A DNA stretch of 64,000 nt from Candidatus Latescibacterota bacterium (GTDB lineage: Bacteria > Latescibacterota > UBA2968 > GCA-2709665): positions 5,362,269 through 5,426,268 of the forward strand of contig CBDCOX010000002.1 of NCBI GenBank assembly GCA_965219995.1, read 5' to 3'. This document shows positions 1-64,000 of the stretch, one piece after another. The position numbers were made by a program, and so were the translations under genes. Positions within the stretch are counted from its first letter, which is position 1; each line of letters begins with the position of its first letter. The notes under the pieces are model-generated. The model was given only the letters and a program-made list of their open reading frames with translations, was not told the DNA's origin and did no database searches.

Positions 1-539
1 GCAACATGCTGGGCATGGTGCACTCCATCAACACCGTGAGCTGGGGCATGACGGGCATCTTCGTCGACGGCATCTCGATCCCGGACTCCGCCGCGCACCA
101 GCAGGCGCAGATCGCGGCCGCCGGACCGGGCGCGCGGCTGCCCGACGCGACCAATCCGGGCATCGTGATGCGCGACGGAGCGCCGCTGCTCGCCTACGGC
201 TCCATCGGCATGGGTCTGCACCAGAAGACCATCCAGGCCCTGCACTCGATCCTGGACTTCGGCTACAGCCCCGACGAGGCGGCGAGCGCACCGGCCTTCG
301 GTTCTCCGGAGTTCACCTCGACCGGCCTCACCGAGCGGACCAGCATCGTGGAGGGCAGGTTCGATCCCGAGGTGGTCGCCGCCGCGAACGCCATGGGCGC
401 CAATCTCTACGAGGACGACCTCCTGCAGGGCGGCTGGTCCGGCGCCATGATCGACCCCGACACGGGCGCGCGCAGCGGCGGCGTCTCCATGGTCTGGGCG
501 CTGACGCCGGACAACGACAGCCGGCCGGTCGGCTATTGA
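1..539 (+). CDS. gamma-glutamyltransferase-family (Ntn hydrolase) protein, C-terminal part; 5' end outside window
   Basis: Small-subunit-like sequence GNMLGMVHSINT..GIFVDG..NPGIVMRDG..GSIG..QALHSILDFG..EAASAP; frame open to window edge. Confidence 0.8.
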   Translation, partial: NMLGMVHSINTVSWGMTGIFVDGISIPDSAAHQQAQIAAAGPGARLPDATNPGIVMRDGAPLLAYGSIGMGLHQKTIQALHSILDFGYSPDEAASAPAFGSPEFTSTGLTERTSIVEGRFDPEVVAAANAMGANLYEDDLLQGGWSGAMIDPDTGARSGGVSMVWALTPDNDSRPVGY

Positions 540-635
540 CGCAGCGGCTACGGCAACCGGCCGGTCCGGCGTGAAGGGTCAGCTTCCGCAGCTAGCCCGG
601 ACCGGACGGTGCGAGTCGATCCTTGTCGACACGAC

Positions 636-851
636 CTACGACAGGTGTGCCTTGAAGAACCCCTGCCAGTCTCGCACGGCAATGCCGCGCACCAAGGTGG
701 ATTGCATCTCGCCGATGTAGTTGTCCATCAGACCATATCGGGCGAGCCGTCCGAAGTTGCCGCCGCCGTCCTTGGAGGGTTGGTCCGAGATGTTGGATTT
801 GGACGCGGGGTACGGAGACACGCCGGGCGGAGGCCGAGGCTTTCCTGGCAT
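636..851 (-). pseudogene. probable remnant of the cognate restriction endonuclease (internally deleted)
   Basis: 71-aa ORF MPGKP..PYPASKSNISDQPSKDGGGNFGRLARYGLMDNY..WQGFF. ATG lies where the MTase catalytic domain ends. Resemblance to the C-terminus of partners of this MTase type is recalled, not searched. Confidence 0.45.
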
Positions 852-1933
852 GAGTCGAGCCTTTCGACGGCTGCGTGGTAGAACTCCGAGACGATCTCGG
901 CGCTGTGGGATGCGCGGCCGAGCCGGAACGCGCAGATGGCGGCGGGGCACAGTCCGCCGAAGGGTTCCCAGACCGTGTCGCCCGCGTCGGTCGTGGCCCG
1001 TATGGTGGTCTCAATCAGTTCCAGCGGCTTTTGGCTTCCGTGGAGGCTCTTGTACCTCCATCGCATTTGCTGCCGGTCGCCGTTGATGCGCTGCTTGCCG
1101 GACACCTGCGGTTGCCGCCAGACGTTCGTCACTCCCGCCGGACACTGGAACTTGGCTCGCATGCGGGCCCACTGTTCCGCGGTGATCGAACGCTGCCCGT
1201 CCTGGCTGAAGTAGGGCCTGCCGGAGGGATCGCCATGCTCGTTGGCATAGTCGGCGAGCCGCACGAAGGCGTCGGGCGGCGGGTAGTACCAGAGGTGATC
1301 CGCCGTGAGGTACTTGCGGGTGGCGGCGTTGGCAACGCCACAGGCGTCGTTGGCCAGGCGCAGGGGTAGTCCCGAACGGCGCCACTCGCAGCGCAGCCAG
1401 TCCTGCATGGACAATGTCCCCCCCGTCGCCGAGCGGAACCTCGGGGCCTTGACGTACTGCGCACAGACCTCCGTGATGACCGGGAACTTGCGGAGCGTGC
1501 GCGTGTTGGCGTTGCCAGCGATGTGGCCGAGGCCCTTGTCCCAGATGTGGCAGCTTCGATACTCCCACCCGTGTTCGGCGAGAAGTGGGTGGACGGTGGC
1601 CCAGCCCAGTTCGGAATTCCAGAGCCAAAGCGTGGTTTCGGGGGTGGACCGCGCTGACCACGCCTCGACGTGGGGGCGGTACCAATCGACGAGGCCGGTC
1701 GCCGTGTGCAGATCGCCAGGGAATCCGTTTAGGCCGTAAGGCCCGTCGGCGATGATGCAAACCGGCACAGGCCACAGGTCGTAGAGGGTTTCCGCAGGTT
1801 GGAAATGGATCGTCGACTTGGCGCGTTGGAAGGACTCTGGCTGCGGCGACGGTGACGCAGCGCCGTTGCGGGCGGCTCGGGTTTGCGGTTCGACAGGCAT
1901 GCGTCGTAGTGCGGCGGCGGTGTTGCGCGTCAT
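728..1933 (-). CDS. site-specific DNA methyltransferase (N6A/N4C, beta class)
   Basis: Motif IV variant IIADGPYG, IWDKG, HGSQKPLELIE, motif I variant GDTVWEPFGGL; start chosen at MTRNT with GGAAAG SD. Confidence 0.85.
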   Translation of the reverse strand: MTRNTAAALRRMPVEPQTRAARNGAASPSPQPESFQRAKSTIHFQPAETLYDLWPVPVCIIADGPYGLNGFPGDLHTATGLVDWYRPHVEAWSARSTPETTLWLWNSELGWATVHPLLAEHGWEYRSCHIWDKGLGHIAGNANTRTLRKFPVITEVCAQYVKAPRFRSATGGTLSMQDWLRCEWRRSGLPLRLANDACGVANAATRKYLTADHLWYYPPPDAFVRLADYANEHGDPSGRPYFSQDGQRSITAEQWARMRAKFQCPAGVTNVWRQPQVSGKQRINGDRQQMRWRYKSLHGSQKPLELIETTIRATTDAGDTVWEPFGGLCPAAICAFRLGRASHSAEIVSEFYHAAVERLDSCQESLGLRPACLRTPRPNPTSRTNPPRTAAATSDGSPDMV

Positions 1934-2056
1934 GTCTTTCCGTCTCGTCGTATTGTACGCAGGTCCGCGCGGGAGCGTGACCGCGATGCGGTTTCTCGCT
2001 GGCTCTCGCTGGGACGCAGGTTGGGTCGTGGTCACCTCGGACCGGGATTCCAATAA

Positions 2057-2072
2057 CTGTATATGAATACAG
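2057..2072. promoter_or_regulatory. LexA (SOS) box
   Basis: CTGT-ATATGAAT-ACAG matches the gamma/betaproteobacterial CTGT-N8-ACAG consensus; AT-rich spacer in a GC-rich genome; intergenic. Confidence 0.8.
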
Positions 2073-2203
2073 CTAAAAGAGCCAGCCTTCCCTCAAGCCA
2101 GTCAAGCAAGGCTGACGTTCGTCGGCTCCCAGCGGGGCTCTGCTCCTGAGGGTGTCACGCCCGGCCGCGTCGTAGCATTTGATCCGGTTGGAACGGTTGA
2201 GGG

Positions 2204-2986
2204 GTGACAGCTTTCCTCAAGCCCGTGCTGGCGGCTGTGCTGCTGCACGCGACGATCGCGCAGGACGTGCGCGCCGGCGACGACCAGCACGTGCGTCGCT
2301 TCGGCGGCGTGCTGCACTTCGCGATCCTGCGCGGGGTGCCCGGCGTCGACGTGCAGGCGGAGATCCTCGGCGCGCTCCTGGCCGCCGTGCCCGAGGAACT
2401 CGAAGGGATCGAACCGGAGCACCAGGCGGTGCAGGGGTTCTGGCCCCTGAATCCGTCTTGCGAGCGCGAGGAACTGATCTGGGCCGAGCGCTACCGCGAC
2501 CTCAGGGACTGGACGAACGCCGAGTTCACCGCCCAGCGGGACCCCGGCTGGATCACCAACCAGGTGGCGCTCATGCAGTCGGGGAGGCTCACGTTCTACT
2601 CCGAGGCGCAGGTGGAGGACACCCTGGACGATGCGCCGCGCCTGATGCGCCGGCCGGAAGACCCGCCGATCGCCGTCCACTGGCTGCAGCTCCGTTCCGA
2701 GTCGATCCTGCCCAATCTCGTGGCCCTGCCGGAGCACGTACGGAAGCTGGATCGCCTGCTGCGGGAGGCGGGCCACACCGACATCGCCGTGCAGTACTAC
2801 GGCGCCCTGACCTCGGCCGGGAGCGACCGGGAGAACGCGAGCATCTGGGTGGAGTACCGGGATCTCGCGGCGATGTCGGCAGCCCTGGCGTTCCTGACCA
2901 CCGATCCCGCCGCCCGCGGCTGGCGCCGGGGACTTGCCCACCTGACCGACGTACAACGCGAGTGGTACCTGCTGGAGGCCAAATGA
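2204..2986 (+). CDS. exported hypothetical protein, possible NIPSNAP/dimeric alpha-beta barrel C-terminus
   Basis: Signal-peptide-like N-terminus, typical codon usage, ATGA overlap with next gene; IWVEYRDLAAM..DP..W pattern. Confidence 0.6.
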   Translation: MTAFLKPVLAAVLLHATIAQDVRAGDDQHVRRFGGVLHFAILRGVPGVDVQAEILGALLAAVPEELEGIEPEHQAVQGFWPLNPSCEREELIWAERYRDLRDWTNAEFTAQRDPGWITNQVALMQSGRLTFYSEAQVEDTLDDAPRLMRRPEDPPIAVHWLQLRSESILPNLVALPEHVRKLDRLLREAGHTDIAVQYYGALTSAGSDRENASIWVEYRDLAAMSAALAFLTTDPAARGWRRGLAHLTDVQREWYLLEAK

Positions 2987-5900
2987 ACACGATCAACTGC
3001 GCCCGTTCCCCGTTCGCGGTCCTCGTCCTGTTCGGCGCGGGCGTCTGCCTCGCCCAGGACGAGCCCGCGGCGCCGCACCCGTTGTTGCCGGCCTACGAGC
3101 GCGCGGCGGCGGTCCAGGGGCACGCCGAGGACCGATGGGTGCTCAACCAGACCATCCATCCGCGGTGGATCGATGCGTCCACGTTCTGGTACGAGCGCGA
3201 AACGCCCGGGGGCAAGGTGTACACGCTGGTGGACGCGGAACGCCGCGAAAAGCGGCCCGCCTTCGACCACGAAGCCCTCGCGGCCTCGCTCACCGAAGAG
3301 ACGGGCCAGGAGATCGACGCCGACGCGTTGCCCATAGTGGGCGTCGAGATCGAACCCTCCGCGGTGACCTTCACGGCCGTTGGCCGCTTCTTTCGATTCG
3401 AGGACGGCGAACTCGAGGAACTCGACGCCAATCCCAACGACGCTTCCTGGCTGGTCTCCCCCGACGGGTCCAGGGCGGCCTTCTCCAGGGACCACAACCT
3501 CTGGGTGAAGCGCCTCGCTTCCGGCGAGGAGAAACAGCTCACGAGCGACGGCGAACCCTTCTACGCCTACGGGGCGACGCCCAACGCCACCGGCCGGCCC
3601 GCGGTCAGGCCGGAAGCCGTGTGGTCACCCGACTCGCGCTACCTCTTCACCGCGCAGACGGACGACCGCCAGGTGCAGTCCCTGCCGGTGATCGACTTCG
3701 CGCCCGCCGACGGGAGCATCCGGCCCAGGGTGATCGACTACCGCCAGGCGCTGCCCGGCGACGAGCACATAACCCGCTTCCGCACGACCGTCATCGACAC
3801 GGACACCGGCAAGCAGACGCCGGTCCACTACCCGGACCTCGCGGCGGCGCGCATGAACGACACGCCCTTCGGGGGCAACCGCGCCTGGTGGTCCGCGGAC
3901 TCCACGGCGGTCTACTTCGTGGACATCCTGCGCGGCGAGCGGGAGGCCCGCGTGGTCACCGCGGCCCGCGACTCGGGGCTCGCCCGCGTGGTGTTCCGGG
4001 AGACCACGGACACCTACCTGGAACTCGGCTCGAACGTGTACATGCCGACCTTCATCGTGCCCCTGCCCGGGAGCGAGGAGTTCGTCTGGTATTCGGAGAA
4101 GTCGGGCTGGGGGCACCTGTACCTGCACGACGCGTCAACGGGCGAGGAGAAGCGTGCGCTTACCGCCGGCGACTGGCTCGTGAGAGACGTGCTCGGGGTG
4201 GACCGGGAAGGGCGCGAACTCTTCCTGACCGTCGGCGGGCGCCGGCCGGACGCCAATCCCTACTTTCGCGAAGTGGTCCGGGTGAACCTGGACACCGCCG
4301 AACTCACCGTGCTGAGCGCCAGTGACGCGGACCACATCGTGCTCTCGCAGGGCGACTTCTCGCTGCTGCTGCTCACCGTCTTCGGCCAGGACCCGGGCGC
4401 GGTTTCCGGGCTGTCTCCCGGCGCCGCCTACTACGTGGAGACCCGCCAGCGCCCGGACCGGCCCAACGCCACCGCGCTCATGTCGGCGGACGGCGAGGAA
4501 CTCCTGCTCGTCGAGGAGGCAACGCCGCATGCCGTGCCGGACGGGCAACGCTGGCCCGAACCCTTCACCGTCACCGCCGCCGACGGCGAAACGGAGATTC
4601 GCGGCGTGATGCTGAAGCCGCGGGACTTCGATCCCGGCCGGTCCTACCCGGTGATCGACTACATCTACGGCGGGCCCCAGGTCGCGAACGTGCCCAAGAC
4701 GGGTTTCAGTTCCCTGTCCTCCCTGAGCCTCGACTCGGCCGCGTCCCTGGCGGAACTGGGGTTCGTCGCGGTCATCCTGGACGGACGCGGCACCACGGAA
4801 CGCTCGCGCGCCTTCCACGAGTCGTCCTACGGCCGGCTGCAGACCGCGAGCAACCTCGAAGACCACGTCGCCGCCATCCGGCAGCTCGCCGAGCGGTTCC
4901 CGTACCTGGACGCGGAGCGCGTCGGCATCACCGGGGTCTCCGGCGGCGGCTACATGGCCGCGCGCGGCATGCTCAAGTTCCCGGAGTTCTTCAAGGTCGG
5001 CGTGTCCATCGCCGGCAACCACGACCAGCGGCTGTTCTGGCACAGTTGGGGCGAGCGCTACCAGGGCCTGCCGGCGGGGGACAACTACCTCGAGCAGGCG
5101 AACCTGACGCACGCCGCGAGCCTCGAGGGCAAGCTCCTCTTCATTCACGGCATGCTGGACTTCGGCGTCCACCCCGGCGGCCTCTTCCAGCTCACGCAGG
5201 CCCTCATGGACGCCAACAAGGTGTTCGACCTGGTGCTGTTGCCGCAGACCGGTCACGCGCTGCCCGGTTACGGCATGGTGCGCATGTGGGACTATTTCGT
5301 CCGGCATCTCGGCGGGATGGAACCGCCGCCGGGCTTCAGCGCGAAGTCGTCCTCGGACCGCATGATGGAGCAGGTGAAGACCATTCAGATGGCCGCCATG
5401 GCACAACCCGAGGCGCCGCCGGCCGACGACCCGGCCGCGGACGAGTGGGGTCCGGCGGTGCGGGTCACGCTGGAGACGGACGCCGGCGACATCGCGCTGG
5501 CGGTGTACCCGGAGGCCGCGCCCGCGTCCGCCGGCAGTTTCCTGGAACACGTCGACCAGGGGCTCTTCGACGGCGGTGCCTTCTACCGCGTCGTGCGCCG
5601 GAACAACGACAACGGCTCGCCGGTCATCGAAGTGGTTCAGGGCGGCCTGACGGACCCCTCGAAAGCCCTGCCGTCAGTCCCGCACGAGACTACCGAGCAG
5701 ACCGGCATCCGCCACCTCGACGGCACGCTGTCACTCGGCCGGACGGACCCCGGCAGCGCCAGCGGCGGCGCGTTCTTCGTCACCGTCGGCGACCAGCCGA
5801 GCCTCGACTTCGGCGGTGCCCGCAACGCCGACGGCCTCGGCTTCGCCGCGTTCGGACGCGTCACCTCCGGCATGGACGTGGTGCACGGGATTCACCAGGA

Positions 5901-5991
5901 GGAAGCCACGGCACCCACGGACAACGCCTACCTGCGGGGCCAGTTGCTGAACGAGCCGGTGATCATTCGCAAGGCGTATCGGCAACCTTGA
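2983..5991 (+). CDS. S9B dipeptidyl-peptidase IV-like peptidase fused to C-terminal cyclophilin-type peptidyl-prolyl isomerase (1002 aa)
   Basis: GGAGG SD, signal peptide, DPPIV beta-propeller, GVSGGG/HGMLD/TGH triad; from ~5458 FYRVV..VVQGG..SLGRT..FFVTV..LDFGG..FAAFGRV. Confidence 0.9.
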   Translation: MNTINCARSPFAVLVLFGAGVCLAQDEPAAPHPLLPAYERAAAVQGHAEDRWVLNQTIHPRWIDASTFWYERETPGGKVYTLVDAERREKRPAFDHEALAASLTEETGQEIDADALPIVGVEIEPSAVTFTAVGRFFRFEDGELEELDANPNDASWLVSPDGSRAAFSRDHNLWVKRLASGEEKQLTSDGEPFYAYGATPNATGRPAVRPEAVWSPDSRYLFTAQTDDRQVQSLPVIDFAPADGSIRPRVIDYRQALPGDEHITRFRTTVIDTDTGKQTPVHYPDLAAARMNDTPFGGNRAWWSADSTAVYFVDILRGEREARVVTAARDSGLARVVFRETTDTYLELGSNVYMPTFIVPLPGSEEFVWYSEKSGWGHLYLHDASTGEEKRALTAGDWLVRDVLGVDREGRELFLTVGGRRPDANPYFREVVRVNLDTAELTVLSASDADHIVLSQGDFSLLLLTVFGQDPGAVSGLSPGAAYYVETRQRPDRPNATALMSADGEELLLVEEATPHAVPDGQRWPEPFTVTAADGETEIRGVMLKPRDFDPGRSYPVIDYIYGGPQVANVPKTGFSSLSSLSLDSAASLAELGFVAVILDGRGTTERSRAFHESSYGRLQTASNLEDHVAAIRQLAERFPYLDAERVGITGVSGGGYMAARGMLKFPEFFKVGVSIAGNHDQRLFWHSWGERYQGLPAGDNYLEQANLTHAASLEGKLLFIHGMLDFGVHPGGLFQLTQALMDANKVFDLVLLPQTGHALPGYGMVRMWDYFVRHLGGMEPPPGFSAKSSSDRMMEQVKTIQMAAMAQPEAPPADDPAADEWGPAVRVTLETDAGDIALAVYPEAAPASAGSFLEHVDQGLFDGGAFYRVVRRNNDNGSPVIEVVQGGLTDPSKALPSVPHETTEQTGIRHLDGTLSLGRTDPGSASGGAFFVTVGDQPSLDFGGARNADGLGFAAFGRVTSGMDVVHGIHQEEATAPTDNAYLRGQLLNEPVIIRKAYRQP

Positions 5992-5997
5992 GGAGCT

Positions 5998-7518
5998 TCA
6001 GGACTTCAGCAGGGCCCTGAAGCGCGTATGCGCGTAGCGACGGCGCCCGACCTCGTGAAACGACAGCAGCGCCATGCGTCCCCAGACGCCCGAGAAGAAG
6101 TCCTTCGGCAGCCCCGCCGGGGCGAACAGGTTGTCGTGAACGGCCGAGCAGGTGACCGTCGGCGCCGCGTCGCTCGAGCCCATGTAGAGTTCCAGGACCT
6201 CCTTCTGTTCCTCGCTGGCCGGCAGGTAGTGCGAGGTCACGTCGATTTCGTCGGCGCCTTTCCCTGCACGCACTTCCGCGCGTGACTCGAAAGACTCGTA
6301 GTCGCCGGCGTAGTGACTCATCGGCAGGGTGGTCGCCGCCTCGGAGAAGGGCGGCTCGACGGTCAGTCCGACGTGCTCCCGCAGTACGGTGCTGACCAAC
6401 CGGTCGTGCAGGGGGCTCGATCCCGGCCCGGTGCCGAAACTCGCGATCACAAGGTCGTACTCCGGGAACACCGTCAGCCCGGAAGTGCCTCCCGGCGACC
6501 CGCCGCCATGCCACCAGCCCGTGGTGCCGCCGATGGACGGCAGGAACCAGCCAAGCCCAATCGGCGGCGCGTTGGGCGTCTTCAGATCGAACGTCGGGGT
6601 GCGCATCGCCCGGCAGAGTTCGGCGGAGAGCACGCGCGTTCCGTTGGGCGCGACGCCGTCCGCCAGGTGCGTGCGCGCGAACGCGATGAGGTCCGGCACG
6701 TTGACGATCGGCGTCGCCCCGGCCGGGGCCGCCGACACCGGCAGCATGAACAGGCGCGCCGCCGCCATCTCGCCGTCCGGGCCGGGATAGGCCCCGACCG
6801 CGGTGCGGTGGAGGATCGCCTGGGTCGCGGAGGTGACGGACCGGTCCATGCCGATGGGCGCGTAGATTTCCTCTTCCAGCGTCCGGTCGAAACGCTTGCC
6901 CGACAGGGTCTCGATGATGCGCCCGGCGATCGTGAAACCCGGGTTCGTGTAGTGCAGCAGTTCGTCCGGGGCGAACAGGGTGCCGATCCCGGAAAGCGCG
7001 TCGATGTACGACTGCACCGCGTTGGGGCCGAACTCCCGTGCGGGCATCAGGGTGTCCGCATCGATGCCGTTGGTGTGGTTGACGAGCTGGCGCACCCGGA
7101 TGCGCTCCGCGGCCCCCTCCTCGGCCAGGCGAAAGTCCGGGAGATAGCGGGTGATGGGCGCATCGAGATCGATCTTCCCCGCTTCCACGTACTTCAGCAG
7201 CAGGGTGGTGGTCAGCACCTTGGTGATGGAGCCGAGCAGCCAGGCCGTATCCGTCGTCATCGGATCGCCGGTGTTGAGGTTGCGCACCCCGTGCGCGAAC
7301 AGCCACTCCGATCCGTCCTGGTAGATCCCGGCCACGTAGCCGGGCGAGCCGAGTTCTTCCGCAAGTTTCGGTATCAGCTCGGAAAGGAGCCCGCCGATGC
7401 CTGCGAGGGACGAACCCCCCACTTGCCCGCCGCCCGACGACGCGGGCGCGCCCGTGAGTGCAATGGCGGGTGCAGCGGCCAGCGTGGCCGCCCCGGAAAC
7501 GAACTGTCGACGTCGCAT
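5998..7518 (-). CDS. Tat-exported serine hydrolase (beta-lactamase/AmpC-like family)
   Basis: MRRRQF Tat motif; SITK (SxxK), YTN (YxN), HGGG. Confidence 0.9.
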   Translation of the reverse strand: MRRRQFVSGAATLAAAPAIALTGAPASSGGGQVGGSSLAGIGGLLSELIPKLAEELGSPGYVAGIYQDGSEWLFAHGVRNLNTGDPMTTDTAWLLGSITKVLTTTLLLKYVEAGKIDLDAPITRYLPDFRLAEEGAAERIRVRQLVNHTNGIDADTLMPAREFGPNAVQSYIDALSGIGTLFAPDELLHYTNPGFTIAGRIIETLSGKRFDRTLEEEIYAPIGMDRSVTSATQAILHRTAVGAYPGPDGEMAAARLFMLPVSAAPAGATPIVNVPDLIAFARTHLADGVAPNGTRVLSAELCRAMRTPTFDLKTPNAPPIGLGWFLPSIGGTTGWWHGGGSPGGTSGLTVFPEYDLVIASFGTGPGSSPLHDRLVSTVLREHVGLTVEPPFSEAATTLPMSHYAGDYESFESRAEVRAGKGADEIDVTSHYLPASEEQKEVLELYMGSSDAAPTVTCSAVHDNLFAPAGLPKDFFSGVWGRMALLSFHEVGRRRYAHTRFRALLKS

Positions 7519-7564
7519 GCGTATACCTCAATGGCCAACACGATCTCTCATGGAGACGCAGGAA

Positions 7565-9886
7565 CTACCGCCCGGACTCCATCACGTTTCTTGCAAAGAA
7601 GCCGGCGAGCTTGCGAATGAAGTAAGCCTCCCCCGCGCCGGTGTAGCCGTGCCCCTCCTCGGGAAGCACGACCTGGTCGTGGTCGACGCCGGCATCGATC
7701 AGCGCCCGGCTCATGCGCATGAACTCCGGAAACGTCGCGAAATCCGCCAGGCCGCCCACCAGCATCAGCCGGCCCTTGACCTGCGGCGCCAGGCGGTAGG
7801 GGGATGCGAACTCGTAGGCGCTCTTGGCCCGCTCCGGCAGGTCGAGGTAGGGCTCGTACAGGAGCGACGCGTAAGGGTTGAAGCCCGGTGCGCTCGAGAC
7901 CGCGGCCCGGTACAGGTCCGGCGCCTGGGCCAGCGCCGCGAAGGCGTAGTAGCCGCCCCAGGAGTGGCCCCAGATGCCGACGCGGTCGAGGTCCATGAAG
8001 GGATGCCGCTCGCCGAGCTGACGGATGGCGGCGGCATGGTCCGCGATCTCGTTCTGGCCCCAGCTCCGGTAGATGACGTCCTGGAACGCCTTCGAGCGCT
8101 CCGGCGTGCCCCGCCCGTCGAGGGTGACGACCACGTAGCCGAGCTGCGCCATGGCCCGCGGCAGGTTCTGCGTCTTCGACAGGCCGAGCGAGAACGTCCT
8201 GTCGGTCGCGACGATCTGGGGTCCGGCGTAGAGGTATTCGAGCACCGGGTACGTCTTGTCGGGGTCGAAGTCGTACGGCCGGTGCATCACGCCCCAGAGA
8301 TCGGTCTCGCCGTCGGCGGCCTTGACGCTGAACTCCACCGTCGGCGTCCAGCCCAGCGATTCCAGCGCGCCGATGTCGGCTGCAGCCAGGGTGCGGGCCA
8401 AGGCGCCGTCGGCGGAGCGCAGATCGACGCGCGGCGCCCGGCCGGGACTCGAGTGGGTATCGAGGAACCAGGCGAGGGACGGGGAGAACCGCACGGCGTG
8501 CTGGCCTTCCCCCTCGGTCAGCCGCTGCACGGCGCCACCGCCGAGCGGCACCCGGTACAGGTGGGTGTCGTAGACCCGGGGACGCTCGCCATGGGCCGTG
8601 AAGTACACCCAGCCGTTCTCCTGGTCGACTTCCCGCACCTCGAGCACCGGGTAGTCGCCCCGCGTCAACTGGCGTTCGAGACGCCCGTCGTTGCGATACA
8701 GGTAGAGGTGATTCCAGCCGTCCCGCGTCGATTCCCACAGGAAGCCGCTCCCGTCCGGCAGGGCCGTGAAGCCGGTATTGCCGAAGGAGACGACATCGTG
8801 CTGGATCTTGACGAAGGTATCGGCCGTCTCGGTGAACAGCGTGCGCACCGATCCGTCCCGGGCGTTTGCGGCCATGACGTCCACCGACTTGAAGTCCCGG
8901 GAGAAACGCGCGAACAGCGCTTCCGACGAGTCCGGCAGCCATCCGAGCAGGTTGAAGTAGCGGTCCTCCGTATCCACGTCGACGGCGACCCGCTCGCCCG
9001 AGAGGATGTGCAGGATGTGGGGCCGCACATGGTCGAGGTGACCCCCGGCGACGGCGAAGGGCCGCAGGACGATGCGCTCGAGGGTGTCCATGTAGCGCAG
9101 TTCCCCCTTGCGCGGCAGCTTCGACCGGTCGGTCAGGGTCGCCCAGAGCTTCAGGCTGTCCGGAGACCAGGGGGTGAACGGCACGTAGACGATGGAGATG
9201 CCCGCGCCGAGGGTGAGGCGCGTGCTCTCCACGTCCCAGGCGTCGTCGAACGTGCCGTCGGCCGTGAGCGCATGGACGCCGCCGTCCGCCGCCGAGCGCA
9301 GGGCCACGTTCTCGTCGATCAGCGTCGCGTACCACTTGCCGTCCGGGGAGCGCACCTCGGGCGACGGCGTGGGCAGGCCGAAGTAGTTGCGGCGCGGGAA
9401 GGTGCCCGGCCGCACGTTGGCGGCCGGCGTCGCGGCCGGCGCGGGTTGGGGCTCGACCACGTAAGCCGCCATGTCCAGGCTGAACCGCGCGCCTTCCAAG
9501 GCGAAGCTCGCCGTGGCGCCGTCGGGAGACAACTGGAAGGTCTCGAACGGGACCCCGGCGTAGGGCGGCTCGTGGCCGATCGCCGCGGCGATGGCGGCAC
9601 GCAGGCGCGGGACGTCGAACAGCGGCTCCACGGTGTCGGCGGCCGGATCCACGCGCCAGATCACCCGGTTGGCCGGCCCGCCCTCGGCGAACCAGAAGCT
9701 CGAGCCGTCGGCGAGCCAGTTGGGCTCGATGGAGGCGCCTTTCACGAGCGTCGCGAACTCGAGATAGCGCTCGAACACCGCCTGCCGGCGGTCGTCGGCC
9801 GCCGCCAGCGGCGCAACCGTCATTGATGCCAACGCGGCTGTCAACGCGAAGACGATCGCCGCCCGCACTCTCCCGCTTCGGTTCAT
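7565..9886 (-). CDS. S9B dipeptidyl-peptidase IV-like peptidase
   Basis: Signal peptide, DPPIV N-terminal propeller, GIWGHSWGGY, catalytic D (LADF) and H (EGHG). Confidence 0.9.
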   Translation of the reverse strand: MNRSGRVRAAIVFALTAALASMTVAPLAAADDRRQAVFERYLEFATLVKGASIEPNWLADGSSFWFAEGGPANRVIWRVDPAADTVEPLFDVPRLRAAIAAAIGHEPPYAGVPFETFQLSPDGATASFALEGARFSLDMAAYVVEPQPAPAATPAANVRPGTFPRRNYFGLPTPSPEVRSPDGKWYATLIDENVALRSAADGGVHALTADGTFDDAWDVESTRLTLGAGISIVYVPFTPWSPDSLKLWATLTDRSKLPRKGELRYMDTLERIVLRPFAVAGGHLDHVRPHILHILSGERVAVDVDTEDRYFNLLGWLPDSSEALFARFSRDFKSVDVMAANARDGSVRTLFTETADTFVKIQHDVVSFGNTGFTALPDGSGFLWESTRDGWNHLYLYRNDGRLERQLTRGDYPVLEVREVDQENGWVYFTAHGERPRVYDTHLYRVPLGGGAVQRLTEGEGQHAVRFSPSLAWFLDTHSSPGRAPRVDLRSADGALARTLAAADIGALESLGWTPTVEFSVKAADGETDLWGVMHRPYDFDPDKTYPVLEYLYAGPQIVATDRTFSLGLSKTQNLPRAMAQLGYVVVTLDGRGTPERSKAFQDVIYRSWGQNEIADHAAAIRQLGERHPFMDLDRVGIWGHSWGGYYAFAALAQAPDLYRAAVSSAPGFNPYASLLYEPYLDLPERAKSAYEFASPYRLAPQVKGRLMLVGGLADFATFPEFMRMSRALIDAGVDHDQVVLPEEGHGYTGAGEAYFIRKLAGFFARNVMESGR

Positions 9887-10042
9887 GGTCTCAGCTCCGG
9901 GTCGTTCCATCGGCCCGCGCCGATGGTCAGGCGAATGGACGCATACCCGTCGTCCTTACCTCAAGCCGGCCGCGCGCTTGGCGTGTCGGCCGGGGCGTCG
10001 TACGTGTTCGGGCATTGGGAGCCCTGACGCGCGGGCTCTTCC

Positions 10043-11998
10043 CTATGTGGGAATGATGGGCAGCTCTACATGGGATGGATACTCACCGCCGTGATGGACG
10101 GTGATCGTGGCCCGGCGTCCCTCCGACTCGCGCACCGTGTCGCCCCCGGTGTTCATGTTGCGGTCGTAGGTCGGCAGGTTCGAACTCGTGATGTCCACGC
10201 GGATGCGGTGGCCGGGGCGGAAGTAGTTGGCGTAGACGAGCATGTCTATCTCGATCGGGTAGACCACGCCGGGTTCCATCAGGACCACCCTGTCGTAGCC
10301 CTCGCGATAGCGTAGCCGAAGGTAGCCTTCCTGCAGCGCGAACGCGCGGCCGTCGGGGTAGACGTCGTAGAGCTTCACGGACAGGTCCGTGTCCGGCACG
10401 TCCGTGGACACGTGGATCGTCGCGCGCATCTTGCCGGTGATCTCGATGCCTTCCGCAAGCGGTTCGCTCGTGTACACGAGGACGTCCGGCCGCTCCTGCA
10501 CGTCCGAGAGATCGAAGCTGCCGCTGTGCACCGCGCGTACCGGCTCCAGGATCGGGTCGGCCGGATCGTAGACATAGGTGTCCGATCCGGCTTCGTCCGG
10601 CTCGGAAAAGACGACTCTCCCGGATTCCATGCTGCTGCCCGCCGCGCCACTGCTGGTGAGGAATAAGCGGGTCGGGGTGGTGCCTTCGATGGGCCAGACG
10701 TCCGAGGACTTCCACTCGTTCCGTCCGGGAAGGTAGTACTGGATTCTCGGTTTCCGGTCGAAGCCGTTGTCCACGCCCTTCAGGGTGTAGTCCCACCACC
10801 GGAGGTAGGTCCCCCAGATGTCCTTGCGCGCATCGCCCATGTCCCTCTGGCCCGACACCGTCCGCGACGAAACGGACTCGATGTTGCAGTGCGCGAGCGG
10901 CGAGATGATCACGAACTGGTTGTCGCGCGCGTACTGGCTCTCGGCCTTTTCGCTGAAGTGCCGGAACTGCAGGAACGTCTCGTTCACGCCGTAGTCGTGC
11001 CACGAGTTGACGTGCAGGGCCGCCGCGTCGACCCGGGTGTCGTCCTCCAGGTAATCGCCGCCGTCCCACCAGGGATCCATGGGCTCGCGGGTGAGGTCCT
11101 CCCAGTCCGACGGGGGCGAATCGAGATGTTCGGCGATGTCGATCGAAGGCAGCACCAGCATGGCGTCGACGAAGTACTTGTTGAACAGCTCCGGGCTTTC
11201 CGCCATCGACAGCAGGTCGACGTTGAGGTTCGGGGCCGGGTCGTAGAAGTCGGCCACCCGCAGGAACTCCTCCCGCGAGAGCCGGCGCGACGGGCGGTAG
11301 AACAGGTTGGTGCCCGAAAAGTGCGCCCAGAGCGCCATCGTCAGGTTCGTGGCTCCGCCCCGCTTCCAGAGCTTGGCCATGGTGCCGCCCGCGGTGCCGT
11401 GACCGGTGGCGGCGGACTGCGGGACGATGGAGGTCAGCGCGGGATGCAGCGTCTGGGCCGCCTTGATCTGGTTGGCGCCCGGGATCGAGCAGCCGATCAT
11501 GCTGCTCCGGCCGCTGAACCAGGGCTGTTCGCCGAACCAGTCGAGCGTGTCGGCGGCATCCTCGACGTCTCCGTTCAGCACCACGTAGTGGCCTTCCGAT
11601 TCGAACTTCCCGCGCCGGTCCTGGACGGCGAACACGTAACCGTGGCTCGCGTAGTAGTAGGCCTGGTTCGCGGCCGAGATGGGCGCGTCCGGGTCGGCGT
11701 TGCGCCGGCTGGCCTTGTCGTACGGGGTCCGTTCGAGAATGACGGGCAGCCTGCCCTTTGCTTCCACCGGGAATTCGACCGGGAAGTAGAGGTCCGTCGA
11801 GAGCCGCACGCCGTCGCGCATCGGAACGAAGTGGCTGCGCTCGAACCTGACTTCGTAGGGGCCCTTCCCGAACGGGACGGTCTCCGGCTCGGGCGGCGGA
11901 CTCTCCGCGGCCGGCGTCTCCCCCTCCTGTTCCGCCGCGCAGCCAAAGATCGCCAACAGAGTCGTGCACAGCAACAGGTGCCGGATCAATGTTCTCAT
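10043..11998 (-). CDS. CocE/NonD family hydrolase (S15-like), lipoprotein
   Basis: Lipobox IFGC; VPMRDGVRLSTDLY, ERTPY, QDRRG, GCSIPG; C-terminal PepX-like domain. Confidence 0.9.
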   Translation of the reverse strand: MRTLIRHLLLCTTLLAIFGCAAEQEGETPAAESPPPEPETVPFGKGPYEVRFERSHFVPMRDGVRLSTDLYFPVEFPVEAKGRLPVILERTPYDKASRRNADPDAPISAANQAYYYASHGYVFAVQDRRGKFESEGHYVVLNGDVEDAADTLDWFGEQPWFSGRSSMIGCSIPGANQIKAAQTLHPALTSIVPQSAATGHGTAGGTMAKLWKRGGATNLTMALWAHFSGTNLFYRPSRRLSREEFLRVADFYDPAPNLNVDLLSMAESPELFNKYFVDAMLVLPSIDIAEHLDSPPSDWEDLTREPMDPWWDGGDYLEDDTRVDAAALHVNSWHDYGVNETFLQFRHFSEKAESQYARDNQFVIISPLAHCNIESVSSRTVSGQRDMGDARKDIWGTYLRWWDYTLKGVDNGFDRKPRIQYYLPGRNEWKSSDVWPIEGTTPTRLFLTSSGAAGSSMESGRVVFSEPDEAGSDTYVYDPADPILEPVRAVHSGSFDLSDVQERPDVLVYTSEPLAEGIEITGKMRATIHVSTDVPDTDLSVKLYDVYPDGRAFALQEGYLRLRYREGYDRVVLMEPGVVYPIEIDMLVYANYFRPGHRIRVDITSSNLPTYDRNMNTGGDTVRESEGRRATITVHHGGEYPSHVELPIIPT

Positions 11999-12028
11999 TC
12001 GGGGTAGCGTGTCCAAGCGTGTCATCCA

Positions 12029-12270
12029 GAAATCGTAGCCGGCTTCTACACCAAGCTGCCGCGGATAGTCCTGGGTAAAGGTGACGAGACCCATCGCCGG
12101 TGTCTGGGAGGAGCCTTCAGCCGGGGAAGCTCCCTCGGCCGCTGACGCGTAAGGAAGTGTCGGTGTTCCTCCCTTCGGCGGATGCGTACTTCCATGCAAG
12201 TAGACGGCGTCAGACTCTCCAAGCAGGTTCTTGCCGAACGCGTAGACGCCGATGTTGCCGATGCTGGCGC
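12029..12270 (-). pseudogene. remnant C-terminus of a TonB-dependent receptor
   Basis: Translates to ASIGNIGVYAFGKNLLGESDAVY..FTQDYPRQLGVEAGYDF, the typical TBDR terminal strands; no start and rest of gene missing. Confidence 0.6.
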
Positions 12271-12336
12271 GCCCGGCCGGGGGCGCGCGGTTCGTCGAGC
12301 GCGACGACGGCGAGCTCGAACTGAGAACCGATCTGC

Positions 12337-12606
12337 TCAGTTGCCTGGACGAAACACTTCGTCGAGCGTGTCGGCGTCGAGGACGTTGTCAGCCCAGATC
12401 TCGAGATCGGCGGCAGACGCCCGGCGCAGCCTTTCGGCGGCTTGGGGAGACAGGCGCCCGAACCGGCGCCGGAGTTGCCGTTCGAGGACCGCCCGCTCGC
12501 CCTCTACGCGGCCTTGACGGACGCCGCGTTCCATGCCTTCCTGCCGACCCTCCTGCCTGCCTTCCTGCCTGGCCTCGTCACGGGCTCTCTCGATGACTCC
12601 TGCCAT
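12337..12606 (-). CDS. putative intragenic small Rpn (RpnS-type antitoxin), 89 aa
   Basis: In-frame ATG at 12606 preceded by GGAGGAG (12616-12622) with 9-nt spacer. Confidence 0.6.
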   Translation of the reverse strand: MAGVIERARDEARQEGRQEGRQEGMERGVRQGRVEGERAVLERQLRRRFGRLSPQAAERLRRASAADLEIWADNVLDADTLDEVFRPGN

Positions 12607-13290
12607 GACCCTGCTCTCCTCCGCGTAGCCGCTCTCGTAGCGCCGGTACTCGTCCTCGTCGAGTTCGGCGTAGACGTCGATGAACGTCATGTATTTTGCC
12701 CTCCTGTCCGGGTCCGGTTCCACCGCCTCCAGCCCCCGCACCGCGGCCGCGTAGGCGTCGACCCGGCGCCCGGCCGGGACGCGCATGTTCGGAAGGTTCA
12801 CCAGCGCCGCCACGTTGCGGCTCTCGCGCCAGCGCTCGTAAGGCGTCGCGGCAAGCCGGAAGGCGAGGTGGTCGAACGTCAGGTAGGGGCGCCGCTCGGT
12901 GCCGAGCACCAACGCCGCCGCGCTCCCGGCCGGCGCCGTGCCGCGCAGGAAGATCGTCACCGGCACCACGCGGTCCGTCTCGTACAACTGCGCGATGTCC
13001 AGGCAGTAGTGCGCGAGGCGGTGCTGCGAGAACCGCCGCGCCTCGGTCTCCTGCTCGACGACGAACAGCATCGCCTTGCGGCGGTCGTCGGCCCAGCGGA
13101 CCAGCAGCGGTGCGTCGAGCTCGCGGAAGCGGTCGCCGAGGCGCTCCTTGAGCTGCTCCTGGCGCAGCGGCGTGATATCCACCTCGTCGTCCGGCGCCGG
13201 CGCCTCCTCGGGGGCAAAGAAGGCCAGCGCGTCGCGCGGGTAGTCAAGGATGAGGTTCTTGAAGTTCTGGTCGTGGCTGACGCTCGCCAT
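12337..13290 (-). CDS. Rpn family recombination-promoting nuclease/putative transposase with DUF4351 C-terminus
   Basis: HDQNFKNLI, ELDAPLLV..LFVVEQET, RQEG repeats, LRRRFG..ADLEIWADNVLDADTLDEVF. Confidence 0.85.
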   Translation of the reverse strand: MASVSHDQNFKNLILDYPRDALAFFAPEEAPAPDDEVDITPLRQEQLKERLGDRFRELDAPLLVRWADDRRKAMLFVVEQETEARRFSQHRLAHYCLDIAQLYETDRVVPVTIFLRGTAPAGSAAALVLGTERRPYLTFDHLAFRLAATPYERWRESRNVAALVNLPNMRVPAGRRVDAYAAAVRGLEAVEPDPDRRAKYMTFIDVYAELDEDEYRRYESGYAEESRVMAGVIERARDEARQEGRQEGRQEGMERGVRQGRVEGERAVLERQLRRRFGRLSPQAAERLRRASAADLEIWADNVLDADTLDEVFRPGN

Positions 13291-13548
13291 GGCTGCGCCC
13301 GGTGCTTTTTTCTGGCCAAAGGATGGGCCGGAGCGGGGCGGCCGCGCTACGGCAGATCGTCTACATGGCGACGGGCCGATCTCCCACGACCGCGGGGGGC
13401 GCTGGACTACACGGGCTCGCGGTTGGCGGCCTGGGGACGGCGTCCGTCTATGGCACCGGAGCCATCTTGGCAACGCGCCGGGCGATCGTCGCTCCTGCCG
13501 GCCGCCAGCCGGCAGCGCCCGCCGCGGGCGGAAACGGCGCGGAGCCGG

Positions 13549-15603
13549 TCAGTCCCCCGCTTCCGGCGCGTGCTTCCCGAACCACCCGAGCAGCGTCGTC
13601 ATCTTCGACATCGCGTGGCTCGGCCGCGCCACGATGCCGTGCGCCTCGCCCGGAACGCGCACCAGGACGGTCTCCACGCCCTGCAGCTTGAGCGCCTTGT
13701 AGTACTGCTCGGACTCGGACATCGGCGTGCGCCAGTCTTCCTCGCCGGTCATGATGAGCGTCGGCGTCTTCACGTTCTCCGACACCCGGAGCAGGGAGCG
13801 CGCCTCATAGTTGTCCCGGTGGCGCCAGGGCAGTCCCGGCACCCAGTAGTCGAGGAACATGCCGGACAGGTCCGCCGTGAAGACGAAGCTCTCCCAGTTG
13901 ATCACCGGGTAGAACGCAACCGCCGCGCGGAAGCGGTCGGTGTTGCCGATCATCCAGGCCGTCAGCACCCCGCCGCCGCTGCCGCCGGTCACGTACAGCC
14001 GGTCCTCGTCGACGAAACCCATGCCGATGACGTGGTCCACCGCCGAGTCCAGGTCGTGGAAGTCGTCTCCCGGGTAGGCGTGGTGGATGAGGTTCCCGAA
14101 CTCCTCGCCGTAGCTGATGCTGCCGCGGGGGTTGGTGTACAGCACGACGTAGCCGGCGGCGGCCATGAGCTGCTTCTCCGTGTCGAAGACGTCGCCGTAG
14201 TCCGCGAACGGGCCGCCGTGAATCTCCAGGATCAGCGGGTACTTTCGCGAGGCGTCGAACCCGGGAGGCTTGATGATCCAGCCCTGCACCGGGCGGCCGT
14301 CCTTCGACGAGTTCCACCGCAACTCCTCCACCGCGCCGAGTTCGCGCTCGCCGAACAGGTCCGCGTTCAGGTCGGTGAGCACGCGTCCGGACTCGCCCGG
14401 GTCGGCGACGGCGACATCGCCCGGCATGACGGGACCAGGCACCGTGTACGCCAGCCGGCCCTGGTCGCTGATCGACCAGAGGGTGTTGTGGCTGATGTAG
14501 CCCGTCTCGCCGCTGCCGATGTCGGGCGCGGCGACGCGGTGGCCGCCGTCCAGGGAGAACAGCACGAGCCGGGCGTTGCCCTCGTCGTGCACGACGGCGT
14601 AGACGCCGCTGCCGTCCGGCGACCATTGCGGCCCGCCCCCGCCGCGGCGCGCGGAGTCCTGAACATGGCGGTCATAGTCTCCGGTCAGGGTCCTGACGTT
14701 GGAGCCGTCGCGGTCCGCCACGTACAGGTCGTTCTGCTGATGCCCCTGGCGGGCGTCGTCGAAACCCACGTAGGCGATGTGCCTGCCGTCCGGCGATACC
14801 GTCGCGGCCACGTCGGGCCCCTCGCGGTCGATGAGCCGGCGGGGCGAACCGTCGGCCAGCGCGACCTCGTGGACATCCGGATTCCCGACCGCGTAGATCT
14901 CGGCGCCTTCGGTCAGGTCCGCCGCGACGATCAGCGACTCGCCTTCCGGCGCCCAGGCGAAGCTGCCGGCGCCGAACTGCCGTTCCCCGTGCGTCACCTG
15001 GCGCGGGGTACCGCCATCGGCCGCCACGACGAAAAGGTGCATGTAGCCGGGCGGGACTTCGCCGACCTGGTCGAAGCGGAACGCCAGCCGGTCCGTGTAC
15101 TTCGGCGGCGGCGCCCAATCGGTGCCCTCGGGGGCCGGCGGCATCTCGCCGATGACCAGCGGCGGTTCCGGGACGAGGCGCGCGAACGCGATGCGGCCGC
15201 CGTCCGGCGACCAGGCGAAACCGCCGGGCGGCACGGCATGGCTCGTGATGGCCACGGTATCGCCCGTGTCCATCCAGCGCACGTGAATCTGCGCGCTGCC
15301 GCTCTCGTCCGACCGGTACGCCAGCCGGCGCCCGTCCGGCGACCAGCGGGGCGAGTTGGCCGTGTGCTTCCCTGCGTTCAGCGGCCGGTGGTTCGTTCCG
15401 TCCGCATCGATCATCCAGAGGTTCTGGTAGCGGCGGTCGGTCATCACGTCGTTGAAGTGGCGGACGTAGACCACCTGCTCGCCGTTCGGGGAGATCTGCG
15501 CGTCGGTGGCGTACTCCAGTTCGAAGACGTCCATCACGTCCAGCGGCTGCGCGGCATGCGCCGCCACGGCGAAGATGGGGAGCGCGAGGGTCGTTCGGAG
15601 CAT
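13549..15603 (-). CDS. S9C family peptidase (acylaminoacyl peptidase-like)
   Basis: Signal peptide, PD40-like WSPDG repeats, HGGP, GGSGGG, EEDWRT, EAHG. Confidence 0.9.
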   Translation of the reverse strand: MLRTTLALPIFAVAAHAAQPLDVMDVFELEYATDAQISPNGEQVVYVRHFNDVMTDRRYQNLWMIDADGTNHRPLNAGKHTANSPRWSPDGRRLAYRSDESGSAQIHVRWMDTGDTVAITSHAVPPGGFAWSPDGGRIAFARLVPEPPLVIGEMPPAPEGTDWAPPPKYTDRLAFRFDQVGEVPPGYMHLFVVAADGGTPRQVTHGERQFGAGSFAWAPEGESLIVAADLTEGAEIYAVGNPDVHEVALADGSPRRLIDREGPDVAATVSPDGRHIAYVGFDDARQGHQQNDLYVADRDGSNVRTLTGDYDRHVQDSARRGGGGPQWSPDGSGVYAVVHDEGNARLVLFSLDGGHRVAAPDIGSGETGYISHNTLWSISDQGRLAYTVPGPVMPGDVAVADPGESGRVLTDLNADLFGERELGAVEELRWNSSKDGRPVQGWIIKPPGFDASRKYPLILEIHGGPFADYGDVFDTEKQLMAAAGYVVLYTNPRGSISYGEEFGNLIHHAYPGDDFHDLDSAVDHVIGMGFVDEDRLYVTGGSGGGVLTAWMIGNTDRFRAAVAFYPVINWESFVFTADLSGMFLDYWVPGLPWRHRDNYEARSLLRVSENVKTPTLIMTGEEDWRTPMSESEQYYKALKLQGVETVLVRVPGEAHGIVARPSHAMSKMTTLLGWFGKHAPEAGD

Positions 15604-15623
15604 GCCGTTCCTCTCCCGACGGC

Positions 15624-17453
15624 TCAATCCCGGCTCATGTACCGGTCGACATGCGCCTCCAGCACCGGCAGGGGCATGGCGCCGCTGCCGAGGACCGCGG
15701 CGTGGAAGGTGCGGACGTCGAACGCGTCGCCCAGCTTCGCCTCCTGCGCGGCGCGGATCTCCCGGATCTTCTCGAGGCCGAGCTTGTAGGCCAGCGCCTG
15801 GGCCGGCATGTCGGTGGAGTAGCGCAGGGTCTCCGTGGCGATCTCCTCCTCGCTGGAGAAGGTGTTCGCCCGCATGTACGCCATCGCCCTTTCCCGCGAC
15901 CAGCCGAGGTGATTCATGCCGGTGTCCACCACCAGCCGGTTGGCGATGAAGGCATCGAAGAGCAGCCAGCCGTAGCGCTCGTAGGGCTCGTCCAGGATGC
16001 CCATCCCCAGGGTGAGGCTAGCGGCATAGTTGGCCCAACCCTCGGTGTAGGCCGCATAGAAGAGGCTCGAGAGCTGCCGGAGCCTGGTGCTCGCCTCGGT
16101 CTCCAGTTGCAGGGCGATGTGGAAATGGTGGCCCGGGACCAGTTCATGGAAGATGAGCGGCCCGGTCCAGACCATCGGCCGGCTCTCGAGCTTCGAGCCG
16201 TTGAAGCGGTACTCGCCGCGCGGATTCGCCGGGGTCGGCGTCTGGTAGTAGCCGAAGGTCATGCCCGGCTCCGCCGCCGGGTCCAGCCGCCGGACGCCGT
16301 AGGGGGCCTCCGGCAGCACCGAGAAGTAGTCCGGGATGTGCGGTTCCACCTCGCGGATGTAGGCCATGTAACGTTCCGCGACCTCCTCGGGGGTCTCCGC
16401 GAAGAAGCGGGGGTCGGCGCGCATCTGCTCGTGAAACTCCTCCGCCGTGCCCTCGAACCCCAACTCGTCCCGGATGGCCTGCATCTGCTGCTGGATGTCC
16501 GCCATGTAGGCGAGGCCGCGCTCGTGGATGTCCGCGGGATCGAGGTCCAGGGTGGTCTGCTGCAGGATGGCGAACCGGTAGGCCGCCTCGCCGCCCGGGT
16601 ACTGGGCGAGGCCCACCGCCTCGGGCGCCCGCGCCATGTAGTCGTCGCCCAGGTACGCGAGCAGGGCGTCGATGGCCGGGAGGATCCGTTCGGAGACGGC
16701 CGTTTCGATGCCCGCGTTCAAGGCGGCGCGCTCCTCCTCCGAGAGGGCCGAGGCACGCTCGGGAGCCACCGCCGCCAGGGGGCCAATGCCGGCGCGCAGC
16801 GCTTCGAACACCGTCCTGGCCCCGGGGATGGCGGGCTTCGGCAGCAGGATGCCCCGCTCCTCCTGGCCCTGCAGCCGCGTCAGGTCGTCCGTGACGTAAC
16901 GCCCGAGATCGGCCAGCAGGCCGAGGTAGGCCGCGGCGTCCTCTTCCGTCTCGAAGGTGTAGCCGGCCAGCGCCCGGGGCAGCATCGAACTGAAGACGAA
17001 GCCCCCCGCGTAGGGCGTGACATTGAACTTGTGCCAGAAGTGCGCCGGGGCCTCGGTGGCGGCCTGCAGCACGCTTAGGAGAATCGCGTGGGTAATCCGG
17101 TCGTCGTCGCTCAACAGCGACACGTCGATCGCGCGCAGTTCCTCGAGGGCGGCCGCGGCCTTCGCCGCCTCCCGCTCGACGTGGGCGAAGCTGTTGTCGT
17201 CCATCGCCGCGACGCGCCGCCCCTCGAGCATCTGCAGCGAGGCCGATGCGTCGATCAGGTCCGACATGGTCCGGTCCGCGAGCGCCAGCACCGTGGCCGA
17301 CGCGTCCGCCTCAGCCGAAGCACTTGCCTCGGAAGCCGGCGTCTCCGTCACCGCCTCCGGCGCATCGCCCTGCTCCGCACAGCCCCACAGGAGCAGCGCG
17401 CCCAGTATCGCCAGGGCCGGGGCCACATGGCGTCGCAGTGTTTCCTTCATCAT
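15624..17453 (-). CDS. DUF885 family lipoprotein (putative metallopeptidase)
   Basis: Lipobox LWGC; HELVPGHH, EGWANYA, RLVVDTG, PAQALAYKLG. Confidence 0.88.
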   Translation of the reverse strand: MMKETLRRHVAPALAILGALLLWGCAEQGDAPEAVTETPASEASASAEADASATVLALADRTMSDLIDASASLQMLEGRRVAAMDDNSFAHVEREAAKAAAALEELRAIDVSLLSDDDRITHAILLSVLQAATEAPAHFWHKFNVTPYAGGFVFSSMLPRALAGYTFETEEDAAAYLGLLADLGRYVTDDLTRLQGQEERGILLPKPAIPGARTVFEALRAGIGPLAAVAPERASALSEEERAALNAGIETAVSERILPAIDALLAYLGDDYMARAPEAVGLAQYPGGEAAYRFAILQQTTLDLDPADIHERGLAYMADIQQQMQAIRDELGFEGTAEEFHEQMRADPRFFAETPEEVAERYMAYIREVEPHIPDYFSVLPEAPYGVRRLDPAAEPGMTFGYYQTPTPANPRGEYRFNGSKLESRPMVWTGPLIFHELVPGHHFHIALQLETEASTRLRQLSSLFYAAYTEGWANYAASLTLGMGILDEPYERYGWLLFDAFIANRLVVDTGMNHLGWSRERAMAYMRANTFSSEEEIATETLRYSTDMPAQALAYKLGLEKIREIRAAQEAKLGDAFDVRTFHAAVLGSGAMPLPVLEAHVDRYMSRD

Positions 17454-17580
17454 TTCTCCAGCCGGCGTCGGGTCCGGGCACGCATCATAGGCGCGCATCA
17501 GAACGGGTGGACGCACCGCCGGCGGACGAACCCCAATCCGCGGATTGAGGACAGGCCCCCGCCCATGCGTCGAGGGGTCC

Positions 17581-18873
17581 ATGGCCGAAGCAACCACCTC
17601 TCCCCCCGCCGTCCAGCCGAAGATGGCGGTATCCGACGGATACCTGAACTACGTCCTGTTCATGCTGGCCGTGGTGGCCTTCTTCAACTACCTCGACCGC
17701 ATGGTGCTGTCGATGCTGGTGGAGCCCATCAAGGCCGACCTCGGCTTCAGCGACACCCAACTCGGACTCCTGACCGGCTTCGCCTTCGCGCTCTTCTACG
17801 CCACGTTCGGCATTCCCATCGCCCGGCTCGCCGACACCCGCTCGCGGGTCACGATCCTCTCGGTCTGCATGGCCCTGTGGAGCGCGATGACCGCCGCCTG
17901 CGGACTGGCGCAGAACTTCGTGCACATGCTGCTGGCGCGCGTCGGCGTGGGCGTCGGCGAAGCCGGCTGCGTTCCGTCGAGCCACAGCCTGCTCACGGAC
18001 TACGTGCCGGTGGAGAAGCGGGCGCTCGCGCTCGGCATCTTCCAGACGGGCGGCGCCGTCGGCATCATGGTGGGACTGATCCTGGCGGGCTGGCTCGCGG
18101 ACGCGTACGGATGGCGTGCCACTTTCTTTATTGTCGGCATCCCCGGCGTCGTGCTCGCGGTCGTCGCGAAGCTCACGGTCAAGGACCCGCCCCGGGGCAA
18201 CTTCTCCGACGCGCCGGAACCCGAGGCGCAGTCGTTCGGCGTAGCCGTTGCCAGCCTGGTGCGCCGCAGGACCTTCCGCCAGATCGTCATCGCCTATTCC
18301 CTGGGACTGTTCGGCGTCTACGGCATCGCCCAGTGGACGCCGGCCTTCTTCATCCGGGTGCACGAGATGACGCTTACCGAAGTGGGCTGGGGCGTCGGCA
18401 TCGCCAGTGGACTGGGCGGCGTGATCGGCACCTTCATCGGTGCGGTGCTCGCGCCCCGTTACATCGCCCGGGACCGGCGCTGGGAGGTGTGGTGGCCCGC
18501 CTGGGCGTTCCTCGCCTGCATTCCCACCTACGCCATCGCCTTCCTGGCCGGCGACGTGCTCACCTCCTTTGTGCTGGTGTTCGTGGCTTCCGTGATCGCC
18601 GGAACGAGCATCGCCCCCGGGATGGCGAGCGTGCAGTCGGTCGCCGAACCGCACCAGCGCGCCACCGCCGTGGCCATCGTGATGTTCTGTTCCGCCATCC
18701 TCGGCCAGGGGCTCGGGCCCACGGCCATCGGCATCACCTCGGACATCCTGACGCCCTCGCTCGGCAGCGACGGGCTCCGCTGGGCGCTGGTGTTCTCGCT
18801 GGTGCTGTTCGGGTGGTCCTGGGTGCACTTCATGATCGCGGCGCGGACGGCGCATGGCGACCGGATTTCGTGA
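17581..18873 (+). CDS. MFS transporter (spinster-like)
   Basis: NYLDR..EPIKADLGFSDTQLGLL, ARLAD, ARVGVGVGEAG; ~12 TM. Confidence 0.9.
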   Translation: MAEATTSPPAVQPKMAVSDGYLNYVLFMLAVVAFFNYLDRMVLSMLVEPIKADLGFSDTQLGLLTGFAFALFYATFGIPIARLADTRSRVTILSVCMALWSAMTAACGLAQNFVHMLLARVGVGVGEAGCVPSSHSLLTDYVPVEKRALALGIFQTGGAVGIMVGLILAGWLADAYGWRATFFIVGIPGVVLAVVAKLTVKDPPRGNFSDAPEPEAQSFGVAVASLVRRRTFRQIVIAYSLGLFGVYGIAQWTPAFFIRVHEMTLTEVGWGVGIASGLGGVIGTFIGAVLAPRYIARDRRWEVWWPAWAFLACIPTYAIAFLAGDVLTSFVLVFVASVIAGTSIAPGMASVQSVAEPHQRATAVAIVMFCSAILGQGLGPTAIGITSDILTPSLGSDGLRWALVFSLVLFGWSWVHFMIAARTAHGDRIS

Positions 18874-19064
18874 CCTTGGCGGTGGGGGGAATGTGTCTTG
18901 TCCGGGCGCTGGGCGTGCACGCCACTTATGGTGGTACTACAGCTCGATAGGTTTCTGCGGGCGGTGGTGGCTGCCGGCATCAGCGAGTGCACGTTGCGTG
19001 CTCCATCTCTAACCGCACACTCTCAAGCGACTGGCTGACCGCGCTACGGTTTCCCGCCCGAGGC

Positions 19065-19093
19065 TTGCGGCGTGTAGCGTGCCGCGTTACGGT
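19065..19093 (+). promoter_or_regulatory. higBA promoter with overlapping operator
   Basis: TTGCGG-N17-TACGGT; imperfect inverted repeat GTAGCG-N5-CGTTAC at 19074-19090. Confidence 0.5.
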
Positions 19094-19098
19094 GGGTC

Positions 19099-19371
19099 AT
19101 GCGAATCAGGCACAGGGGACTACGGGAGCTGCACGAGCGAGGCAATCCCGCACGACTGCCGGCCGAGCTGGTGCCCCGGCTTCGGCGCATCCTGTTCCGT
19201 CTGCAGGAGGCGACGCATCCGGGAAGCGCCAACGCGCCGGGTTTCCGGCTGCATCCCCTGAAGGGCGACCGCTCGGGCCAATGGAGCGTTCGCGTCTCGG
19301 GGAACTGGCGTGTGGTCTTCCGTTTCAAGGATCGCGAAGCGGTGGATGTGGACCTGATCGACTATCACTGA
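19099..19371 (+). CDS. higB: HigB toxin (RelE/ParE family)
   Basis: RHRGL..LHPLKGDR.GQWSVRVSGNWRVVFRF..VDLIDYH. Confidence 0.92.
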   Translation: MRIRHRGLRELHERGNPARLPAELVPRLRRILFRLQEATHPGSANAPGFRLHPLKGDRSGQWSVRVSGNWRVVFRFKDREAVDVDLIDYH

Positions 19372-19379
19372 CCAAGAGA

Positions 19380-19703
19380 ATGCTGACGATGAACGACATT
19401 GCAGGCGACCGCGTCGGCCCGATGCTGAATCCGCCGCACCTGGGCGAACTGATCCGCGAGAGCATGGACGAGGAGGGTTGGAACGTGACCGACACGGCGG
19501 CCCGGCTCGGGTGCGAGCGTGGCACGCTGTCGAGGGTGCTGAACGGCAAGGCAGGCGTGTCGGCGAACATGGCGCTGGCGCTGGAGGATCTCGGCTGGGG
19601 CACAGCCGATCACTGGATGCGGATGCAGGCGAGCTACGAGCTGGCGCTGGCGCGCCGGTCCAGGGGATCGGCCGAGGGGCGCGGCGCGGCCTTGCAGGCA
19701 TGA
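19380..19703 (+). CDS. higA: HigA antitoxin (XRE HTH)
   Basis: MLNPPHLGELIRE..TDTAARLG..TLSRVLNGKAGVSANMALAL..WMRMQASYEL; directly after higB. Confidence 0.92.
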   Translation: MLTMNDIAGDRVGPMLNPPHLGELIRESMDEEGWNVTDTAARLGCERGTLSRVLNGKAGVSANMALALEDLGWGTADHWMRMQASYELALARRSRGSAEGRGAALQA

Positions 19704-19842
19704 TCCTGCCGCCCGCCAATGCGCGGGGGCCGGACACCGTGCCGAACGCGGGCGGCGCGAACTGATGGGGCTGTTCGGCTGTAGTGTCGCAGGACGCAAC
19801 GTTGGGCAGAGAGTGGGACTCTCGACCGTCTGGAGGCGTGCC

Positions 19843-20217
19843 ATGGAAGGTAGCGCCCTGAACTTCCTGGGCCTCGGTTTGGGCCTGATGCTGGGGTGGG
19901 CCGCCTTCCTGTCACCTGCCGGGGTGATGTCACTGTCCCCGGCCTACCACGAAGATCGACGCCAGCAACGCTTGGCGGAGTGCATGCAAGGTGCGCGTGA
20001 ACTGAAACTCGCAGACGCGTGCCGGTGGGTGTTTGATACCAAGTACATCGAGGCCAGGCGAGCCGAGGCGGCTGAAGAGGCCAGAGAGCGGGCTGAACGA
20101 AAAGCCCGTGCGGCGACGGCTGTCTGGTCACCACTTTCGCCAGAAGAATGCGCCCGGATAGCGCGAGGTGAGGTGTTCGACCCTTTTCTCGGACTTAGGT
20201 GCGAGGACAGCCCATGA
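19843..20217 (+). CDS. hypothetical membrane-anchored protein
   Basis: GGAGG SD, N-terminal hydrophobic helix, charged helix, 4 Cys; ATGA overlap downstream. Confidence 0.55.
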   Translation: MEGSALNFLGLGLGLMLGWAAFLSPAGVMSLSPAYHEDRRQQRLAECMQGARELKLADACRWVFDTKYIEARRAEAAEEARERAERKARAATAVWSPLSPEECARIARGEVFDPFLGLRCEDSP

Positions 20218-20506
20218 CGATCCCAACCGCTAACTCCTACGGGCTCCAGATCAAGACGCACGACCGAGAAGGCGTGGCAATCACGGCTGGGACTCGTGGC
20301 CAGACGGATCGGACCACGTCATCGCCGAGATACTCTTGACCCCGCCGGACACGGCGCGACTAATCGCCGCCTTAGGCACAGCACTGACTGAGACCAAAGC
20401 CTTCGAGCGGTTCGACGTATGGCTGTCTGACGACCTAGAGCTCCTCTTTGAGGACCTGCACGAAGACAACAAGGAACGCCACGCGGCACGGAGGAAAGAC
20501 CCGTGA
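20214..20506 (+). pseudogene. hypothetical protein, frameshifted near 20285
   Basis: MTIPTANSYGLQIKTHDREGVAIT joins WDSWPDGSDHVIAEILLTPP..RKDP by adding one G; ATGA and GTGA overlaps at both ends. Confidence 0.5.
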
Positions 20507-20772
20507 GCGACAACATAACGGACATCGATGCCGCCCAGATGACCCCGAACGGCCTGACGGCCTTCATGAAGATCGTCGTCGAGACGTTCCGAGAATACCC
20601 TCTGGCGGTGGAAAACAAGTTCCGAGAGGATTTGCGAATCGCTTGTTCAGCGCAACTCGGACCGACTCAGCAGCGCTTCGATCTCGACCCGGATGATCGT
20701 CGGTTCCTGCTGGAGATTCACGCAGGGTTGGAAGCTCTCTTTGAGGCATACGCTCCTACAAATTCAAACTGA
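20503..20772 (+). CDS. hypothetical protein
   Basis: GGAGG upstream, GTGA coupling, globular composition. Confidence 0.55.
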   Translation: MSDNITDIDAAQMTPNGLTAFMKIVVETFREYPLAVENKFREDLRIACSAQLGPTQQRFDLDPDDRRFLLEIHAGLEALFEAYAPTNSN

Positions 20773-20791
20773 GACACTACCCAGAAAGCAG

Positions 20792-20968
20792 GTGACGGAT
20801 CGAAGCAAGGACAGCGAGGGGGCGGCCCACCGCATCTACGTTGGCGCGAAGGGCCATCGTTACGTCAAGGCCGAAGAACTCCTGCGGGATCCGAACGTGC
20901 AGCGCCGACTTCAAAGCGCGGACCGCCTCGCCAACAGACTCGGGTTGAAGGGGCAGCCGAACGACTGA
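20792..20968 (+). CDS. small hypothetical protein (58 aa)
   Basis: GTG start, RIYVGAKGHRYVKAEELLRDPNVQ; fits operon spacing. Confidence 0.45.
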   Translation: MTDRSKDSEGAAHRIYVGAKGHRYVKAEELLRDPNVQRRLQSADRLANRLGLKGQPND

Positions 20969-20986
20969 ACCAAGGCGCATTCAAAA

Positions 20987-21664
20987 ATGGGCCTCGGGGA
21001 CATCGTCGCGCTGGCACTGGGTGGTTACGCGTTCGTAGCCAGATTCGTGCTGACCAGGGACCGCATGGTCCGTTGGAGCGGCTACGAGATGCTGTTCGCT
21101 TGCGGGATCGCGGGCGTGTTAATCGCCGGCCTGACGCTGCCGGCCGCGAAAACCGGCGCCGTGCTCGGCTACTGGCAGACCGGCATCGGCGTTTGGACGA
21201 CGGCGGGGGTGCTGGGAATCCCGGTCAGTTTCTGTCAGCTGTGCGACTGGACATACCAGGTCTGGATCACCCACAAGTGCCTGTTCGACGCCAATCCGAC
21301 GCCGAACAACAACATAGGACGGTTGCCGCACTTCACGAGCCGCCTCGCCACGATCACCCAAGAGTACGCCTTGCAGCAGATCGCCAAGCTCCACGACCCT
21401 TGGAAGCAAGGCAACGCCACCAATCTCACGATCAACTACTTCGTCGAGCGCGGCGCTTGGGGCAGGCAGAAACCGATTGTCCAAGAGATCGCTGCAAGAC
21501 TCGCTGAGTTGCACGAGCGCATATTGCCAGCCCGGAACAAGATACTCTCTCACCACGACCTTGACACGGCGATCAGCAACACCACTCTTGGCTCTTTCTC
21601 TGTGGGCGACGACGACAGCTATTTCGCCTCGTTGCAGGAGCTAGCTAGTAGACGCGGTGCATGA
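20987..21664 (+). CDS. TM N-terminus fused to AbiU2-like HEPN domain
   Basis: ~3 hydrophobic segments, then QQIAKLHDP..NLTI..RNKILSHHD (HEPN R-x4-6-H). Confidence 0.6.
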   Translation: MGLGDIVALALGGYAFVARFVLTRDRMVRWSGYEMLFACGIAGVLIAGLTLPAAKTGAVLGYWQTGIGVWTTAGVLGIPVSFCQLCDWTYQVWITHKCLFDANPTPNNNIGRLPHFTSRLATITQEYALQQIAKLHDPWKQGNATNLTINYFVERGAWGRQKPIVQEIAARLAELHERILPARNKILSHHDLDTAISNTTLGSFSVGDDDSYFASLQELASRRGA

Positions 21665-21802
21665 TCGTTGGCTTGGTGGCCCGTACCCCTTCGACGATCT
21701 CGCAGAGGCGGATGCCCGCGAGTTCCTTCAGCTACTTGAACGCGCCCCTCCCTATCGGCATCGTACAGGATGATGGCCCCGGCCCATCCTGGTGGAGGCG
21801 GG

Positions 21803-23600
21803 TCAGTCAAATCGAGCATCGTTCAGCCTTCAGTACGCTTTCGTGCCTTTGAAGCCCTCGTGTCTCTGCGCCAAATCCCAAGCCGTTAATCCGTCGCCAC
21901 CGACCAACGCTGCGTTTGCTCTGCCATCCAGCAGAGCATCTACAACCGACGGCTCCGGAAGCCCGGCCAAGGCCCGAAGAAGTGGGGTCGCCCCTGTCTC
22001 GTCCCGCAAGTTCGGGTTCGCCCCCGCGTCGAGCAAGCGGGAAATCATGACGTCGTTGTTAGGCGCGTCCGTGTCGTTGTACGCGGGCGCAGCGGCATTG
22101 TGCAAGGGTGTCCGCCCCTGCGCGTTCCGCGAGTTGGGATCGGCACCACCGCCGATCAACGCTTCAACCATAGAGAGGTTTGCGACCCCGGAATTAGCGA
22201 CCACGTGTAGGGGCGTGTTGCCGTAGTCATCCGGCGAGTCCGAACTCGCTCCGTGCCGAATCAGCAGCGAGACCAGCTTCGTGTCAATCTCGGGTCCTGC
22301 AGCGGGAGAACAGGACGATGGCGCGGTCCCCAACGCCGCGCTGTGAAGGGGCGTCCAACCCGACCTTGATCTCACGTTCGTCGCCGCCCCACGGTCGATC
22401 AGCGCGGCTACTATCTCCACACTTCCGTAGAGTGACGCACGCCTCACCATGCCGAAGAGAGGCGTTTCGCCGTCCTCGTTCCGCGCATTGGGGTCGGCAC
22501 CAGTCTCAGTCAGCATGAGGATCTCGGCGACGGTCCCAACGTGGTGCAGCGGTGTCTCGCCATCAACGTCCCTCGCATTCGGGTCGGCCCCTCCAGCGAC
22601 CAAAGCAGCGACTACGGATGGCTGGCGCGGGTGACGACTCGCCGCGACATGGAGGGGCGTGCTTAAACCATTGGCGGACACCATCCTGCCGTCCAACGTC
22701 CTGAGGTAGTCCGTTTTTTCGCGGTCGTCATCAAGGGCCCCCACCGAATACGGAAACAGCTCGCGCGGCGTCCACGTCTCCCTGATCCGAGGATTCCGAT
22801 CCGCGCCCCCTTCCAACAGCGCTACGACCACGTCCGGGTTGGGGTTGGCGTACGCCGCCGCGTGCAATGGCGTCCAGCCTACCGTCGTCCCAACGTTCGG
22901 ATCAGCGCCGCCTTGGAGCAACGTCGCGACCACGAGCGGATTCGGGTTGGCGAACGCCGCACAGTGTAGTGCGGTTCGAGCATCCCCCACTCGCACATCA
23001 TCCGCGTTCGGATGTCGATTCCTCGACAACACACGCCGAAGGTCAACCGTCCTTGTATCCCCGATCAGCGCATTCGGATCGGCACCGAGGGCGAGTAGGC
23101 GCGAGATGATCGCCGGTTCCTCGTTGCCGAACGCCGCCAAGTGCACGGCCCTCCAGCCGCTGGATGTCTCCCCGTTTGGATCGAGCCCCTGGTCGACCAA
23201 TGCTGCTAACTCGGTTGGATCGTTCCCTATCAGAGCCGCCGTGTGCACTCCGGTCCAGCCGTAGTCCACTAGCGCTGCACCATCACCACCGTACTTGCTC
23301 GTTGACGTCCGCGCCAGCGCCCAGCAGCACCGCTACCACATCAGGATTCGTGGCCTCAAGAGCTGCCCGGAACAAGGGTGTGATTCCGTCCGTGGACCGG
23401 TCACGGACGTCTGCTCCCATCTCTAAACAATGTGAGACTTCTCTCGCGGTTACGTTTCTGAAGAACCTCTGCGTGTTCCAACCTTTGCAACTGGTTGCAT
23501 CAACGACGACCTCCGTGGGCGGCAACCAGAGTCGCCAAGAGCCTATGGCTACGCCTCCAACGACGAGCACCGAGGCGGTCAATATGGCTGCAAGTCGCAT
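21803..23600 (-). pseudogene. exported ankyrin-repeat protein with frameshift (~23295) and premature TGA (21830-21832)
   Basis: Signal/TM, WNTQRFF..CLEMGADV cap, ~10 GxTPLHxAA..GADPN repeats in ORFs 23283-23600 and 21830-23269; tail KGTKAY*RLNDARFD. Confidence 0.85.
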
Positions 23601-24324
23601 CCCGAAGTCCTCGCCTTCCCGGGCAGCCCACAGTTTGCCACGTCCGGATCGTCCACCCGAAGGACCACGAGGACCGACGACCATCCCGGACGAACCTCGG
23701 ACGAACCGCCCGGTCCTGCTTGAATGACCCTATCCTCTGCTAAACTTCCGACCTACGTTCTTGAGGTAGCGCGCAGTACGTCGAATGCCAACAGCGACCC
23801 GTCAACTGGCCGCCGACGAGTGGATCGGCTTGGTTCCGATCGGCCTATTGGGCGGCACCAAACAACCCTACACCGCTCACCGGGGTGTCGACGACACGCG
23901 GAAGGCTTACTTCGCGCTCTGTAGGTCACCCGACTTCGATCTCAGATTTCCGTCGTTGGCCCTCCATGTGCAGATAAGACCTCGCAAATGGAACGCACCC
24001 GCCGTTCATTTCGAAGGATCCGACATCATCGATCGGTCATGCCACCCTGATCGATGCGACTGCAAGGTGCTCGGCCTCCCAAGAAGAGCACCCGACGGGT
24101 CCATAGAATCCTCCCCAAACGAAGTCGCATAAGGTCGCGGTCCCACTTGGGGCTACGGGGACGGCCAAACGGTTACCGGCACCAGCGGCACAGCGTCGCC
24201 AGACGAGACATCCCCTCCGACCCTCCTACCAGCAACTGATCTAGTAAGCGCGATTGACGAGCGCGGCTGAATATTGGCAAGTCAAGTAGTTGAGGGCTAG
24301 AGGAGGCCTCGGACACGCTCTCCC

Positions 24325-25494
24325 CTACCCGCACACCTCCTCGAACACCCGCATGAAGTTCTCGCCGAGGATGCCGGCGATCTGCTCGTCGTCGTAGCCC
24401 CGGGCGACCAGGCCCCGGGTGATGTTGGGCATGTCCCGGTAGTCCCCGAAGCCGCGCAGCGTGTGGGTGGTCGAGATGTTGTCCTCCGGGCGGAAGCCGA
24501 TCTCGTCGACGATGGTCCCGAGCGTTGCCTCGATGATGTCCTCCGGCGCCTGCATGGGCCAGTCGGTGCCGATGCCGATGTGCCGCCAGCCGATCCGTTC
24601 GTTGATGTAGTCGATGTGGTCGAGCACCACGTCCACCGACGCCTCCGGGTCCGCCGAGAGGAAGAACGGCACGGCGACCAGGCCGACCAGGCCGCCCGTC
24701 TCCGCGATGGCGTCGAGTTCCCCGTCGCTCTTGCCCCGGGCGTGGCCGTAGACTCCCTGGGCGCAAGTATGGTTGGCCAGCACCGGCGTAGCCGACAGGC
24801 GGCAGGCGTCCAGGGTTGTCTGCATCCCGCAGTGGGACGTGTCCACGACGATCCCGAGTTCGTTGCACCGCTCGATCACCTGGTGCCCGTAGCGGGACAG
24901 GCCGGCGTCGGTGGGCTCGGTGCAACCCGCGCCGACATAGTCCTGCCGGTTGTAGGTGAGCATGAGCACGCGCAGGCCGTCGTCGTACGCCCGGTTCACG
25001 TCGTCGATGTCCTGGGAGAGGCCGTACACCGGCTGGCAGTAGCCGTACATGGCGACCGCGCCCTCCGCCTTGGCGGCGCGAATCTCCGCCGCGGTCGTGC
25101 ACTTTCGGAGCCAGCCGAGGCTCCAGAGCAATTCGACCATCTCCCGATACCCGCCCATCGCCTCGACGACGTGGGGCGGGCCCATGCGCACGCCGAAGAC
25201 GCCGAGGTCCACCCCACTCTGCCGCCACCAGCGGTGGATCTCGTCCGACTGCCCGGTGGCCGCCAGGCGATAGGGCGCCGCGATCGCCTGGCCGACGCCC
25301 GAGAGCCCCTCGTCGATGTCGCCGAGCGCCTGCTTGAGCTGCCGTGGATCGTAGGTCCTGAAGATGTTCGCGCCGCCGGGGTGCTGGTTCATGAGATCCG
25401 CGACCAGGCACTCCTCGTGGAGCCGCGCCGCGCGGGCTTCCTGTTCCTCGTTCAGACCGAAGTCCCAGCGTCCCGGCTCGGTTGACTGTTCCAT
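24325..25494 (-). CDS. membrane dipeptidase (M19) family protein
   Basis: LTYN, NELGIVVDTSH, ANHT, ARGKSD, DHIDY, IGIGTD, ILGENFMRV. Confidence 0.88.
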   Translation of the reverse strand: MEQSTEPGRWDFGLNEEQEARAARLHEECLVADLMNQHPGGANIFRTYDPRQLKQALGDIDEGLSGVGQAIAAPYRLAATGQSDEIHRWWRQSGVDLGVFGVRMGPPHVVEAMGGYREMVELLWSLGWLRKCTTAAEIRAAKAEGAVAMYGYCQPVYGLSQDIDDVNRAYDDGLRVLMLTYNRQDYVGAGCTEPTDAGLSRYGHQVIERCNELGIVVDTSHCGMQTTLDACRLSATPVLANHTCAQGVYGHARGKSDGELDAIAETGGLVGLVAVPFFLSADPEASVDVVLDHIDYINERIGWRHIGIGTDWPMQAPEDIIEATLGTIVDEIGFRPEDNISTTHTLRGFGDYRDMPNITRGLVARGYDDEQIAGILGENFMRVFEEVCG

Positions 25495-25517
25495 GCCTCG
25501 CGTTCCTCTTGTCCTCG

Positions 25518-26831
25518 CTAACGACGAATGATCGCACCGCCTTTCATGACGAAGTCAACCCGCTCGGTCGCGCTGATCTCTTCGACCGGGTTGCCAGGCA
25601 TGGCCACGATGTCGGCGAGCTTGCCCGGGGCGATGCTCCCGAGGTCCCCGTCGCGTTCGAGCATCTCGACCGCGACGATGGTGCCGGCGCGCAGGGCCAT
25701 CCAGTTGTCGCCGGTGGCCTCGGCAAGCAGGCGGAACTCCTCCACGGCATCGGCGATGCGGTCCGGCCCGAACACGGTGTCGCTGCCGAGCGCGATCGGA
25801 ACGCTCAACTCATGGGCGAGCCGGGTGTTCTCCTTCAGCAGGGCCAGCATCGGCGCCATGGACGCCAGCATCGCCTCGTCCAGCACGAAGCCGTCGGTCA
25901 CCATGGATCCGGGCGGCTGGCGGGCCATGTAGTCGATGATCCAGATGGTCGGGACATAGTGGATGTCCTTCCGCGCCATCTCCTCGAGGACTTCCGGGTC
26001 GGTGATGAAGGCGTGCTCGATGGAATCGACGCCCGCCGCGACCGCGAGCTTCGCCGCCCTGTGCGCCGGGTCGAGCGTCACGTGCTGGCTGACTTTCTTC
26101 CCGTGCCGCCGCGCCTCCGCCACGACGGCGTTCATGTCCTCGGCGGTCATGCTCGTGCCGAACGCGTCGATCAGCTTGATCCAGTCGGCGCCGTAGGAGA
26201 TTTCCTGGGCCACGATCCTGCGCAACTCGACGGGCCCGGTGCCCATGCGTATGAAACGCGGGTCGTCCACCGCACCTTCCGGAAACACCGCCCGCTTGCC
26301 GAGCAGCGTCGCCGAGCCCTCGCCCTGCACGCCGTGCGGCGCGACGAAGATGCGCGGGCCCTGGTGTTCCCCCCGCGCGATGGCGTCGCGCAGGTCGACG
26401 GTCTCGAAGTAGCGGTCGAAGCCCAGGGTGCGGATCGTGGTGAATCCCCGCTTCAGCATCGCCCGCGCGTTCGCGAGGGAGCGGAGGGCGCGCCAGGACG
26501 CGGAACGGCTGTACGTCACGGCATTCGAGATCACGCCGCCGTCGTGGGCCAGGTGCACGTGCGTGTCCACGAAACCCGGGGCGCAACTGCGCTCGCCGAG
26601 GTCCACGGTGCTCGCGCCCTCCGGCACGGCGAGGTCTGCGCCCACGGCCTCGATCCGGTCGCCCCGGACCAGCACGGCGGCCCCAGCGTGCACCTCGCGG
26701 TTCTCGACGTCGATCACGCGGGCGCACTTCAGCACGAGGCCCGCGTCCTCCGCGGCACCGGGCGCGGCGAGCAACGCGACGATCAACACCGGAAGGCTCA
26801 ACGCCGGAAGGCGGGCGGACGGTCTATGCAT
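25518..26831 (-). CDS. exported amidohydrolase (Xaa-Pro dipeptidase-like)
   Basis: Signal peptide; PGFVDTHVH, GADWIK, SIEH, LGSD, GKLADIVA. Confidence 0.85.
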   Translation of the reverse strand: MHRPSARLPALSLPVLIVALLAAPGAAEDAGLVLKCARVIDVENREVHAGAAVLVRGDRIEAVGADLAVPEGASTVDLGERSCAPGFVDTHVHLAHDGGVISNAVTYSRSASWRALRSLANARAMLKRGFTTIRTLGFDRYFETVDLRDAIARGEHQGPRIFVAPHGVQGEGSATLLGKRAVFPEGAVDDPRFIRMGTGPVELRRIVAQEISYGADWIKLIDAFGTSMTAEDMNAVVAEARRHGKKVSQHVTLDPAHRAAKLAVAAGVDSIEHAFITDPEVLEEMARKDIHYVPTIWIIDYMARQPPGSMVTDGFVLDEAMLASMAPMLALLKENTRLAHELSVPIALGSDTVFGPDRIADAVEEFRLLAEATGDNWMALRAGTIVAVEMLERDGDLGSIAPGKLADIVAMPGNPVEEISATERVDFVMKGGAIIRR

Positions 26832-26991
26832 CGGAATCTCCAACGCTGCCGCGGACGAGGGGATCGACGATGGTCAACCCCACGAGAACTCTCCAATATT
26901 CTGACGCCGACGCGTTGGGCGCAACGCCGGCATGGACCCACGCCCCGTCGTTCCGTAATCTCCCCGCGCCACGACTTCTCGGACGCCCGCC

Positions 26992-28272
26992 ATGAACCTC
27001 GACATCCCCGCCGACCTCCGAGACTACCTCGCCGAACTCGACGACTTCATCGAGCGCGAGATCAAGCCCCTCGAGGAGGCGGACGACAACATCCGCTTCT
27101 TCGACCACCGCCGGGAGGACGCGCGCACGGACTGGGAGCGCGGGGGCCTGCCGAACGAGGCGTGGGAAGAACTCATGGCCGAGGCGCGCCGGCGCGCGGA
27201 CGCCGCCGGGCACTACCGCTACCCCTTCCCGAAAGCCTACGGCGGCAAGGACGGGACGAACCTCGGCATGGCGATCATTCGCGAATACCTGGCCGCCAAG
27301 GGCCTCGGGCTCCACTGCGACCTGCAGACCGAGCACTCGATCGTCGGCAACAACGTGGGACTGCTGCTGATGCTGGAGTACGGCACCGAGCAGCAGAAGG
27401 CGGAGTGGATCGACGACCTCGCCGAAGGCCGCCGCGGGTTCGCGTTCGGCATCACCGAGCCCGAGCACGGCTCGGACGCGACCCACATGGACACCCATGC
27501 CGAGCGCGACGGCGACGAGTGGATCATCAACGGCGCCAAGACCTGGAACACGGGCATCCACAAGGCGAAGTACGACCTCATCATGGCGCGCACGTCGGGG
27601 AAGGCCGGCGACGGGGACGGTATCACCGCGTTCATCACGCCCACCGACGCCGAAGGTTTCAAGATCGAGGAGATGCTCTGGACCTTCAACATGCCGACGG
27701 ACCACGGCCGCATCTCGCTCCAGGATGTCCGCGTGCCGCACGACACGATCTTCGGGGGAGAGGGGCGCGGGCTGCAGGTGGTGCAGCACTTCTTCAACGA
27801 GAACCGCATCCGCCAGGCCGCGTCGAGCCTCGGCGCCGCGCAGTACTGCATCGACGAGTCCGTCGAGTACGCCAAGGTGCGCAAGCCCTTCGGCAAGCCG
27901 CTGTCGCAGAACCAGGCGATCCAGTTCCCGCTGGCCGAACTGCAGACCCAGGCGGAGATGCTGCGGGCGCTCATCCACAAGACCGCCTGGGAGATGGACA
28001 CCTACGGGGCGTTCTCCGTCTCGGACAAGGTCTCGATGTGCAACTACTACTCCAACCGCCTGTGCTGCGAGGCCGCCGACCGGGCGATGCAGGTGCACGG
28101 CGGCCTCGGATACTCGCGCCACAAACCCTTCGAGCACATCTACCGGCACCACCGGCGGTACCGGATCACGGAGGGCGCGGAAGAGATCCAGATCCGGCGC
28201 ATCGCGGGCTACATGTTCGGGTTCATGAAGCAGCGCGCGCCGAAGGGCGTTTTGGGGTTCCAGGACCCCTGA
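26992..28272 (+). CDS. acyl-CoA dehydrogenase
   Basis: FGITEPEHGSD, INGAKTW, RKPFGKPL..QAIQF, QVHGG.G, RITEGAEEI. Confidence 0.95.
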   Translation: MNLDIPADLRDYLAELDDFIEREIKPLEEADDNIRFFDHRREDARTDWERGGLPNEAWEELMAEARRRADAAGHYRYPFPKAYGGKDGTNLGMAIIREYLAAKGLGLHCDLQTEHSIVGNNVGLLLMLEYGTEQQKAEWIDDLAEGRRGFAFGITEPEHGSDATHMDTHAERDGDEWIINGAKTWNTGIHKAKYDLIMARTSGKAGDGDGITAFITPTDAEGFKIEEMLWTFNMPTDHGRISLQDVRVPHDTIFGGEGRGLQVVQHFFNENRIRQAASSLGAAQYCIDESVEYAKVRKPFGKPLSQNQAIQFPLAELQTQAEMLRALIHKTAWEMDTYGAFSVSDKVSMCNYYSNRLCCEAADRAMQVHGGLGYSRHKPFEHIYRHHRRYRITEGAEEIQIRRIAGYMFGFMKQRAPKGVLGFQDP

Positions 28273-28330
28273 ACGACCCGAGACGGTCGTCGCGCAGACG
28301 CCGACCGCGGGCGTTCATTACGCATAGGGA

Positions 28331-28352
28331 GGATACGCATAAATGCGTATCC
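28331..28352. promoter_or_regulatory. perfect palindrome, putative operator
   Basis: GGATACGCAT-AA-ATGCGTATCC; extra half-sites at 28319-28326 and 28357-28363; TAGAAT -10 at 28386. Confidence 0.6.
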
Positions 28353-28397
28353 GGATTATGCGTTTCCTGATTCCGCGTAATCCTCTAGAATCCCGAC

Positions 28398-29527
28398 ATG
28401 GCTTCCGCCGCCGAGCTTTTTCCCCTGGGCGTCGCCACGGGCCGCGCGCACTGCAATCGTCTGCGCGAGCGCGAAGAACTGTCCGACAACGTCCGCGAGG
28501 GCGTGCATACGTGGATCTGGGCGCGGCGACGCATCGGCAAGACCAGCCTGATCGAGCAGGTGGTGCGCGACCTGGCGCCGGACCTCGTAGCGGCGCGGCT
28601 CGACTTGCTCGTGATTCACGACGCCAACGCGTTCGAGGCGCGGCTCCGTGTGGCGTTGGAGCAGGCCGGGGCCCGTCTCCCTCCCGGCAAACGGGCCTCC
28701 ACCTCCAGGCTCGCAAGGGCTTTCTCCGCGTTCAAGCCCGAGTTTTCCCTAGGCGCATTCGGACTGCGCCTCAAACTGGCCGCACCCAGCCAGGCGGACG
28801 AGGGCATTGGCGAGATGCTCCTCGCGCTCGACGCTGCCGCCGGCGCTTACGGTCGACGGGTGGCCTTCGTGCTCGACGAGTTCCAGCAGCTCTCGGAGCT
28901 GCAAGGCGGTACGCCGAGGAGCCTCGAAGGCGCCGTGCGTCACGCCGTCGAGCGGGCGCGGAACGTCACCTACGTTTTCGCCGGCAGCCGCAAGCACCTG
29001 CTGGCTTCGATGTTCGAAGACGAGGAGCGGCCCCTGTACCGTCTTTGCCGGAAGATGACCCTCGAGCGTATCGGCCCCGACGACTACCGCGAGTTCCTGC
29101 TCCGGGCGGGACGGACCCGATGGCGGCGGCGAGTCCCCGACGAGGCCATCGACCGCATCCTGACCCTGACCAACCGCCATCCCCACTACGTAAACGCGCT
29201 CTGCGCACCGCTATGGCGCGCAGACGCCGCGCCCACGGCGTGGAGGCGACGTGGGCGAGGCTGGTGGCTGAAGAGGGCGGCGTCGCCGCCGGCCGCGTGG
29301 CGCGCCTGGCGCCCAGCCAGCGAGCGCTGTTGCGCGGCATCGCGGAGGCCGAACAAGGCGTGCCGCATCCCACTTCACACACCTTTCTGGGAAGGCTGCG
29401 GCTACCGGTATCGACCGGTGTGCGGGCGCGGGATGCGCTCGAGCGGGACGACCTGATCCAGCAGGAGGAAGACGGACGCTGGATGCTGGCGGACCCTGCC
29501 ATGGCAGCCTGGCTGCGGCGGGTTTGA
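28398..29527 (+). pseudogene. AAA ATPase (archaeal ATPase-like) with C-terminal winged helix, frameshifted near 29238
   Basis: ARRRIGKTS Walker A, FVLDEFQ Walker B, FAGS; second frame gives SQRALL..DLIQQEEDGRWMLADPAMAAWL. Confidence 0.8.
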
Positions 29528-29687
29528 AACCGCCGGAGTCGAGGACCGACGGCGTTGAGGCGAGACGTGCAACTTTGAGCCCGGATGTCCTCGTAGATGC
29601 GTCGCCACTGGTCGACTTTTCCGCGTGCGCAATCCCTCCTCGTCCCGTACTATCGGGCGACGCAAGCGCTGGAGGGAGCTTGACACC

Positions 29688-32078
29688 ATGCGACTGAGAA
29701 CCCTGTTTGTTCTGCTGTCCGGCACGTTCCTGATCGTGCCGCCGATTCACGCCGAAGAGGCCGGAGAAGGCGCCCAGGTCATCGAGGAACTGGTCGTCAC
29801 CGCCCGGCGGCGGGAGGAGACCGTCCAGGAGGTGCCCATCCCGGTAACCGCGCTGGGCGGCGAGGCGCTCAGGGACCGGGCTGCGGACGACCTGACGGAC
29901 CTGACCCGGCTCACGCCGAACATGAACTTCAACGTCTCGGGCGTTTCCCGGAACACCGCAAGCGTCTTCCTGCGCGGCATCGGACAGGTCAACTGGGCGC
30001 CTTCCCAAGACCCGAAGATCGGGACGTACGTGGACGGCGTGTACCTCGGCCGGCCACAGGGAGGCGTCTTCGACTTCATGGACATCGACCGGGTGGAGGT
30101 GCTGCGGGGTCCGCAGGGGACGCTGTTCGGGCGCAACACCACGGCGGGACTGGTGCACATCATCAGCAACCGGCCCACGGACGAGTTCGACTACTCGGTG
30201 GGCGCCGGCATCGGCAACGACAACGCGCGCAGGGTCGAGGGGATGCTCAACCTGCCGCTCAACGACGTGCTCGCCGCCCGCTTCGCGTTCCAGAGCCGCG
30301 AGGCCGACGGTTACGTCAGGAACGTCGGCACCGGCGAGGACTGGGGCGACGAGAACTCGACGAGCGCCAGGCTGTCCTTCCGCTGGACGCCGAACGACCG
30401 CGTCCACGCCGACCTGATCATCGAGGCGTACAAGGCCGACGAGACCGCCCTGCTCGGTTCCTGCGAGTGGAGCGGGCCGCCGAACGGCGCCAATACGGCG
30501 CCCTTCACGGTCATGTGGGCGGCCTGGGTCTTCAACGTCTACGACGAGATACGCAACGCGTGCATCGGCACGTCCCCCTACCGGTCCGACGACAACGACC
30601 CGGACAACAGCAGCGACGCCGAGACCTACAGTTACACGCTGGACCTGTCCGTCGACCTCGGCTTCGCCGACCTCACCTCCATCACCTCGTTCCGGGACCT
30701 CACCAGCTACAACGGTTCCTGGGGCTGGGGGAGCGACGCCGTTGGAACGGCTTCGCTGATCGAGGTGCTCGGCACGACGGATGACGACGGCGAGCAGTGG
30801 TCGCAGGAGTTCCGCCTGTCCGGCATCGCGATGAACGACCGGCTCGACTGGGTGGTCGGCGTGTACGCGTTCGAGGAGAACAACGTCATCAACCTGGACG
30901 TGCCCCTCCTGCGCGGGGCGGTAGCGCCGGACTGTGCGGTCTGGCCCGTCTGGTGCTTCCCCAGCGGCGTTCCCGGAGTTCCTCTGGGAGCTCTCGTCCA
31001 GGGAGCTTTCCAGATAAACGGCAGCCGCAACCAGGAGATGGACGGCACCAACGCCTCGCAGGCGGTCTTCGGCGAGATCACCTGGAGGTTCGCGGACGCG
31101 TGGTCCCTGACCGCCGGCGCGCGCTACTCCCGTGACAAGCGGGAGTTCGCTCGCTCCGATTGGTTCTTTGGGGGCGGGCTGCGTCCAGGCCACACCTGCC
31201 GCCCGGGCGCCGGGCCGGTACGCAACGGCACGACCTGCATGGACGATGTCTCCTTCAGCGAAGTCACGCCCCGCGCGATCCTGAGCTGGGACATCGCCGA
31301 GAACGTGATGCTGTACGCCGGGTGGAGCAAGGGGTACTCGAGCGGCGGCTTCAACCAGGACGTGAACATCCGGCCGTACGACCCCGAGATCTCCGGAAAC
31401 TGGGAAGGCGGCATGAAGTCGACCTGGGCCGACGGCACCCGGTTGCTCAACCTCACGGCGTTCCACAACACCTACGAGAACCAGCAGATCACCGTGAGCC
31501 GCATCGTGAACGGCTTTCCGACGGCGGACCTGATCAACGCCCAGGAGGCGACCCTGTTCGGCGTCGAGGGCGAGTTCCGCGTCGAACTGCCGGCCGGGTG
31601 GTACACCCAGGGGACGTTCGGCTGGATGAACGGCGACTACGACGAGTTCACGGTCCTGGACAACCTCGGCCTGCTCGGACAGGCGCCCGTCATCGTCGAG
31701 CGCGACCTCTCCCACACGGAGACCATCCGCGGCGCCCCGTACACGTACAGCCTCGCGCTGGGCAAGACCCAGGTCCTCGCGAATGGCGGCTTGCTGGCCG
31801 GGCAGGTCGGATGGGCCTTCCGCGGACGCACCTACAACACGCTCGAGACCCGGCAAAGCTCCCGCCAGGGCAAGTACGGGCTGCTCGACGCCCGCTTCGT
31901 GTGGGCGCTCCCGAACGGCCAGACCAGCATCTCCGTCACCGGCAACAATCTGCTGGGGCGGGTGTACTACCTGGGTGCGGTCGACCTGACGGGGCCCGGC
32001 GACCTCGGCACGAATTCGAAGTACTGGGCCGAACCGCGACGCTTCCGGCTGGAGGTGACGCACCGCCTCGGGCGGTAG
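29688..32078 (+). CDS. TonB-dependent receptor
   Basis: Signal, EELVVTARRREE TonB box, RVEVLRGPQGTLFGRN, C-terminal strand EPRRFRLEVTHRL. Confidence 0.95.
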   Translation: MRLRTLFVLLSGTFLIVPPIHAEEAGEGAQVIEELVVTARRREETVQEVPIPVTALGGEALRDRAADDLTDLTRLTPNMNFNVSGVSRNTASVFLRGIGQVNWAPSQDPKIGTYVDGVYLGRPQGGVFDFMDIDRVEVLRGPQGTLFGRNTTAGLVHIISNRPTDEFDYSVGAGIGNDNARRVEGMLNLPLNDVLAARFAFQSREADGYVRNVGTGEDWGDENSTSARLSFRWTPNDRVHADLIIEAYKADETALLGSCEWSGPPNGANTAPFTVMWAAWVFNVYDEIRNACIGTSPYRSDDNDPDNSSDAETYSYTLDLSVDLGFADLTSITSFRDLTSYNGSWGWGSDAVGTASLIEVLGTTDDDGEQWSQEFRLSGIAMNDRLDWVVGVYAFEENNVINLDVPLLRGAVAPDCAVWPVWCFPSGVPGVPLGALVQGAFQINGSRNQEMDGTNASQAVFGEITWRFADAWSLTAGARYSRDKREFARSDWFFGGGLRPGHTCRPGAGPVRNGTTCMDDVSFSEVTPRAILSWDIAENVMLYAGWSKGYSSGGFNQDVNIRPYDPEISGNWEGGMKSTWADGTRLLNLTAFHNTYENQQITVSRIVNGFPTADLINAQEATLFGVEGEFRVELPAGWYTQGTFGWMNGDYDEFTVLDNLGLLGQAPVIVERDLSHTETIRGAPYTYSLALGKTQVLANGGLLAGQVGWAFRGRTYNTLETRQSSRQGKYGLLDARFVWALPNGQTSISVTGNNLLGRVYYLGAVDLTGPGDLGTNSKYWAEPRRFRLEVTHRLGR

Positions 32079-32225
32079 CGCGGCTTCAGGGCACGACGCC
32101 CGTCTCCGGGGCATCGGGGGCGGGCGGCCGGCGCATGGGTGTCCTCGCCGAACACGAGGACGTGTCCACCCCGGCGGCTGCTGATAGCATCCCCAGCCGC
32201 GCCCTAAGTCACGACGCCAGAACCC

Positions 32226-33738
32226 ATGCCCCTGCTCGACGACGACCAGATGTCCCGTTTCCTCGGCGACGGCTTCCTGGTGCTGCGGCCCCCGGAGCTC
32301 GACGCCGGGTATCACCGCACGATGTTCCACGCCGCCAGCGACCTCTACGACGAGGGGAAGCAGGTGGGCGGCGACGCCATGCACCTGCAGTACTTCGGCG
32401 ACAACCTGATCGCGCGCCTGCCGGGCATCGAGCAACTGCTCCGCTGCTCGACCGTCGACGGAGCGCTGACGAGCATCCTGGGCGAGGGCTACGTCCTGTA
32501 CCCGCATCACTACGTGCATGCCTCGTCGCACGACGACCAAGGCTTTCACCAGGACGGCAACCTGCCCTGGAACGAGCGCGGGCACTACCGCTCGCACCGC
32601 CCGAACTGGGCCATGCTGTTCTACTACCCGCAGGACGTGACCGACGAGAACGGGCCCACCGAGGTCGTGCCCGGCTCGCAGTACTGGACGCGGGACTTCG
32701 AACACGGCGACCGCTGGCACCCCGGCGACCCGGTCGACCCGTCCTTCTTCACCGACCAGGTCGGCGCCCATCCCGACCTCGACCATCGCGCATCGCGGCG
32801 TGCGCCAGCACCCGGACTTTGGCGGACGGCGGTACATGTACAAGTTCTGCTTCTGCCGTACGCGGGAACCCGAAGGGCCTTCCTGGCGCAACGACGCCAG
32901 GCTGCCGACCCGCCACGGGCCGTTCGCCGCCTACCGACCGATCATCGAGCGGAACTGGGCATGGCTGCGCGGCGAGACGCCGGAGCCGAGCGCCGACACC
33001 GCCCGCCACGCCGGCGCGGCCCGCCTCGCGGCAGCGAAAACGGAAGACGCGCGCATGGAAGCGGCGTACGTCCTCGGCAGCCGCGCGCAGTGCGACGACG
33101 AGGCCCTGGACGAACTCGCCGCGGCCCTGGTGCACGAACGGGAGTCCGTCCGCCGGGCGAGCGGCTACGGTCTCGGCATCGCCGGCGACCGCGCACTCGA
33201 CGTCCTGTGCGTGGCCGCGAACCATGCCGATGCTCCCGTCCGCCGCGTTGCCGTGTTCGCCCTGGGCGAGACCCGCTCCCGCCAGGACCGCGCGATCGAC
33301 GCGCTCGCGACGCGCCTAGCCGACCCGGACGACCTCGTGCGCTCCAACGCCGCCTGCGCGCTCGGCAACCTCGGTCGCCGCAAGGAACTTCCCGCGGGCG
33401 CCACCGGGGCACTCATCGACCGTCTCGACCCCGAGGCCGAAGCGGACAACTCCGCCATCTTCGGGATGAGCCGTTCGACCGTGCGCGAGAGCGTCGCCTG
33501 GGCGCTGCTGCAGCTCGCCACGAACGGACATCTGTCCGCGTCGCAGCGGGAGCGTTTCGCGGAACTCGCGTTCCGGGACCACGACCGCTACGTCCGCGGA
33601 CTCGCGGTCAAGGCGCTCATCCACCCGGCGGCCGGCGAGGTTCCCCGCTGGATGCGGCCGCTGCTGGCGGCCCTGGACCGCGGCCACTACCTGCCCAGCC
33701 CGGCAGCGCACGAACACGCCCATGAGGGCGGGGCATAG
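32226..33738 (+). pseudogene. PhyH-family 2OG-Fe(II) dioxygenase plus HEAT repeats, broken at ~32790
   Basis: FHQDG, YYPQDV..GPT..PGSQYW in frame 1; HRG..RYMYKF and HEAT repeats in frame 2; tandem CATCGCG at junction. Confidence 0.8.
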
Positions 33739-33747
33739 TCTGGCCCC

Positions 33748-34161
33748 TCATCCCTGCGACGGACTTGGCGCCTCGTCGGTGTCCTGGCCGAACACGAGCA
33801 CGTGCCCGGCCGGGTCCGTTGTCTCGAACTCCTTCATGCCGTAGAAGCGCACGACGATGTCCGTCGCCGGCCAGCCGCTCTCCGTCACGGAACGGTGCAG
33901 GGCCGAGACGTCGTCGACATACAGGTAGTAGAGCGTCTGCGGGTGCCGCCCGTCGATCCGCGGCGCGAGCGGGATGTACGTGGGGCTCGCGAGCATGATG
34001 CGCGCCCCGCCGCACTGCACCGACGCCCAGCCGCTACGGCCCACGTCGTCCATGCGGTCGCGGACCTCGAAACCGAGGATGTCGGTGTAGAAGGCAAGGA
34101 CTTCCTGCACGTCCTCGCAGATCAGCATGGGCACGAGGCCGGAGATTCGGGCGGCGAGCAT
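33748..34161 (-). CDS. VOC/glyoxalase family protein
   Basis: PMLICEDV..FYTDILGF, YLYVDDV, FYGMKEF..DPAGHVLVF. Confidence 0.9.
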   Translation of the reverse strand: MLAARISGLVPMLICEDVQEVLAFYTDILGFEVRDRMDDVGRSGWASVQCGGARIMLASPTYIPLAPRIDGRHPQTLYYLYVDDVSALHRSVTESGWPATDIVVRFYGMKEFETTDPAGHVLVFGQDTDEAPSPSQG

Positions 34162-34187
34162 GAGCTGGTCCTTCGTTCGTTTTTTCT

Positions 34188-34218
34188 TGAAAATTGGACG
34201 TATATCGTCCAATTTTCA
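34188..34218. promoter_or_regulatory. perfect 13-bp inverted repeat, putative operator
   Basis: TGAAAATTGGACG-TATAT-CGTCCAATTTTCA; followed by TGGTATGGT extended -10. Confidence 0.65.
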
Positions 34219-34233
34219 TGGTATGGTACAACG

Positions 34234-35385
34234 ATGTTGCCTCGCACCGGACATCAGCAGGCCCTTGAAGCGCTATTGGACGACAGCCCCGTCGTCGCAC
34301 TCATTGGTGCCCGCCAGGTCGGCAAAACCACCCTCGCCCGACAACTCGCGCGAGTGTATCCCCAACCTTCACACCCGTTCGACCTGGAATCCAGCGCGGA
34401 CCTTGCCCGCCTGGCCGACCCGTTGCTGGCACTGGCTCCGCTCGAGGGGCTCGTGGTCCTCGATGAGGTCCAGCGTCGTCCGGAGCTCTTTCCCACCCTG
34501 CGCGTACTGGCCGACCGCCGACCTCTGCCCGCCCGCTTCCTCGTGCTCGGCAGTGCATCGCCGGACCTCCTGCGCCAGAGTTCGGAGTCCCTCGCGGGAC
34601 GCGTGGCCTACTACGAGCTGCCGTGCCTCTCGCTCTGTGAGTCGGGGACCGCGGAACTCGACCAGCTCTGGCTGCGCGGCGGCTTTCCGGCATCGTTCAC
34701 GGCGCGCAACGATGCGGCCAGCTATCGATGGCGCCGGGACTTCGTGCGCACCTTCCTGGAGCGCGACATCTCCCAGCTGGGGATCGCCATCCCCGGAGCT
34801 ACCCTCGAGCGCTTCTGGACGATGCTCGCCCACTATCACGCGCAGATTTGGAACGGTTCGGAACTCGGGAGGGCCTTCGGCGTATCCCACCACGCCGTGC
34901 GACGGTATCTCGACGCCCTGCAGAGCACGTTCATGATACGCAGCCTGAAGCCCTGGAGCGCCAATCTGGGCAAGCGGCAGGTCAAGTCGCCCAAGGTCTA
35001 CGTTCGGGACTCCGGACTCATGCACCGCCTGCTCGGCATCGGCACGCGAGAGCAACTCGAACGCCACCCCAAGGTGGGCGCATCGTGGGAAGGCTTCGTC
35101 ATCGAGAACGTGATTCGCACGCTCGAAGCCGACGAGCGAGACTGCTTTTTCTGGGCGGCGCACGCCGGTGCGGAGATCGACCTGATCGTGCAGAGCGGAG
35201 GTAGACTGCGGGGCTTCGAGGTGAAGCGCACGAGTGCGCCCGCGATCACCCGATCCATGCGCGCCGCCGCCGCTAGCCTGGAACTCGACTCCCTCGACGT
35301 CCTGCACGCGGGCGCCGAGAGTTTTCCGCTCGGCGACGGGTTTCGGGCAGTTGCCGCCGCACGCATGCTGGACGATCTTCCCTGA
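34234..35385 (+). CDS. AAA_14 ATPase with DUF4143 (HTH plus PD-(D/E)xK-like C-terminus)
   Basis: GARQVGKT, LDEVQ, LGSAS, RGGFP, KSPKVYVRDSG, EIDLI..FEVK. Confidence 0.92.
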   Translation: MLPRTGHQQALEALLDDSPVVALIGARQVGKTTLARQLARVYPQPSHPFDLESSADLARLADPLLALAPLEGLVVLDEVQRRPELFPTLRVLADRRPLPARFLVLGSASPDLLRQSSESLAGRVAYYELPCLSLCESGTAELDQLWLRGGFPASFTARNDAASYRWRRDFVRTFLERDISQLGIAIPGATLERFWTMLAHYHAQIWNGSELGRAFGVSHHAVRRYLDALQSTFMIRSLKPWSANLGKRQVKSPKVYVRDSGLMHRLLGIGTREQLERHPKVGASWEGFVIENVIRTLEADERDCFFWAAHAGAEIDLIVQSGGRLRGFEVKRTSAPAITRSMRAAAASLELDSLDVLHAGAESFPLGDGFRAVAAARMLDDLP

Positions 35386-35414
35386 CACGTCGACACCACA
35401 AGGAGAACCCGAGC

Positions 35415-36401
35415 ATGGCCGAAACACCGTTGGGCGTCACCGTCGGGAGCCTCGCCGTGCTCGGCCCGCGCGCGACCCCGGAGATCGCGCGATTGGCCGA
35501 GTCGATGGGCTACGGGTCGCTCTGGACGGCCGAGGCCACCGGCACGGACGCGTTCACCCCGCTGGCGACGGTGTCCGCAGTGGCTCCCGGCATGGGCCTC
35601 GGGACGGGCATCGTCCCCATCCAGCTCCGCACGCCCGCGCTCGCCGCGATGTCCGCCGCGACGCTGCAGGCGCTGAGTCCGGATGCGGACGTCTGGCTGG
35701 GATTGGGTGTGTCGGCGCCCGCCATCCTGCGCCAGCACGGGCAGCCTCCCGCGGACCGGCCGCTCGCCATGATGCGGGAGTACGTCGCCCTCATGCGCGA
35801 GTGCCTGTCGGGGGAGTCCGTGACCTTCGAGGGCGACTTCTGGCAAGTGCGCCGGTTCCGCCTCGGCGTGCGGCAGGGAGAACGTCGGCCGAAGATCGTG
35901 ATGGCGGCGCTGAACCCGCGCATGCTCCGCCTCGCCGGCGAGATCGCCGACGGCGTGCTGTTGAACTACATTCCGGCATCCCACATCGGGCCGTCCATCG
36001 AGCACGTCCGCGCCGGCGGCGACGCGACGGTGTTCGCCTACGTGCACGCCGCCGTCGGCGATTTCGAGCGGCGCGCCGGGTCGGCCCGCCGGGACCTCTT
36101 CAACTACGCGATGGCGGACGGTTACGCGCGCATGTTCCGGGCCAGCGGCTTCGCCGACGAGGTCGACGAGGTGCGCGCGCGGCAGGCGGCGCGGGACCGG
36201 AACGGGGCGCTCGCGGCGGTGTCGGACCGGATGATCCAGGCCATCGACTTCATCGGCGACGAGGACGCGGTCACGGACTTCGTACGCACCTACGTCGACG
36301 CGGGGGTCGAATACCCCGTGCTGATGCCGTTGCCCTGGGGCGACGACCGGTTCGCCGTGACCCGGGCGACCATGGCGGCCGCCGCGCGAGCGGTCGGATA
36401 A
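35415..36401 (+). CDS. LLM-class flavin/F420-dependent oxidoreductase
   Basis: AESMGYGSLWTAE, LGTGIVPIQLRTP, LGLGVS, AALNPRMLRLAGEIADG; AGGAG SD. Confidence 0.9.
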   Translation: MAETPLGVTVGSLAVLGPRATPEIARLAESMGYGSLWTAEATGTDAFTPLATVSAVAPGMGLGTGIVPIQLRTPALAAMSAATLQALSPDADVWLGLGVSAPAILRQHGQPPADRPLAMMREYVALMRECLSGESVTFEGDFWQVRRFRLGVRQGERRPKIVMAALNPRMLRLAGEIADGVLLNYIPASHIGPSIEHVRAGGDATVFAYVHAAVGDFERRAGSARRDLFNYAMADGYARMFRASGFADEVDEVRARQAARDRNGALAAVSDRMIQAIDFIGDEDAVTDFVRTYVDAGVEYPVLMPLPWGDDRFAVTRATMAAAARAVG

Positions 36402-36481
36402 CGCCTGGCGCCTTGACCGCGCCGGCCTTCCCGTGAACACTTGGCGTCCCTTGCGGGGCGGCGCGGCAAAGCGCCGTCGGC

Positions 36482-36558
36482 GGGTGCGTAGCTCAGTTGG
36501 TTAGAGCGCTGTCTTCACATGGCAGAAGTCGCTGGTTCGAATCCAGCCGCGCCCACCA
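36482..36558 (+). tRNA. tRNA-Val (anticodon CAC)
   Basis: Acceptor GGGTGCG/CGCGCCC, D arm AGCTCAGTTGGTTAGAGC, anticodon arm CTGTC-TTCACAT-GGCAG, GGTTCGAATCC, encoded CCA. Confidence 0.96.
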
Positions 36559-36690
36559 CCTTCGCCCCGCGTTTCGCGAGCCAGCTTGTCGATTGGCTCG
36601 CTGCGATGCCGGCACCCGCCCGGACACGCCGGTGCGCCTGGAACCGCACAACCCGTAGGAGACGCCCTTGCGCGGCGTCCCGTCGGGACG

Positions 36691-37134
36691 TCATGCGCGG
36701 ACCGTCCTGGCGGCTGCGCCGAGGGCGACCAGCAGCCCCACCTTGACGAACTCCAGCACCGGATAGAGCCAGTGCAGCGAGGACGCCGGCACTTCCACCC
36801 CCCGGATGATCGTCTCCGCACGCGCGTCGAGAATCGGCAGAAGCCCGAAGTACTGACCCGCGATCAGGGCCACGACCAACCCGAAGATCGCCGCCGGCAC
36901 ACGGCCCGGGCGCAGCAGGGCGAAGAGGGCCGCCATCGCGGCCACGGCCGCGAACTCTATCCACTGCAGGGCGGTGAAGGTGACGCGGCCAACCTCGAGG
37001 GCGTGCGCCTGCGAGAGCGAGGGCGCGAGAAACTTGACCGGAGTCGCGACGAAGCTGACCCCGAGCAGGAGCCCCGCCCAGAGCCACGCGAACAGGGCGA
37101 GCGCGTTACCCCGATGCCACGGCGCGCCATCCAT
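36691..37134 (-). CDS. DUF4149-like 4-TM membrane protein
   Basis: AGGAGG SD; GVSFVATPVKF.AP..LEVGR.TF, LLPILDAR, LHWLY..E..K. Confidence 0.75.
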   Translation of the reverse strand: MDGAPWHRGNALALFAWLWAGLLLGVSFVATPVKFLAPSLSQAHALEVGRVTFTALQWIEFAAVAAMAALFALLRPGRVPAAIFGLVVALIAGQYFGLLPILDARAETIIRGVEVPASSLHWLYPVLEFVKVGLLVALGAAARTVRA

Positions 37135-37147
37135 CCCGCCTCCTGCT

Positions 37148-38710
37148 TCAGGGCCGGTAAGGCACCCGCGGCTCGCCGAGCTGCGTGCGCAACACCCGCT
37201 GCGCCTCCTCCGCGAACTCGCAGAGCACCGTGCGCGTCTCCCGCGGATCGATGATGTCCTGGCCCGTCGCCTCGGCCGTGCGGAACGGCGAAGCGACCGC
37301 GTGCAGCCGCGCCTCGATCTCGAGTCGCTTGGCTTCCGGGTCCGCCGCGCTGTCGATCTCACGCCGGTAGGCCGCCGAAGTCCCGCCCGCGATGGGCATG
37401 GAGCCCCAGGTCGCGGACGGCCAGGCGTAGCGCCGGAACATGCCGCTCGCCCGGTGATGCGTCGAGCCGGCCACGCCGAACACGCGGCCGATCGCGAGGG
37501 TGATGAGGGGCATCCGCGTCTGCGACGTCACCACGAGCAACTGGGCTCCGGCGCGCTCGATGCCCTGCTTCTCCGCCTCGAGCCCGACCATGAACCCCGG
37601 TTCGTCACAGAGGCTGACGACCGGCAGGTGGAAGACGTCGCAGAGCTGCAGCAGCCGCATGACCTTGCTGCCCCCGGCCACGTCCGTCGCGCCGCCGTGG
37701 TGACGCGGGTTGTTGGCCATCACGCCCACCGGATAGCCGTTCAGCCGGCCGAGGCCCGTGATCCGCGCGCGTCCGTAGCGGGGCGCGATCTCGAAGAACG
37801 ATCCCGTGTCCAGCACGGAGTGGATGAGCCTGTAGATATCGTAGATCTTGCGGCGGTCCCGCGGCATCAGGTCGAGCAGGGCCTCGTCGCGCCGCTCCGG
37901 GTCGTCGTCGGTCGGGCCGCGGGGCGCCATCTCCCAGACGTTCGACGGCAGGTAGCCGAGGAAGGCCCGGATCATCTCGAAGGCCTCCTCCTCGGTGTTC
38001 GCCAGGTTGTCGACGCTGCCGCTGACGCGCGTGTGGATGTGCGCGCCGCCGAGGTCGTCCTTCGAGATGTCGTAGCCGAGGGCGGCCTTCACCACCGGCG
38101 GTCCCCCCGGGAAGAGCTGGCTCGTGTCCTTCACCATCACGTTGAAGTGCGCGAGGCAGGCATGGATGGCCGGCCCGCCCGCGACGGAGCCCATCACCGC
38201 CGCCACGACGGGTACCTTCGACAGCATGTCGACATCGATCAGCCACCACGAACTGCCGTCCGGCAGGTACGTGCGGCCGATCTCCTCGAAGTGCCTTACG
38301 CTCCCGCCGGCGGCGTCGAGGAGGCGGACGAACGGCACTTTCCACTCCCGCGCGCGCTCGTTCGGCGCAAGCTCCGAGCCCATGCCGCCCCCGCCGCCGC
38401 CGGAACCGCCCCGGATGGTGAAGTCGCCGGCCGTCAGCACGATCTTCCGTCCGTCCACGCGGGCCGTGCCCTCGACGACGGCGCGCGGGACGAAGGACTT
38501 GAGTTCGTTGTCCTCGTAGGTCCCCTCGCCCGCCAGCGAGTAGAACTCGCGGAACGATCCGTCGTCCACGAAGCCGGCGATGCGCTCGCGCGCCGTCAGC
38601 TTGCCGTGCCGGTGCTGACGCTCGACGCCTTCGGGACCGCCCATCCGCTCGCGCAGACGCCGGCGCCGTTCGATCTCGGCCACTTCCGCACGCCAGCCCC
38701 GTTCTTCCAT
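37148..38710 (-). CDS. acyl-CoA carboxylase carboxyltransferase subunit
   Basis: MGG..RQH..GKLTARERI, DFTIRGGS, GGPPVV, LGGAHIH, DEPGFMVG, IIDPRETR. Confidence 0.92.
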   Translation of the reverse strand: MEERGWRAEVAEIERRRRLRERMGGPEGVERQHRHGKLTARERIAGFVDDGSFREFYSLAGEGTYEDNELKSFVPRAVVEGTARVDGRKIVLTAGDFTIRGGSGGGGGGMGSELAPNERAREWKVPFVRLLDAAGGSVRHFEEIGRTYLPDGSSWWLIDVDMLSKVPVVAAVMGSVAGGPAIHACLAHFNVMVKDTSQLFPGGPPVVKAALGYDISKDDLGGAHIHTRVSGSVDNLANTEEEAFEMIRAFLGYLPSNVWEMAPRGPTDDDPERRDEALLDLMPRDRRKIYDIYRLIHSVLDTGSFFEIAPRYGRARITGLGRLNGYPVGVMANNPRHHGGATDVAGGSKVMRLLQLCDVFHLPVVSLCDEPGFMVGLEAEKQGIERAGAQLLVVTSQTRMPLITLAIGRVFGVAGSTHHRASGMFRRYAWPSATWGSMPIAGGTSAAYRREIDSAADPEAKRLEIEARLHAVASPFRTAEATGQDIIDPRETRTVLCEFAEEAQRVLRTQLGEPRVPYRP

Positions 38711-38866
38711 CTCGTCGCGCCCCTTCGTCCCCAACTCCAGCCGGCAATGGTCACTTAGGCGCACCCGCCGCTGCAAGGAGACGCCGGCAAGAGCGGCTAC
38801 AATGCGCGCCGCGAAAACCCCGCTCTCCGGCCCAACCCGAACCAAGCAGTACCAGGGAGGTCAACC

Positions 38867-41284
38867 ATGCAGAACCACACTTCCACCCTTGCGGTAGCCT
38901 TGCTGCTCGCCTTGCCCGGCGCCGAGGCGCTGGGACAGGAGGAGGCCGACAGCGCGGCGCCCATCGAGGAGGTCGTGGTCATCGGCTCCCGGTTCGCGAC
39001 GGCGCGGTCCACCTCGGACGCCGTCGCCCCCGTGGACGTGCTCTCCTCCGAAGACATCGGCCGCGTCGGCAACCACGCGGACCTGACGGACAGCCTGCGC
39101 GCCCTGGCGCCGTCCTACAACGCCCCGACGGCGTCGGGAGACGGCGACACGTTCGTACGCTCGACGTCGTTGCGGGGGCTCGCCCCCGACCAGACCCTGG
39201 TGATGATCAACGGCAAGCGGCGCCACCGCGCGGCCCGGATCGCCGAGTTCGTTCCCGCCGCCGGCAAGGGGGCCCACGGGCCCAACATCGGCCTGATCCC
39301 GGCGATCGCCGTGGAGCGGGTGGAGATCCTGCGGGACGGCGCGGTCGCCCAGTACGGCGCCGACGCCATCGCGGGCGTCATCAACCTGCGCATGAAGGAC
39401 GCCGCCGAGGGCGGCGAGGTGCGCGTCGACTACGGCCAGTTCTTCGAGGGCGAGGACAGCGTGCGGGTGGCCGCGAACGCCGGATTGCCCCTCGGTTACG
39501 ACGGGTTCGCGAACCTGAGCCTCGAGTACGTCGACAACGAAGGACTGTCCCGGGGACGGCAGCGGCCCAACGCCCAGGCGCTCATCGACGCCGGCGTGCG
39601 GGGGGTCGGGGCGGACGCGCCGTTCGACGACGCGCCGTTCGTCCAGACGTGGGGGCGCCCGGCGACCGAGGACTACCGTTTCTTCCTGAACGCGGGCGCG
39701 CCCCTGTCCGACACGGCGGACGCGTACTTCCACGCCAACTACGCCTCCACCGAGGGCCGGTATCGCTTCTTCTACCGGTCCGGCGACAACCCGGCGACGG
39801 AAGCCAACGAGGCGCACGGCACCATCCGGGCCCTGGGCATCGAGGACCGGCTGCCGCAGGGGTTCACCCCGTTCTTCGACGGCGACCACCGGGACTACAG
39901 CATCGTCACCGGAATCCGCGGCGACGCGGGCGGGCTCGGCTACGACTTCAGCGTCGGCCACGGCGAGGACACCCTCGACTTCTTCCTGAACAACACCGTC
40001 AACCCGGATGTCGGCCTGGGCCCCGACGGCCTGCCCGCGCAGATGGACTTCGACGTCGGCGCCCTGCGGCAGGAGGAACTGAACCTCAACGCGGACTTCA
40101 CGCGACGCCTCACCGACGCCCTGCAGTTCGCCTTCGGGGCGGAGTGGCGCAGGGAGACGTTCTCCGTGATCGCCGGGGAGTCCAACTCGCACCTCGGCGC
40201 CGGCTCCAGCGGCTTCAAGGGCCTCGAACCGATCAACGCCGGCACGTTCTCGCGCCACAACAGCGCGCTGTACGGCGAGTTCGAGCAGGAAGTCGGAACG
40301 CGCGCCCTCCTGCAGTACGCGCTTCGCTACGAGGATTTCTCGGACTTCGGCGACACCTGGAACGGCAAGCTCGCGGGCCGCGTGGACCTCTCCGACTGGT
40401 TCACGGTGCGCGCGTCGGTCAACACGGGCTTCCACGCCCCGACCCCGGGACAGTCCAACCTGCAGAAGATCACCACCACGTTCGACAACGACACCGGCCT
40501 GCAGGTCGAGTCCGGCACGGTGCCGCCGGACCATCCCTCCGCCCTCGCCGCCGGCGGAGCGCCTCTCGAGGAGGAGCAGTCGGTCGACTACAGCATCGGC
40601 TTCTGGGTCGCCGCCGGACCGCTGGAAATCACCGCGGACCTGTACGCCATCGACATCGACGGGCGCATCTACAAGACCCAGAACCTCCCCTTCCTCGACG
40701 CCGCGGGCGTCGCCCGGAACGTCCAGTTCTTCACCAACGCGCTGAATCTCGACGTGACGGGCGTCGACGTCGTGGCGACGATGCACTTCGACTGGGGGGA
40801 CTCGGGAGTGCGCACGGACCTGAGCTTCGCCTACAACCACAACGAGGTGGAGGTGGCCAGCCAGTCACGCGTGAACGGCATCCTCCCGGTCAGCGCCGCC
40901 GACGTGGAGGACATCGAGCGGAGCTATCCGGAAGACCGGTTCAGCGTTACCGCGAGCACGCTGCTGACCCCGCGCCTCGACCTCATGGTGCGCGCCAACT
41001 ACTACGGCGAGCACTACGACGAGCGGGGGCGGATCCGGGGAGTCGACGGCAACGCGCCGACCAAGCTGCTCGGCTCGACCGTCTTCGTCGACCTCGAACT
41101 CCGCTACGACGTCAACGACCACACGCGACTGGCGCTCGGCGGCACGAACGCGTTCGACGAGTATCCCGACGTGATCGGGGCGCCGTACGCGAACCGGCTG
41201 AACGTCGGCCTGCCCTACGCGCGGCGTACCGCGGCCAACTTCGAGGGCGGCTCCTGGTACCTGCGGGCGTCCTACCACTGGTGA
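38867..41284 (+). CDS. TonB-dependent receptor
   Basis: GGGAGG SD, signal, EEVVVIGSR, LRGLAPDQTLV..NGKRRH, EILRDGA.AQYGADAIAGVIN, terminal YLRASYHW. Confidence 0.95.
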   Translation: MQNHTSTLAVALLLALPGAEALGQEEADSAAPIEEVVVIGSRFATARSTSDAVAPVDVLSSEDIGRVGNHADLTDSLRALAPSYNAPTASGDGDTFVRSTSLRGLAPDQTLVMINGKRRHRAARIAEFVPAAGKGAHGPNIGLIPAIAVERVEILRDGAVAQYGADAIAGVINLRMKDAAEGGEVRVDYGQFFEGEDSVRVAANAGLPLGYDGFANLSLEYVDNEGLSRGRQRPNAQALIDAGVRGVGADAPFDDAPFVQTWGRPATEDYRFFLNAGAPLSDTADAYFHANYASTEGRYRFFYRSGDNPATEANEAHGTIRALGIEDRLPQGFTPFFDGDHRDYSIVTGIRGDAGGLGYDFSVGHGEDTLDFFLNNTVNPDVGLGPDGLPAQMDFDVGALRQEELNLNADFTRRLTDALQFAFGAEWRRETFSVIAGESNSHLGAGSSGFKGLEPINAGTFSRHNSALYGEFEQEVGTRALLQYALRYEDFSDFGDTWNGKLAGRVDLSDWFTVRASVNTGFHAPTPGQSNLQKITTTFDNDTGLQVESGTVPPDHPSALAAGGAPLEEEQSVDYSIGFWVAAGPLEITADLYAIDIDGRIYKTQNLPFLDAAGVARNVQFFTNALNLDVTGVDVVATMHFDWGDSGVRTDLSFAYNHNEVEVASQSRVNGILPVSAADVEDIERSYPEDRFSVTASTLLTPRLDLMVRANYYGEHYDERGRIRGVDGNAPTKLLGSTVFVDLELRYDVNDHTRLALGGTNAFDEYPDVIGAPYANRLNVGLPYARRTAANFEGGSWYLRASYHW

Positions 41285-41445
41285 CGGCCGGGCCGGCCGA
41301 CAAGCGCCACCGCCCGCGGGCGGCGGGGAAGTCGGTCGGAAAGGAGTCGGGACGCGGCGCGTGGCGCCGCGACGGTTCCCTTACCTGGAATGCCTGAAAG
41401 GCCTGGAAGACTCCAAGGCGGTGTGCCCGGAGCCTGGCAGGCGGC

Positions 41446-41706
41446 CTAGCGCCGCATGCGGTCGCCGCGTGGCCGCGCCTGGTTGACCGTGATCATGCGT
41501 CCCTGGAGCTGCGTCGAGTTCAACTCCTTGATCGCGCGGTCCGCTTCCCCGTTGTTCGGCATCTCGACGAAACCGAACCCCTTTGAACGCCCGGTCTCCC
41601 GGTCCATGATGACCGTGGCGTCCTGCACATGGCCGTATTCGCCAAACAGCTCCGACAGATCCTCGGAGGTGACGCCGTATGGCATGTTGCCGATGTAGAT
41701 TCTCAA
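41446..41706 (-). CDS. RRM (RNP-1) RNA-binding protein
   Basis: RNP2 IYIGNM, RNP1 KGFGFVEM, VNQARPR; TTG start with GGGAG SD. Confidence 0.93.
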   Translation of the reverse strand: MRIYIGNMPYGVTSEDLSELFGEYGHVQDATVIMDRETGRSKGFGFVEMPNNGEADRAIKELNSTQLQGRMITVNQARPRGDRMRR

Positions 41707-41727
41707 GTGCTTCGTCTCCCGTCCCAG

Positions 41728-41892
41728 TCCAACTCCGTCACCTCACCGAGGCCTCCGGGCATTGATCCATCGTACGCACGCACCCCAAGGCCTGCGAGGA
41801 CGCAGGCATTCGTTCCAGGGCAAGGATGCATCTATGGATCAGGAGCCCGAGGAGGCCAACGGCGGCTGGAGTCAATCCGTTGCATACTAGCA
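41728..41892 (-). promoter_or_regulatory. extended -10 promoter and structured 5' leader of RRM gene
   Basis: TGCTAGTAT at 41892-41884; nested complementary segments across 41728-41870. Confidence 0.45.
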
Positions 41893-41999
41893 GCGATGGT
41901 GTCGGGCGGCCAGCAATAGTTCATGACCATTTCCTGGCGGTCCGGCGCGCCCGGCGCCTGCACACGCGCCAGTGACCCGCCATCCGCCGCCACCCCTTC

Positions 42000-43310
42000 A
42001 TGAACGAGCCCGCTCCGGACGCCACTCCGCGGCGCGAATTCTCTCCGCGTTACCGCGCCTACGTCCTCTTCGTGCTGATGGGCGTGAACCTCTTCAACTT
42101 CGGGGACCGGGCGATCCTCGGCGTCCTCATCCAGCCCATCAAGGAGGAACTCGGGGCCAGCGACACCGAGATGGGCATCCTCACCGGCCTTGCGTTCGCC
42201 ATCTTCTACGCGATCTGCGGATTCCCGATCGCGCGCCTGGCGGACCGGGGCCTGCGGGTGCGCGTCATCGCCTGGGCGATGGCGATCTGGAGCCTCATGA
42301 CCGCGGTGTCGGGCCTGGCGGGGGCCTACTGGCACCTGCTCCTCGCCCGCATCGGCGTCGGCATCGGGGAAGCGGGGGGCAGCCCCCCGTCCCAGGCGCT
42401 GCTGGCCGACTACTTCCCCATCGAACAGCGTGCGCGGGCCATCGCCGTGTTCGTCGCCGGCGCGCACATCGGCATCTTCCTCGGCACGCTGCTCGCGGGC
42501 TACATCGGCCACGAGTACGGGTGGCGCACCGCCTTCATCGTGCTCGGGCTGCCGGGGGTGGCCTTCGCCCTGCTGGTGCGGTACACCGTCGTGGAAGCCC
42601 CGCCGCGCGGGCGCGTGGAGAGCGCGGCGTCCCCCCTGCGCAGCGGGTCCCTGTGGCAGGCCACCCGGCACTTGTTCGAAGGATGCGCGTTCCGCCACCT
42701 CATGATCGCGGTGGGCATCCTGTGGTTCAGCAACGTGGGGGCGGGCCAGTGGCACGCTCCGTTCCTGCAGCGGTCCCACGACCTCTCCCTGAAGGAGGTC
42801 GGCTTGCTGCTGAGCCTCCTCAGCATCCCGAACCTGATCGCCGTCATGGTCGGCGGCGTCATCGCCGACCGGCTGTCGAGGCGCAACGCCGCGTGGCAGG
42901 TGTACGTGCCCCTGCTCGGCACGCTGATCTCCATTCCCTTCCTGTTGGGCTTCTACCTGGCGCCGACCTGGCAACTCGCCTTCGCCTCGGCGGTGCTCGC
43001 GATGCTCGCCGCGGGCGTCTTCGCGGGCGTGCTGTTGGCGGCGGTCCAGGGCCTCGTCGGACCCCACGCGCGGGCACTCGCCGGCGCGATCCTGATGTTC
43101 TCCTCCAACCTGATCGGCGTGGGGCTCGGGCCGTTCGCCGTCGGCGCGCTGTCGGACCTCTTGGCCCCAGCGTTCGGGGACGAGTCCCTCCGCTGGGCGC
43201 TGGTGCTAATGAAAGCGCTGCCGCTGCTGGCCGTCTGGCACATGTGGCTGGCGGCGCGCGTGTTTACCGAGGAGCTGCGGGAGGCGCCCCCCACCGCGGC
43301 GCAACCGTGA
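42000..43310 (+). CDS. MFS transporter (spinster-like), paralogue of 17581-18873
   Basis: NFGDR..QPIKEELG.SDTEMGILTG, ARLAD, ARIGVGIGEAG. Confidence 0.9.
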   Translation: MNEPAPDATPRREFSPRYRAYVLFVLMGVNLFNFGDRAILGVLIQPIKEELGASDTEMGILTGLAFAIFYAICGFPIARLADRGLRVRVIAWAMAIWSLMTAVSGLAGAYWHLLLARIGVGIGEAGGSPPSQALLADYFPIEQRARAIAVFVAGAHIGIFLGTLLAGYIGHEYGWRTAFIVLGLPGVAFALLVRYTVVEAPPRGRVESAASPLRSGSLWQATRHLFEGCAFRHLMIAVGILWFSNVGAGQWHAPFLQRSHDLSLKEVGLLLSLLSIPNLIAVMVGGVIADRLSRRNAAWQVYVPLLGTLISIPFLLGFYLAPTWQLAFASAVLAMLAAGVFAGVLLAAVQGLVGPHARALAGAILMFSSNLIGVGLGPFAVGALSDLLAPAFGDESLRWALVLMKALPLLAVWHMWLAARVFTEELREAPPTAAQP

Positions 43311-44098
43311 TCCCGCGCGCGGGCATCCTGGCCGTGTCGCTGTCGCTAGTGGCGGCGCCGGCGGCCGCCGCGGAAGCCCTGATCGCCGTGGCCGCCAACT
43401 TCGCCGGCGCGATGGCCGAGCTCCAAGCCGCTTTCGAGCGCGCCGGTCCGCACCGCGTGCGGGTGTCCACCGGAGCGACCGGCACGCTCTACGCCCAGGC
43501 GACCCACGGCGCCCCCTACGACATCCTGATGGCGGCCGACCGCGCCCGCCCGGAACGACTCGAGGCGGTCGGCATCGCCGTCCCCGGTTCGCGACGCACG
43601 TACGCCGTCGGGCGTCTCGTGCTCTGGAGCGCCGAGCCGGACCGCATCGCAGGGGACGGAGTCGATACCCTTCGCGCGGGAGACTTCCTCAGACTCGCCA
43701 TCGCCAACCCCGAACTCGCCCCGTACGGCGCCGCGGCGCGGGAAGCGCTGCGCGCGCTGGGACTCTTCGATGCGCTCCGGGACCACATCGTCATGGGCGA
43801 GAACATCGGCCAGGCGCATGCCCTCGTCGCCACCGGGAACGCCGAACTCGGCTTCGTGGCGCTCTCCCAGCTCACCAGGGCCGAAGCCGCGATGACCGGC
43901 AGCCAGTGGCCGGTCCCCGAGACGCTGCATGCGCCCATACGACAGGACCTGGTGCTGCTGCGGCGCGGCGCCGGCAACGCCGCCGCGCGCGCGTTCCTCG
44001 AGTTCCTGGACACGCCGGCCGCACGCCGCATCCTGGTTGCCGCCGGCTACCGGGCGCCTCCGGCTCCGGCGCCGCCGCACGGCGTGGAGGCGGGCTGA
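43307..44098 (+). CDS. modA: molybdate ABC transporter substrate-binding protein
   Basis: GTGA overlap; AVAANF, GATGTLYAQ..GAPYD, AIANP..APYG.AA, GENIGQ. Confidence 0.93.
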   Translation: MIPRAGILAVSLSLVAAPAAAAEALIAVAANFAGAMAELQAAFERAGPHRVRVSTGATGTLYAQATHGAPYDILMAADRARPERLEAVGIAVPGSRRTYAVGRLVLWSAEPDRIAGDGVDTLRAGDFLRLAIANPELAPYGAAAREALRALGLFDALRDHIVMGENIGQAHALVATGNAELGFVALSQLTRAEAAMTGSQWPVPETLHAPIRQDLVLLRRGAGNAAARAFLEFLDTPAARRILVAAGYRAPPAPAPPHGVEAG

Positions 44099-44766
44099 TG
44101 GACGCGGGCGCCGTGGGGCTGACCCTGCACCTGGCAGCCGTCACCACCCTGGTCCTGCTGTTCCTCGGAACCCCGCTGGCGTGGTGGCTCGCGACGACGC
44201 GCAGCGTGCTTCGGCCGGCCGTGGAAGCCCTGACCGCCCTGCCGCTGGTCCTGCCGCCCACGGTGCTCGGGTTCTACCTCCTGATCCTGCTCAATCCCAC
44301 GGCGCCGATCGGCGCCTTCTGGGTCGAAGCGACCGGTACCACGCTGACGTTCTCGTTCGCGGGGCTCGTGGTGGGTTCGGTGATCTACTCGCTGCCGTTC
44401 ATGGTGCAGCCGCTCCACGGGGCGTTCGCCGCGGTCGGGCGTGGCCCCCTCGAGGCCGCCGCGAGTCTCCGCGCGCGCCCCCTGGACGCCTTCTTCACCG
44501 TGGCCGTCCCGCTCTCCGTGCGCGGCTTCGTCACCGCCTGCGTGCTGACGTTCGCGCACACGGTGGGCGAGTTCGGCGTCGTGCTGATGATCGGCGGCAA
44601 CATCCCCGGAGAGACCCGCGTGGTCTCGATCGCCATCTACGAACACGTGGAGACCCTGCGCTACGCCGACGCCCACGTACTCTCCGCGGCGCTGCTCGGC
44701 TTCTCCTTCCTCGTCCTGCTCGCCGTCTACGGCATGAACCGGCGGTTCCCCGTCCGTGCCTTCTGA
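44098..44766 (+). CDS. modB: molybdate ABC transporter permease
   Basis: LPLVLPPTVLGFYLL, SLPFMVQP, FAHTVGEFG..GGNIPG. Confidence 0.95.
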   Translation: MDAGAVGLTLHLAAVTTLVLLFLGTPLAWWLATTRSVLRPAVEALTALPLVLPPTVLGFYLLILLNPTAPIGAFWVEATGTTLTFSFAGLVVGSVIYSLPFMVQPLHGAFAAVGRGPLEAAASLRARPLDAFFTVAVPLSVRGFVTACVLTFAHTVGEFGVVLMIGGNIPGETRVVSIAIYEHVETLRYADAHVLSAALLGFSFLVLLAVYGMNRRFPVRAF

Positions 44767-45841
44767 CCTCGACATCGACCTGTCAGTCGCCCTCGGCGAC
44801 TTCCGGCTCGACGTGGCCGAGCGTCTCCCGTTCGCCGGCATCACCGGCGTGTTCGGGCCGAGCGCGAGCGGCAAGAGCACGCTGCTGCGCGCGCTCGCGG
44901 GGTTCGAGCCCGCCCGCGGCCGCATCGTCGTGGCCGGGGAGACCTGGCTCGACACCGCGCGCGGGATCGCGGTCCCGCCCCATCGCCGCCGGGTCGGCTT
45001 CCTGTTCCAGGACGCGCGCCTGTTCGCCCACCTCGACGTGGCCGGCAACCTCGCCTACGCGGCGCGGCGCGGCGGCGACGCCGACCCGGCCATCTCCGTA
45101 GACGACGTGGTCGGGGCCTTCGACCTCGAACCCCTGCTCCCGCGGCGCGTCGAAGCCCTCTCGGGTGGGGAACGCCAGCGCGTCGCCCTGGCGCGCACGC
45201 TGCTGACGCGGCCGGCGCTGCTGCTCCTCGACGAACCCCTGGCGGCGCTCGATCTCTTCCGCAAGTCCGAGATCCTGCCGTACCTCGAGTCCCTGTCATC
45301 GCGGTTCCACGTCCCGACGCTCTATGTCAGCCACGCCATCGACGAGGTCGCGCGGCTCGCCGACCGCACGCTCGTGCTCACGGAGGGCCGCGTGCGGGCA
45401 TTCGGACCGACTCCGGCGGTGCTGGAGCGGCTCGACGTCCAGTCCATCGCCGGACCGCTGGAGGCGAGCGTGGTAATCGAGGCGCGCGTCACGGGGCACG
45501 ACACGGCCTATCGGCTGACCCTACTCGACGTCGGGGGGGAGACCCTGTCGCTGCCGGAGGCTTCGCACCTCGATACGGGCGCCACCGCCCGCCTGCGGGT
45601 CCGCGCACGGGACGTGGCGGTCGCCACGGCACGGCCGGGCGCCCTCAGCATCCGCAACGTTCTCGAAGGCACCGTCGTGGAACTCGTCGCCCATCCCGAT
45701 TCGCCGTTCGCCGAGGTGCTCGTCGACGTGGCGGGACAGCACCTGCGGGCGCGCATCACCCGCGCGGCGGCGGACGAACTGGCGCTCGAAGAAGGCCAGC
45801 GGGTCTACGCGCTCGTCAAGAGCGTGAGCCTCGACGGGTGA
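44756..45841 (+). CDS. modC: molybdate ABC transporter ATP-binding protein
   Basis: GPSASGKS, FQDARLF, LSGGERQR, LLLDEP, TOBE domain SIRN..ARIT..ALVKSV. Confidence 0.95.
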   Translation: MPSDLDIDLSVALGDFRLDVAERLPFAGITGVFGPSASGKSTLLRALAGFEPARGRIVVAGETWLDTARGIAVPPHRRRVGFLFQDARLFAHLDVAGNLAYAARRGGDADPAISVDDVVGAFDLEPLLPRRVEALSGGERQRVALARTLLTRPALLLLDEPLAALDLFRKSEILPYLESLSSRFHVPTLYVSHAIDEVARLADRTLVLTEGRVRAFGPTPAVLERLDVQSIAGPLEASVVIEARVTGHDTAYRLTLLDVGGETLSLPEASHLDTGATARLRVRARDVAVATARPGALSIRNVLEGTVVELVAHPDSPFAEVLVDVAGQHLRARITRAAADELALEEGQRVYALVKSVSLDG

Positions 45842-45887
45842 AACCGTAGAATCCAACCCGTTACCACCGCCGGTCGACGGAGGGCCC

Positions 45888-46313
45888 ATGGCCATCAAGA
45901 GCATCTTCGCCGCCGTGGAGGCGGTAAAGCAGGACATCGAGAACCTCTCCGTCGAGGAGCTCAAGGCCGAACTCGCGGCCGGTGAAGATGTGCTCCTGCT
46001 GGACATTCGCGAGATCCAGGAGCAGGTCGACCTCGGCACGATCCCGGGCGCGCGGCATGCGCCCCGCGGCATGCTCGAGTTCTGGGCGGATCCGGGGAGT
46101 CCCTACTACCGGGACTGGTTCGAAGAGGGCCGCCGCACCGTGCTGTTCTGCGCCGCCGGCGGTCGCTCCGCCCTCGCCGTACAGGCGCTCGCCGACATGG
46201 GGTTCAGCAACGTGGCCCATCTCGAAGCGGGCTTCGGCGGCTGGCGCGACGCCGGCCAGGAAGTCGAGGACGTCAGCGCCACGAGCCGCTGGGTGCGGCG
46301 CGACAAAGCGTAG
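45888..46313 (+). CDS. rhodanese-like domain protein
   Basis: LLDIRE, IPGA..PRGMLEFWAD, FCAAGGRS. Confidence 0.9.
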   Translation: MAIKSIFAAVEAVKQDIENLSVEELKAELAAGEDVLLLDIREIQEQVDLGTIPGARHAPRGMLEFWADPGSPYYRDWFEEGRRTVLFCAAGGRSALAVQALADMGFSNVAHLEAGFGGWRDAGQEVEDVSATSRWVRRDKA

Positions 46314-46476
46314 TCTACCGTCGCAAAACTTCGCCATCGTTCAGAGACGGCGTTGAGGACCCTGCTGCACCCTGGTTCTTGGCAAGACGACCTCGCCAGA
46401 CGGGCGCCACACATAGCGCTCGGGGTGGGGGCGCCCGCCACACGTTCCCCGTGGTGAACATGCTACAGTTTCCCCT

Positions 46477-46841
46477 GTGGCCGGCCCGCAGACAAAAGCC
46501 AAGGGGCAGAAATGGTCGCAGGTGCTGGATGCTGTCGACATCCCCCTCGGGTTCTACGCGTTGGCGTTGCTTGTCGGCGAGAGCAGCATCGGACTCCTTG
46601 CCGGTCTCGGGCTGCCAGAGGACGACGCTTCGACGCCTTGCTAATCATGGCCGGGCTCTTTGTGCTCGTCGTCGTGATCGTCGGTCTGACTACGTTCTAC
46701 CGGCCTCGGAACCTGCAGGCTCAGATCCAGGAGTTGGAGGAGATCATCACCAGCAAGGGGTTTACCGATGCAATTGAAGAGATCGTCGAAGACAAGCTCG
46801 GGAAAGAAGAGGCCTCGAGCAGCAATGGACCAAGTGCCTGA
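46477..46841 (+). pseudogene. 2-TM membrane protein, frameshifted near 46620
   Basis: ..VDIPLGFYALALLVGESSIGLLAG joins RRFDALLIMAGLFVLVVVIVG..RPRNL by adding one G. Confidence 0.55.
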
Positions 46842-47094
46842 CGACCCCTTGGGTGCGAAGGTCAACGCGGCCTTTCGCGGGAATCAAGGGAACTGGCGCA
46901 CCGTCGGCGGCATCGCGCGCGAAGCGAAGTTGCCCAGGGAGCGGGTCCAGCGATACCTCAAGAAGAACCCGCAGCGCTACGTCACTGCACGAATCTCCCT
47001 TGGGGGCAAGCAGCTCTACGGCATCCGCACCGAGTCAGCGAAGGTCTCGTCGGAAGATTCGCCCGTGTCGCCGAGGGAAGCGGCAGCGAGCTGA
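46825..47094 (+). CDS. small putative winged-HTH protein
   Basis: WRTVGGIAREAKLPRERVQRYL followed by hairpin GKQLYG; overlaps upstream stop. Confidence 0.55.
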   Translation: MDQVPDDPLGAKVNAAFRGNQGNWRTVGGIAREAKLPRERVQRYLKKNPQRYVTARISLGGKQLYGIRTESAKVSSEDSPVSPREAAAS

Positions 47095-47178
47095 GTCGCC
47101 GCCCCGCTGGCACACGTGATCCTGGCAACGATAACCTCGCCGGACTGGCACCGTACGTAACGCGCGGAAGGAAACACC

Positions 47179-48840
47179 ATGACCCACGATCTAGTCATTC
47201 GCGGCGGAACCATCGTCGACGGAACCGGCGCGCCGCCGTTCGAGGCGGATGTCGCGGTGGACGGTGACCGCATCGTGCAGGTCGGCGACGTCTCGAAGTC
47301 CGGCAAGGAGGAGATCTCCGCCCGCGGCCTCGCGGTCTCGCCCGGTTTCATCGACCTGCACACGCATCTCGACGCCCAAATCGGCTGGGACCCGCAGGTC
47401 ACTTCCGTCTCCTGGCACGGCGTCACCACCGCGCTGCTCGGCAACTGCGGCGTTACCTTCGCACCCTGCAAGGCGACCGACCGGGAGTTCCTCGCCGGCA
47501 TGATGGAGACCGTCGAGGACATTCCGAAAAACGCGATCCTCCACGGCCTCCCCTGGAACTGGGAGTCCTACGGGGGCTACCTCGATGCACTCGAGGAACT
47601 CGGTCCGTCCATCAACATCGCCGGCCTCGTCGGCCACTGCGCGATCCGCTTCTACGTCATGGGCGAGCGTGCCGTGGAGGAACCCGCCACCGAGGACGAG
47701 ATTCGCCAGATCGCCGAGCTGGCGGGGCAGTCCGTCGCCGAAGGCGCGGTCGGCTTCTCCACGAACCGCCTGCCCCAGCACGTGCTGCCCGACGGGCGTT
47801 CGATCCCCGGCACGTTCGCGGAACGCGATGAGTTGCGGGCGGTCGCTCGCGCCGTGGGCGCACACGGCGGCCTCATGCAGACGGTCTCCGACTTCCGCGA
47901 TTTCGACGCGGAACTGGACCTGATCGCGGACGAAGCGCGCATGGCGCGCGGCGCCCTGTTCAGCTCGGCCGTCGAGATCGGCCACGAGCGCCTGAACGAG
48001 CGCGTCATGCAGATGCGGGCCGAGGGACTCAACGTCACGTCGGTGACCGTGCCGCGCAGCGGCGGCGGCGTCGGGGGCCTGTCGACGGACCGGTTCTTCC
48101 CGGCCCGGATACCGGTCCAGGCCTGGCAGGCGCTGCGCGATCTCGACCCGGATGCGCGGCTGGCCGCCATCCGCGACCCGGACACGCGCCGGCGCATCGT
48201 CGACGAGGTGAAGGGGCTCGGCGACGCGCCCGAACAGGCGCGGCGCTGGTTCTACCTCGGGGACGGAGCGCGCCCGCACTACACGCGGGGGCTGAACGAG
48301 AGCCTGCATCACCTCGCCCAGGCCGCCGGCGAACATCCGGTGGAGACGTTCCTGCGCATCACCGACGAGACCGACGGCCGGGCGCTATTCCACATGCGCG
48401 GCTTCAACGTCGACCTTGAAGCCCTCGAGCAGCTCATCACGACCGAGTGGGCCATGCCCGGGCTCGGCGACGCGGGCGCCCACGTCAGCCAGATGATCGA
48501 CTCAGGCTGGTCCACGTTCATCCTCTCGCACTGGCACCGGGACACCGGCGTCTACTCGCTGCAGGAGGCCGTCCGCCGCATGACTTCCGTGCCGGCCGGC
48601 GTGCTGGGGGTCAACGACCGCGGCGTGCTCGCCGTGGGCAAGCGGGCGGACGTCAACGTGTTCGACGTCGACGCCGTCGAGGAACGGATGCCGACGCTCG
48701 TACACGACTTCCCGTTCGGCGCGCCGCGCTTCATCCAGCGCGCCGCCGGGTATCACGCCACCGTCTGCAACGGCGCGGTCGTGCTGCGCGACGATGAGTT
48801 GACCGGGGAGCGTGCGGGCCGGGTGTTGCGCAGCGGGTAG
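47179..48840 (+). CDS. N-acyl-D-amino-acid deacylase family amidohydrolase
   Basis: DLVIRGGTIVDGTG, PGFIDLHTH.D, GNCG, DAGAH, RADVNVFD. Confidence 0.9.
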   Translation: MTHDLVIRGGTIVDGTGAPPFEADVAVDGDRIVQVGDVSKSGKEEISARGLAVSPGFIDLHTHLDAQIGWDPQVTSVSWHGVTTALLGNCGVTFAPCKATDREFLAGMMETVEDIPKNAILHGLPWNWESYGGYLDALEELGPSINIAGLVGHCAIRFYVMGERAVEEPATEDEIRQIAELAGQSVAEGAVGFSTNRLPQHVLPDGRSIPGTFAERDELRAVARAVGAHGGLMQTVSDFRDFDAELDLIADEARMARGALFSSAVEIGHERLNERVMQMRAEGLNVTSVTVPRSGGGVGGLSTDRFFPARIPVQAWQALRDLDPDARLAAIRDPDTRRRIVDEVKGLGDAPEQARRWFYLGDGARPHYTRGLNESLHHLAQAAGEHPVETFLRITDETDGRALFHMRGFNVDLEALEQLITTEWAMPGLGDAGAHVSQMIDSGWSTFILSHWHRDTGVYSLQEAVRRMTSVPAGVLGVNDRGVLAVGKRADVNVFDVDAVEERMPTLVHDFPFGAPRFIQRAAGYHATVCNGAVVLRDDELTGERAGRVLRSG

Positions 48841-48856
48841 AACGACCTGTAAGCCA

Positions 48857-49144
48857 GTGGTCGACACGCTGCGGCTTTCGGACACGCTGCAGAAAACAGG
48901 GATGGAACGGGAACAGGCAAAAGGCTTTGCCCGGGCCCTGGACAAGGAGTTCGGCGAGCATGTCGCTATGCGGAGCGACCTCGATGCCGGCTTCCAGGCC
49001 GTACGCTCGGAAATGGCGCTGATGCGCTCCGAACTGGAACGCCGGATCGAGAGCCTACGCTCCGACCTCAAGGCGCTCAACGCCAAGGTCTCCGTATCAG
49101 GGCCGGCGGCCACGCTCGCCCCCGTAACTCCCACGGCGCCCTGA
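48857..49144 (+). pseudogene. DUF1640/CCDC90-like coiled-coil protein remnant
   Basis: DTL.....L..TGM..EQA....A..VA.RSDL plus heptads; C-terminal TM helix missing. Confidence 0.5.
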
Positions 49145-49189
49145 ACTGCGGCGCGACGCCCTCGGCCGGTCGGCGCGCACACCCAACGC

Positions 49190-51526
49190 TCAGAAGAGTT
49201 GCATCTGCGTGTCGTCGCCGATGACATGCTCGAACTCGAGCCCCAGCGTATCGAGGACCGGCTCCGCCACTGGGCGGACCTGCTTCTCGACGTAGTGCTC
49301 CCGGTCGAGGTCCGCGGTCAGGTTGTCGAGCGGTTCCGGTCCCGCCTGGGTGATGACGTAGGAGATGAGCCTTCCCGGCGCGCCGCGGGACTTGCGGGCG
49401 GCGGCGACGTGCGGGGGGTTGCCGCGGTCGTAGTCCGCGAGGCGCTTGCGCAGCCCCTTCCGATACACGAGCGCATCGTCCATCTCTCCCGCCCGCACCG
49501 CGCGCACGACCCCCGAGAGGTAGGCATCCACCGGCTGGTCGCGGAAGAGCCGTGCATAGAGTTCGCGCTGTACCGTCTTCGCCAGTTCCGTCCAGTCCCG
49601 CCGCACGACCTCCATGCCGACGAACTCGACTGCGGCGGCGCCTCGAATGACACCGGCGTACCGCTTGCGCGCGCCGCCCGCGCCGTGCCGGACCGATGGC
49701 AGGAAGATGCGCGTGTACAGCTTCTCGAACTCCATCTCGAGGCGGCTCTCGACGCCCCACTCGGCGCGGACATGCTCCGCAACGGCCGCATCGATCTCGG
49801 CGGCCAGCGACTCGCCCCGTGCGTACGCGCGTTCCGGGTCTGACTCTCCCGAGCGCACGAACAGGCTGTCCGTGTCCCCGTAGAGCACGTCGAACCCCCG
49901 TTCCTCGAGCCAGGCCTTGCACCACAGCAGGAAGTACCGGCCCTGGCCCGTGATCGCGTTCGCGATCGCCGTGTTGTGGAACCGGCACGCGGGCGTGCCG
50001 AGGACGCCGTAGAAGGAGTTCATCAGGATCTTGATGGCCTGCGACGCCACCGCGTCGTCCGCGCGCTTGGCCGCTTCCCGCGCCGCGGCGAGGCGGTCCA
50101 GCATGCGGGGCAGGATGGCCTCTTCGCGCCGGAACGCCGCGCCGCTCGAGGTGCGGATCGTCCCGTCTCCCGGGCGCGGGTCGGCCACGAACCCCAGCGG
50201 GTCCATGTTGAAGGTGCGCATCACGCTCGGGTACAGGCTCTTGAAGTCGAACACCCAGACGTTGTCGTGCATGCCGGTGACGGGTTCGAGGACGTGGCCG
50301 CCGGCCTGGGCGGCGGACACCCGGGCGTCGCTCGAGCGCACCGAGGGCGCCACGATCCCCCGCTTGCCGAGTTCCGCGAGATAGACGAAGTCGAACGAGG
50401 CGATGCTGGCGGCCACCCGGTCCGGCGTCATTCCCGTCAGGCGGCTGCGCGCCAGGGCGAGCGGAACGAGCTTCAGTTCCTCCACGATCCCGAGCGCCAG
50501 TCGCGCGTCCGTGCGGGCGTAGCGGGCGAACCCCGGCAGGTCGTTCGCGTACCGCTCCATGATCTCCCCGGCACGGTCCCGGACATCGCCCTCCACCGCC
50601 TTGCCTTCTCCGAGCACCGACCGCGCCACCGCGTCGAGCGAGTAGTCGTCCATGCGGACGAACGCGCCGCGTACGAGGTCCATCCCGTCGAGCACCACGC
50701 GGCCGGGAATGCTGGCCTGCCCGCTGCCGAAGTAGCCCTGCGCCGCGCGCACCCGGAGCGCGCCCGGTTCGCGACCGAGCTGGAACGGGTGCTTGACGCG
50801 CGCGGCGACGCGGCCGAGGACGCTCAGGTCGAAGTCCACGACGTTCCAGCCCGTCAGGAGGTCCGGGTCGGTTTCGGCGATCCGGCGACAGAAGGCTTCC
50901 AGGGCGGCGTGTTCGTCTTCCGCCGCGACCGCGCGCTCCGGCATCGCGCGCCCCTGCGCGTCGACGATGTGGACTTCGTCCACGCCGCAGCCGTACAGGG
51001 AGATCGCGAGGAGCCGGCTCGCCTTCGGGTCGGTCTCGATGTCGAAGGAGAGGACGCGCGGGGCGATGTCCACGTCCGCGGGCGCGACCTCGGGATCGTC
51101 GAACACCCAGTCGACGCCGTCGGCGCCGGCGCCCTGCCCCGGGCGTGCATCCCCTTCGAGCGCGACGCCGCCCTTGACGTCCCGGTCGATGAGGTAACGC
51201 ACAGCGAAGCGCACGTCCGCCTCGAAGGTCTCGATGCCGCAGTCCTGCAGCCGGTCGCGCAGCGGCGGCGCGTCGGGAGGCGTGCGGACCTCGATGCAGG
51301 TGACCGGCTCGCCGGCGAACGTCCGGCGGCGCGTCGCCCGCTGGCGCGTGGCGCCGCCCTCCCGGGCACGCGCCGCGTCCGCGGCCCGGACATAGAAGCA
51401 GGGGGTCTGGCGCGCGTCGCGGACGAGGAACGTCTGCCCGTCCTCCAGGCGGCCGTGCAGATGCACGACCGTGGCGTCCCCGCGGATGCGGTAGCTCGCC
51501 TGCATGACGAAACCGCGCGCCTTCAT
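49190..51526 (-). CDS. polB: DNA polymerase II (family B)
   Basis: SFDIET, GWNVVDFD, DFKSLYPS, KILMNSFYG, YGDTDS, KRYAG, HYVEKQV.PVA. Confidence 0.96.
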   Translation of the reverse strand: MKARGFVMQASYRIRGDATVVHLHGRLEDGQTFLVRDARQTPCFYVRAADAARAREGGATRQRATRRRTFAGEPVTCIEVRTPPDAPPLRDRLQDCGIETFEADVRFAVRYLIDRDVKGGVALEGDARPGQGAGADGVDWVFDDPEVAPADVDIAPRVLSFDIETDPKASRLLAISLYGCGVDEVHIVDAQGRAMPERAVAAEDEHAALEAFCRRIAETDPDLLTGWNVVDFDLSVLGRVAARVKHPFQLGREPGALRVRAAQGYFGSGQASIPGRVVLDGMDLVRGAFVRMDDYSLDAVARSVLGEGKAVEGDVRDRAGEIMERYANDLPGFARYARTDARLALGIVEELKLVPLALARSRLTGMTPDRVAASIASFDFVYLAELGKRGIVAPSVRSSDARVSAAQAGGHVLEPVTGMHDNVWVFDFKSLYPSVMRTFNMDPLGFVADPRPGDGTIRTSSGAAFRREEAILPRMLDRLAAAREAAKRADDAVASQAIKILMNSFYGVLGTPACRFHNTAIANAITGQGRYFLLWCKAWLEERGFDVLYGDTDSLFVRSGESDPERAYARGESLAAEIDAAVAEHVRAEWGVESRLEMEFEKLYTRIFLPSVRHGAGGARKRYAGVIRGAAAVEFVGMEVVRRDWTELAKTVQRELYARLFRDQPVDAYLSGVVRAVRAGEMDDALVYRKGLRKRLADYDRGNPPHVAAARKSRGAPGRLISYVITQAGPEPLDNLTADLDREHYVEKQVRPVAEPVLDTLGLEFEHVIGDDTQMQLF

Positions 51527-51626
51527 GGGCGCGATGTTATCCCTCGAGCAGCGGCTCGGTGAGAATCCCCTTTCCCCGCACGGCCCCGCTATCATTCGGG
51601 CGGATCGGCAAAGGGCTGGTCAGTCG

Positions 51627-52835
51627 ATGCGAAAGGCCGAACTGCAGTACATCATCGAGCGCGGCGAAGGCGCGAAGATCGAGTTCAAGCGAGACGGCCT
51701 TCGCCCCGACCAGCTAGCCCGGCAAATCGTGTCTTTCGCCAATATGAACGGAGGGCGCATTCTCGTCGGCGTGGAGGACGACGGGACCATCTCCGGGTTG
51801 CAGCGCCAGGACCTGCAAGCTTGGGTGATGGACGCGGTGATCGGGCGATGCGTCGTGCCCCCGCTCATTCCCGATTATGAAGAGGTCGGCACCGCCGATG
51901 GCGTGGTGGCGGTAATCGACGTTCCAGCCGGAGTCGCCAAGCCCTATGCCGTGAAGCGCGGCGAACGGCTTGATTATTACTTGCGGCTCGGGAATACGTG
52001 TCAGCTCGCTTCGCGCGAACAGATGGCGCGCTTGTTCGAGAGCGGGGGCCTGGTCTCCGTGGAGAAGATGCCGGTGCATGGCAGCAGACCCGATGACCTG
52101 GACGAACGACGCCTCCGCGAGTACTTCAACCGCATGCTCGGCGACGAGGACACGGACGATTGGCAGCGCAAGCTGCTCTACCGCGACCTCCTCGTGCAAA
52201 CGAGTTCCGGGGAACTGCGCTGCAGCTACGCCTCGTACGCCTTGTTCGCGATGGAACCAAGGCGGCGTCAGCCGCAAGCCGGACTGCGGCTGATGGTGTT
52301 CCCCGGCCCGGACATGGATTACGACGCGAGCCTCGACGAGGTGCTCGACCTGCCGTTCGTCGGACTCGGTGAGCGAACGGGGCGCAGATTCATCGAGCAG
52401 TCGTTGCCCGAGCGCGCGCTCAGTTACCTGCAGCCCCACATCAGCCACGAACGCCTGGACGGAATGACGCGCCGCCGCTTCTGGGACTACCCCGTCGAAG
52501 TCATCCGTGAACTGCTCGTGAACGCATTCGCCCACAGGGACTGGACGCGGCAAAACGACACCCGGGTCGTCGTGTATGGCGACCGCATGGAGGTGACGAG
52601 CCCGGGCGGACTTCCCAACGGAATCACCATCGACAGGATCAAGGCCGGACAGCAGGCGCCACGTAATCTCCAGATCGTCCGGATCCTGCGTGACTATCGA
52701 CTGATGGATGATCGGGGCATGGGCATCCGGCGCAAGGTGATCCCGCTGATGATGGAGGAGAACGCGACCGCGCCGGAGTTCGAGGCTACCGCGGACTACT
52801 TCAAGGTCGTCCTGTGGAAGTCTCAGGGCGGATAG
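51627..52835 (+). CDS. AlbA/Schlafen domain plus HATPase_c_4 (RecG C-terminal-like) protein
   Basis: GEGAKIEFK, FANMNGG.I.VGVEDDG, RELLVNAFAHRD, SPGGLP, RN..I..IL, RGMGI. Confidence 0.88.
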   Translation: MRKAELQYIIERGEGAKIEFKRDGLRPDQLARQIVSFANMNGGRILVGVEDDGTISGLQRQDLQAWVMDAVIGRCVVPPLIPDYEEVGTADGVVAVIDVPAGVAKPYAVKRGERLDYYLRLGNTCQLASREQMARLFESGGLVSVEKMPVHGSRPDDLDERRLREYFNRMLGDEDTDDWQRKLLYRDLLVQTSSGELRCSYASYALFAMEPRRRQPQAGLRLMVFPGPDMDYDASLDEVLDLPFVGLGERTGRRFIEQSLPERALSYLQPHISHERLDGMTRRRFWDYPVEVIRELLVNAFAHRDWTRQNDTRVVVYGDRMEVTSPGGLPNGITIDRIKAGQQAPRNLQIVRILRDYRLMDDRGMGIRRKVIPLMMEENATAPEFEATADYFKVVLWKSQGG

Positions 52836-52886
52836 GGGCCGGTGGTTCCGGGCGTGGTGATCGCTCAGGCCACGTCGACTGTTGGC

Positions 52887-53966
52887 TTACTTGAGCAATC
52901 CCACCAGCCGTGGTGTCGCCTGAGCACCGAGCTTGAACAGCGTGCCCGCCGCCCTTGAGGCATGCGTCCACGCGTGGGCAAGATCGGAGTCGAGCGGCGT
53001 GACGGCGAGCTCGAAGGAGGCACCGAGACGGCGGAACATCACGGTCGAGTCGACGTAGTCCGGCCCACCTTGGACCCCGGTGGGCAGGTTGAGTCTCTCC
53101 ATCCGGTTGTTGCCATGCCAGGTGAGTGGCTTGTCGGCCCACGACCTCGATCCCATGCGCAGGACCGGCGAGCCGATCGTAACGTTGTGCTGCGCGTGGT
53201 AGTCGGAGAAGTCGAACCCAAAGAAGCGGTGGCCACGCCGAGGGAGTTCGAGCTGGTTTTCGGAGCCGCCCTGCAACTTGCGGACTTGCACCCACATGAT
53301 GTCGAACTCGGCGAGATCGATCTCCTCGGATTCAACCGCTTCTCGAAACGGCCGCAGTTCACCGGGTGCGTCCACCGGTACGACGGGCCGTGCTTCGTCC
53401 ATGATCGGCTTGCCGGCCGGTTGCCTGCCCCGTAGTTCACGATACGACTCCAACAGGGCCCTGGACAGCGATTGCGTATCGTCCAACAGCCGAGAGAACG
53501 CCTGTTCGACCTGTCCCGACTCAACGCCACGCTGCAGCCAGCCCGCCTCGGCGTTGACGGTCAGGCCCCGACCGGTGAGGTTGGCGGATGCCACAAGCAC
53601 GTTGGAGGTGCGTTGGTCCAGGTTGAAGGCGTATATCTTGGGATGGAAGGCCCTTGCGGGAGTCATCGTACCTTCGGCGATAGCCCCGGCACCCGCGACG
53701 TGTACCGTCGCGTTGTCCAATGACAACCAGTCATCAAGTACACTCGGTTCGGTAATGCCATAGTCGAAAGACGTAACGAGCGTCTTTGGCATGGACGAGA
53801 ACGCCGTGCACCCGACAGACTGCCTAACCGCATCGAGCAGCATCTTGGAGCCGGACGACGTTGTGTAGGCAGACGCCACTTGGATCGACACCGCACCTAG
53901 CGCGGCCAGATCCACAAGGGCGTCGCGAATCCTCGCAGGGTGTGCATGGTTCTGAACGACTATCAC
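52887..53966 (-). CDS. PLD-family (HxK) nuclease, BfiI/NgoFVII-like restriction endonuclease candidate
   Basis: ASAY, FHPKIY..ASANLT.RGL..N.E; separate C-terminal beta-rich domain; GTGA overlap with MTase. Confidence 0.8.
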   Translation of the reverse strand: MIVVQNHAHPARIRDALVDLAALGAVSIQVASAYTTSSGSKMLLDAVRQSVGCTAFSSMPKTLVTSFDYGITEPSVLDDWLSLDNATVHVAGAGAIAEGTMTPARAFHPKIYAFNLDQRTSNVLVASANLTGRGLTVNAEAGWLQRGVESGQVEQAFSRLLDDTQSLSRALLESYRELRGRQPAGKPIMDEARPVVPVDAPGELRPFREAVESEEIDLAEFDIMWVQVRKLQGGSENQLELPRRGHRFFGFDFSDYHAQHNVTIGSPVLRMGSRSWADKPLTWHGNNRMERLNLPTGVQGGPDYVDSTVMFRRLGASFELAVTPLDSDLAHAWTHASRAAGTLFKLGAQATPRLVGLLK

Positions 53967-56098
53967 CGATCACTTCCCGTCCGGGCAGCCCGGAGTCTCG
54001 CTTCCCGCACGCGTAGCGACCGGGCAAACGCGTCGACTGAGGCACTCGATGTCTCCGCCGGCAACAAAGCGGCAAGCGCTATGCGATCCACCAGTCGCCC
54101 GGACGATGGCGTTTGGGGATCGACGGCTGCCCCCATCCGCATGAGCGTGTCGGCGGCAAGCGCCGGAACGGGCAGGCACCGGAGGTGGGACGCCTCCAGC
54201 TTGAGCGCGCCTCCGCCGAGAGGGGTGCCGGTCGCCTCCATGGCAGCGCGGCACCAAGCGCTGTTCAAGAGTGCTGCGATAGCGCCGGGCGTCCACCCTC
54301 CGCGGGCCGACCGCAACGTCGAGAAGTTGGCGTCGATGAGCACCTTGGGATCAGCGTTGAGATAGGTCATGGGTTGCCCGTGAATGACCCTGGGGACGAA
54401 CGCATCGGGTAGGTGGCGCGGCTTGAAGTTGGGCAGCATGTACCAGAATCGCGGCGGGGCGTTCACCCGGGCCGACCGAGCATTCGTGCGTACGGCCGAG
54501 AGCTCGGAGACGGCTTTGCCGGAACCCGGTCCAGGCAATGGCCAGCGCGCCGCACACCGCACGTAGTCAGCTAGGTCAGCTGGCATTTCGCGAGGCGGGC
54601 TTTGCCCCATGCGGCGATACACGGCCATGGCGGCGGTGACTACGGGCATGTCCTCGGGTAGAGCCCAACTACGCAGATCCAAGACGTGCGTACCGAGGCG
54701 CGCTGGATGCAGATCTCCGAGTTCGGCCTGCCGGTGCAGAACCGGACGCAGAGCGCTCAAGGGGATGTCCAACGTGCGCGAACCGAAAGCCGCGCTAGTT
54801 CGGATCATGCAACGATCGCCCGATGACCGACCGATCCGCTGGACATAGAAGAAGCGATTGCACCCGGTTCTCAGCCCCTGGCCGGTGCGGATGCCGATTT
54901 CCTCCATGGTCACGAAGCACTCGCCGGCGAAAACCGGCGGGATCAAGTCCCGCAGTTTGTCCGGAACGCTAGCCAGATGGGCCCGCCGGCCGGGTGCGTG
55001 AGAAACATCGCCTAGTGCCTTGGATGGGCCCCGTTGGTTCCGCGGCTCCAACTTGCGGAGCCAAGGCTCCGATACGCTGCGCCTGCCGAGGGAGGTCCAG
55101 TCACTATGCGGACAAAAGCTCCGGATGGAGATTCCGACAGGGCACTCGACCGGCTGATCGCGGTGCGCGCACCACGACGCGAAGTCGGACTCCGGCCGGT
55201 CGGCCGGAAAAGCGTGGCCTACCAACGATCCGTTCGATCCAGCGTCGGCCTGTACGGTGACCCATCGCCCCAGCGGCCAGTCCCGTCGATCCGAAAGGGT
55301 CTTCGCGACAAGGTCGTCAGGCAAGCGGCGAGCCACGACGAGGTGGGTGCCCACCAACGCATCCGCGAACCACCCAGGCCGGGAGTCTTCCACCACTGTT
55401 TCGACGGCGAACGCACGGAGCATGAGGTATTGGATGACACCAGCGTAATTCCTTGACCGCCACGTGGCCGGAACCACCAGCGCCAGACGTCCTCCAGGTT
55501 TCACCAGTGCGCCGCAGAGTAGCCAAGAAGGGATCGACATATCTGCCAGGCCAGAGTAGCCAGAAGCCAGAGTCGCGAAGACGTCCCGCGACGGGCCTGC
55601 AAGTGTTTGCGCGATGATTTGAAGCAAGCCGCGACGGTAGGTTTCCCCCCGCCCCCCCATGGACTGGTAGCGAACATACGGGGGATTTGCGATGACGAGG
55701 TCGTAGGTACTCTCCGCGTGCTCCGGGTGTGCACGGGGATCAAAGGCGTCCGCCTGCACCGACTCGCATCGCGTGGCCGTGCCGGCAACCAGGAGTCGGA
55801 GCCTTCGCGAGCAGAGATCGGAGGAACCGGCGTCGATTTCAATGGCGTCGAGCTGTTTGGTCTGAACGTCTTTACGCGACGAGACCGTCTCCCACACCGC
55901 GTCCAGGAGATCCCCCGTTCCCGCCATGGGATCCATGACGGTTTGGGTATCTGGCCCGACCGCCAGGTGCGCGAGCAGGCGACCGACTTTGAGTCCGGTG
56001 AAGAATTGGCCGTGCGCCTTCCGCCGAGCGGTCGGGAGCGCCTTCTCGAAAGATCGAGCCTCGGCCCGGGTCGTCGCGAGTGCGTCATCCCCGTGCAT
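53963..56098 (-). CDS. N6-adenine DNA methyltransferase (gamma class, TaqI/Eco57I-like)
   Basis: GQFFT, DPMAGTGDLL, IANPPYVRY, LVKPGGRLALVVP; C-terminal TRD (GLRTGCNRFF, LLNS, GGGALK); GGAGG SD. Confidence 0.88.
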   Translation of the reverse strand: MHGDDALATTRAEARSFEKALPTARRKAHGQFFTGLKVGRLLAHLAVGPDTQTVMDPMAGTGDLLDAVWETVSSRKDVQTKQLDAIEIDAGSSDLCSRRLRLLVAGTATRCESVQADAFDPRAHPEHAESTYDLVIANPPYVRYQSMGGRGETYRRGLLQIIAQTLAGPSRDVFATLASGYSGLADMSIPSWLLCGALVKPGGRLALVVPATWRSRNYAGVIQYLMLRAFAVETVVEDSRPGWFADALVGTHLVVARRLPDDLVAKTLSDRRDWPLGRWVTVQADAGSNGSLVGHAFPADRPESDFASWCAHRDQPVECPVGISIRSFCPHSDWTSLGRRSVSEPWLRKLEPRNQRGPSKALGDVSHAPGRRAHLASVPDKLRDLIPPVFAGECFVTMEEIGIRTGQGLRTGCNRFFYVQRIGRSSGDRCMIRTSAAFGSRTLDIPLSALRPVLHRQAELGDLHPARLGTHVLDLRSWALPEDMPVVTAAMAVYRRMGQSPPREMPADLADYVRCAARWPLPGPGSGKAVSELSAVRTNARSARVNAPPRFWYMLPNFKPRHLPDAFVPRVIHGQPMTYLNADPKVLIDANFSTLRSARGGWTPGAIAALLNSAWCRAAMEATGTPLGGGALKLEASHLRCLPVPALAADTLMRMGAAVDPQTPSSGRLVDRIALAALLPAETSSASVDAFARSLRVREARLRAARTGSDR

Positions 56099-57944
56099 GA
56101 CGCGCCTCCGTAGCTTGCTGCTCCGCATGCCATCGGTAGAAGTCGCCGGCGTTGATCGGTACATCTTGGTGACGGGCTAGGAAATGGCTGACGAAGCGCG
56201 CATAGAGTCGTTCGGGAGTACGTTCCGAAGCCTCGAGGCCGAGTGCCCGTCGGTTGAGTTCCGCCGCGATCCGCCATGGGCTGATGTTCGGTGCGGTTGT
56301 GTCCGTCGTGCGCTTGCCGAGGAGGAGGACGGGATCGCCCCGCACGGCACCATCGGTCGTCACCTGCTTGAAGCTGCCCTGCCTTTTGTCGAGTATGCCG
56401 GCGTGTTCCACGCTAAGTCCGGCGTCCGTGTACGCGTTGCGCAACGCATTCCACACTTCGGCGGTCGCCGAATGGAACACTAGCGTCGCGTGTCCCCGAG
56501 GCTTCAGAATTCTATGCACTTCCGCGAACGCGCTAGTCAAAAGTGCCTGGTAGCCGGCAACGGTCTTGGTTTGGGCCGGGCTAATGATGGCTTCTTCGAT
56601 CGGGTCCGTCACCGCACCGAGCCATGCCTCGTTTAGCAGCGAAAGCTCGGAGTACGGGATGTTCGCGCCAAACGGCGGATCGGTGAACGCATAGTCGATC
56701 GAGCAGTCCGGCAGGTCGACGGCGCAGCTCGACCTTTGATGGACGCTTACTTGACCAACGCGCCCGTGGAGGGACTGGAACGCCTTGGTGATGGTGGAGA
56801 GCTTACGGCGCAATCCCAGGAAGATGTTCTTTTCGACGGGAAGGCCGCTGACGTAGAGGACGCCCGGTTGTGCGCTCGTAACCGCGAGGTCCTTCTGGCC
56901 CGACTTGGCCACGACGCGGGTCATGATGGTGGCGTGGGAGGCGTTGTAGCTGAGCAGCCAGAAGCGAACGGCGTCTCGCAGCGGACCTCGGAGAGTGTCC
57001 GCCCGTTCCCAAAGACGACCGAACGCGATGAGATTGCGGCGCGTGTAGAACTGGTGAACGTGTGAGATGCCCTGATGATAGCCGGCACGATACAAATCGC
57101 CCCAGCTAATCGGGTGGTCCGGTACGCACCCGGGCAACGGCTCCCCTTCCACTCTACGAAGAAGTTCAAGATCATCCTCGTTCGGAGCCCGTGTCCAGTT
57201 GGTGCTCCCAGTCACACCATGGACTCGTGCCAGCCGCCGCAGCCGACGATGGGCGCGTGTCTCGGTCAAGTCGTCGTCCACCCGTTCCGTGACGCGTGGT
57301 AGCGACCCGACCGGGTGTACGTCGTCACACGCAGCGCATCGGAAGGCGGAGTCGACCTTGGCAGGGTCCAAGGAGACGCACGCCTCCCAGAGGCTTGCCG
57401 AGTAGCCACAGGAAGCGCAGCGGACAATGTCGGTCCACACGAGATACCTGATGGTGCCGTGGCCGCCGTGAGGGTCGTTGGCCGAGTAGAGCCAGCCGAA
57501 GTCCCGCTGCACGCTACGGAGGATTCCTTCGGCGGCGTCGCGAAACTCGGCCGGGTTGGGAGGGTTGGTGAGCGTGCGCGAGATGAAGGCGCCGAGGGCA
57601 CCGATCTCGTAAAGCACGGCGTTGCGGGGACCCCATTCTACGCTGAGGCCCCGCCGCGCGGCTTCGCGACGCACGCCGGACGGCGGATCTTCGCAAAGCA
57701 GGGCTGCCAGGCCGGTGGTGCCACTGCCCGCAAAGCCGTCGAAGACCGTATCGCCCGGCTTCGTGTGCGCGGCGACGTATAGCGCGATCGCCTCTGGCGA
57801 TATCTTGGTCGGGTAGGGAAATGCCCCGTACAGAGGCCCGCCTCTGGTAGCAGGAAGGGGGGCGGCGTAAAGCGCCGCGAACTCGTGCGGCGGAAACGCC
57901 TGACTTGACCCAAGGGACGGCGTCGATCTGGACAACGGCGGCAC
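56085..57944 (-). CDS. amino-DNA methyltransferase with zinc-ribbon insertion; start uncertain
   Basis: YPTKI, TKPGDTVFDGFAGSGTTG, CASC/CAAC, FTDPPFGANIPYSE, HRILKPRG. Confidence 0.85.
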   Translation of the reverse strand: MPPLSRSTPSLGSSQAFPPHEFAALYAAPLPATRGGPLYGAFPYPTKISPEAIALYVAAHTKPGDTVFDGFAGSGTTGLAALLCEDPPSGVRREAARRGLSVEWGPRNAVLYEIGALGAFISRTLTNPPNPAEFRDAAEGILRSVQRDFGWLYSANDPHGGHGTIRYLVWTDIVRCASCGYSASLWEACVSLDPAKVDSAFRCAACDDVHPVGSLPRVTERVDDDLTETRAHRRLRRLARVHGVTGSTNWTRAPNEDDLELLRRVEGEPLPGCVPDHPISWGDLYRAGYHQGISHVHQFYTRRNLIAFGRLWERADTLRGPLRDAVRFWLLSYNASHATIMTRVVAKSGQKDLAVTSAQPGVLYVSGLPVEKNIFLGLRRKLSTITKAFQSLHGRVGQVSVHQRSSCAVDLPDCSIDYAFTDPPFGANIPYSELSLLNEAWLGAVTDPIEEAIISPAQTKTVAGYQALLTSAFAEVHRILKPRGHATLVFHSATAEVWNALRNAYTDAGLSVEHAGILDKRQGSFKQVTTDGAVRGDPVLLLGKRTTDTTAPNISPWRIAAELNRRALGLEASERTPERLYARFVSHFLARHQDVPINAGDFYRWHAEQQATEARHARG

Positions 57945-58215
57945 TGGTCCTGGTGAGCCGCCAACGGCGGCCGCGCGCTTCCGACCGTGATTGGTACGAC
58001 GCTAGAGCCGCGCCGACACATCGACGGTCCGTGTCGCTGAATGACCGCGACTATAGCACGAAGTCCCGTTCCCGCTGGTCAGTGACGCTGCCAGCCACGA
58101 TCCTCGCAGCAGCAGTGGGCGGTGATTCCCGAGATCCGAAGAGTCCTACATGCCCCGTCTCAGCAAGGTTGCACCGTATGGGGATCGCCTGTGACCGATA
58201 CCAAACAGGCGGCCC

Positions 58216-58998
58216 TCAGCTCCACATGTTCGTGCCGCCGCACACCGTCAGGGCCTGTCCCGTCATGAAGGCGCTGGCGTCCGAGGCGAGGAACACGACC
58301 ACGCCCTTCAGGTCCTCCGGTTCGCCGAGGCGGCGCAGCGGCGTGTTGGTCTCCGCGTTCGCCTTCGCTTCCGGGTTGTCCCACAGGGCCCGCGCGAAGT
58401 CGGTCTTGATGAGGCCCGGGCAGATCGCGTTCACCCGCACGCCGCTCGGGCCGTACTCGAGCGCGAGGTTGCGCGCCAGCGCGATGTCCGCGAGCTTCGA
58501 GATGGCGTAGGTGCCGAGCATCTCCGACGCGTTGAAGGCGCCGGTGGACGCCGTGATCATCATGCTGCCCCGGCCTTTCTCGACCATGTCCGGCGCCACC
58601 ATCTGGCACAGCCAGTGGTTCGAACGGACGTTGGAGGCCATGATCTTGTCGAACGCCGAGTCGGGAATCTGGGACATCGGCCCGTAGAAGGGATTCACCC
58701 CCGCGTTCGCGACCAGGATGTCGATGGGGCCGAGTCGACTCCGTGTCTCGGCGACCAGGGCTTCGAGCTGCTCCTTGTAGCCGATGTTGCACGCGATGGG
58801 GATGGCCCGTTCCTCGCCGCACTTCTCGTTGATCTGCGCGACCGCCGCCTCGCACTGGTCGAGCTTGCGGCTCGACACCACGACCCTGGCCCCATGTTCG
58901 GCAAGACCCTCCGCCATGTAGAGGCCCATGCCCTTCGACGCGCCCGTCAGCAGCGCCACGCGTCCCGTCAGGTCGAAGAGTGTCGTCTCCACGCCCAT
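58216..58998 (-). CDS. short-chain dehydrogenase/reductase
   Basis: TGASKGMG, ANAG, YAISK, VNAICPGLIKT. Confidence 0.93.
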   Translation of the reverse strand: MGVETTLFDLTGRVALLTGASKGMGLYMAEGLAEHGARVVVSSRKLDQCEAAVAQINEKCGEERAIPIACNIGYKEQLEALVAETRSRLGPIDILVANAGVNPFYGPMSQIPDSAFDKIMASNVRSNHWLCQMVAPDMVEKGRGSMMITASTGAFNASEMLGTYAISKLADIALARNLALEYGPSGVRVNAICPGLIKTDFARALWDNPEAKANAETNTPLRRLGEPEDLKGVVVFLASDASAFMTGQALTVCGGTNMWS

Positions 58999-59086
58999 CG
59001 TTCACTCCAGCTTGCAGGAAACCGCGTAGATTACGGGAAGGTGCCGGAGGTAGGGAAGCGCCGCGCGCCCCCGCCGCGGGCTTCCA

Positions 59087-60055
59087 TCAGTCCAGATGGC
59101 CGTCGAACCAGTCGGCGACCATGGCCAGCTCTTCGGCGTCCGGCTGCCAGCCATGGACGCCGCCCGCCTTCCGATGCAGCCGGTGCACCACCCCCTCGGA
59201 CCGGAACTTCTCCGCGATGCGCTCCGATTGCTGGAACGGCACGCGCTCATCCGCATCGCCGTGGATCAGCAGGGTGGGCGGATCGTCCGGGCTGACGTGG
59301 TAGTAGGGCGCGATATCGCGATAGTGCCGGGCCAGCCTTGCGGCGTCGGTCACCCTGGTCCGAAGGAACCTCTCGTCATCCTGTTCCACCAGGTCCAAGG
59401 CCTGCAGGGAGTTGTTGAACCCGCCCGGCGCGACCTGCTCTCCCAGGTAGTCGATTAAGAACGCGCCGTCCGTGCCATAGTTCAGGAAGTCCGTCGGCGG
59501 AAAGTAGGCCACGACCGCCTGGACCCGGCTGCTCTCCTCCGCCTGGGTCTCCGGTTCCTCGCTGCCCCTCGATCCCCTGGTGCCCTGGAGCAAGGCGAGA
59601 TGACCACCGGCGGATCCGCCCATGATGCCGATCCGCGCCGGATCGACTCCATAGCGTTCGCCGTGGTGACGGATGTGGCGAACCGCCGCACCGACATGTC
59701 CATGGATCTCCGGGATGGTGAACAGCGGCTCGGCGCCATGCACCACGTAGAACACCGTGTAGCCGCGCGCCAGCAGTTCCGTCGGGTTGAGGATGCTGCC
59801 GGCGGCAAGGCGAGGCAGCCGATCCGGGAGCTGCGGCACCAGAAAGTCGTGCCTGGACACCCATCTGCCGCTCACCACCGCGACCACCGCCGCGCCGTTG
59901 ACGTTTCCGACGGGCGCCACCCGGTCCATGGTGAGCGCATAACCGCCCTGCTTGCGGTAGATCAGATCCACATCGCGGGTGAAGGCCGGCTCATCCGCGG
60001 CAAGGCCCAGCGACAGCGCGGCAAGCACCGCAACCGCACACGCTCGATGGCGCAC
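59087..60055 (-). CDS. exported alpha/beta hydrolase (esterase-like)
   Basis: Signal peptide from GTG; GGSAGGHL, HGDADERV, GVHG. Confidence 0.85.
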   Translation of the reverse strand: MRHRACAVAVLAALSLGLAADEPAFTRDVDLIYRKQGGYALTMDRVAPVGNVNGAAVVAVVSGRWVSRHDFLVPQLPDRLPRLAAGSILNPTELLARGYTVFYVVHGAEPLFTIPEIHGHVGAAVRHIRHHGERYGVDPARIGIMGGSAGGHLALLQGTRGSRGSEEPETQAEESSRVQAVVAYFPPTDFLNYGTDGAFLIDYLGEQVAPGGFNNSLQALDLVEQDDERFLRTRVTDAARLARHYRDIAPYYHVSPDDPPTLLIHGDADERVPFQQSERIAEKFRSEGVVHRLHRKAGGVHGWQPDAEELAMVADWFDGHLD

Positions 60056-60069
60056 GGCGCGGGCGCCCG

Positions 60070-61365
60070 TCAGTCCCCGATCCCCGGCACCGGGAATCGC
60101 GCGCACGTCGTCTCCACCTCCGCCCGGATCCGCGCATGCACGGCCTCGTCCCCGTGGTGGCGCAGGGCCTCGAGCATCCAGCCGGCGAGCCGTTCCATCT
60201 CCTCCGGCCCCATCCCCCGGGTAGTGGCGGCCGGCGTCCCGAGGCGGATGCCGCTCGGCCGCAGCGGCGGGTTGGGATCGTCCGGGACGACCTGCTTGTT
60301 GGTGGTGATCGCCACCGCGTCGAGGGCCTCTTCGGCGACGCGCCCGTCGATGCCGAAACTTGCCACGGTATCGACCACCATCATGTGGTTCTCGGTACCG
60401 CCGGTCACCAGTTGGGCGCCGCCTTCCACCAGTGCGTTGGCGAGCACCTGGGCATTGGCGAGCACGCGCCGGGCGTAGTCCGCGAACTCGGGCTCCAGCG
60501 CCTTGCCGAGGGCGATGGCGACCGCGGCCACCTGGTTCATGTGCGGTCCCCCCTGCAGGCCCGGGAAGACGGACTGGTCGATCTTCCTGCGGAAGTCCTT
60601 CTTCGTCAGGATCATCCCGCCCCGGGGACCGCGCAGGGTCTTGTGCGTGGTGGTCGTGACGAAGTCGAAATCGTAGTCGCAGGGGTTGGACATGGCCTTG
60701 CCCGCGATGAGCCCGCCGATGTGGGACACGTCCGCCATCGTCATGGCGTCCACCTCGTCGGCGATCGACTTGAACTGCGCGTAGTCGTAGTCGCGGGGAT
60801 AGGAGGAGTAGCCGCAGACCACCAGCTTCGGCCGGTGACGCCGCGCCATCTCGCGAAGCTCGTCGAAGTCGATCCGGCCCTGGTTCGCGGGATCCGACTT
60901 GTAGCGGATCCAGTGGAACAGCTTGCCCATGTGCGACACCGGCGCGCCGTGGGTGAGGTGTCCGCCGTGCGAGAGGTCCATCCCCAGGACCGTGTCGCCA
61001 GGCTCGAGCACGCCCAGGTACACCGCCGCGTTCATCGGAGCGCCGGAGAGCGGCTGCACGTTGGCGTGCTCGGCCCCGAAGAGCTCCCGCGCCCGGTTGC
61101 GCGCGGTGCGCTCGATGACGTCGGTGTACTCCTGGCCGCCGTAGTAGCGCCGTCCCGGATAGCCCTCGGAGTACTTGTTCGTGAACACCGATCCCAGCGC
61201 CGCGAGCACCTCCGGGTAGGTATAGTTCTCCGACGGGATCAGCTCGATGCCCGCCCGTTCGCGGGCCTCCTCGCCCACCAGCGCCGCATGGATCTCCGGA
61301 TCGTGCTCGGCCAGCAGAAGGCGATTGCGGCGACTCGACGCGCCCCAATCCGTCGTTGACTGCAT
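60070..61365 (-). CDS. glyA: serine hydroxymethyltransferase
   Basis: LIPSEN, NKYSEGYPG.RYYGG, GGHLTHG, TTTHKTLRGPRGG, GIRLGT. Confidence 0.97.
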   Translation of the reverse strand: MQSTTDWGASSRRNRLLLAEHDPEIHAALVGEEARERAGIELIPSENYTYPEVLAALGSVFTNKYSEGYPGRRYYGGQEYTDVIERTARNRARELFGAEHANVQPLSGAPMNAAVYLGVLEPGDTVLGMDLSHGGHLTHGAPVSHMGKLFHWIRYKSDPANQGRIDFDELREMARRHRPKLVVCGYSSYPRDYDYAQFKSIADEVDAMTMADVSHIGGLIAGKAMSNPCDYDFDFVTTTTHKTLRGPRGGMILTKKDFRRKIDQSVFPGLQGGPHMNQVAAVAIALGKALEPEFADYARRVLANAQVLANALVEGGAQLVTGGTENHMMVVDTVASFGIDGRVAEEALDAVAITTNKQVVPDDPNPPLRPSGIRLGTPAATTRGMGPEEMERLAGWMLEALRHHGDEAVHARIRAEVETTCARFPVPGIGD

Positions 61366-61489
61366 GTTGCTTCCTCGAATGGCCCGACAGCGCGCCGGGT
61401 CACTGGCAGGGGAAGGCGGGCACTTTAACGGTTTCCCCACCCACGCGCAGCCGCGGAGCCGGGCTTGTCCGGCCGAGACGTCTCCGACG

Positions 61490-62284
61490 CTACGCGGAGC
61501 CCTCCGCAGCCGGTTCCGGTTCCGCCTCGTAGACCCGCAACCCGTCCGCCACGAACGGCACGGCCTGCGACCAGAGCCTCCCGTCGGCCCGGCGAATCGG
61601 TTCCCGGCTGTACTGGGGCAGATACACGCGGCGCGGCCGGTCCGTGGCGTTGGCGCCGCTCCGGTGCATGCTCGTGCTCAGGAACACCGCGATGCTGCCG
61701 GCCGGCGCCTCGATGAACTGGCCAGACTCGTCGCCCTCGTACCCCACGAGGTCGTTGGTGCCGGGTTCCTTGCGATGCGGCAAGACCGTGTTCCGCGGGC
61801 CCGCGAGCCCGTGCGGGAGGACCGAGATCGTGCCGTTCTCCCGGGACACGTCGTCGAGCGCGCACCAGCACGTGAGGTACGGCGCGTGGGGATTCTCCGG
61901 TTCCTGGAAACGTATGTAGCCCGAGTCCTGGTGCCAGGCGAAGCGCATGCCCTGCTCGGCGCCCTTGACGACCCACTGCTCGTGAAAGAGATAGACCGTC
62001 GGGCCGAGGAATGCCGTCGCCACCGCGTACAGCAGGTCCCCGAACAGGAACTCGGGCATGCGCGCGCTCTCGCGATAGCGGTTGGCGATGAAGTACCGGC
62101 GCCCGCGATGCGTGATGCCGTGCGTATCGGTGCCGCGCGACTCGAGCCAGCGGTCCGTGCGCTCGACGAAGCCGTCGCACTCCTCGCGCAGCATCGCGAG
62201 GGTGGCCTCGTCGATGGCGGATTCGAGCACGACGAAACCGTCCCGCTCGAAGGCGTGGTGCGCTGCCGAATCGATCTGGTACAT
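61490..62284 (-). CDS. phytanoyl-CoA dioxygenase (PhyH) family protein
   Basis: WHQDSGY, WCALDD..ENG, HRSGAN..RR; GGAGG SD. Confidence 0.9.
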   Translation of the reverse strand: MYQIDSAAHHAFERDGFVVLESAIDEATLAMLREECDGFVERTDRWLESRGTDTHGITHRGRRYFIANRYRESARMPEFLFGDLLYAVATAFLGPTVYLFHEQWVVKGAEQGMRFAWHQDSGYIRFQEPENPHAPYLTCWCALDDVSRENGTISVLPHGLAGPRNTVLPHRKEPGTNDLVGYEGDESGQFIEAPAGSIAVFLSTSMHRSGANATDRPRRVYLPQYSREPIRRADGRLWSQAVPFVADGLRVYEAEPEPAAEGSA

Positions 62285-62432
62285 CCGCCCTCCGGTTGCG
62301 GCGCCCGGAAACCTCGAAGCGCCCGCAGACCCGCCCAACGATAGGGCGTCACGCGTTCGGAAGGCAACGCGTCGCCGTTGACCCGCACCGCCGCGGCGAG
62401 AATAATCCGCCTGTCCTCGGGGAGCCCCGCCC

Positions 62433-63212
62433 ATCACGAAACTCCACGCAAGCGCCGGCCGCTTCCTCGCCTTGGCCACGGCGCTTGGCGCCGCAACCGC
62501 TGCGGCCGACGACGGGCTCTATCTCGGCCTCGCCGCCTCCGCCGCCTTCTACGACGTCGACTACAGCAAGGGCGTGGACAGCCGGCACCCCGGCAACGTG
62601 TCGGCCAACTCGGGGCGCATCTTATTCGCAAGCGATTCGGCGGACGACACGACCTGGGACGCCGGACTCGTGCTCGGCTATCGCCTCGGTCTGGGGACCG
62701 CCCTTCATCTGGACATCGAGGGAGACATCGTCACGCACGGCGGCGAGGCCTCCGGACGCCATCCCGGCGCGGGCGCGTCGCCGGGACGCAACCAGCTCGG
62801 CGAGGCATGGCCGGAAAGCTGGTCTCTCGCCAAGGACCGGAGCTACGGCATCACGGCGCGTCTCGGCGCACCCGTGCCCATGTTCGGGGCGGATCTCTCC
62901 GCGTTCGTCGGGGTCCGGCGTCTGGACGCGACCTTCCGGACCTCCTACACGGGATGTCTGCTCGTCACGGCGTGTTCTCCGGGCGAGTTCACGGACGGCC
63001 GGGAACGGCACGACGAGGAGTACGACGCTTGGGTGGCGGGGGTCGCGTTGGAGAAGTCTCTCGGCCCGGTCGGGTTGCGCGGCGAACTGCGCTACACGGA
63101 CCACGGCAGCTCGAAGCGCACGGTACGGTTCGACGATGTCGCCGTGACCGTGCCCGTGGACCTCGAGAGCGGGGAGATCGGACTCGGGGTGAGCCTGATC
63201 TGGCGTCCCTGA
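62433..63212 (+). CDS. outer-membrane beta-barrel protein; start ATC at 62433 or TTG at 62472
   Basis: GLYLG..LGYRL..LRGELRYTD..GLGVSLIW amphipathic strands; signal peptide; TTGACC-N17-AATAAT at 62378-62406. Confidence 0.75.
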   Translation: MTKLHASAGRFLALATALGAATAAADDGLYLGLAASAAFYDVDYSKGVDSRHPGNVSANSGRILFASDSADDTTWDAGLVLGYRLGLGTALHLDIEGDIVTHGGEASGRHPGAGASPGRNQLGEAWPESWSLAKDRSYGITARLGAPVPMFGADLSAFVGVRRLDATFRTSYTGCLLVTACSPGEFTDGRERHDEEYDAWVAGVALEKSLGPVGLRGELRYTDHGSSKRTVRFDDVAVTVPVDLESGEIGLGVSLIWRP

Positions 63213-63260
63213 CGCGTCTAGGTCCTATCCGGAACCGATAACGTCCAGACCGCTTCTCAG

Positions 63261-64000
63261 CTACCCGACCTCCTCCTCGCCTGTCGGGCCGGCGTGTATG
63301 ACATCAGTGACTCGGGGACTCAATAGGCGCCAACGCTGGCCGGCACGCTCCAGATCTCCCTCCAACACAATGGGCGCCTTCTCCTTGTGAGCCTGAATTG
63401 CGCGGTCGTAATCCGATTGCGTCAGCGCGGCCGTGACCGATCGCGGCGCGCCATCGACCGACGTGTCTAGGCTGATCGTCCCGGCGTCCTGTCCCTCCCC
63501 ACGCTTCAAAAGGCGCACAAAGCCGAACAACCGAGTTTCGGGTTGTGGCTCACGGTCTCGGAATGACGCGGCTGCTTGACGTAGGATTGGTGCGTCTCCT
63601 TCAGCGAAACCAACGACCCGCCTCTCCGGCTCGACCGGCCAAGTCCTAGCCCAAGCCACAGTGACATCGATGGTTGGAACGTGCCCAATCACCTTGACCA
63701 AGGCGTCACATAGATTGGCACTTACGCCTTTCTCGACGGCTCCAGCAAAGGCCGATCCGTCTCCTCCCGCAGTCATTTCCGTGGCGCTCCGAACCGCCAA
63801 GAGCGCTTCCGTGAGACGCCTCGTGACCCGCCTCTCTATCGGGAAGTCGGCCAAGTCATCGGCTTCGTTGAGCAGATTGGTCTGCATCGGCGGAGGCACT
63901 GGGGGTGTCAGCAAAGTGACGACGAAACTGCCGTGCTCGGTCTGGCCCAAGCGAACGCGGTTCACTAACTCCGTGGCGTCGCGGTTGGCCCCGGCACGAT
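63261..64000 (-). CDS. conserved hypothetical protein with OB-like C-terminus; 5' end outside window
   Basis: Frame open to edge; LGQTEHGSFVV, GVSANLCDAL, Y..AI.AH..I..EGDL. Confidence 0.7.
   Translation of the reverse strand, partial: RAGANRDATELVNRVRLGQTEHGSFVVTLLTPPVPPPMQTNLLNEADDLADFPIERRVTRRLTEALLAVRSATEMTAGGDGSAFAGAVEKGVSANLCDALVKVIGHVPTIDVTVAWARTWPVEPERRVVGFAEGDAPILRQAAASFRDREPQPETRLFGFVRLLKRGEGQDAGTISLDTSVDGAPRSVTAALTQSDYDRAIQAHKEKAPIVLEGDLERAGQRWRLLSPRVTDVIHAGPTGEEEVG

Follow-up and report, generated by a model that had tools for sequence, protein, structure and literature searches.

Among solved structures, the best sequence match to the peptidase described here is the prolyl tripeptidyl aminopeptidase of Porphyromonas gingivalis (PDB 2D5L, 2EEP, 2Z3W, and 2DCM; E 4e-54), which combines a β-propeller with an α/β-hydrolase domain and has no cyclophilin domain. 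Dipeptidyl peptidase IV (DPP-IV), known from bacterial and mammalian structures (PDB 5YP1, 2ECF, 5OLJ, and 1N1M), shares the S9B family, the fold, and the DPPIV_N and Peptidase_S9 domains and likewise has no C-terminal cyclophilin; its double-Glu pair anchors the substrate N terminus, and DPP-IV-like enzymes reportedly require trans prolyl bonds, in work attributed to Fischer, Heins & Barth (1983) and Lin & Brandts (1983). A table in PMC12251245 lists Glu205 and Glu636 of the P. gingivalis enzyme as contacts of its bound inhibitor; Glu636 has also been studied as the mutant E636A, according to a PDB title. Cyclophilins are classical folding catalysts whose active-site Arg is required for catalysis, not for binding, and is oriented by a Gln (PMC13162259). 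The closest solved cyclophilin is Escherichia coli PpiA (RotA; PDB 1CLH and 1J2A), but at just E 5e-16. The protease-coupled PPIase assay (chymotrypsin plus Suc-Ala-Xaa-Pro-Phe-pNA) offers no more than a conceptual analogue: proteases can be conformer-specific, and in this standard assay chymotrypsin cleaves the trans Ala-Pro form alone; cis-to-trans isomerisation limits the protease until cyclophilin abolishes the slow phase (PMC11104532). That assay joins unrelated proteins in vitro, whereas the pairing reported here is gene-encoded, as a fusion or an operon, and evolutionarily conserved. The literature searched yielded no publication on an S9B peptidase-cyclophilin architecture and no characterised protein that has it, in agreement with the first-pass annotation.

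The gene lies in a 64,000-nucleotide stretch of a Candidatus Latescibacterota genome (the window), and its product is one exported polypeptide consisting of an S9B-type peptidase, a disordered acidic linker of about 15 residues, and a C-terminal cyclophilin (Table 1). Its translation has zero internal stops; the start ATG and the stop of the preceding open reading frame overlap (ATGA), with GGAGG 4 nt upstream. DPPIV_N, Peptidase_S9, and Pro_isomerase all score above the Pfam gathering cut-offs, the last at residues 828 to 977 (2.2e-19, 70.7 bits versus 21.7), and the propeller region aligns with those of 2d5l, 5yp1, and 2ecf. The N terminus (MNTINCARSPFAVLVLFGAGVCLA/QDE) resembles a Sec signal peptide by eye and by hydrophobicity count, and a hydrophobic N terminus is kept in the fused homologues. 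In the AlphaFold model (mean pLDDT of 74, pTM of 0.69, catalytic loops below 50, domain geometry unusable), a helix at residues 790 to 806 ends the peptidase part, and pLDDT falls below 50 at 809 to 819 within the linker, which has zero conserved columns in the homologue alignment. The layout thus matches what had been read from the DNA before: one open reading frame with a signal peptide, an in-frame acidic Pro/Ala linker with neither a stop nor a second signal peptide, and a full cyclophilin with its catalytic Arg and QGG. The fusion is not an assembly artefact. Of 37 related genome loci, 15 (L004 to L018, from 15 species other than the window's) hold both domains in a single frame, and all three Pfam domains occur together in 24 among the 120 database relatives listed, at identities between 97% and 48%. 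The linker is bridged without indels by contigs from three sequencing runs, each of a different study (one run may be the window's own source), and several fused-frame assemblies are titled "genome assembly, chromosome: 1".

Table 1. Features of the fusion gene and its neighbours (window positions; residues of the fusion protein, or protein length)
Feature	Position	Strand	Residues	Basis or remark
S9B peptidase-cyclophilin fusion, whole gene	2983..5991	+	1002 aa	stop codon included
Probable Sec signal peptide	2983..3054	+	1-24	cleavage after CLA; by-eye reading
DPPIV_N β-propeller	3397..4350	+	139-456	PF00930, 1.1e-40, 139.9 bits vs cut-off 22
Position held by the double-Glu N-terminus anchor in bacterial DPP-IV and by Glu205 in prolyl tripeptidyl peptidase	3595..3600	+	Arg205-Pro206	HMMER alignments
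Peptidase_S9 α/β-hydrolase domain	4735..5307	+	585-775	PF00326, 7.4e-35, 120.8 bits vs cut-off 22.6
Catalytic Ser in GVSGGG (651-656)	4939..4941	+	Ser653	aligns with Ser603 of P. gingivalis tripeptidyl peptidase
Catalytic Asp	5158..5160	+	Asp726	alignment with solved S9B enzymes
Catalytic His	5254..5256	+	His758	alignment with solved S9B enzymes
C-terminal helix of the peptidase family	5347..5403	+	789-807	also in unfused relatives, e.g. P0016, P0019
Variable acidic Pro/Ala linker QPEAPPADDPAADEW	5404..5448	+	808-822	alignment, pLDDT
Cyclophilin domain, distinct bacterial subfamily	5458..5982	+	826-1000	Pfam PF00160
Equivalent of catalytic Arg55 of human cyclophilin A, in FYRVV (867-871)	5587..5589	+	Arg869	FYRV aligns with FHRV of E. 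coli PpiA
Subfamily-specific insertion RRNNDNGSPV after the catalytic-Arg strand	5596..5625	+	872-881	8-residue gap in PpiA
Probable Gln63 equivalent, in QGG (886-888)	5638..5640	+	Gln886	PpiA alignment, register uncertain by one residue
β-Lactamase-fold serine hydrolase, convergent neighbour	5998..7518	-	506 aa	PF00144, 4e-53
Second S9B-type peptidase, without cyclophilin	7565..9910	-	781 aa	Pfam DPPIV_N and Peptidase_S9
S15 / CocE-NonD family hydrolase	10043..12199	-	718 aa	PF02129, PF08530; TIGR00976, 350 bits
S9 peptidase with PD40 propeller	13549..15627	-	692 aa	Pfam
DUF885 protein	15624..17597	-	657 aa	PF05960, 6.7e-125

The P. gingivalis tripeptidyl peptidase is also a top fold match (TM 0.74 to 0.77 on the target, 22 to 23% identity); bacterial DPP-IV chains are just 20 to 24% identical to the fusion protein. 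The Ser603/Asp/His triad of the tripeptidyl peptidase has its aligned counterpart in Ser653/Asp726/His758, which do not vary among the 21 fused homologues, and its oxyanion Tyr518 in an intact Tyr562; the peptidase is as complete (GVSGGG, D, H) as first described. The substrate-binding residues are different. Arg205-Pro206 (Arg and Pro each in 18 of 21 fused homologues) stands where 5YP1 has Glu208-Glu209 and 2ECF its equivalent pair, whereas the ligand-contacting Glu205 and Glu636 of the tripeptidyl peptidase correspond to Arg205 and Trp686. The S1-pocket residues Trp632, Tyr635, and Tyr639 of the latter become Gln682, Phe685, and Trp689, and Tyr604 becomes Gly654, with GVSGGG in place of the GWSYGG found there and in DPP-IV. 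Because the acidic N-terminus anchors of both enzymes are absent, the fusion peptidase should not be named DPP-IV, and we reject that earlier label in its strict sense; its dipeptidyl activity, and even its Pro specificity, are putative.

The cyclophilin belongs to a subfamily with 166 cluster representatives at E ≤ 1e-30. Of the canonical active-site residues that active cyclophilins carry (PMC13162259), it retains the catalytic Arg, the Gln of QGG, both members of the Phe-Phe pair, and the Leu. Every one of the 21 fused forms has Arg869, as do 151 of the 152 subfamily domains, among which Q886 occurs in 148, F931 in 145, F932 in 144, L941 in 145, and F/Y954 in 151. PpiA is likewise bacterial and exported and has FxRV, QGG, FF, and L in common with the fusion cyclophilin, as well as an Arg-Thr pair that, in our own mapping, presumably occupies the Asn102-Ala103 positions. 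Other canonical positions, in our own placement of human numbering on the PpiA alignment, are probably altered: Phe60 corresponds to Ile882 or Glu883, depending on the register, Gln111 to Ala930, at a position variable throughout the subfamily, and Trp121 to Ser940. Compared with PpiA, the fusion cyclophilin has Ala for Gln before Phe-Phe and Ser at the Phe/Trp121 position, 8 extra residues following the catalytic-Arg strand, and a longer C-terminal strand (...GQLLNEPVxIxxAYR). Near-invariant Asn875 (within the insertion, 129 of 152 domains), Glu902, Thr904, Arg947, and Asp950 are specific to its subfamily. In addition, PpiA is free, whereas the fusion cyclophilin is tethered to an enzyme.

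Because the search patterns for the 37 related loci came from the peptidase part alone, the sample is unbiased towards the cyclophilin. Peptidase and cyclophilin are fused or adjacent in 30 of them, and one more carries a frameshift-truncated fusion. Besides the fused forms, a separate cyclophilin gene of the same subfamily adjoins the orthologous peptidase gene in 15 further genomes: it abuts or overlaps the peptidase gene's 3' end, on the same strand, in 12 loci, lies within 1.4 kb in two, and is adjacent and convergent in one. The flanks examined held no cyclophilin in 5 of the 37 loci, 3 of them with an unbroken peptidase frame, and in one protein of the fused clade a PF06439 domain takes the same C-terminal place. 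Where the cyclophilin is unfused, export signals co-vary: a hydrophobic peptidase N terminus is accompanied by a hydrophobic cyclophilin N terminus (5/5), and a peptidase without one by a cyclophilin without one (11/11). The basal peptidase clade keeps the pairing with both partners lacking signal peptides. Placing the fused label on the peptidase tree (75 rows) takes 5 changes, and well-supported branches force 4 of these; the cyclophilin tree (173 rows), which is weakly resolved, needs 3, of which 2 are forced. On the former, the fused protein P0040 is next to the L025/L033 split pair (98*); on the latter, both belong to one 7-row group (support of 83). Across the trees, then, fused forms stand in no fewer than three or four separate places.

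The fusion is thus the Rosetta-stone form of a conserved gene pair whose partners are separate neighbouring genes in other bacteria (Proteobacteria), and this pattern of fused versus adjacent genes is the main new result. A case in which all relatives keep separate genes had been envisaged in the first-pass annotation; both forms occur, and the separate ones make the functional link stronger, not weaker. From the 30 of 37 loci, the co-varying export signals, and the recurrent fusion, a functional partnership is well supported. The earlier interpretation stands as to a real, complete, and conserved architecture with a functional link, on the strength of comparative genomics, but not as to strict DPP-IV identity.

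Five of the neighbouring partner genes are cyclophilin-DUF885 fusions. These and the stand-alone members belong to the same cyclophilin subfamily, and loci of Caulobacteraceae and Sphingomonas encode them directly after the orthologous peptidase; in the DUF885 fusions, the cyclophilin is N-terminal to DUF885 rather than C-terminal to the peptidase, and these versions lack signal peptides. DUF885 is placed in Pfam clan Peptidase_MA (PMC12572635); in the orthologous operons of L025, L030, L031, and L034 to L036 it either forms one protein with the cyclophilin or comes after it, and the window's DUF885 gene lies 10 kb from the fusion gene. The papers listed as mentioning DUF885 (15 of 17) yielded no characterised cyclophilin-DUF885 fusion or stand-alone subfamily member.

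The conserved fusion and gene pair suggest that peptidase and isomerase cooperate on proline-containing peptides. We give a probability of roughly 0.5 to a plausible isomerise-then-cleave reading, in which the cyclophilin acts on the peptide substrates of the pathway. It would bind Xaa-Pro segments of proline-containing oligopeptides beside the peptidase and catalyse their cis/trans interconversion, so that prolyl bonds in the wrong conformer would no longer stall hydrolysis; the products would then pass to the neighbouring peptidase-like enzymes (the second S9B peptidase, the S15-family hydrolase, the S9/PD40 peptidase, and DUF885). Such a system would be a natural counterpart of the protease-coupled PPIase assay. 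The switch of partner between peptidase and DUF885 within one operon type is easier to reconcile with action on a shared stream of substrates than with service to one enzyme. The S1-pocket changes, the altered canonical cyclophilin positions, the five loci without a nearby cyclophilin, and the PF06439 substitute count against isomerise-then-cleave, as do the non-peptide fusion partners. Members of the subfamily are also found fused to many other enzymes, among them GDPD, metallophosphoesterase, histidine phosphatase, MFS transporter, and PMT_2 glycosyltransferase (non-peptide partners in 7 of 26 long relatives), and in the window's genome also to a PAF-acetylhydrolase-like lipase. This spread over unrelated enzymes weakens a reading specific to prolyl peptidases, and the fusions to non-peptide enzymes suit a generic accessory role.

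It is possible, though doubtful, that the cyclophilin is a recruitment module holding proline-containing or unfolded segments near the peptidase, much like a carbohydrate-binding module on a glycosidase, with isomerase catalysis incidental or lost. The conserved groove-lining residues beside altered catalytic-site positions, the flexible linker, the promiscuous tethering to many hydrolases, and its replacement by PF06439, a β-sandwich and typical accessory domain, are all consistent with this; however, the near-invariance of an Arg needed for catalysis rather than binding, and of the Gln that orients it, speaks against it, and peptide recruitment explains the fusions to non-peptide enzymes no better. 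A built-in foldase, isomerising prolyl bonds during folding of its partner enzymes (peptidase, DUF885, other fused hydrolases) instead of substrates, seems unlikely. Cyclophilins are known for such a task, the unrelated fused enzymes are exported and include non-peptidases, and a PF00160 search of the window's genome gave only the fusion gene, the lipase-like fusion, and a truncated remnant, with no free-standing canonical cyclophilin. Yet the signal-less basal pairs speak against a need specific to periplasmic folding, the alternation of partners within one operon type does not favour a foldase, and the loci without cyclophilin and the relative with a substitute domain indicate that the peptidase probably folds without it.

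Processing of special peptides (cyclic, N-blocked, or ribosomal natural-product precursors) rather than bulk peptide catabolism is improbable: the replaced N-terminus anchors (Arg205-Pro206 and Trp686) mean that a free α-amino group is probably not recognised, and NCBIfam gives a weak likeness to the lasso-peptide isopeptidase Atxe2, but this match (26.5 bits versus a cut-off of 400) is at the general S9 level only, and the annotated neighbours include hydrolases typical of nutrient peptide breakdown and no biosynthetic genes, with a TonB-dependent receptor further along the window. That an assembly or frameshift error joined two adjacent genes is virtually untenable, because, although other lineages do have separate adjacent genes and some close relatives have frameshift-truncated cyclophilin parts (P0017, P0018, and L026), the in-frame fusion recurs across species and database proteins, is spanned without indels, and has a cyclophilin part with neither its own signal peptide nor its own start codon context.

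The other neighbours also recur. The second S9B-type peptidase is kept in L004, L005, L014, L016, and L017, and an S9/PD40-type peptidase (24 to 25% identical) adjoins the S9B-cyclophilin pair in L023 and L025, with the same Pfam type in L038. The β-lactamase-fold hydrolase, which reached no NCBIfam equivalog, adjoins the fused gene in 9 loci, and its family is fused to the same cyclophilin subfamily elsewhere (P0178).

The peptidase-cyclophilin gene runs through 1002 codons without interruption, with its ATG overlapping the stop codon of the upstream ORF (ATGA) and a GGAGG lying 4 nt before it. The first-pass annotation had described a single ORF of 1002 residues uniting an S9B peptidase with a cyclophilin; this was borne out by three Pfam domains scoring far above their curated cut-offs, and the motifs that it quoted were all located in place. 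By eye and by a hydrophobicity count, rather than by a predictor, the N terminus looks like a Sec signal peptide. A longer protein of 1270 aa, in a frame open upstream to nt 2179, was rejected because the homologues begin at the same MNxI... signal peptide. The promoter scan found no promoter, and terminator-like sites occur at chance level.

An assembly error as the origin of the fusion is excluded for practical purposes, since both domains lie on one ORF in 15 loci of other genomes (L004 to L018; several of the records are titled "genome assembly, chromosome: 1") and in three sequencing runs, each from a different study (X1, X3, and X6), contigs reaching from the peptidase end through the linker into the cyclophilin show at most substitutions and 0 indels. 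A word-index search gave 601 relatives at E values of ≤0.001; PF00930, PF00326, and PF00160 occur together in 24 of the 120 listed relatives (identity from 97% to 48%), and the other 96 have no cyclophilin within the protein. The source labels, where given, are Gammaproteobacteria, Xanthomonadales, and Flavobacteriaceae. Near-identical sequence is found in contigs of runs labeled as sponge, coral, and marine metagenomes; as a speculation, these labels would fit an organism living on host matrix rich in proline. Three contigs of an RNA library (X20) with 95 to 99% likeness cover only a short part of the gene and are not proof of its transcription. Contigs of several runs match only two short segments around the catalytic serine, separated by a diverged stretch of equal length; they probably represent paralogous or related S9 genes sharing the motif and not a variant of the fused gene.

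Features of the fused gene, its surroundings, and related loci (window coordinates unless a locus or amino acids are named)
Feature	Position	Strand	Remark
Fused gene	2983-5991	+	
DPPIV_N (PF00930)	aa 139-456		Pfam 1.1e-40; 139.9 bits, cut-off 22
Peptidase_S9 (PF00326)	aa 585-775		Pfam 7.4e-35; 120.8 bits, cut-off 22.6
Cyclophilin-type Pro_isomerase (PF00160)	aa 828-977		Pfam 2.2e-19; 70.7 bits, cut-off 21.7
X1 contig	5172-5991		0 differences; run possibly the window's own source
X3 contig	5209-5991		11 substitutions, no indels
X6 contig	5275-5597		11 substitutions, no indels
X20 RNA contigs	5498-5785		
Partial contig matches	4861-4895 and 4978-5003		both within 4861-5003
Stretch before the fused gene	540-2982		about 2.4 kb
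DNA methylase	728-2053	-	
ORF of no family	2204-2986 or 2102-2956	+ or -	
Hydrolase-rich stretch after the fused gene	5998-17597	-	all five on this strand; hydrolases and DUF885
DUF4351 ORF	12337-13473		
HTH_31 protein	18987-19703		
HEPN AbiU2-like protein	20987-21664		
Ankyrin-repeat protein	21830-23269	-	479 aa
Second cyclophilin fusion	L001 1417-3492	-	691 aa; on contig C2, preceding the window by about 26 kb
DUF4351/Rpn-like copy cut by the locus end	L001 2-448		
Partial copy of the second fusion	L003 1411-1689	-	
DUF4351/Rpn-like ORF	L003 1872-2924		
Split peptidase gene (Gemmatimonadales)	L022 5860-8315		
Split peptidase gene (Eremiobacterota)	L037 5950-8353		
Fused gene with short cyclophilin	L026 5956-8610		
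PF06439 domain	P0020 aa 832-1026		

The main result is that the fused gene is a fused operon pair. One genome per prokaryotic species was scanned with two peptide patterns, both in the peptidase part, which yielded 37 loci; their gene context was analyzed by searching the stop-to-stop ORFs with two HMMs of our own, one for the peptidase (aa 30 to 800 of a 21-row alignment of fused homologues) and one for the cyclophilin (aa 826 to 1000). The two parts are fused in 15/37 loci and fused with a cyclophilin cut short in one more (L026). In 12 loci (L023, L025, L027 to L030, L033 to L036, L038, and L039), a separate cyclophilin gene on the same strand abuts or overlaps the 3' end of the peptidase gene; it lies within 1.4 kb in two others (L031, with 1.36 kb between the two genes, and L040), is adjacent and convergent in one (L032), and is 4.3 kb away in another (L024). 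The remaining 5/37 loci (L019 to L022 and L037) show no cyclophilin in the flanks; frame breaks interrupt the peptidase in L022 and L037, and the contig of L021 carries only its C-terminal part. L033 belongs to Sphingopyxis witflariensis DSM 14551 and L031 to Sphingomonas mali NBRC 15500, two culturable species with separate genes. The partner gene encodes a cyclophilin-DUF885 fusion in L030, L031, and L034 to L036 (Pfam 1e-123 to 1e-133), and in Blastomonas (L025) peptidase, cyclophilin, and DUF885 are separate genes in this order, and an S9/PD40 peptidase is encoded beyond them. The split peptidase genes of L022 and L037 extend over two to four overlapping frames and may be pseudogenes or sequencing errors. 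In L026 and in the database proteins P0017 and P0018, all close relatives, the cyclophilin part either stops some 40 residues in or continues as unrelated sequence, probably through frameshifts or because the copies are decaying.

The separate genes also share their compartment. Among loci with an unfused cyclophilin, every peptidase that starts with a hydrophobic leader is paired with a cyclophilin that does so too (5/5: L023, L024, L025, L027, and L033), and a leaderless peptidase is accompanied by a leaderless cyclophilin or cyclophilin-DUF885 protein (11/11). The hydrophobicity gap between the two classes is narrow (1.47 versus 1.69), and the sequences were therefore also read by eye; the 11 leaderless loci form one basal clade on the tree and thus stand for few independent events. 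In a peptidase tree of 75 rows (34 loci, with the fragmentary L021, L022, and L037 left out, and 41 of 121 proteins, namely, the window's protein and 40 of its 120 listed relatives; IQ-TREE quick mode), the fused state requires five changes, four of them forced by well-supported branches. The fused groups are the window's clade, P0021 to P0023, the Flavobacteriaceae-like P0024 to P0030, and P0040. In a FastTree of 173 cyclophilin domains, the resolution of which is weak, fused forms occupy three places, of which two are forced. On the peptidase tree, P0040 stands beside L025/L033, a split pair (98*), and all three fall inside one 7-row group of the cyclophilin tree (support, 83); this suggests that neighboring genes fused locally. 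Because the trees are unrooted, gains and losses are not distinguishable with certainty.

The solved structures closest to the peptidase part are the prolyl tripeptidyl aminopeptidase of Porphyromonas gingivalis (E value, 4e-54) and bacterial DPP-IVs, at an identity of only 20 to 24%. A Foldseek search with the AlphaFold2 model returned S9B enzymes only, and no solved chain in it covers both the peptidase and the cyclophilin parts. Ser653 (GVSGGG, in the GxSxGG turn), Asp726, and His758 align with the catalytic triad of the tripeptidyl peptidase (2d5l) in Ser-Asp-His order, and the oxyanion-hole residue Tyr562 (YIYGGPQ; YxGP motif) aligns with its Tyr518; all four are invariant in 21/21 fused homologues. 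The family-model match and the triad place the protein in family S9, and the DPPIV_N propeller together with Tyr562 places it in S9B. In DPP-IV, a Glu pair in the propeller binds the free amino group of the substrate. The fused protein has Arg205-Pro206 where Pseudoxanthomonas DPP-IV (5yp1) has Glu208-Glu209 and the Stenotrophomonas enzyme (2ecf) the matching pair, and with the double-Glu motif absent, the DPP-IV label of the first-pass annotation finds no support in the strict sense (EC 3.4.14.5). Position 205 is Arg in 18, Gln in 2, and Lys in 1 of the 21 fused homologues, and position 206 is Pro in 18. The protein also lacks the pair that marks the P. gingivalis-type tripeptidyl peptidase: Glu205 and Glu636, which are described as lying 2.6 to 2.7 Å from the crystal ligand in 2EEP (PMC12251245), correspond to Arg205 and Trp686, the latter invariant (21/21). 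Glu636 is the residue of the PDB entry titled "mutant E636A," and the numbering offset of 26 in this alignment was checked on Ser603. The aromatic S1-pocket positions are taken by Gln682, Phe685, and Trp689, and GWSYGG is replaced by GVSGGG. Judged from these alignments, the residues that give the tripeptidyl peptidase and the bacterial DPP-IVs their exopeptidase register are not there. At this level, the enzyme is an S9B member of an uncharacterized clade with intact catalytic residues, its register and P1 preference not being readable from sequence; the NCBIfam search yielded no equivalog for the fused gene or its neighbors.

The cyclophilin domain belongs to a distinct and populous subfamily. 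Among 31 solved cyclophilins at E values of ≤0.001, the best relative, Escherichia coli PpiA, reaches only 5e-16. HMMER, run in full over 1.84 billion cluster representatives, gave 6943 relatives at ≤0.001 and 166 at ≤1e-30. Most of the best relatives are proteins of 180 to 230 aa with 40 to 62% identity. Residue conservation was counted in 152 near-full-length subfamily domains, with positions mapped onto what we take to be the human cyclophilin A numbering. The catalytic Arg869 (FYRV, matching FHRV of PpiA; Arg55 equivalent) is kept in 151/152 and Gln886 (QGG; Gln63 equivalent), whose alignment may be off by one residue, in 148/152; together with the Pfam match, this upholds the annotated retention of the catalytic Arg and QGG. 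Similar counts apply to Phe931 (145/152), Phe932 (Phe113 equivalent; 144/152), Leu941 (Leu122 equivalent; 145/152), and an aromatic residue at 954 (151/152), and N875, I882, E902, T904, R920, R947, and D950 are kept positions specific to the subfamily. Compared with PpiA, the domain has an 8-residue insertion after the Arg strand and Ala930 in place of the Gln before Phe-Phe. The site of cyclophilin A is described as Arg55, with its catalytic role, Phe60, Met61, Gln63, Gly72, Ala101, Phe113, Trp121, Leu122, and His126 (PMC13162259). Human Phe60 is matched by Ile882 or Glu883 (register uncertain by one), Met61 by Val884, Trp121 by Ser940, and His126 by Phe954; according to the same source, Met61 and Trp121 vary in active cyclophilins, and in bacterial cyclophilins position 121 is often Phe and position 126 often Tyr (PMC13162259). 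The site looks to be under purifying selection, compatible with catalysis.

In the fused protein, the cyclophilin is physically tethered to the peptidase by a disordered linker, which has no conserved columns in the 21-row alignment and a pLDDT below 50. The AlphaFold2 model of the whole protein from this alignment (mean pLDDT, 74; pTM, 0.69) has S1-pocket and Asp/His loops below 50 and was used only for the disordered linker and the secondary structure. A complex prediction of aa 25 to 800 with aa 822 to 1002, both with 21-row alignments, scored 0.00, which speaks neither for nor against contact. The partnership is conserved, the compartment is shared, and the catalytic Arg and Gln are conserved; the reading with the best support has the cyclophilin acting on the substrates that flow through a module for peptide degradation. 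Peptidases specific for proline require the trans bond, and uncatalyzed prolyl isomerization in the cold takes tens of seconds to minutes. The cyclophilin domain would bind Xaa-Pro segments of the substrate and bring cis and trans forms into equilibrium next to a peptidase that is selective for the conformer, a mechanism to which we assign a probability of roughly 0.5. Its principle is that of the chymotrypsin-coupled PPIase assay (PMC11104532).

The cyclophilin might instead act as a binding module, which we consider unlikely, or as a foldase, which seems slightly less likely still. Such a generic accessory role stays alive through the promiscuity of the subfamily, the cyclophilins of the window's own genome, and one exchanged domain. 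Among 26 long relatives of the cyclophilin, 11 are joined to amide-bond hydrolase-like domains, namely, alpha/beta hydrolases including S33-type (3), S9 without propeller (1), DUF885 (4), a beta-lactamase fold (1), penicillin amidase (1), and M23 (1); 1 is joined to a platelet-activating factor (PAF) acetylhydrolase-like domain, 7 have a GDPD, metallophosphoesterase, histidine phosphatase, MFS, PMT_2, SnoaL, or polyketide cyclase-like partner, and 7 contain cyclophilin only. The window's genome (98.6% complete) has three PF00160 matches, the fused gene, a PAF acetylhydrolase fusion, and a truncated duplicate, with no free-standing canonical PpiA/PpiB-type cyclophilin among them. The second fusion consists of membrane helices at the N terminus, an alpha/beta hydrolase resembling PAF acetylhydrolase (Pfam 1.3e-10), and, at the C terminus, a cyclophilin (2e-24). 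This cyclophilin shares 45% identity with that of the window's fused gene and groups with another PAF acetylhydrolase fusion on the cyclophilin tree. In P0020 (1028 aa), within the fused clade, PF06439 (3-keto-disaccharide hydrolase/DUF1080-type) replaces the cyclophilin. A special-substrate role of the pair appears highly improbable.

As far as can be told, three features have no precedent: a conserved module of peptidase, cyclophilin, and DUF885 in which the fusions alternate, export signals that co-vary between peptidase and cyclophilin, and the replaced N-terminus anchor of the S9B clade. Both domain families are textbook ones, and prolyl cis/trans isomerization limits protein folding as well as proteolysis in test-tube assays. 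We know of no organism that ties an isomerase to a peptidase for overcoming this limit in catabolism. Literature searches, with subscription journals outside their scope, returned neither such a tie nor, in agreement with the first-pass annotation, a characterized protein of this architecture; neither "cyclophilin" nor "isomerase" occurs in a paper reviewing the S9B enzymes of microbes (PMC11964003) or in one surveying serine-protease architectures across prokaryotes (PMC2605481). More tentatively than the mechanism itself, we propose a dedicated, conserved bacterial module for proline-peptide breakdown, in which a specialized cyclophilin subfamily, an S9B enzyme of new specificity (Arg for the Glu pair), and DUF885 would work together with conformer editing as an integral enzymatic step, encoded as separate operon genes or as peptidase-cyclophilin or cyclophilin-DUF885 fusions, in cytoplasmic and exported versions. 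If so, the fused protein of the window would be the first protease in nature to be coupled to an isomerase, and DUF885, zincin-like and uncharacterized, would gain a functional context. Were the coupling real, nutrient scavenging would be under selection from the conformer heterogeneity of proline-rich peptides, a cyclophilin subfamily that is large but unstudied would receive a testable role, and an S9B clade whose substrate anchor has changed would be defined; better enzymes against proline-rich peptides (collagen, gluten, and casein) might possibly follow.

Within 15 kb, the window holds the same cast. Besides the fusion, it comprises a hydrolase of the beta-lactamase fold, another S9B peptidase, an S15/CocE-NonD hydrolase, an S9/PD40 peptidase, and DUF885. 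DUF885 is assigned by Pfam to the zincin clan Peptidase_MA (PMC12572635), and the window's copy has HELVPGHH. A DUF4351 ORF lies amid this hydrolase-rich stretch. A gamma-glutamyltranspeptidase gene is located upstream of the fused gene in L004, L005, L009, L013, L016, and L017, within about 0.3 kb in L009 and L013; the corresponding stretch of the window carries a DNA methylase and an ORF of no family, the latter common to L004 and L016 only. The penicillin amidase, M23 peptidase, beta-lactamase-fold, GDPD, metallophosphoesterase, histidine phosphatase, MFS transporter, and PMT_2 glycosyltransferase fusions of the cyclophilin subfamily belong to the database relatives P0124 to P0268, as do tandem cyclophilins. 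Elsewhere in the window's genome, locus L003 contains the last approximately 80 aa of the PAF acetylhydrolase-cyclophilin gene and a duplicate of its downstream glyoxalase-like gene, an arrangement suggestive of segmental duplication; next to the truncated gene is a DUF4351/Rpn-like ORF, another copy of which is cut by the end of L001.
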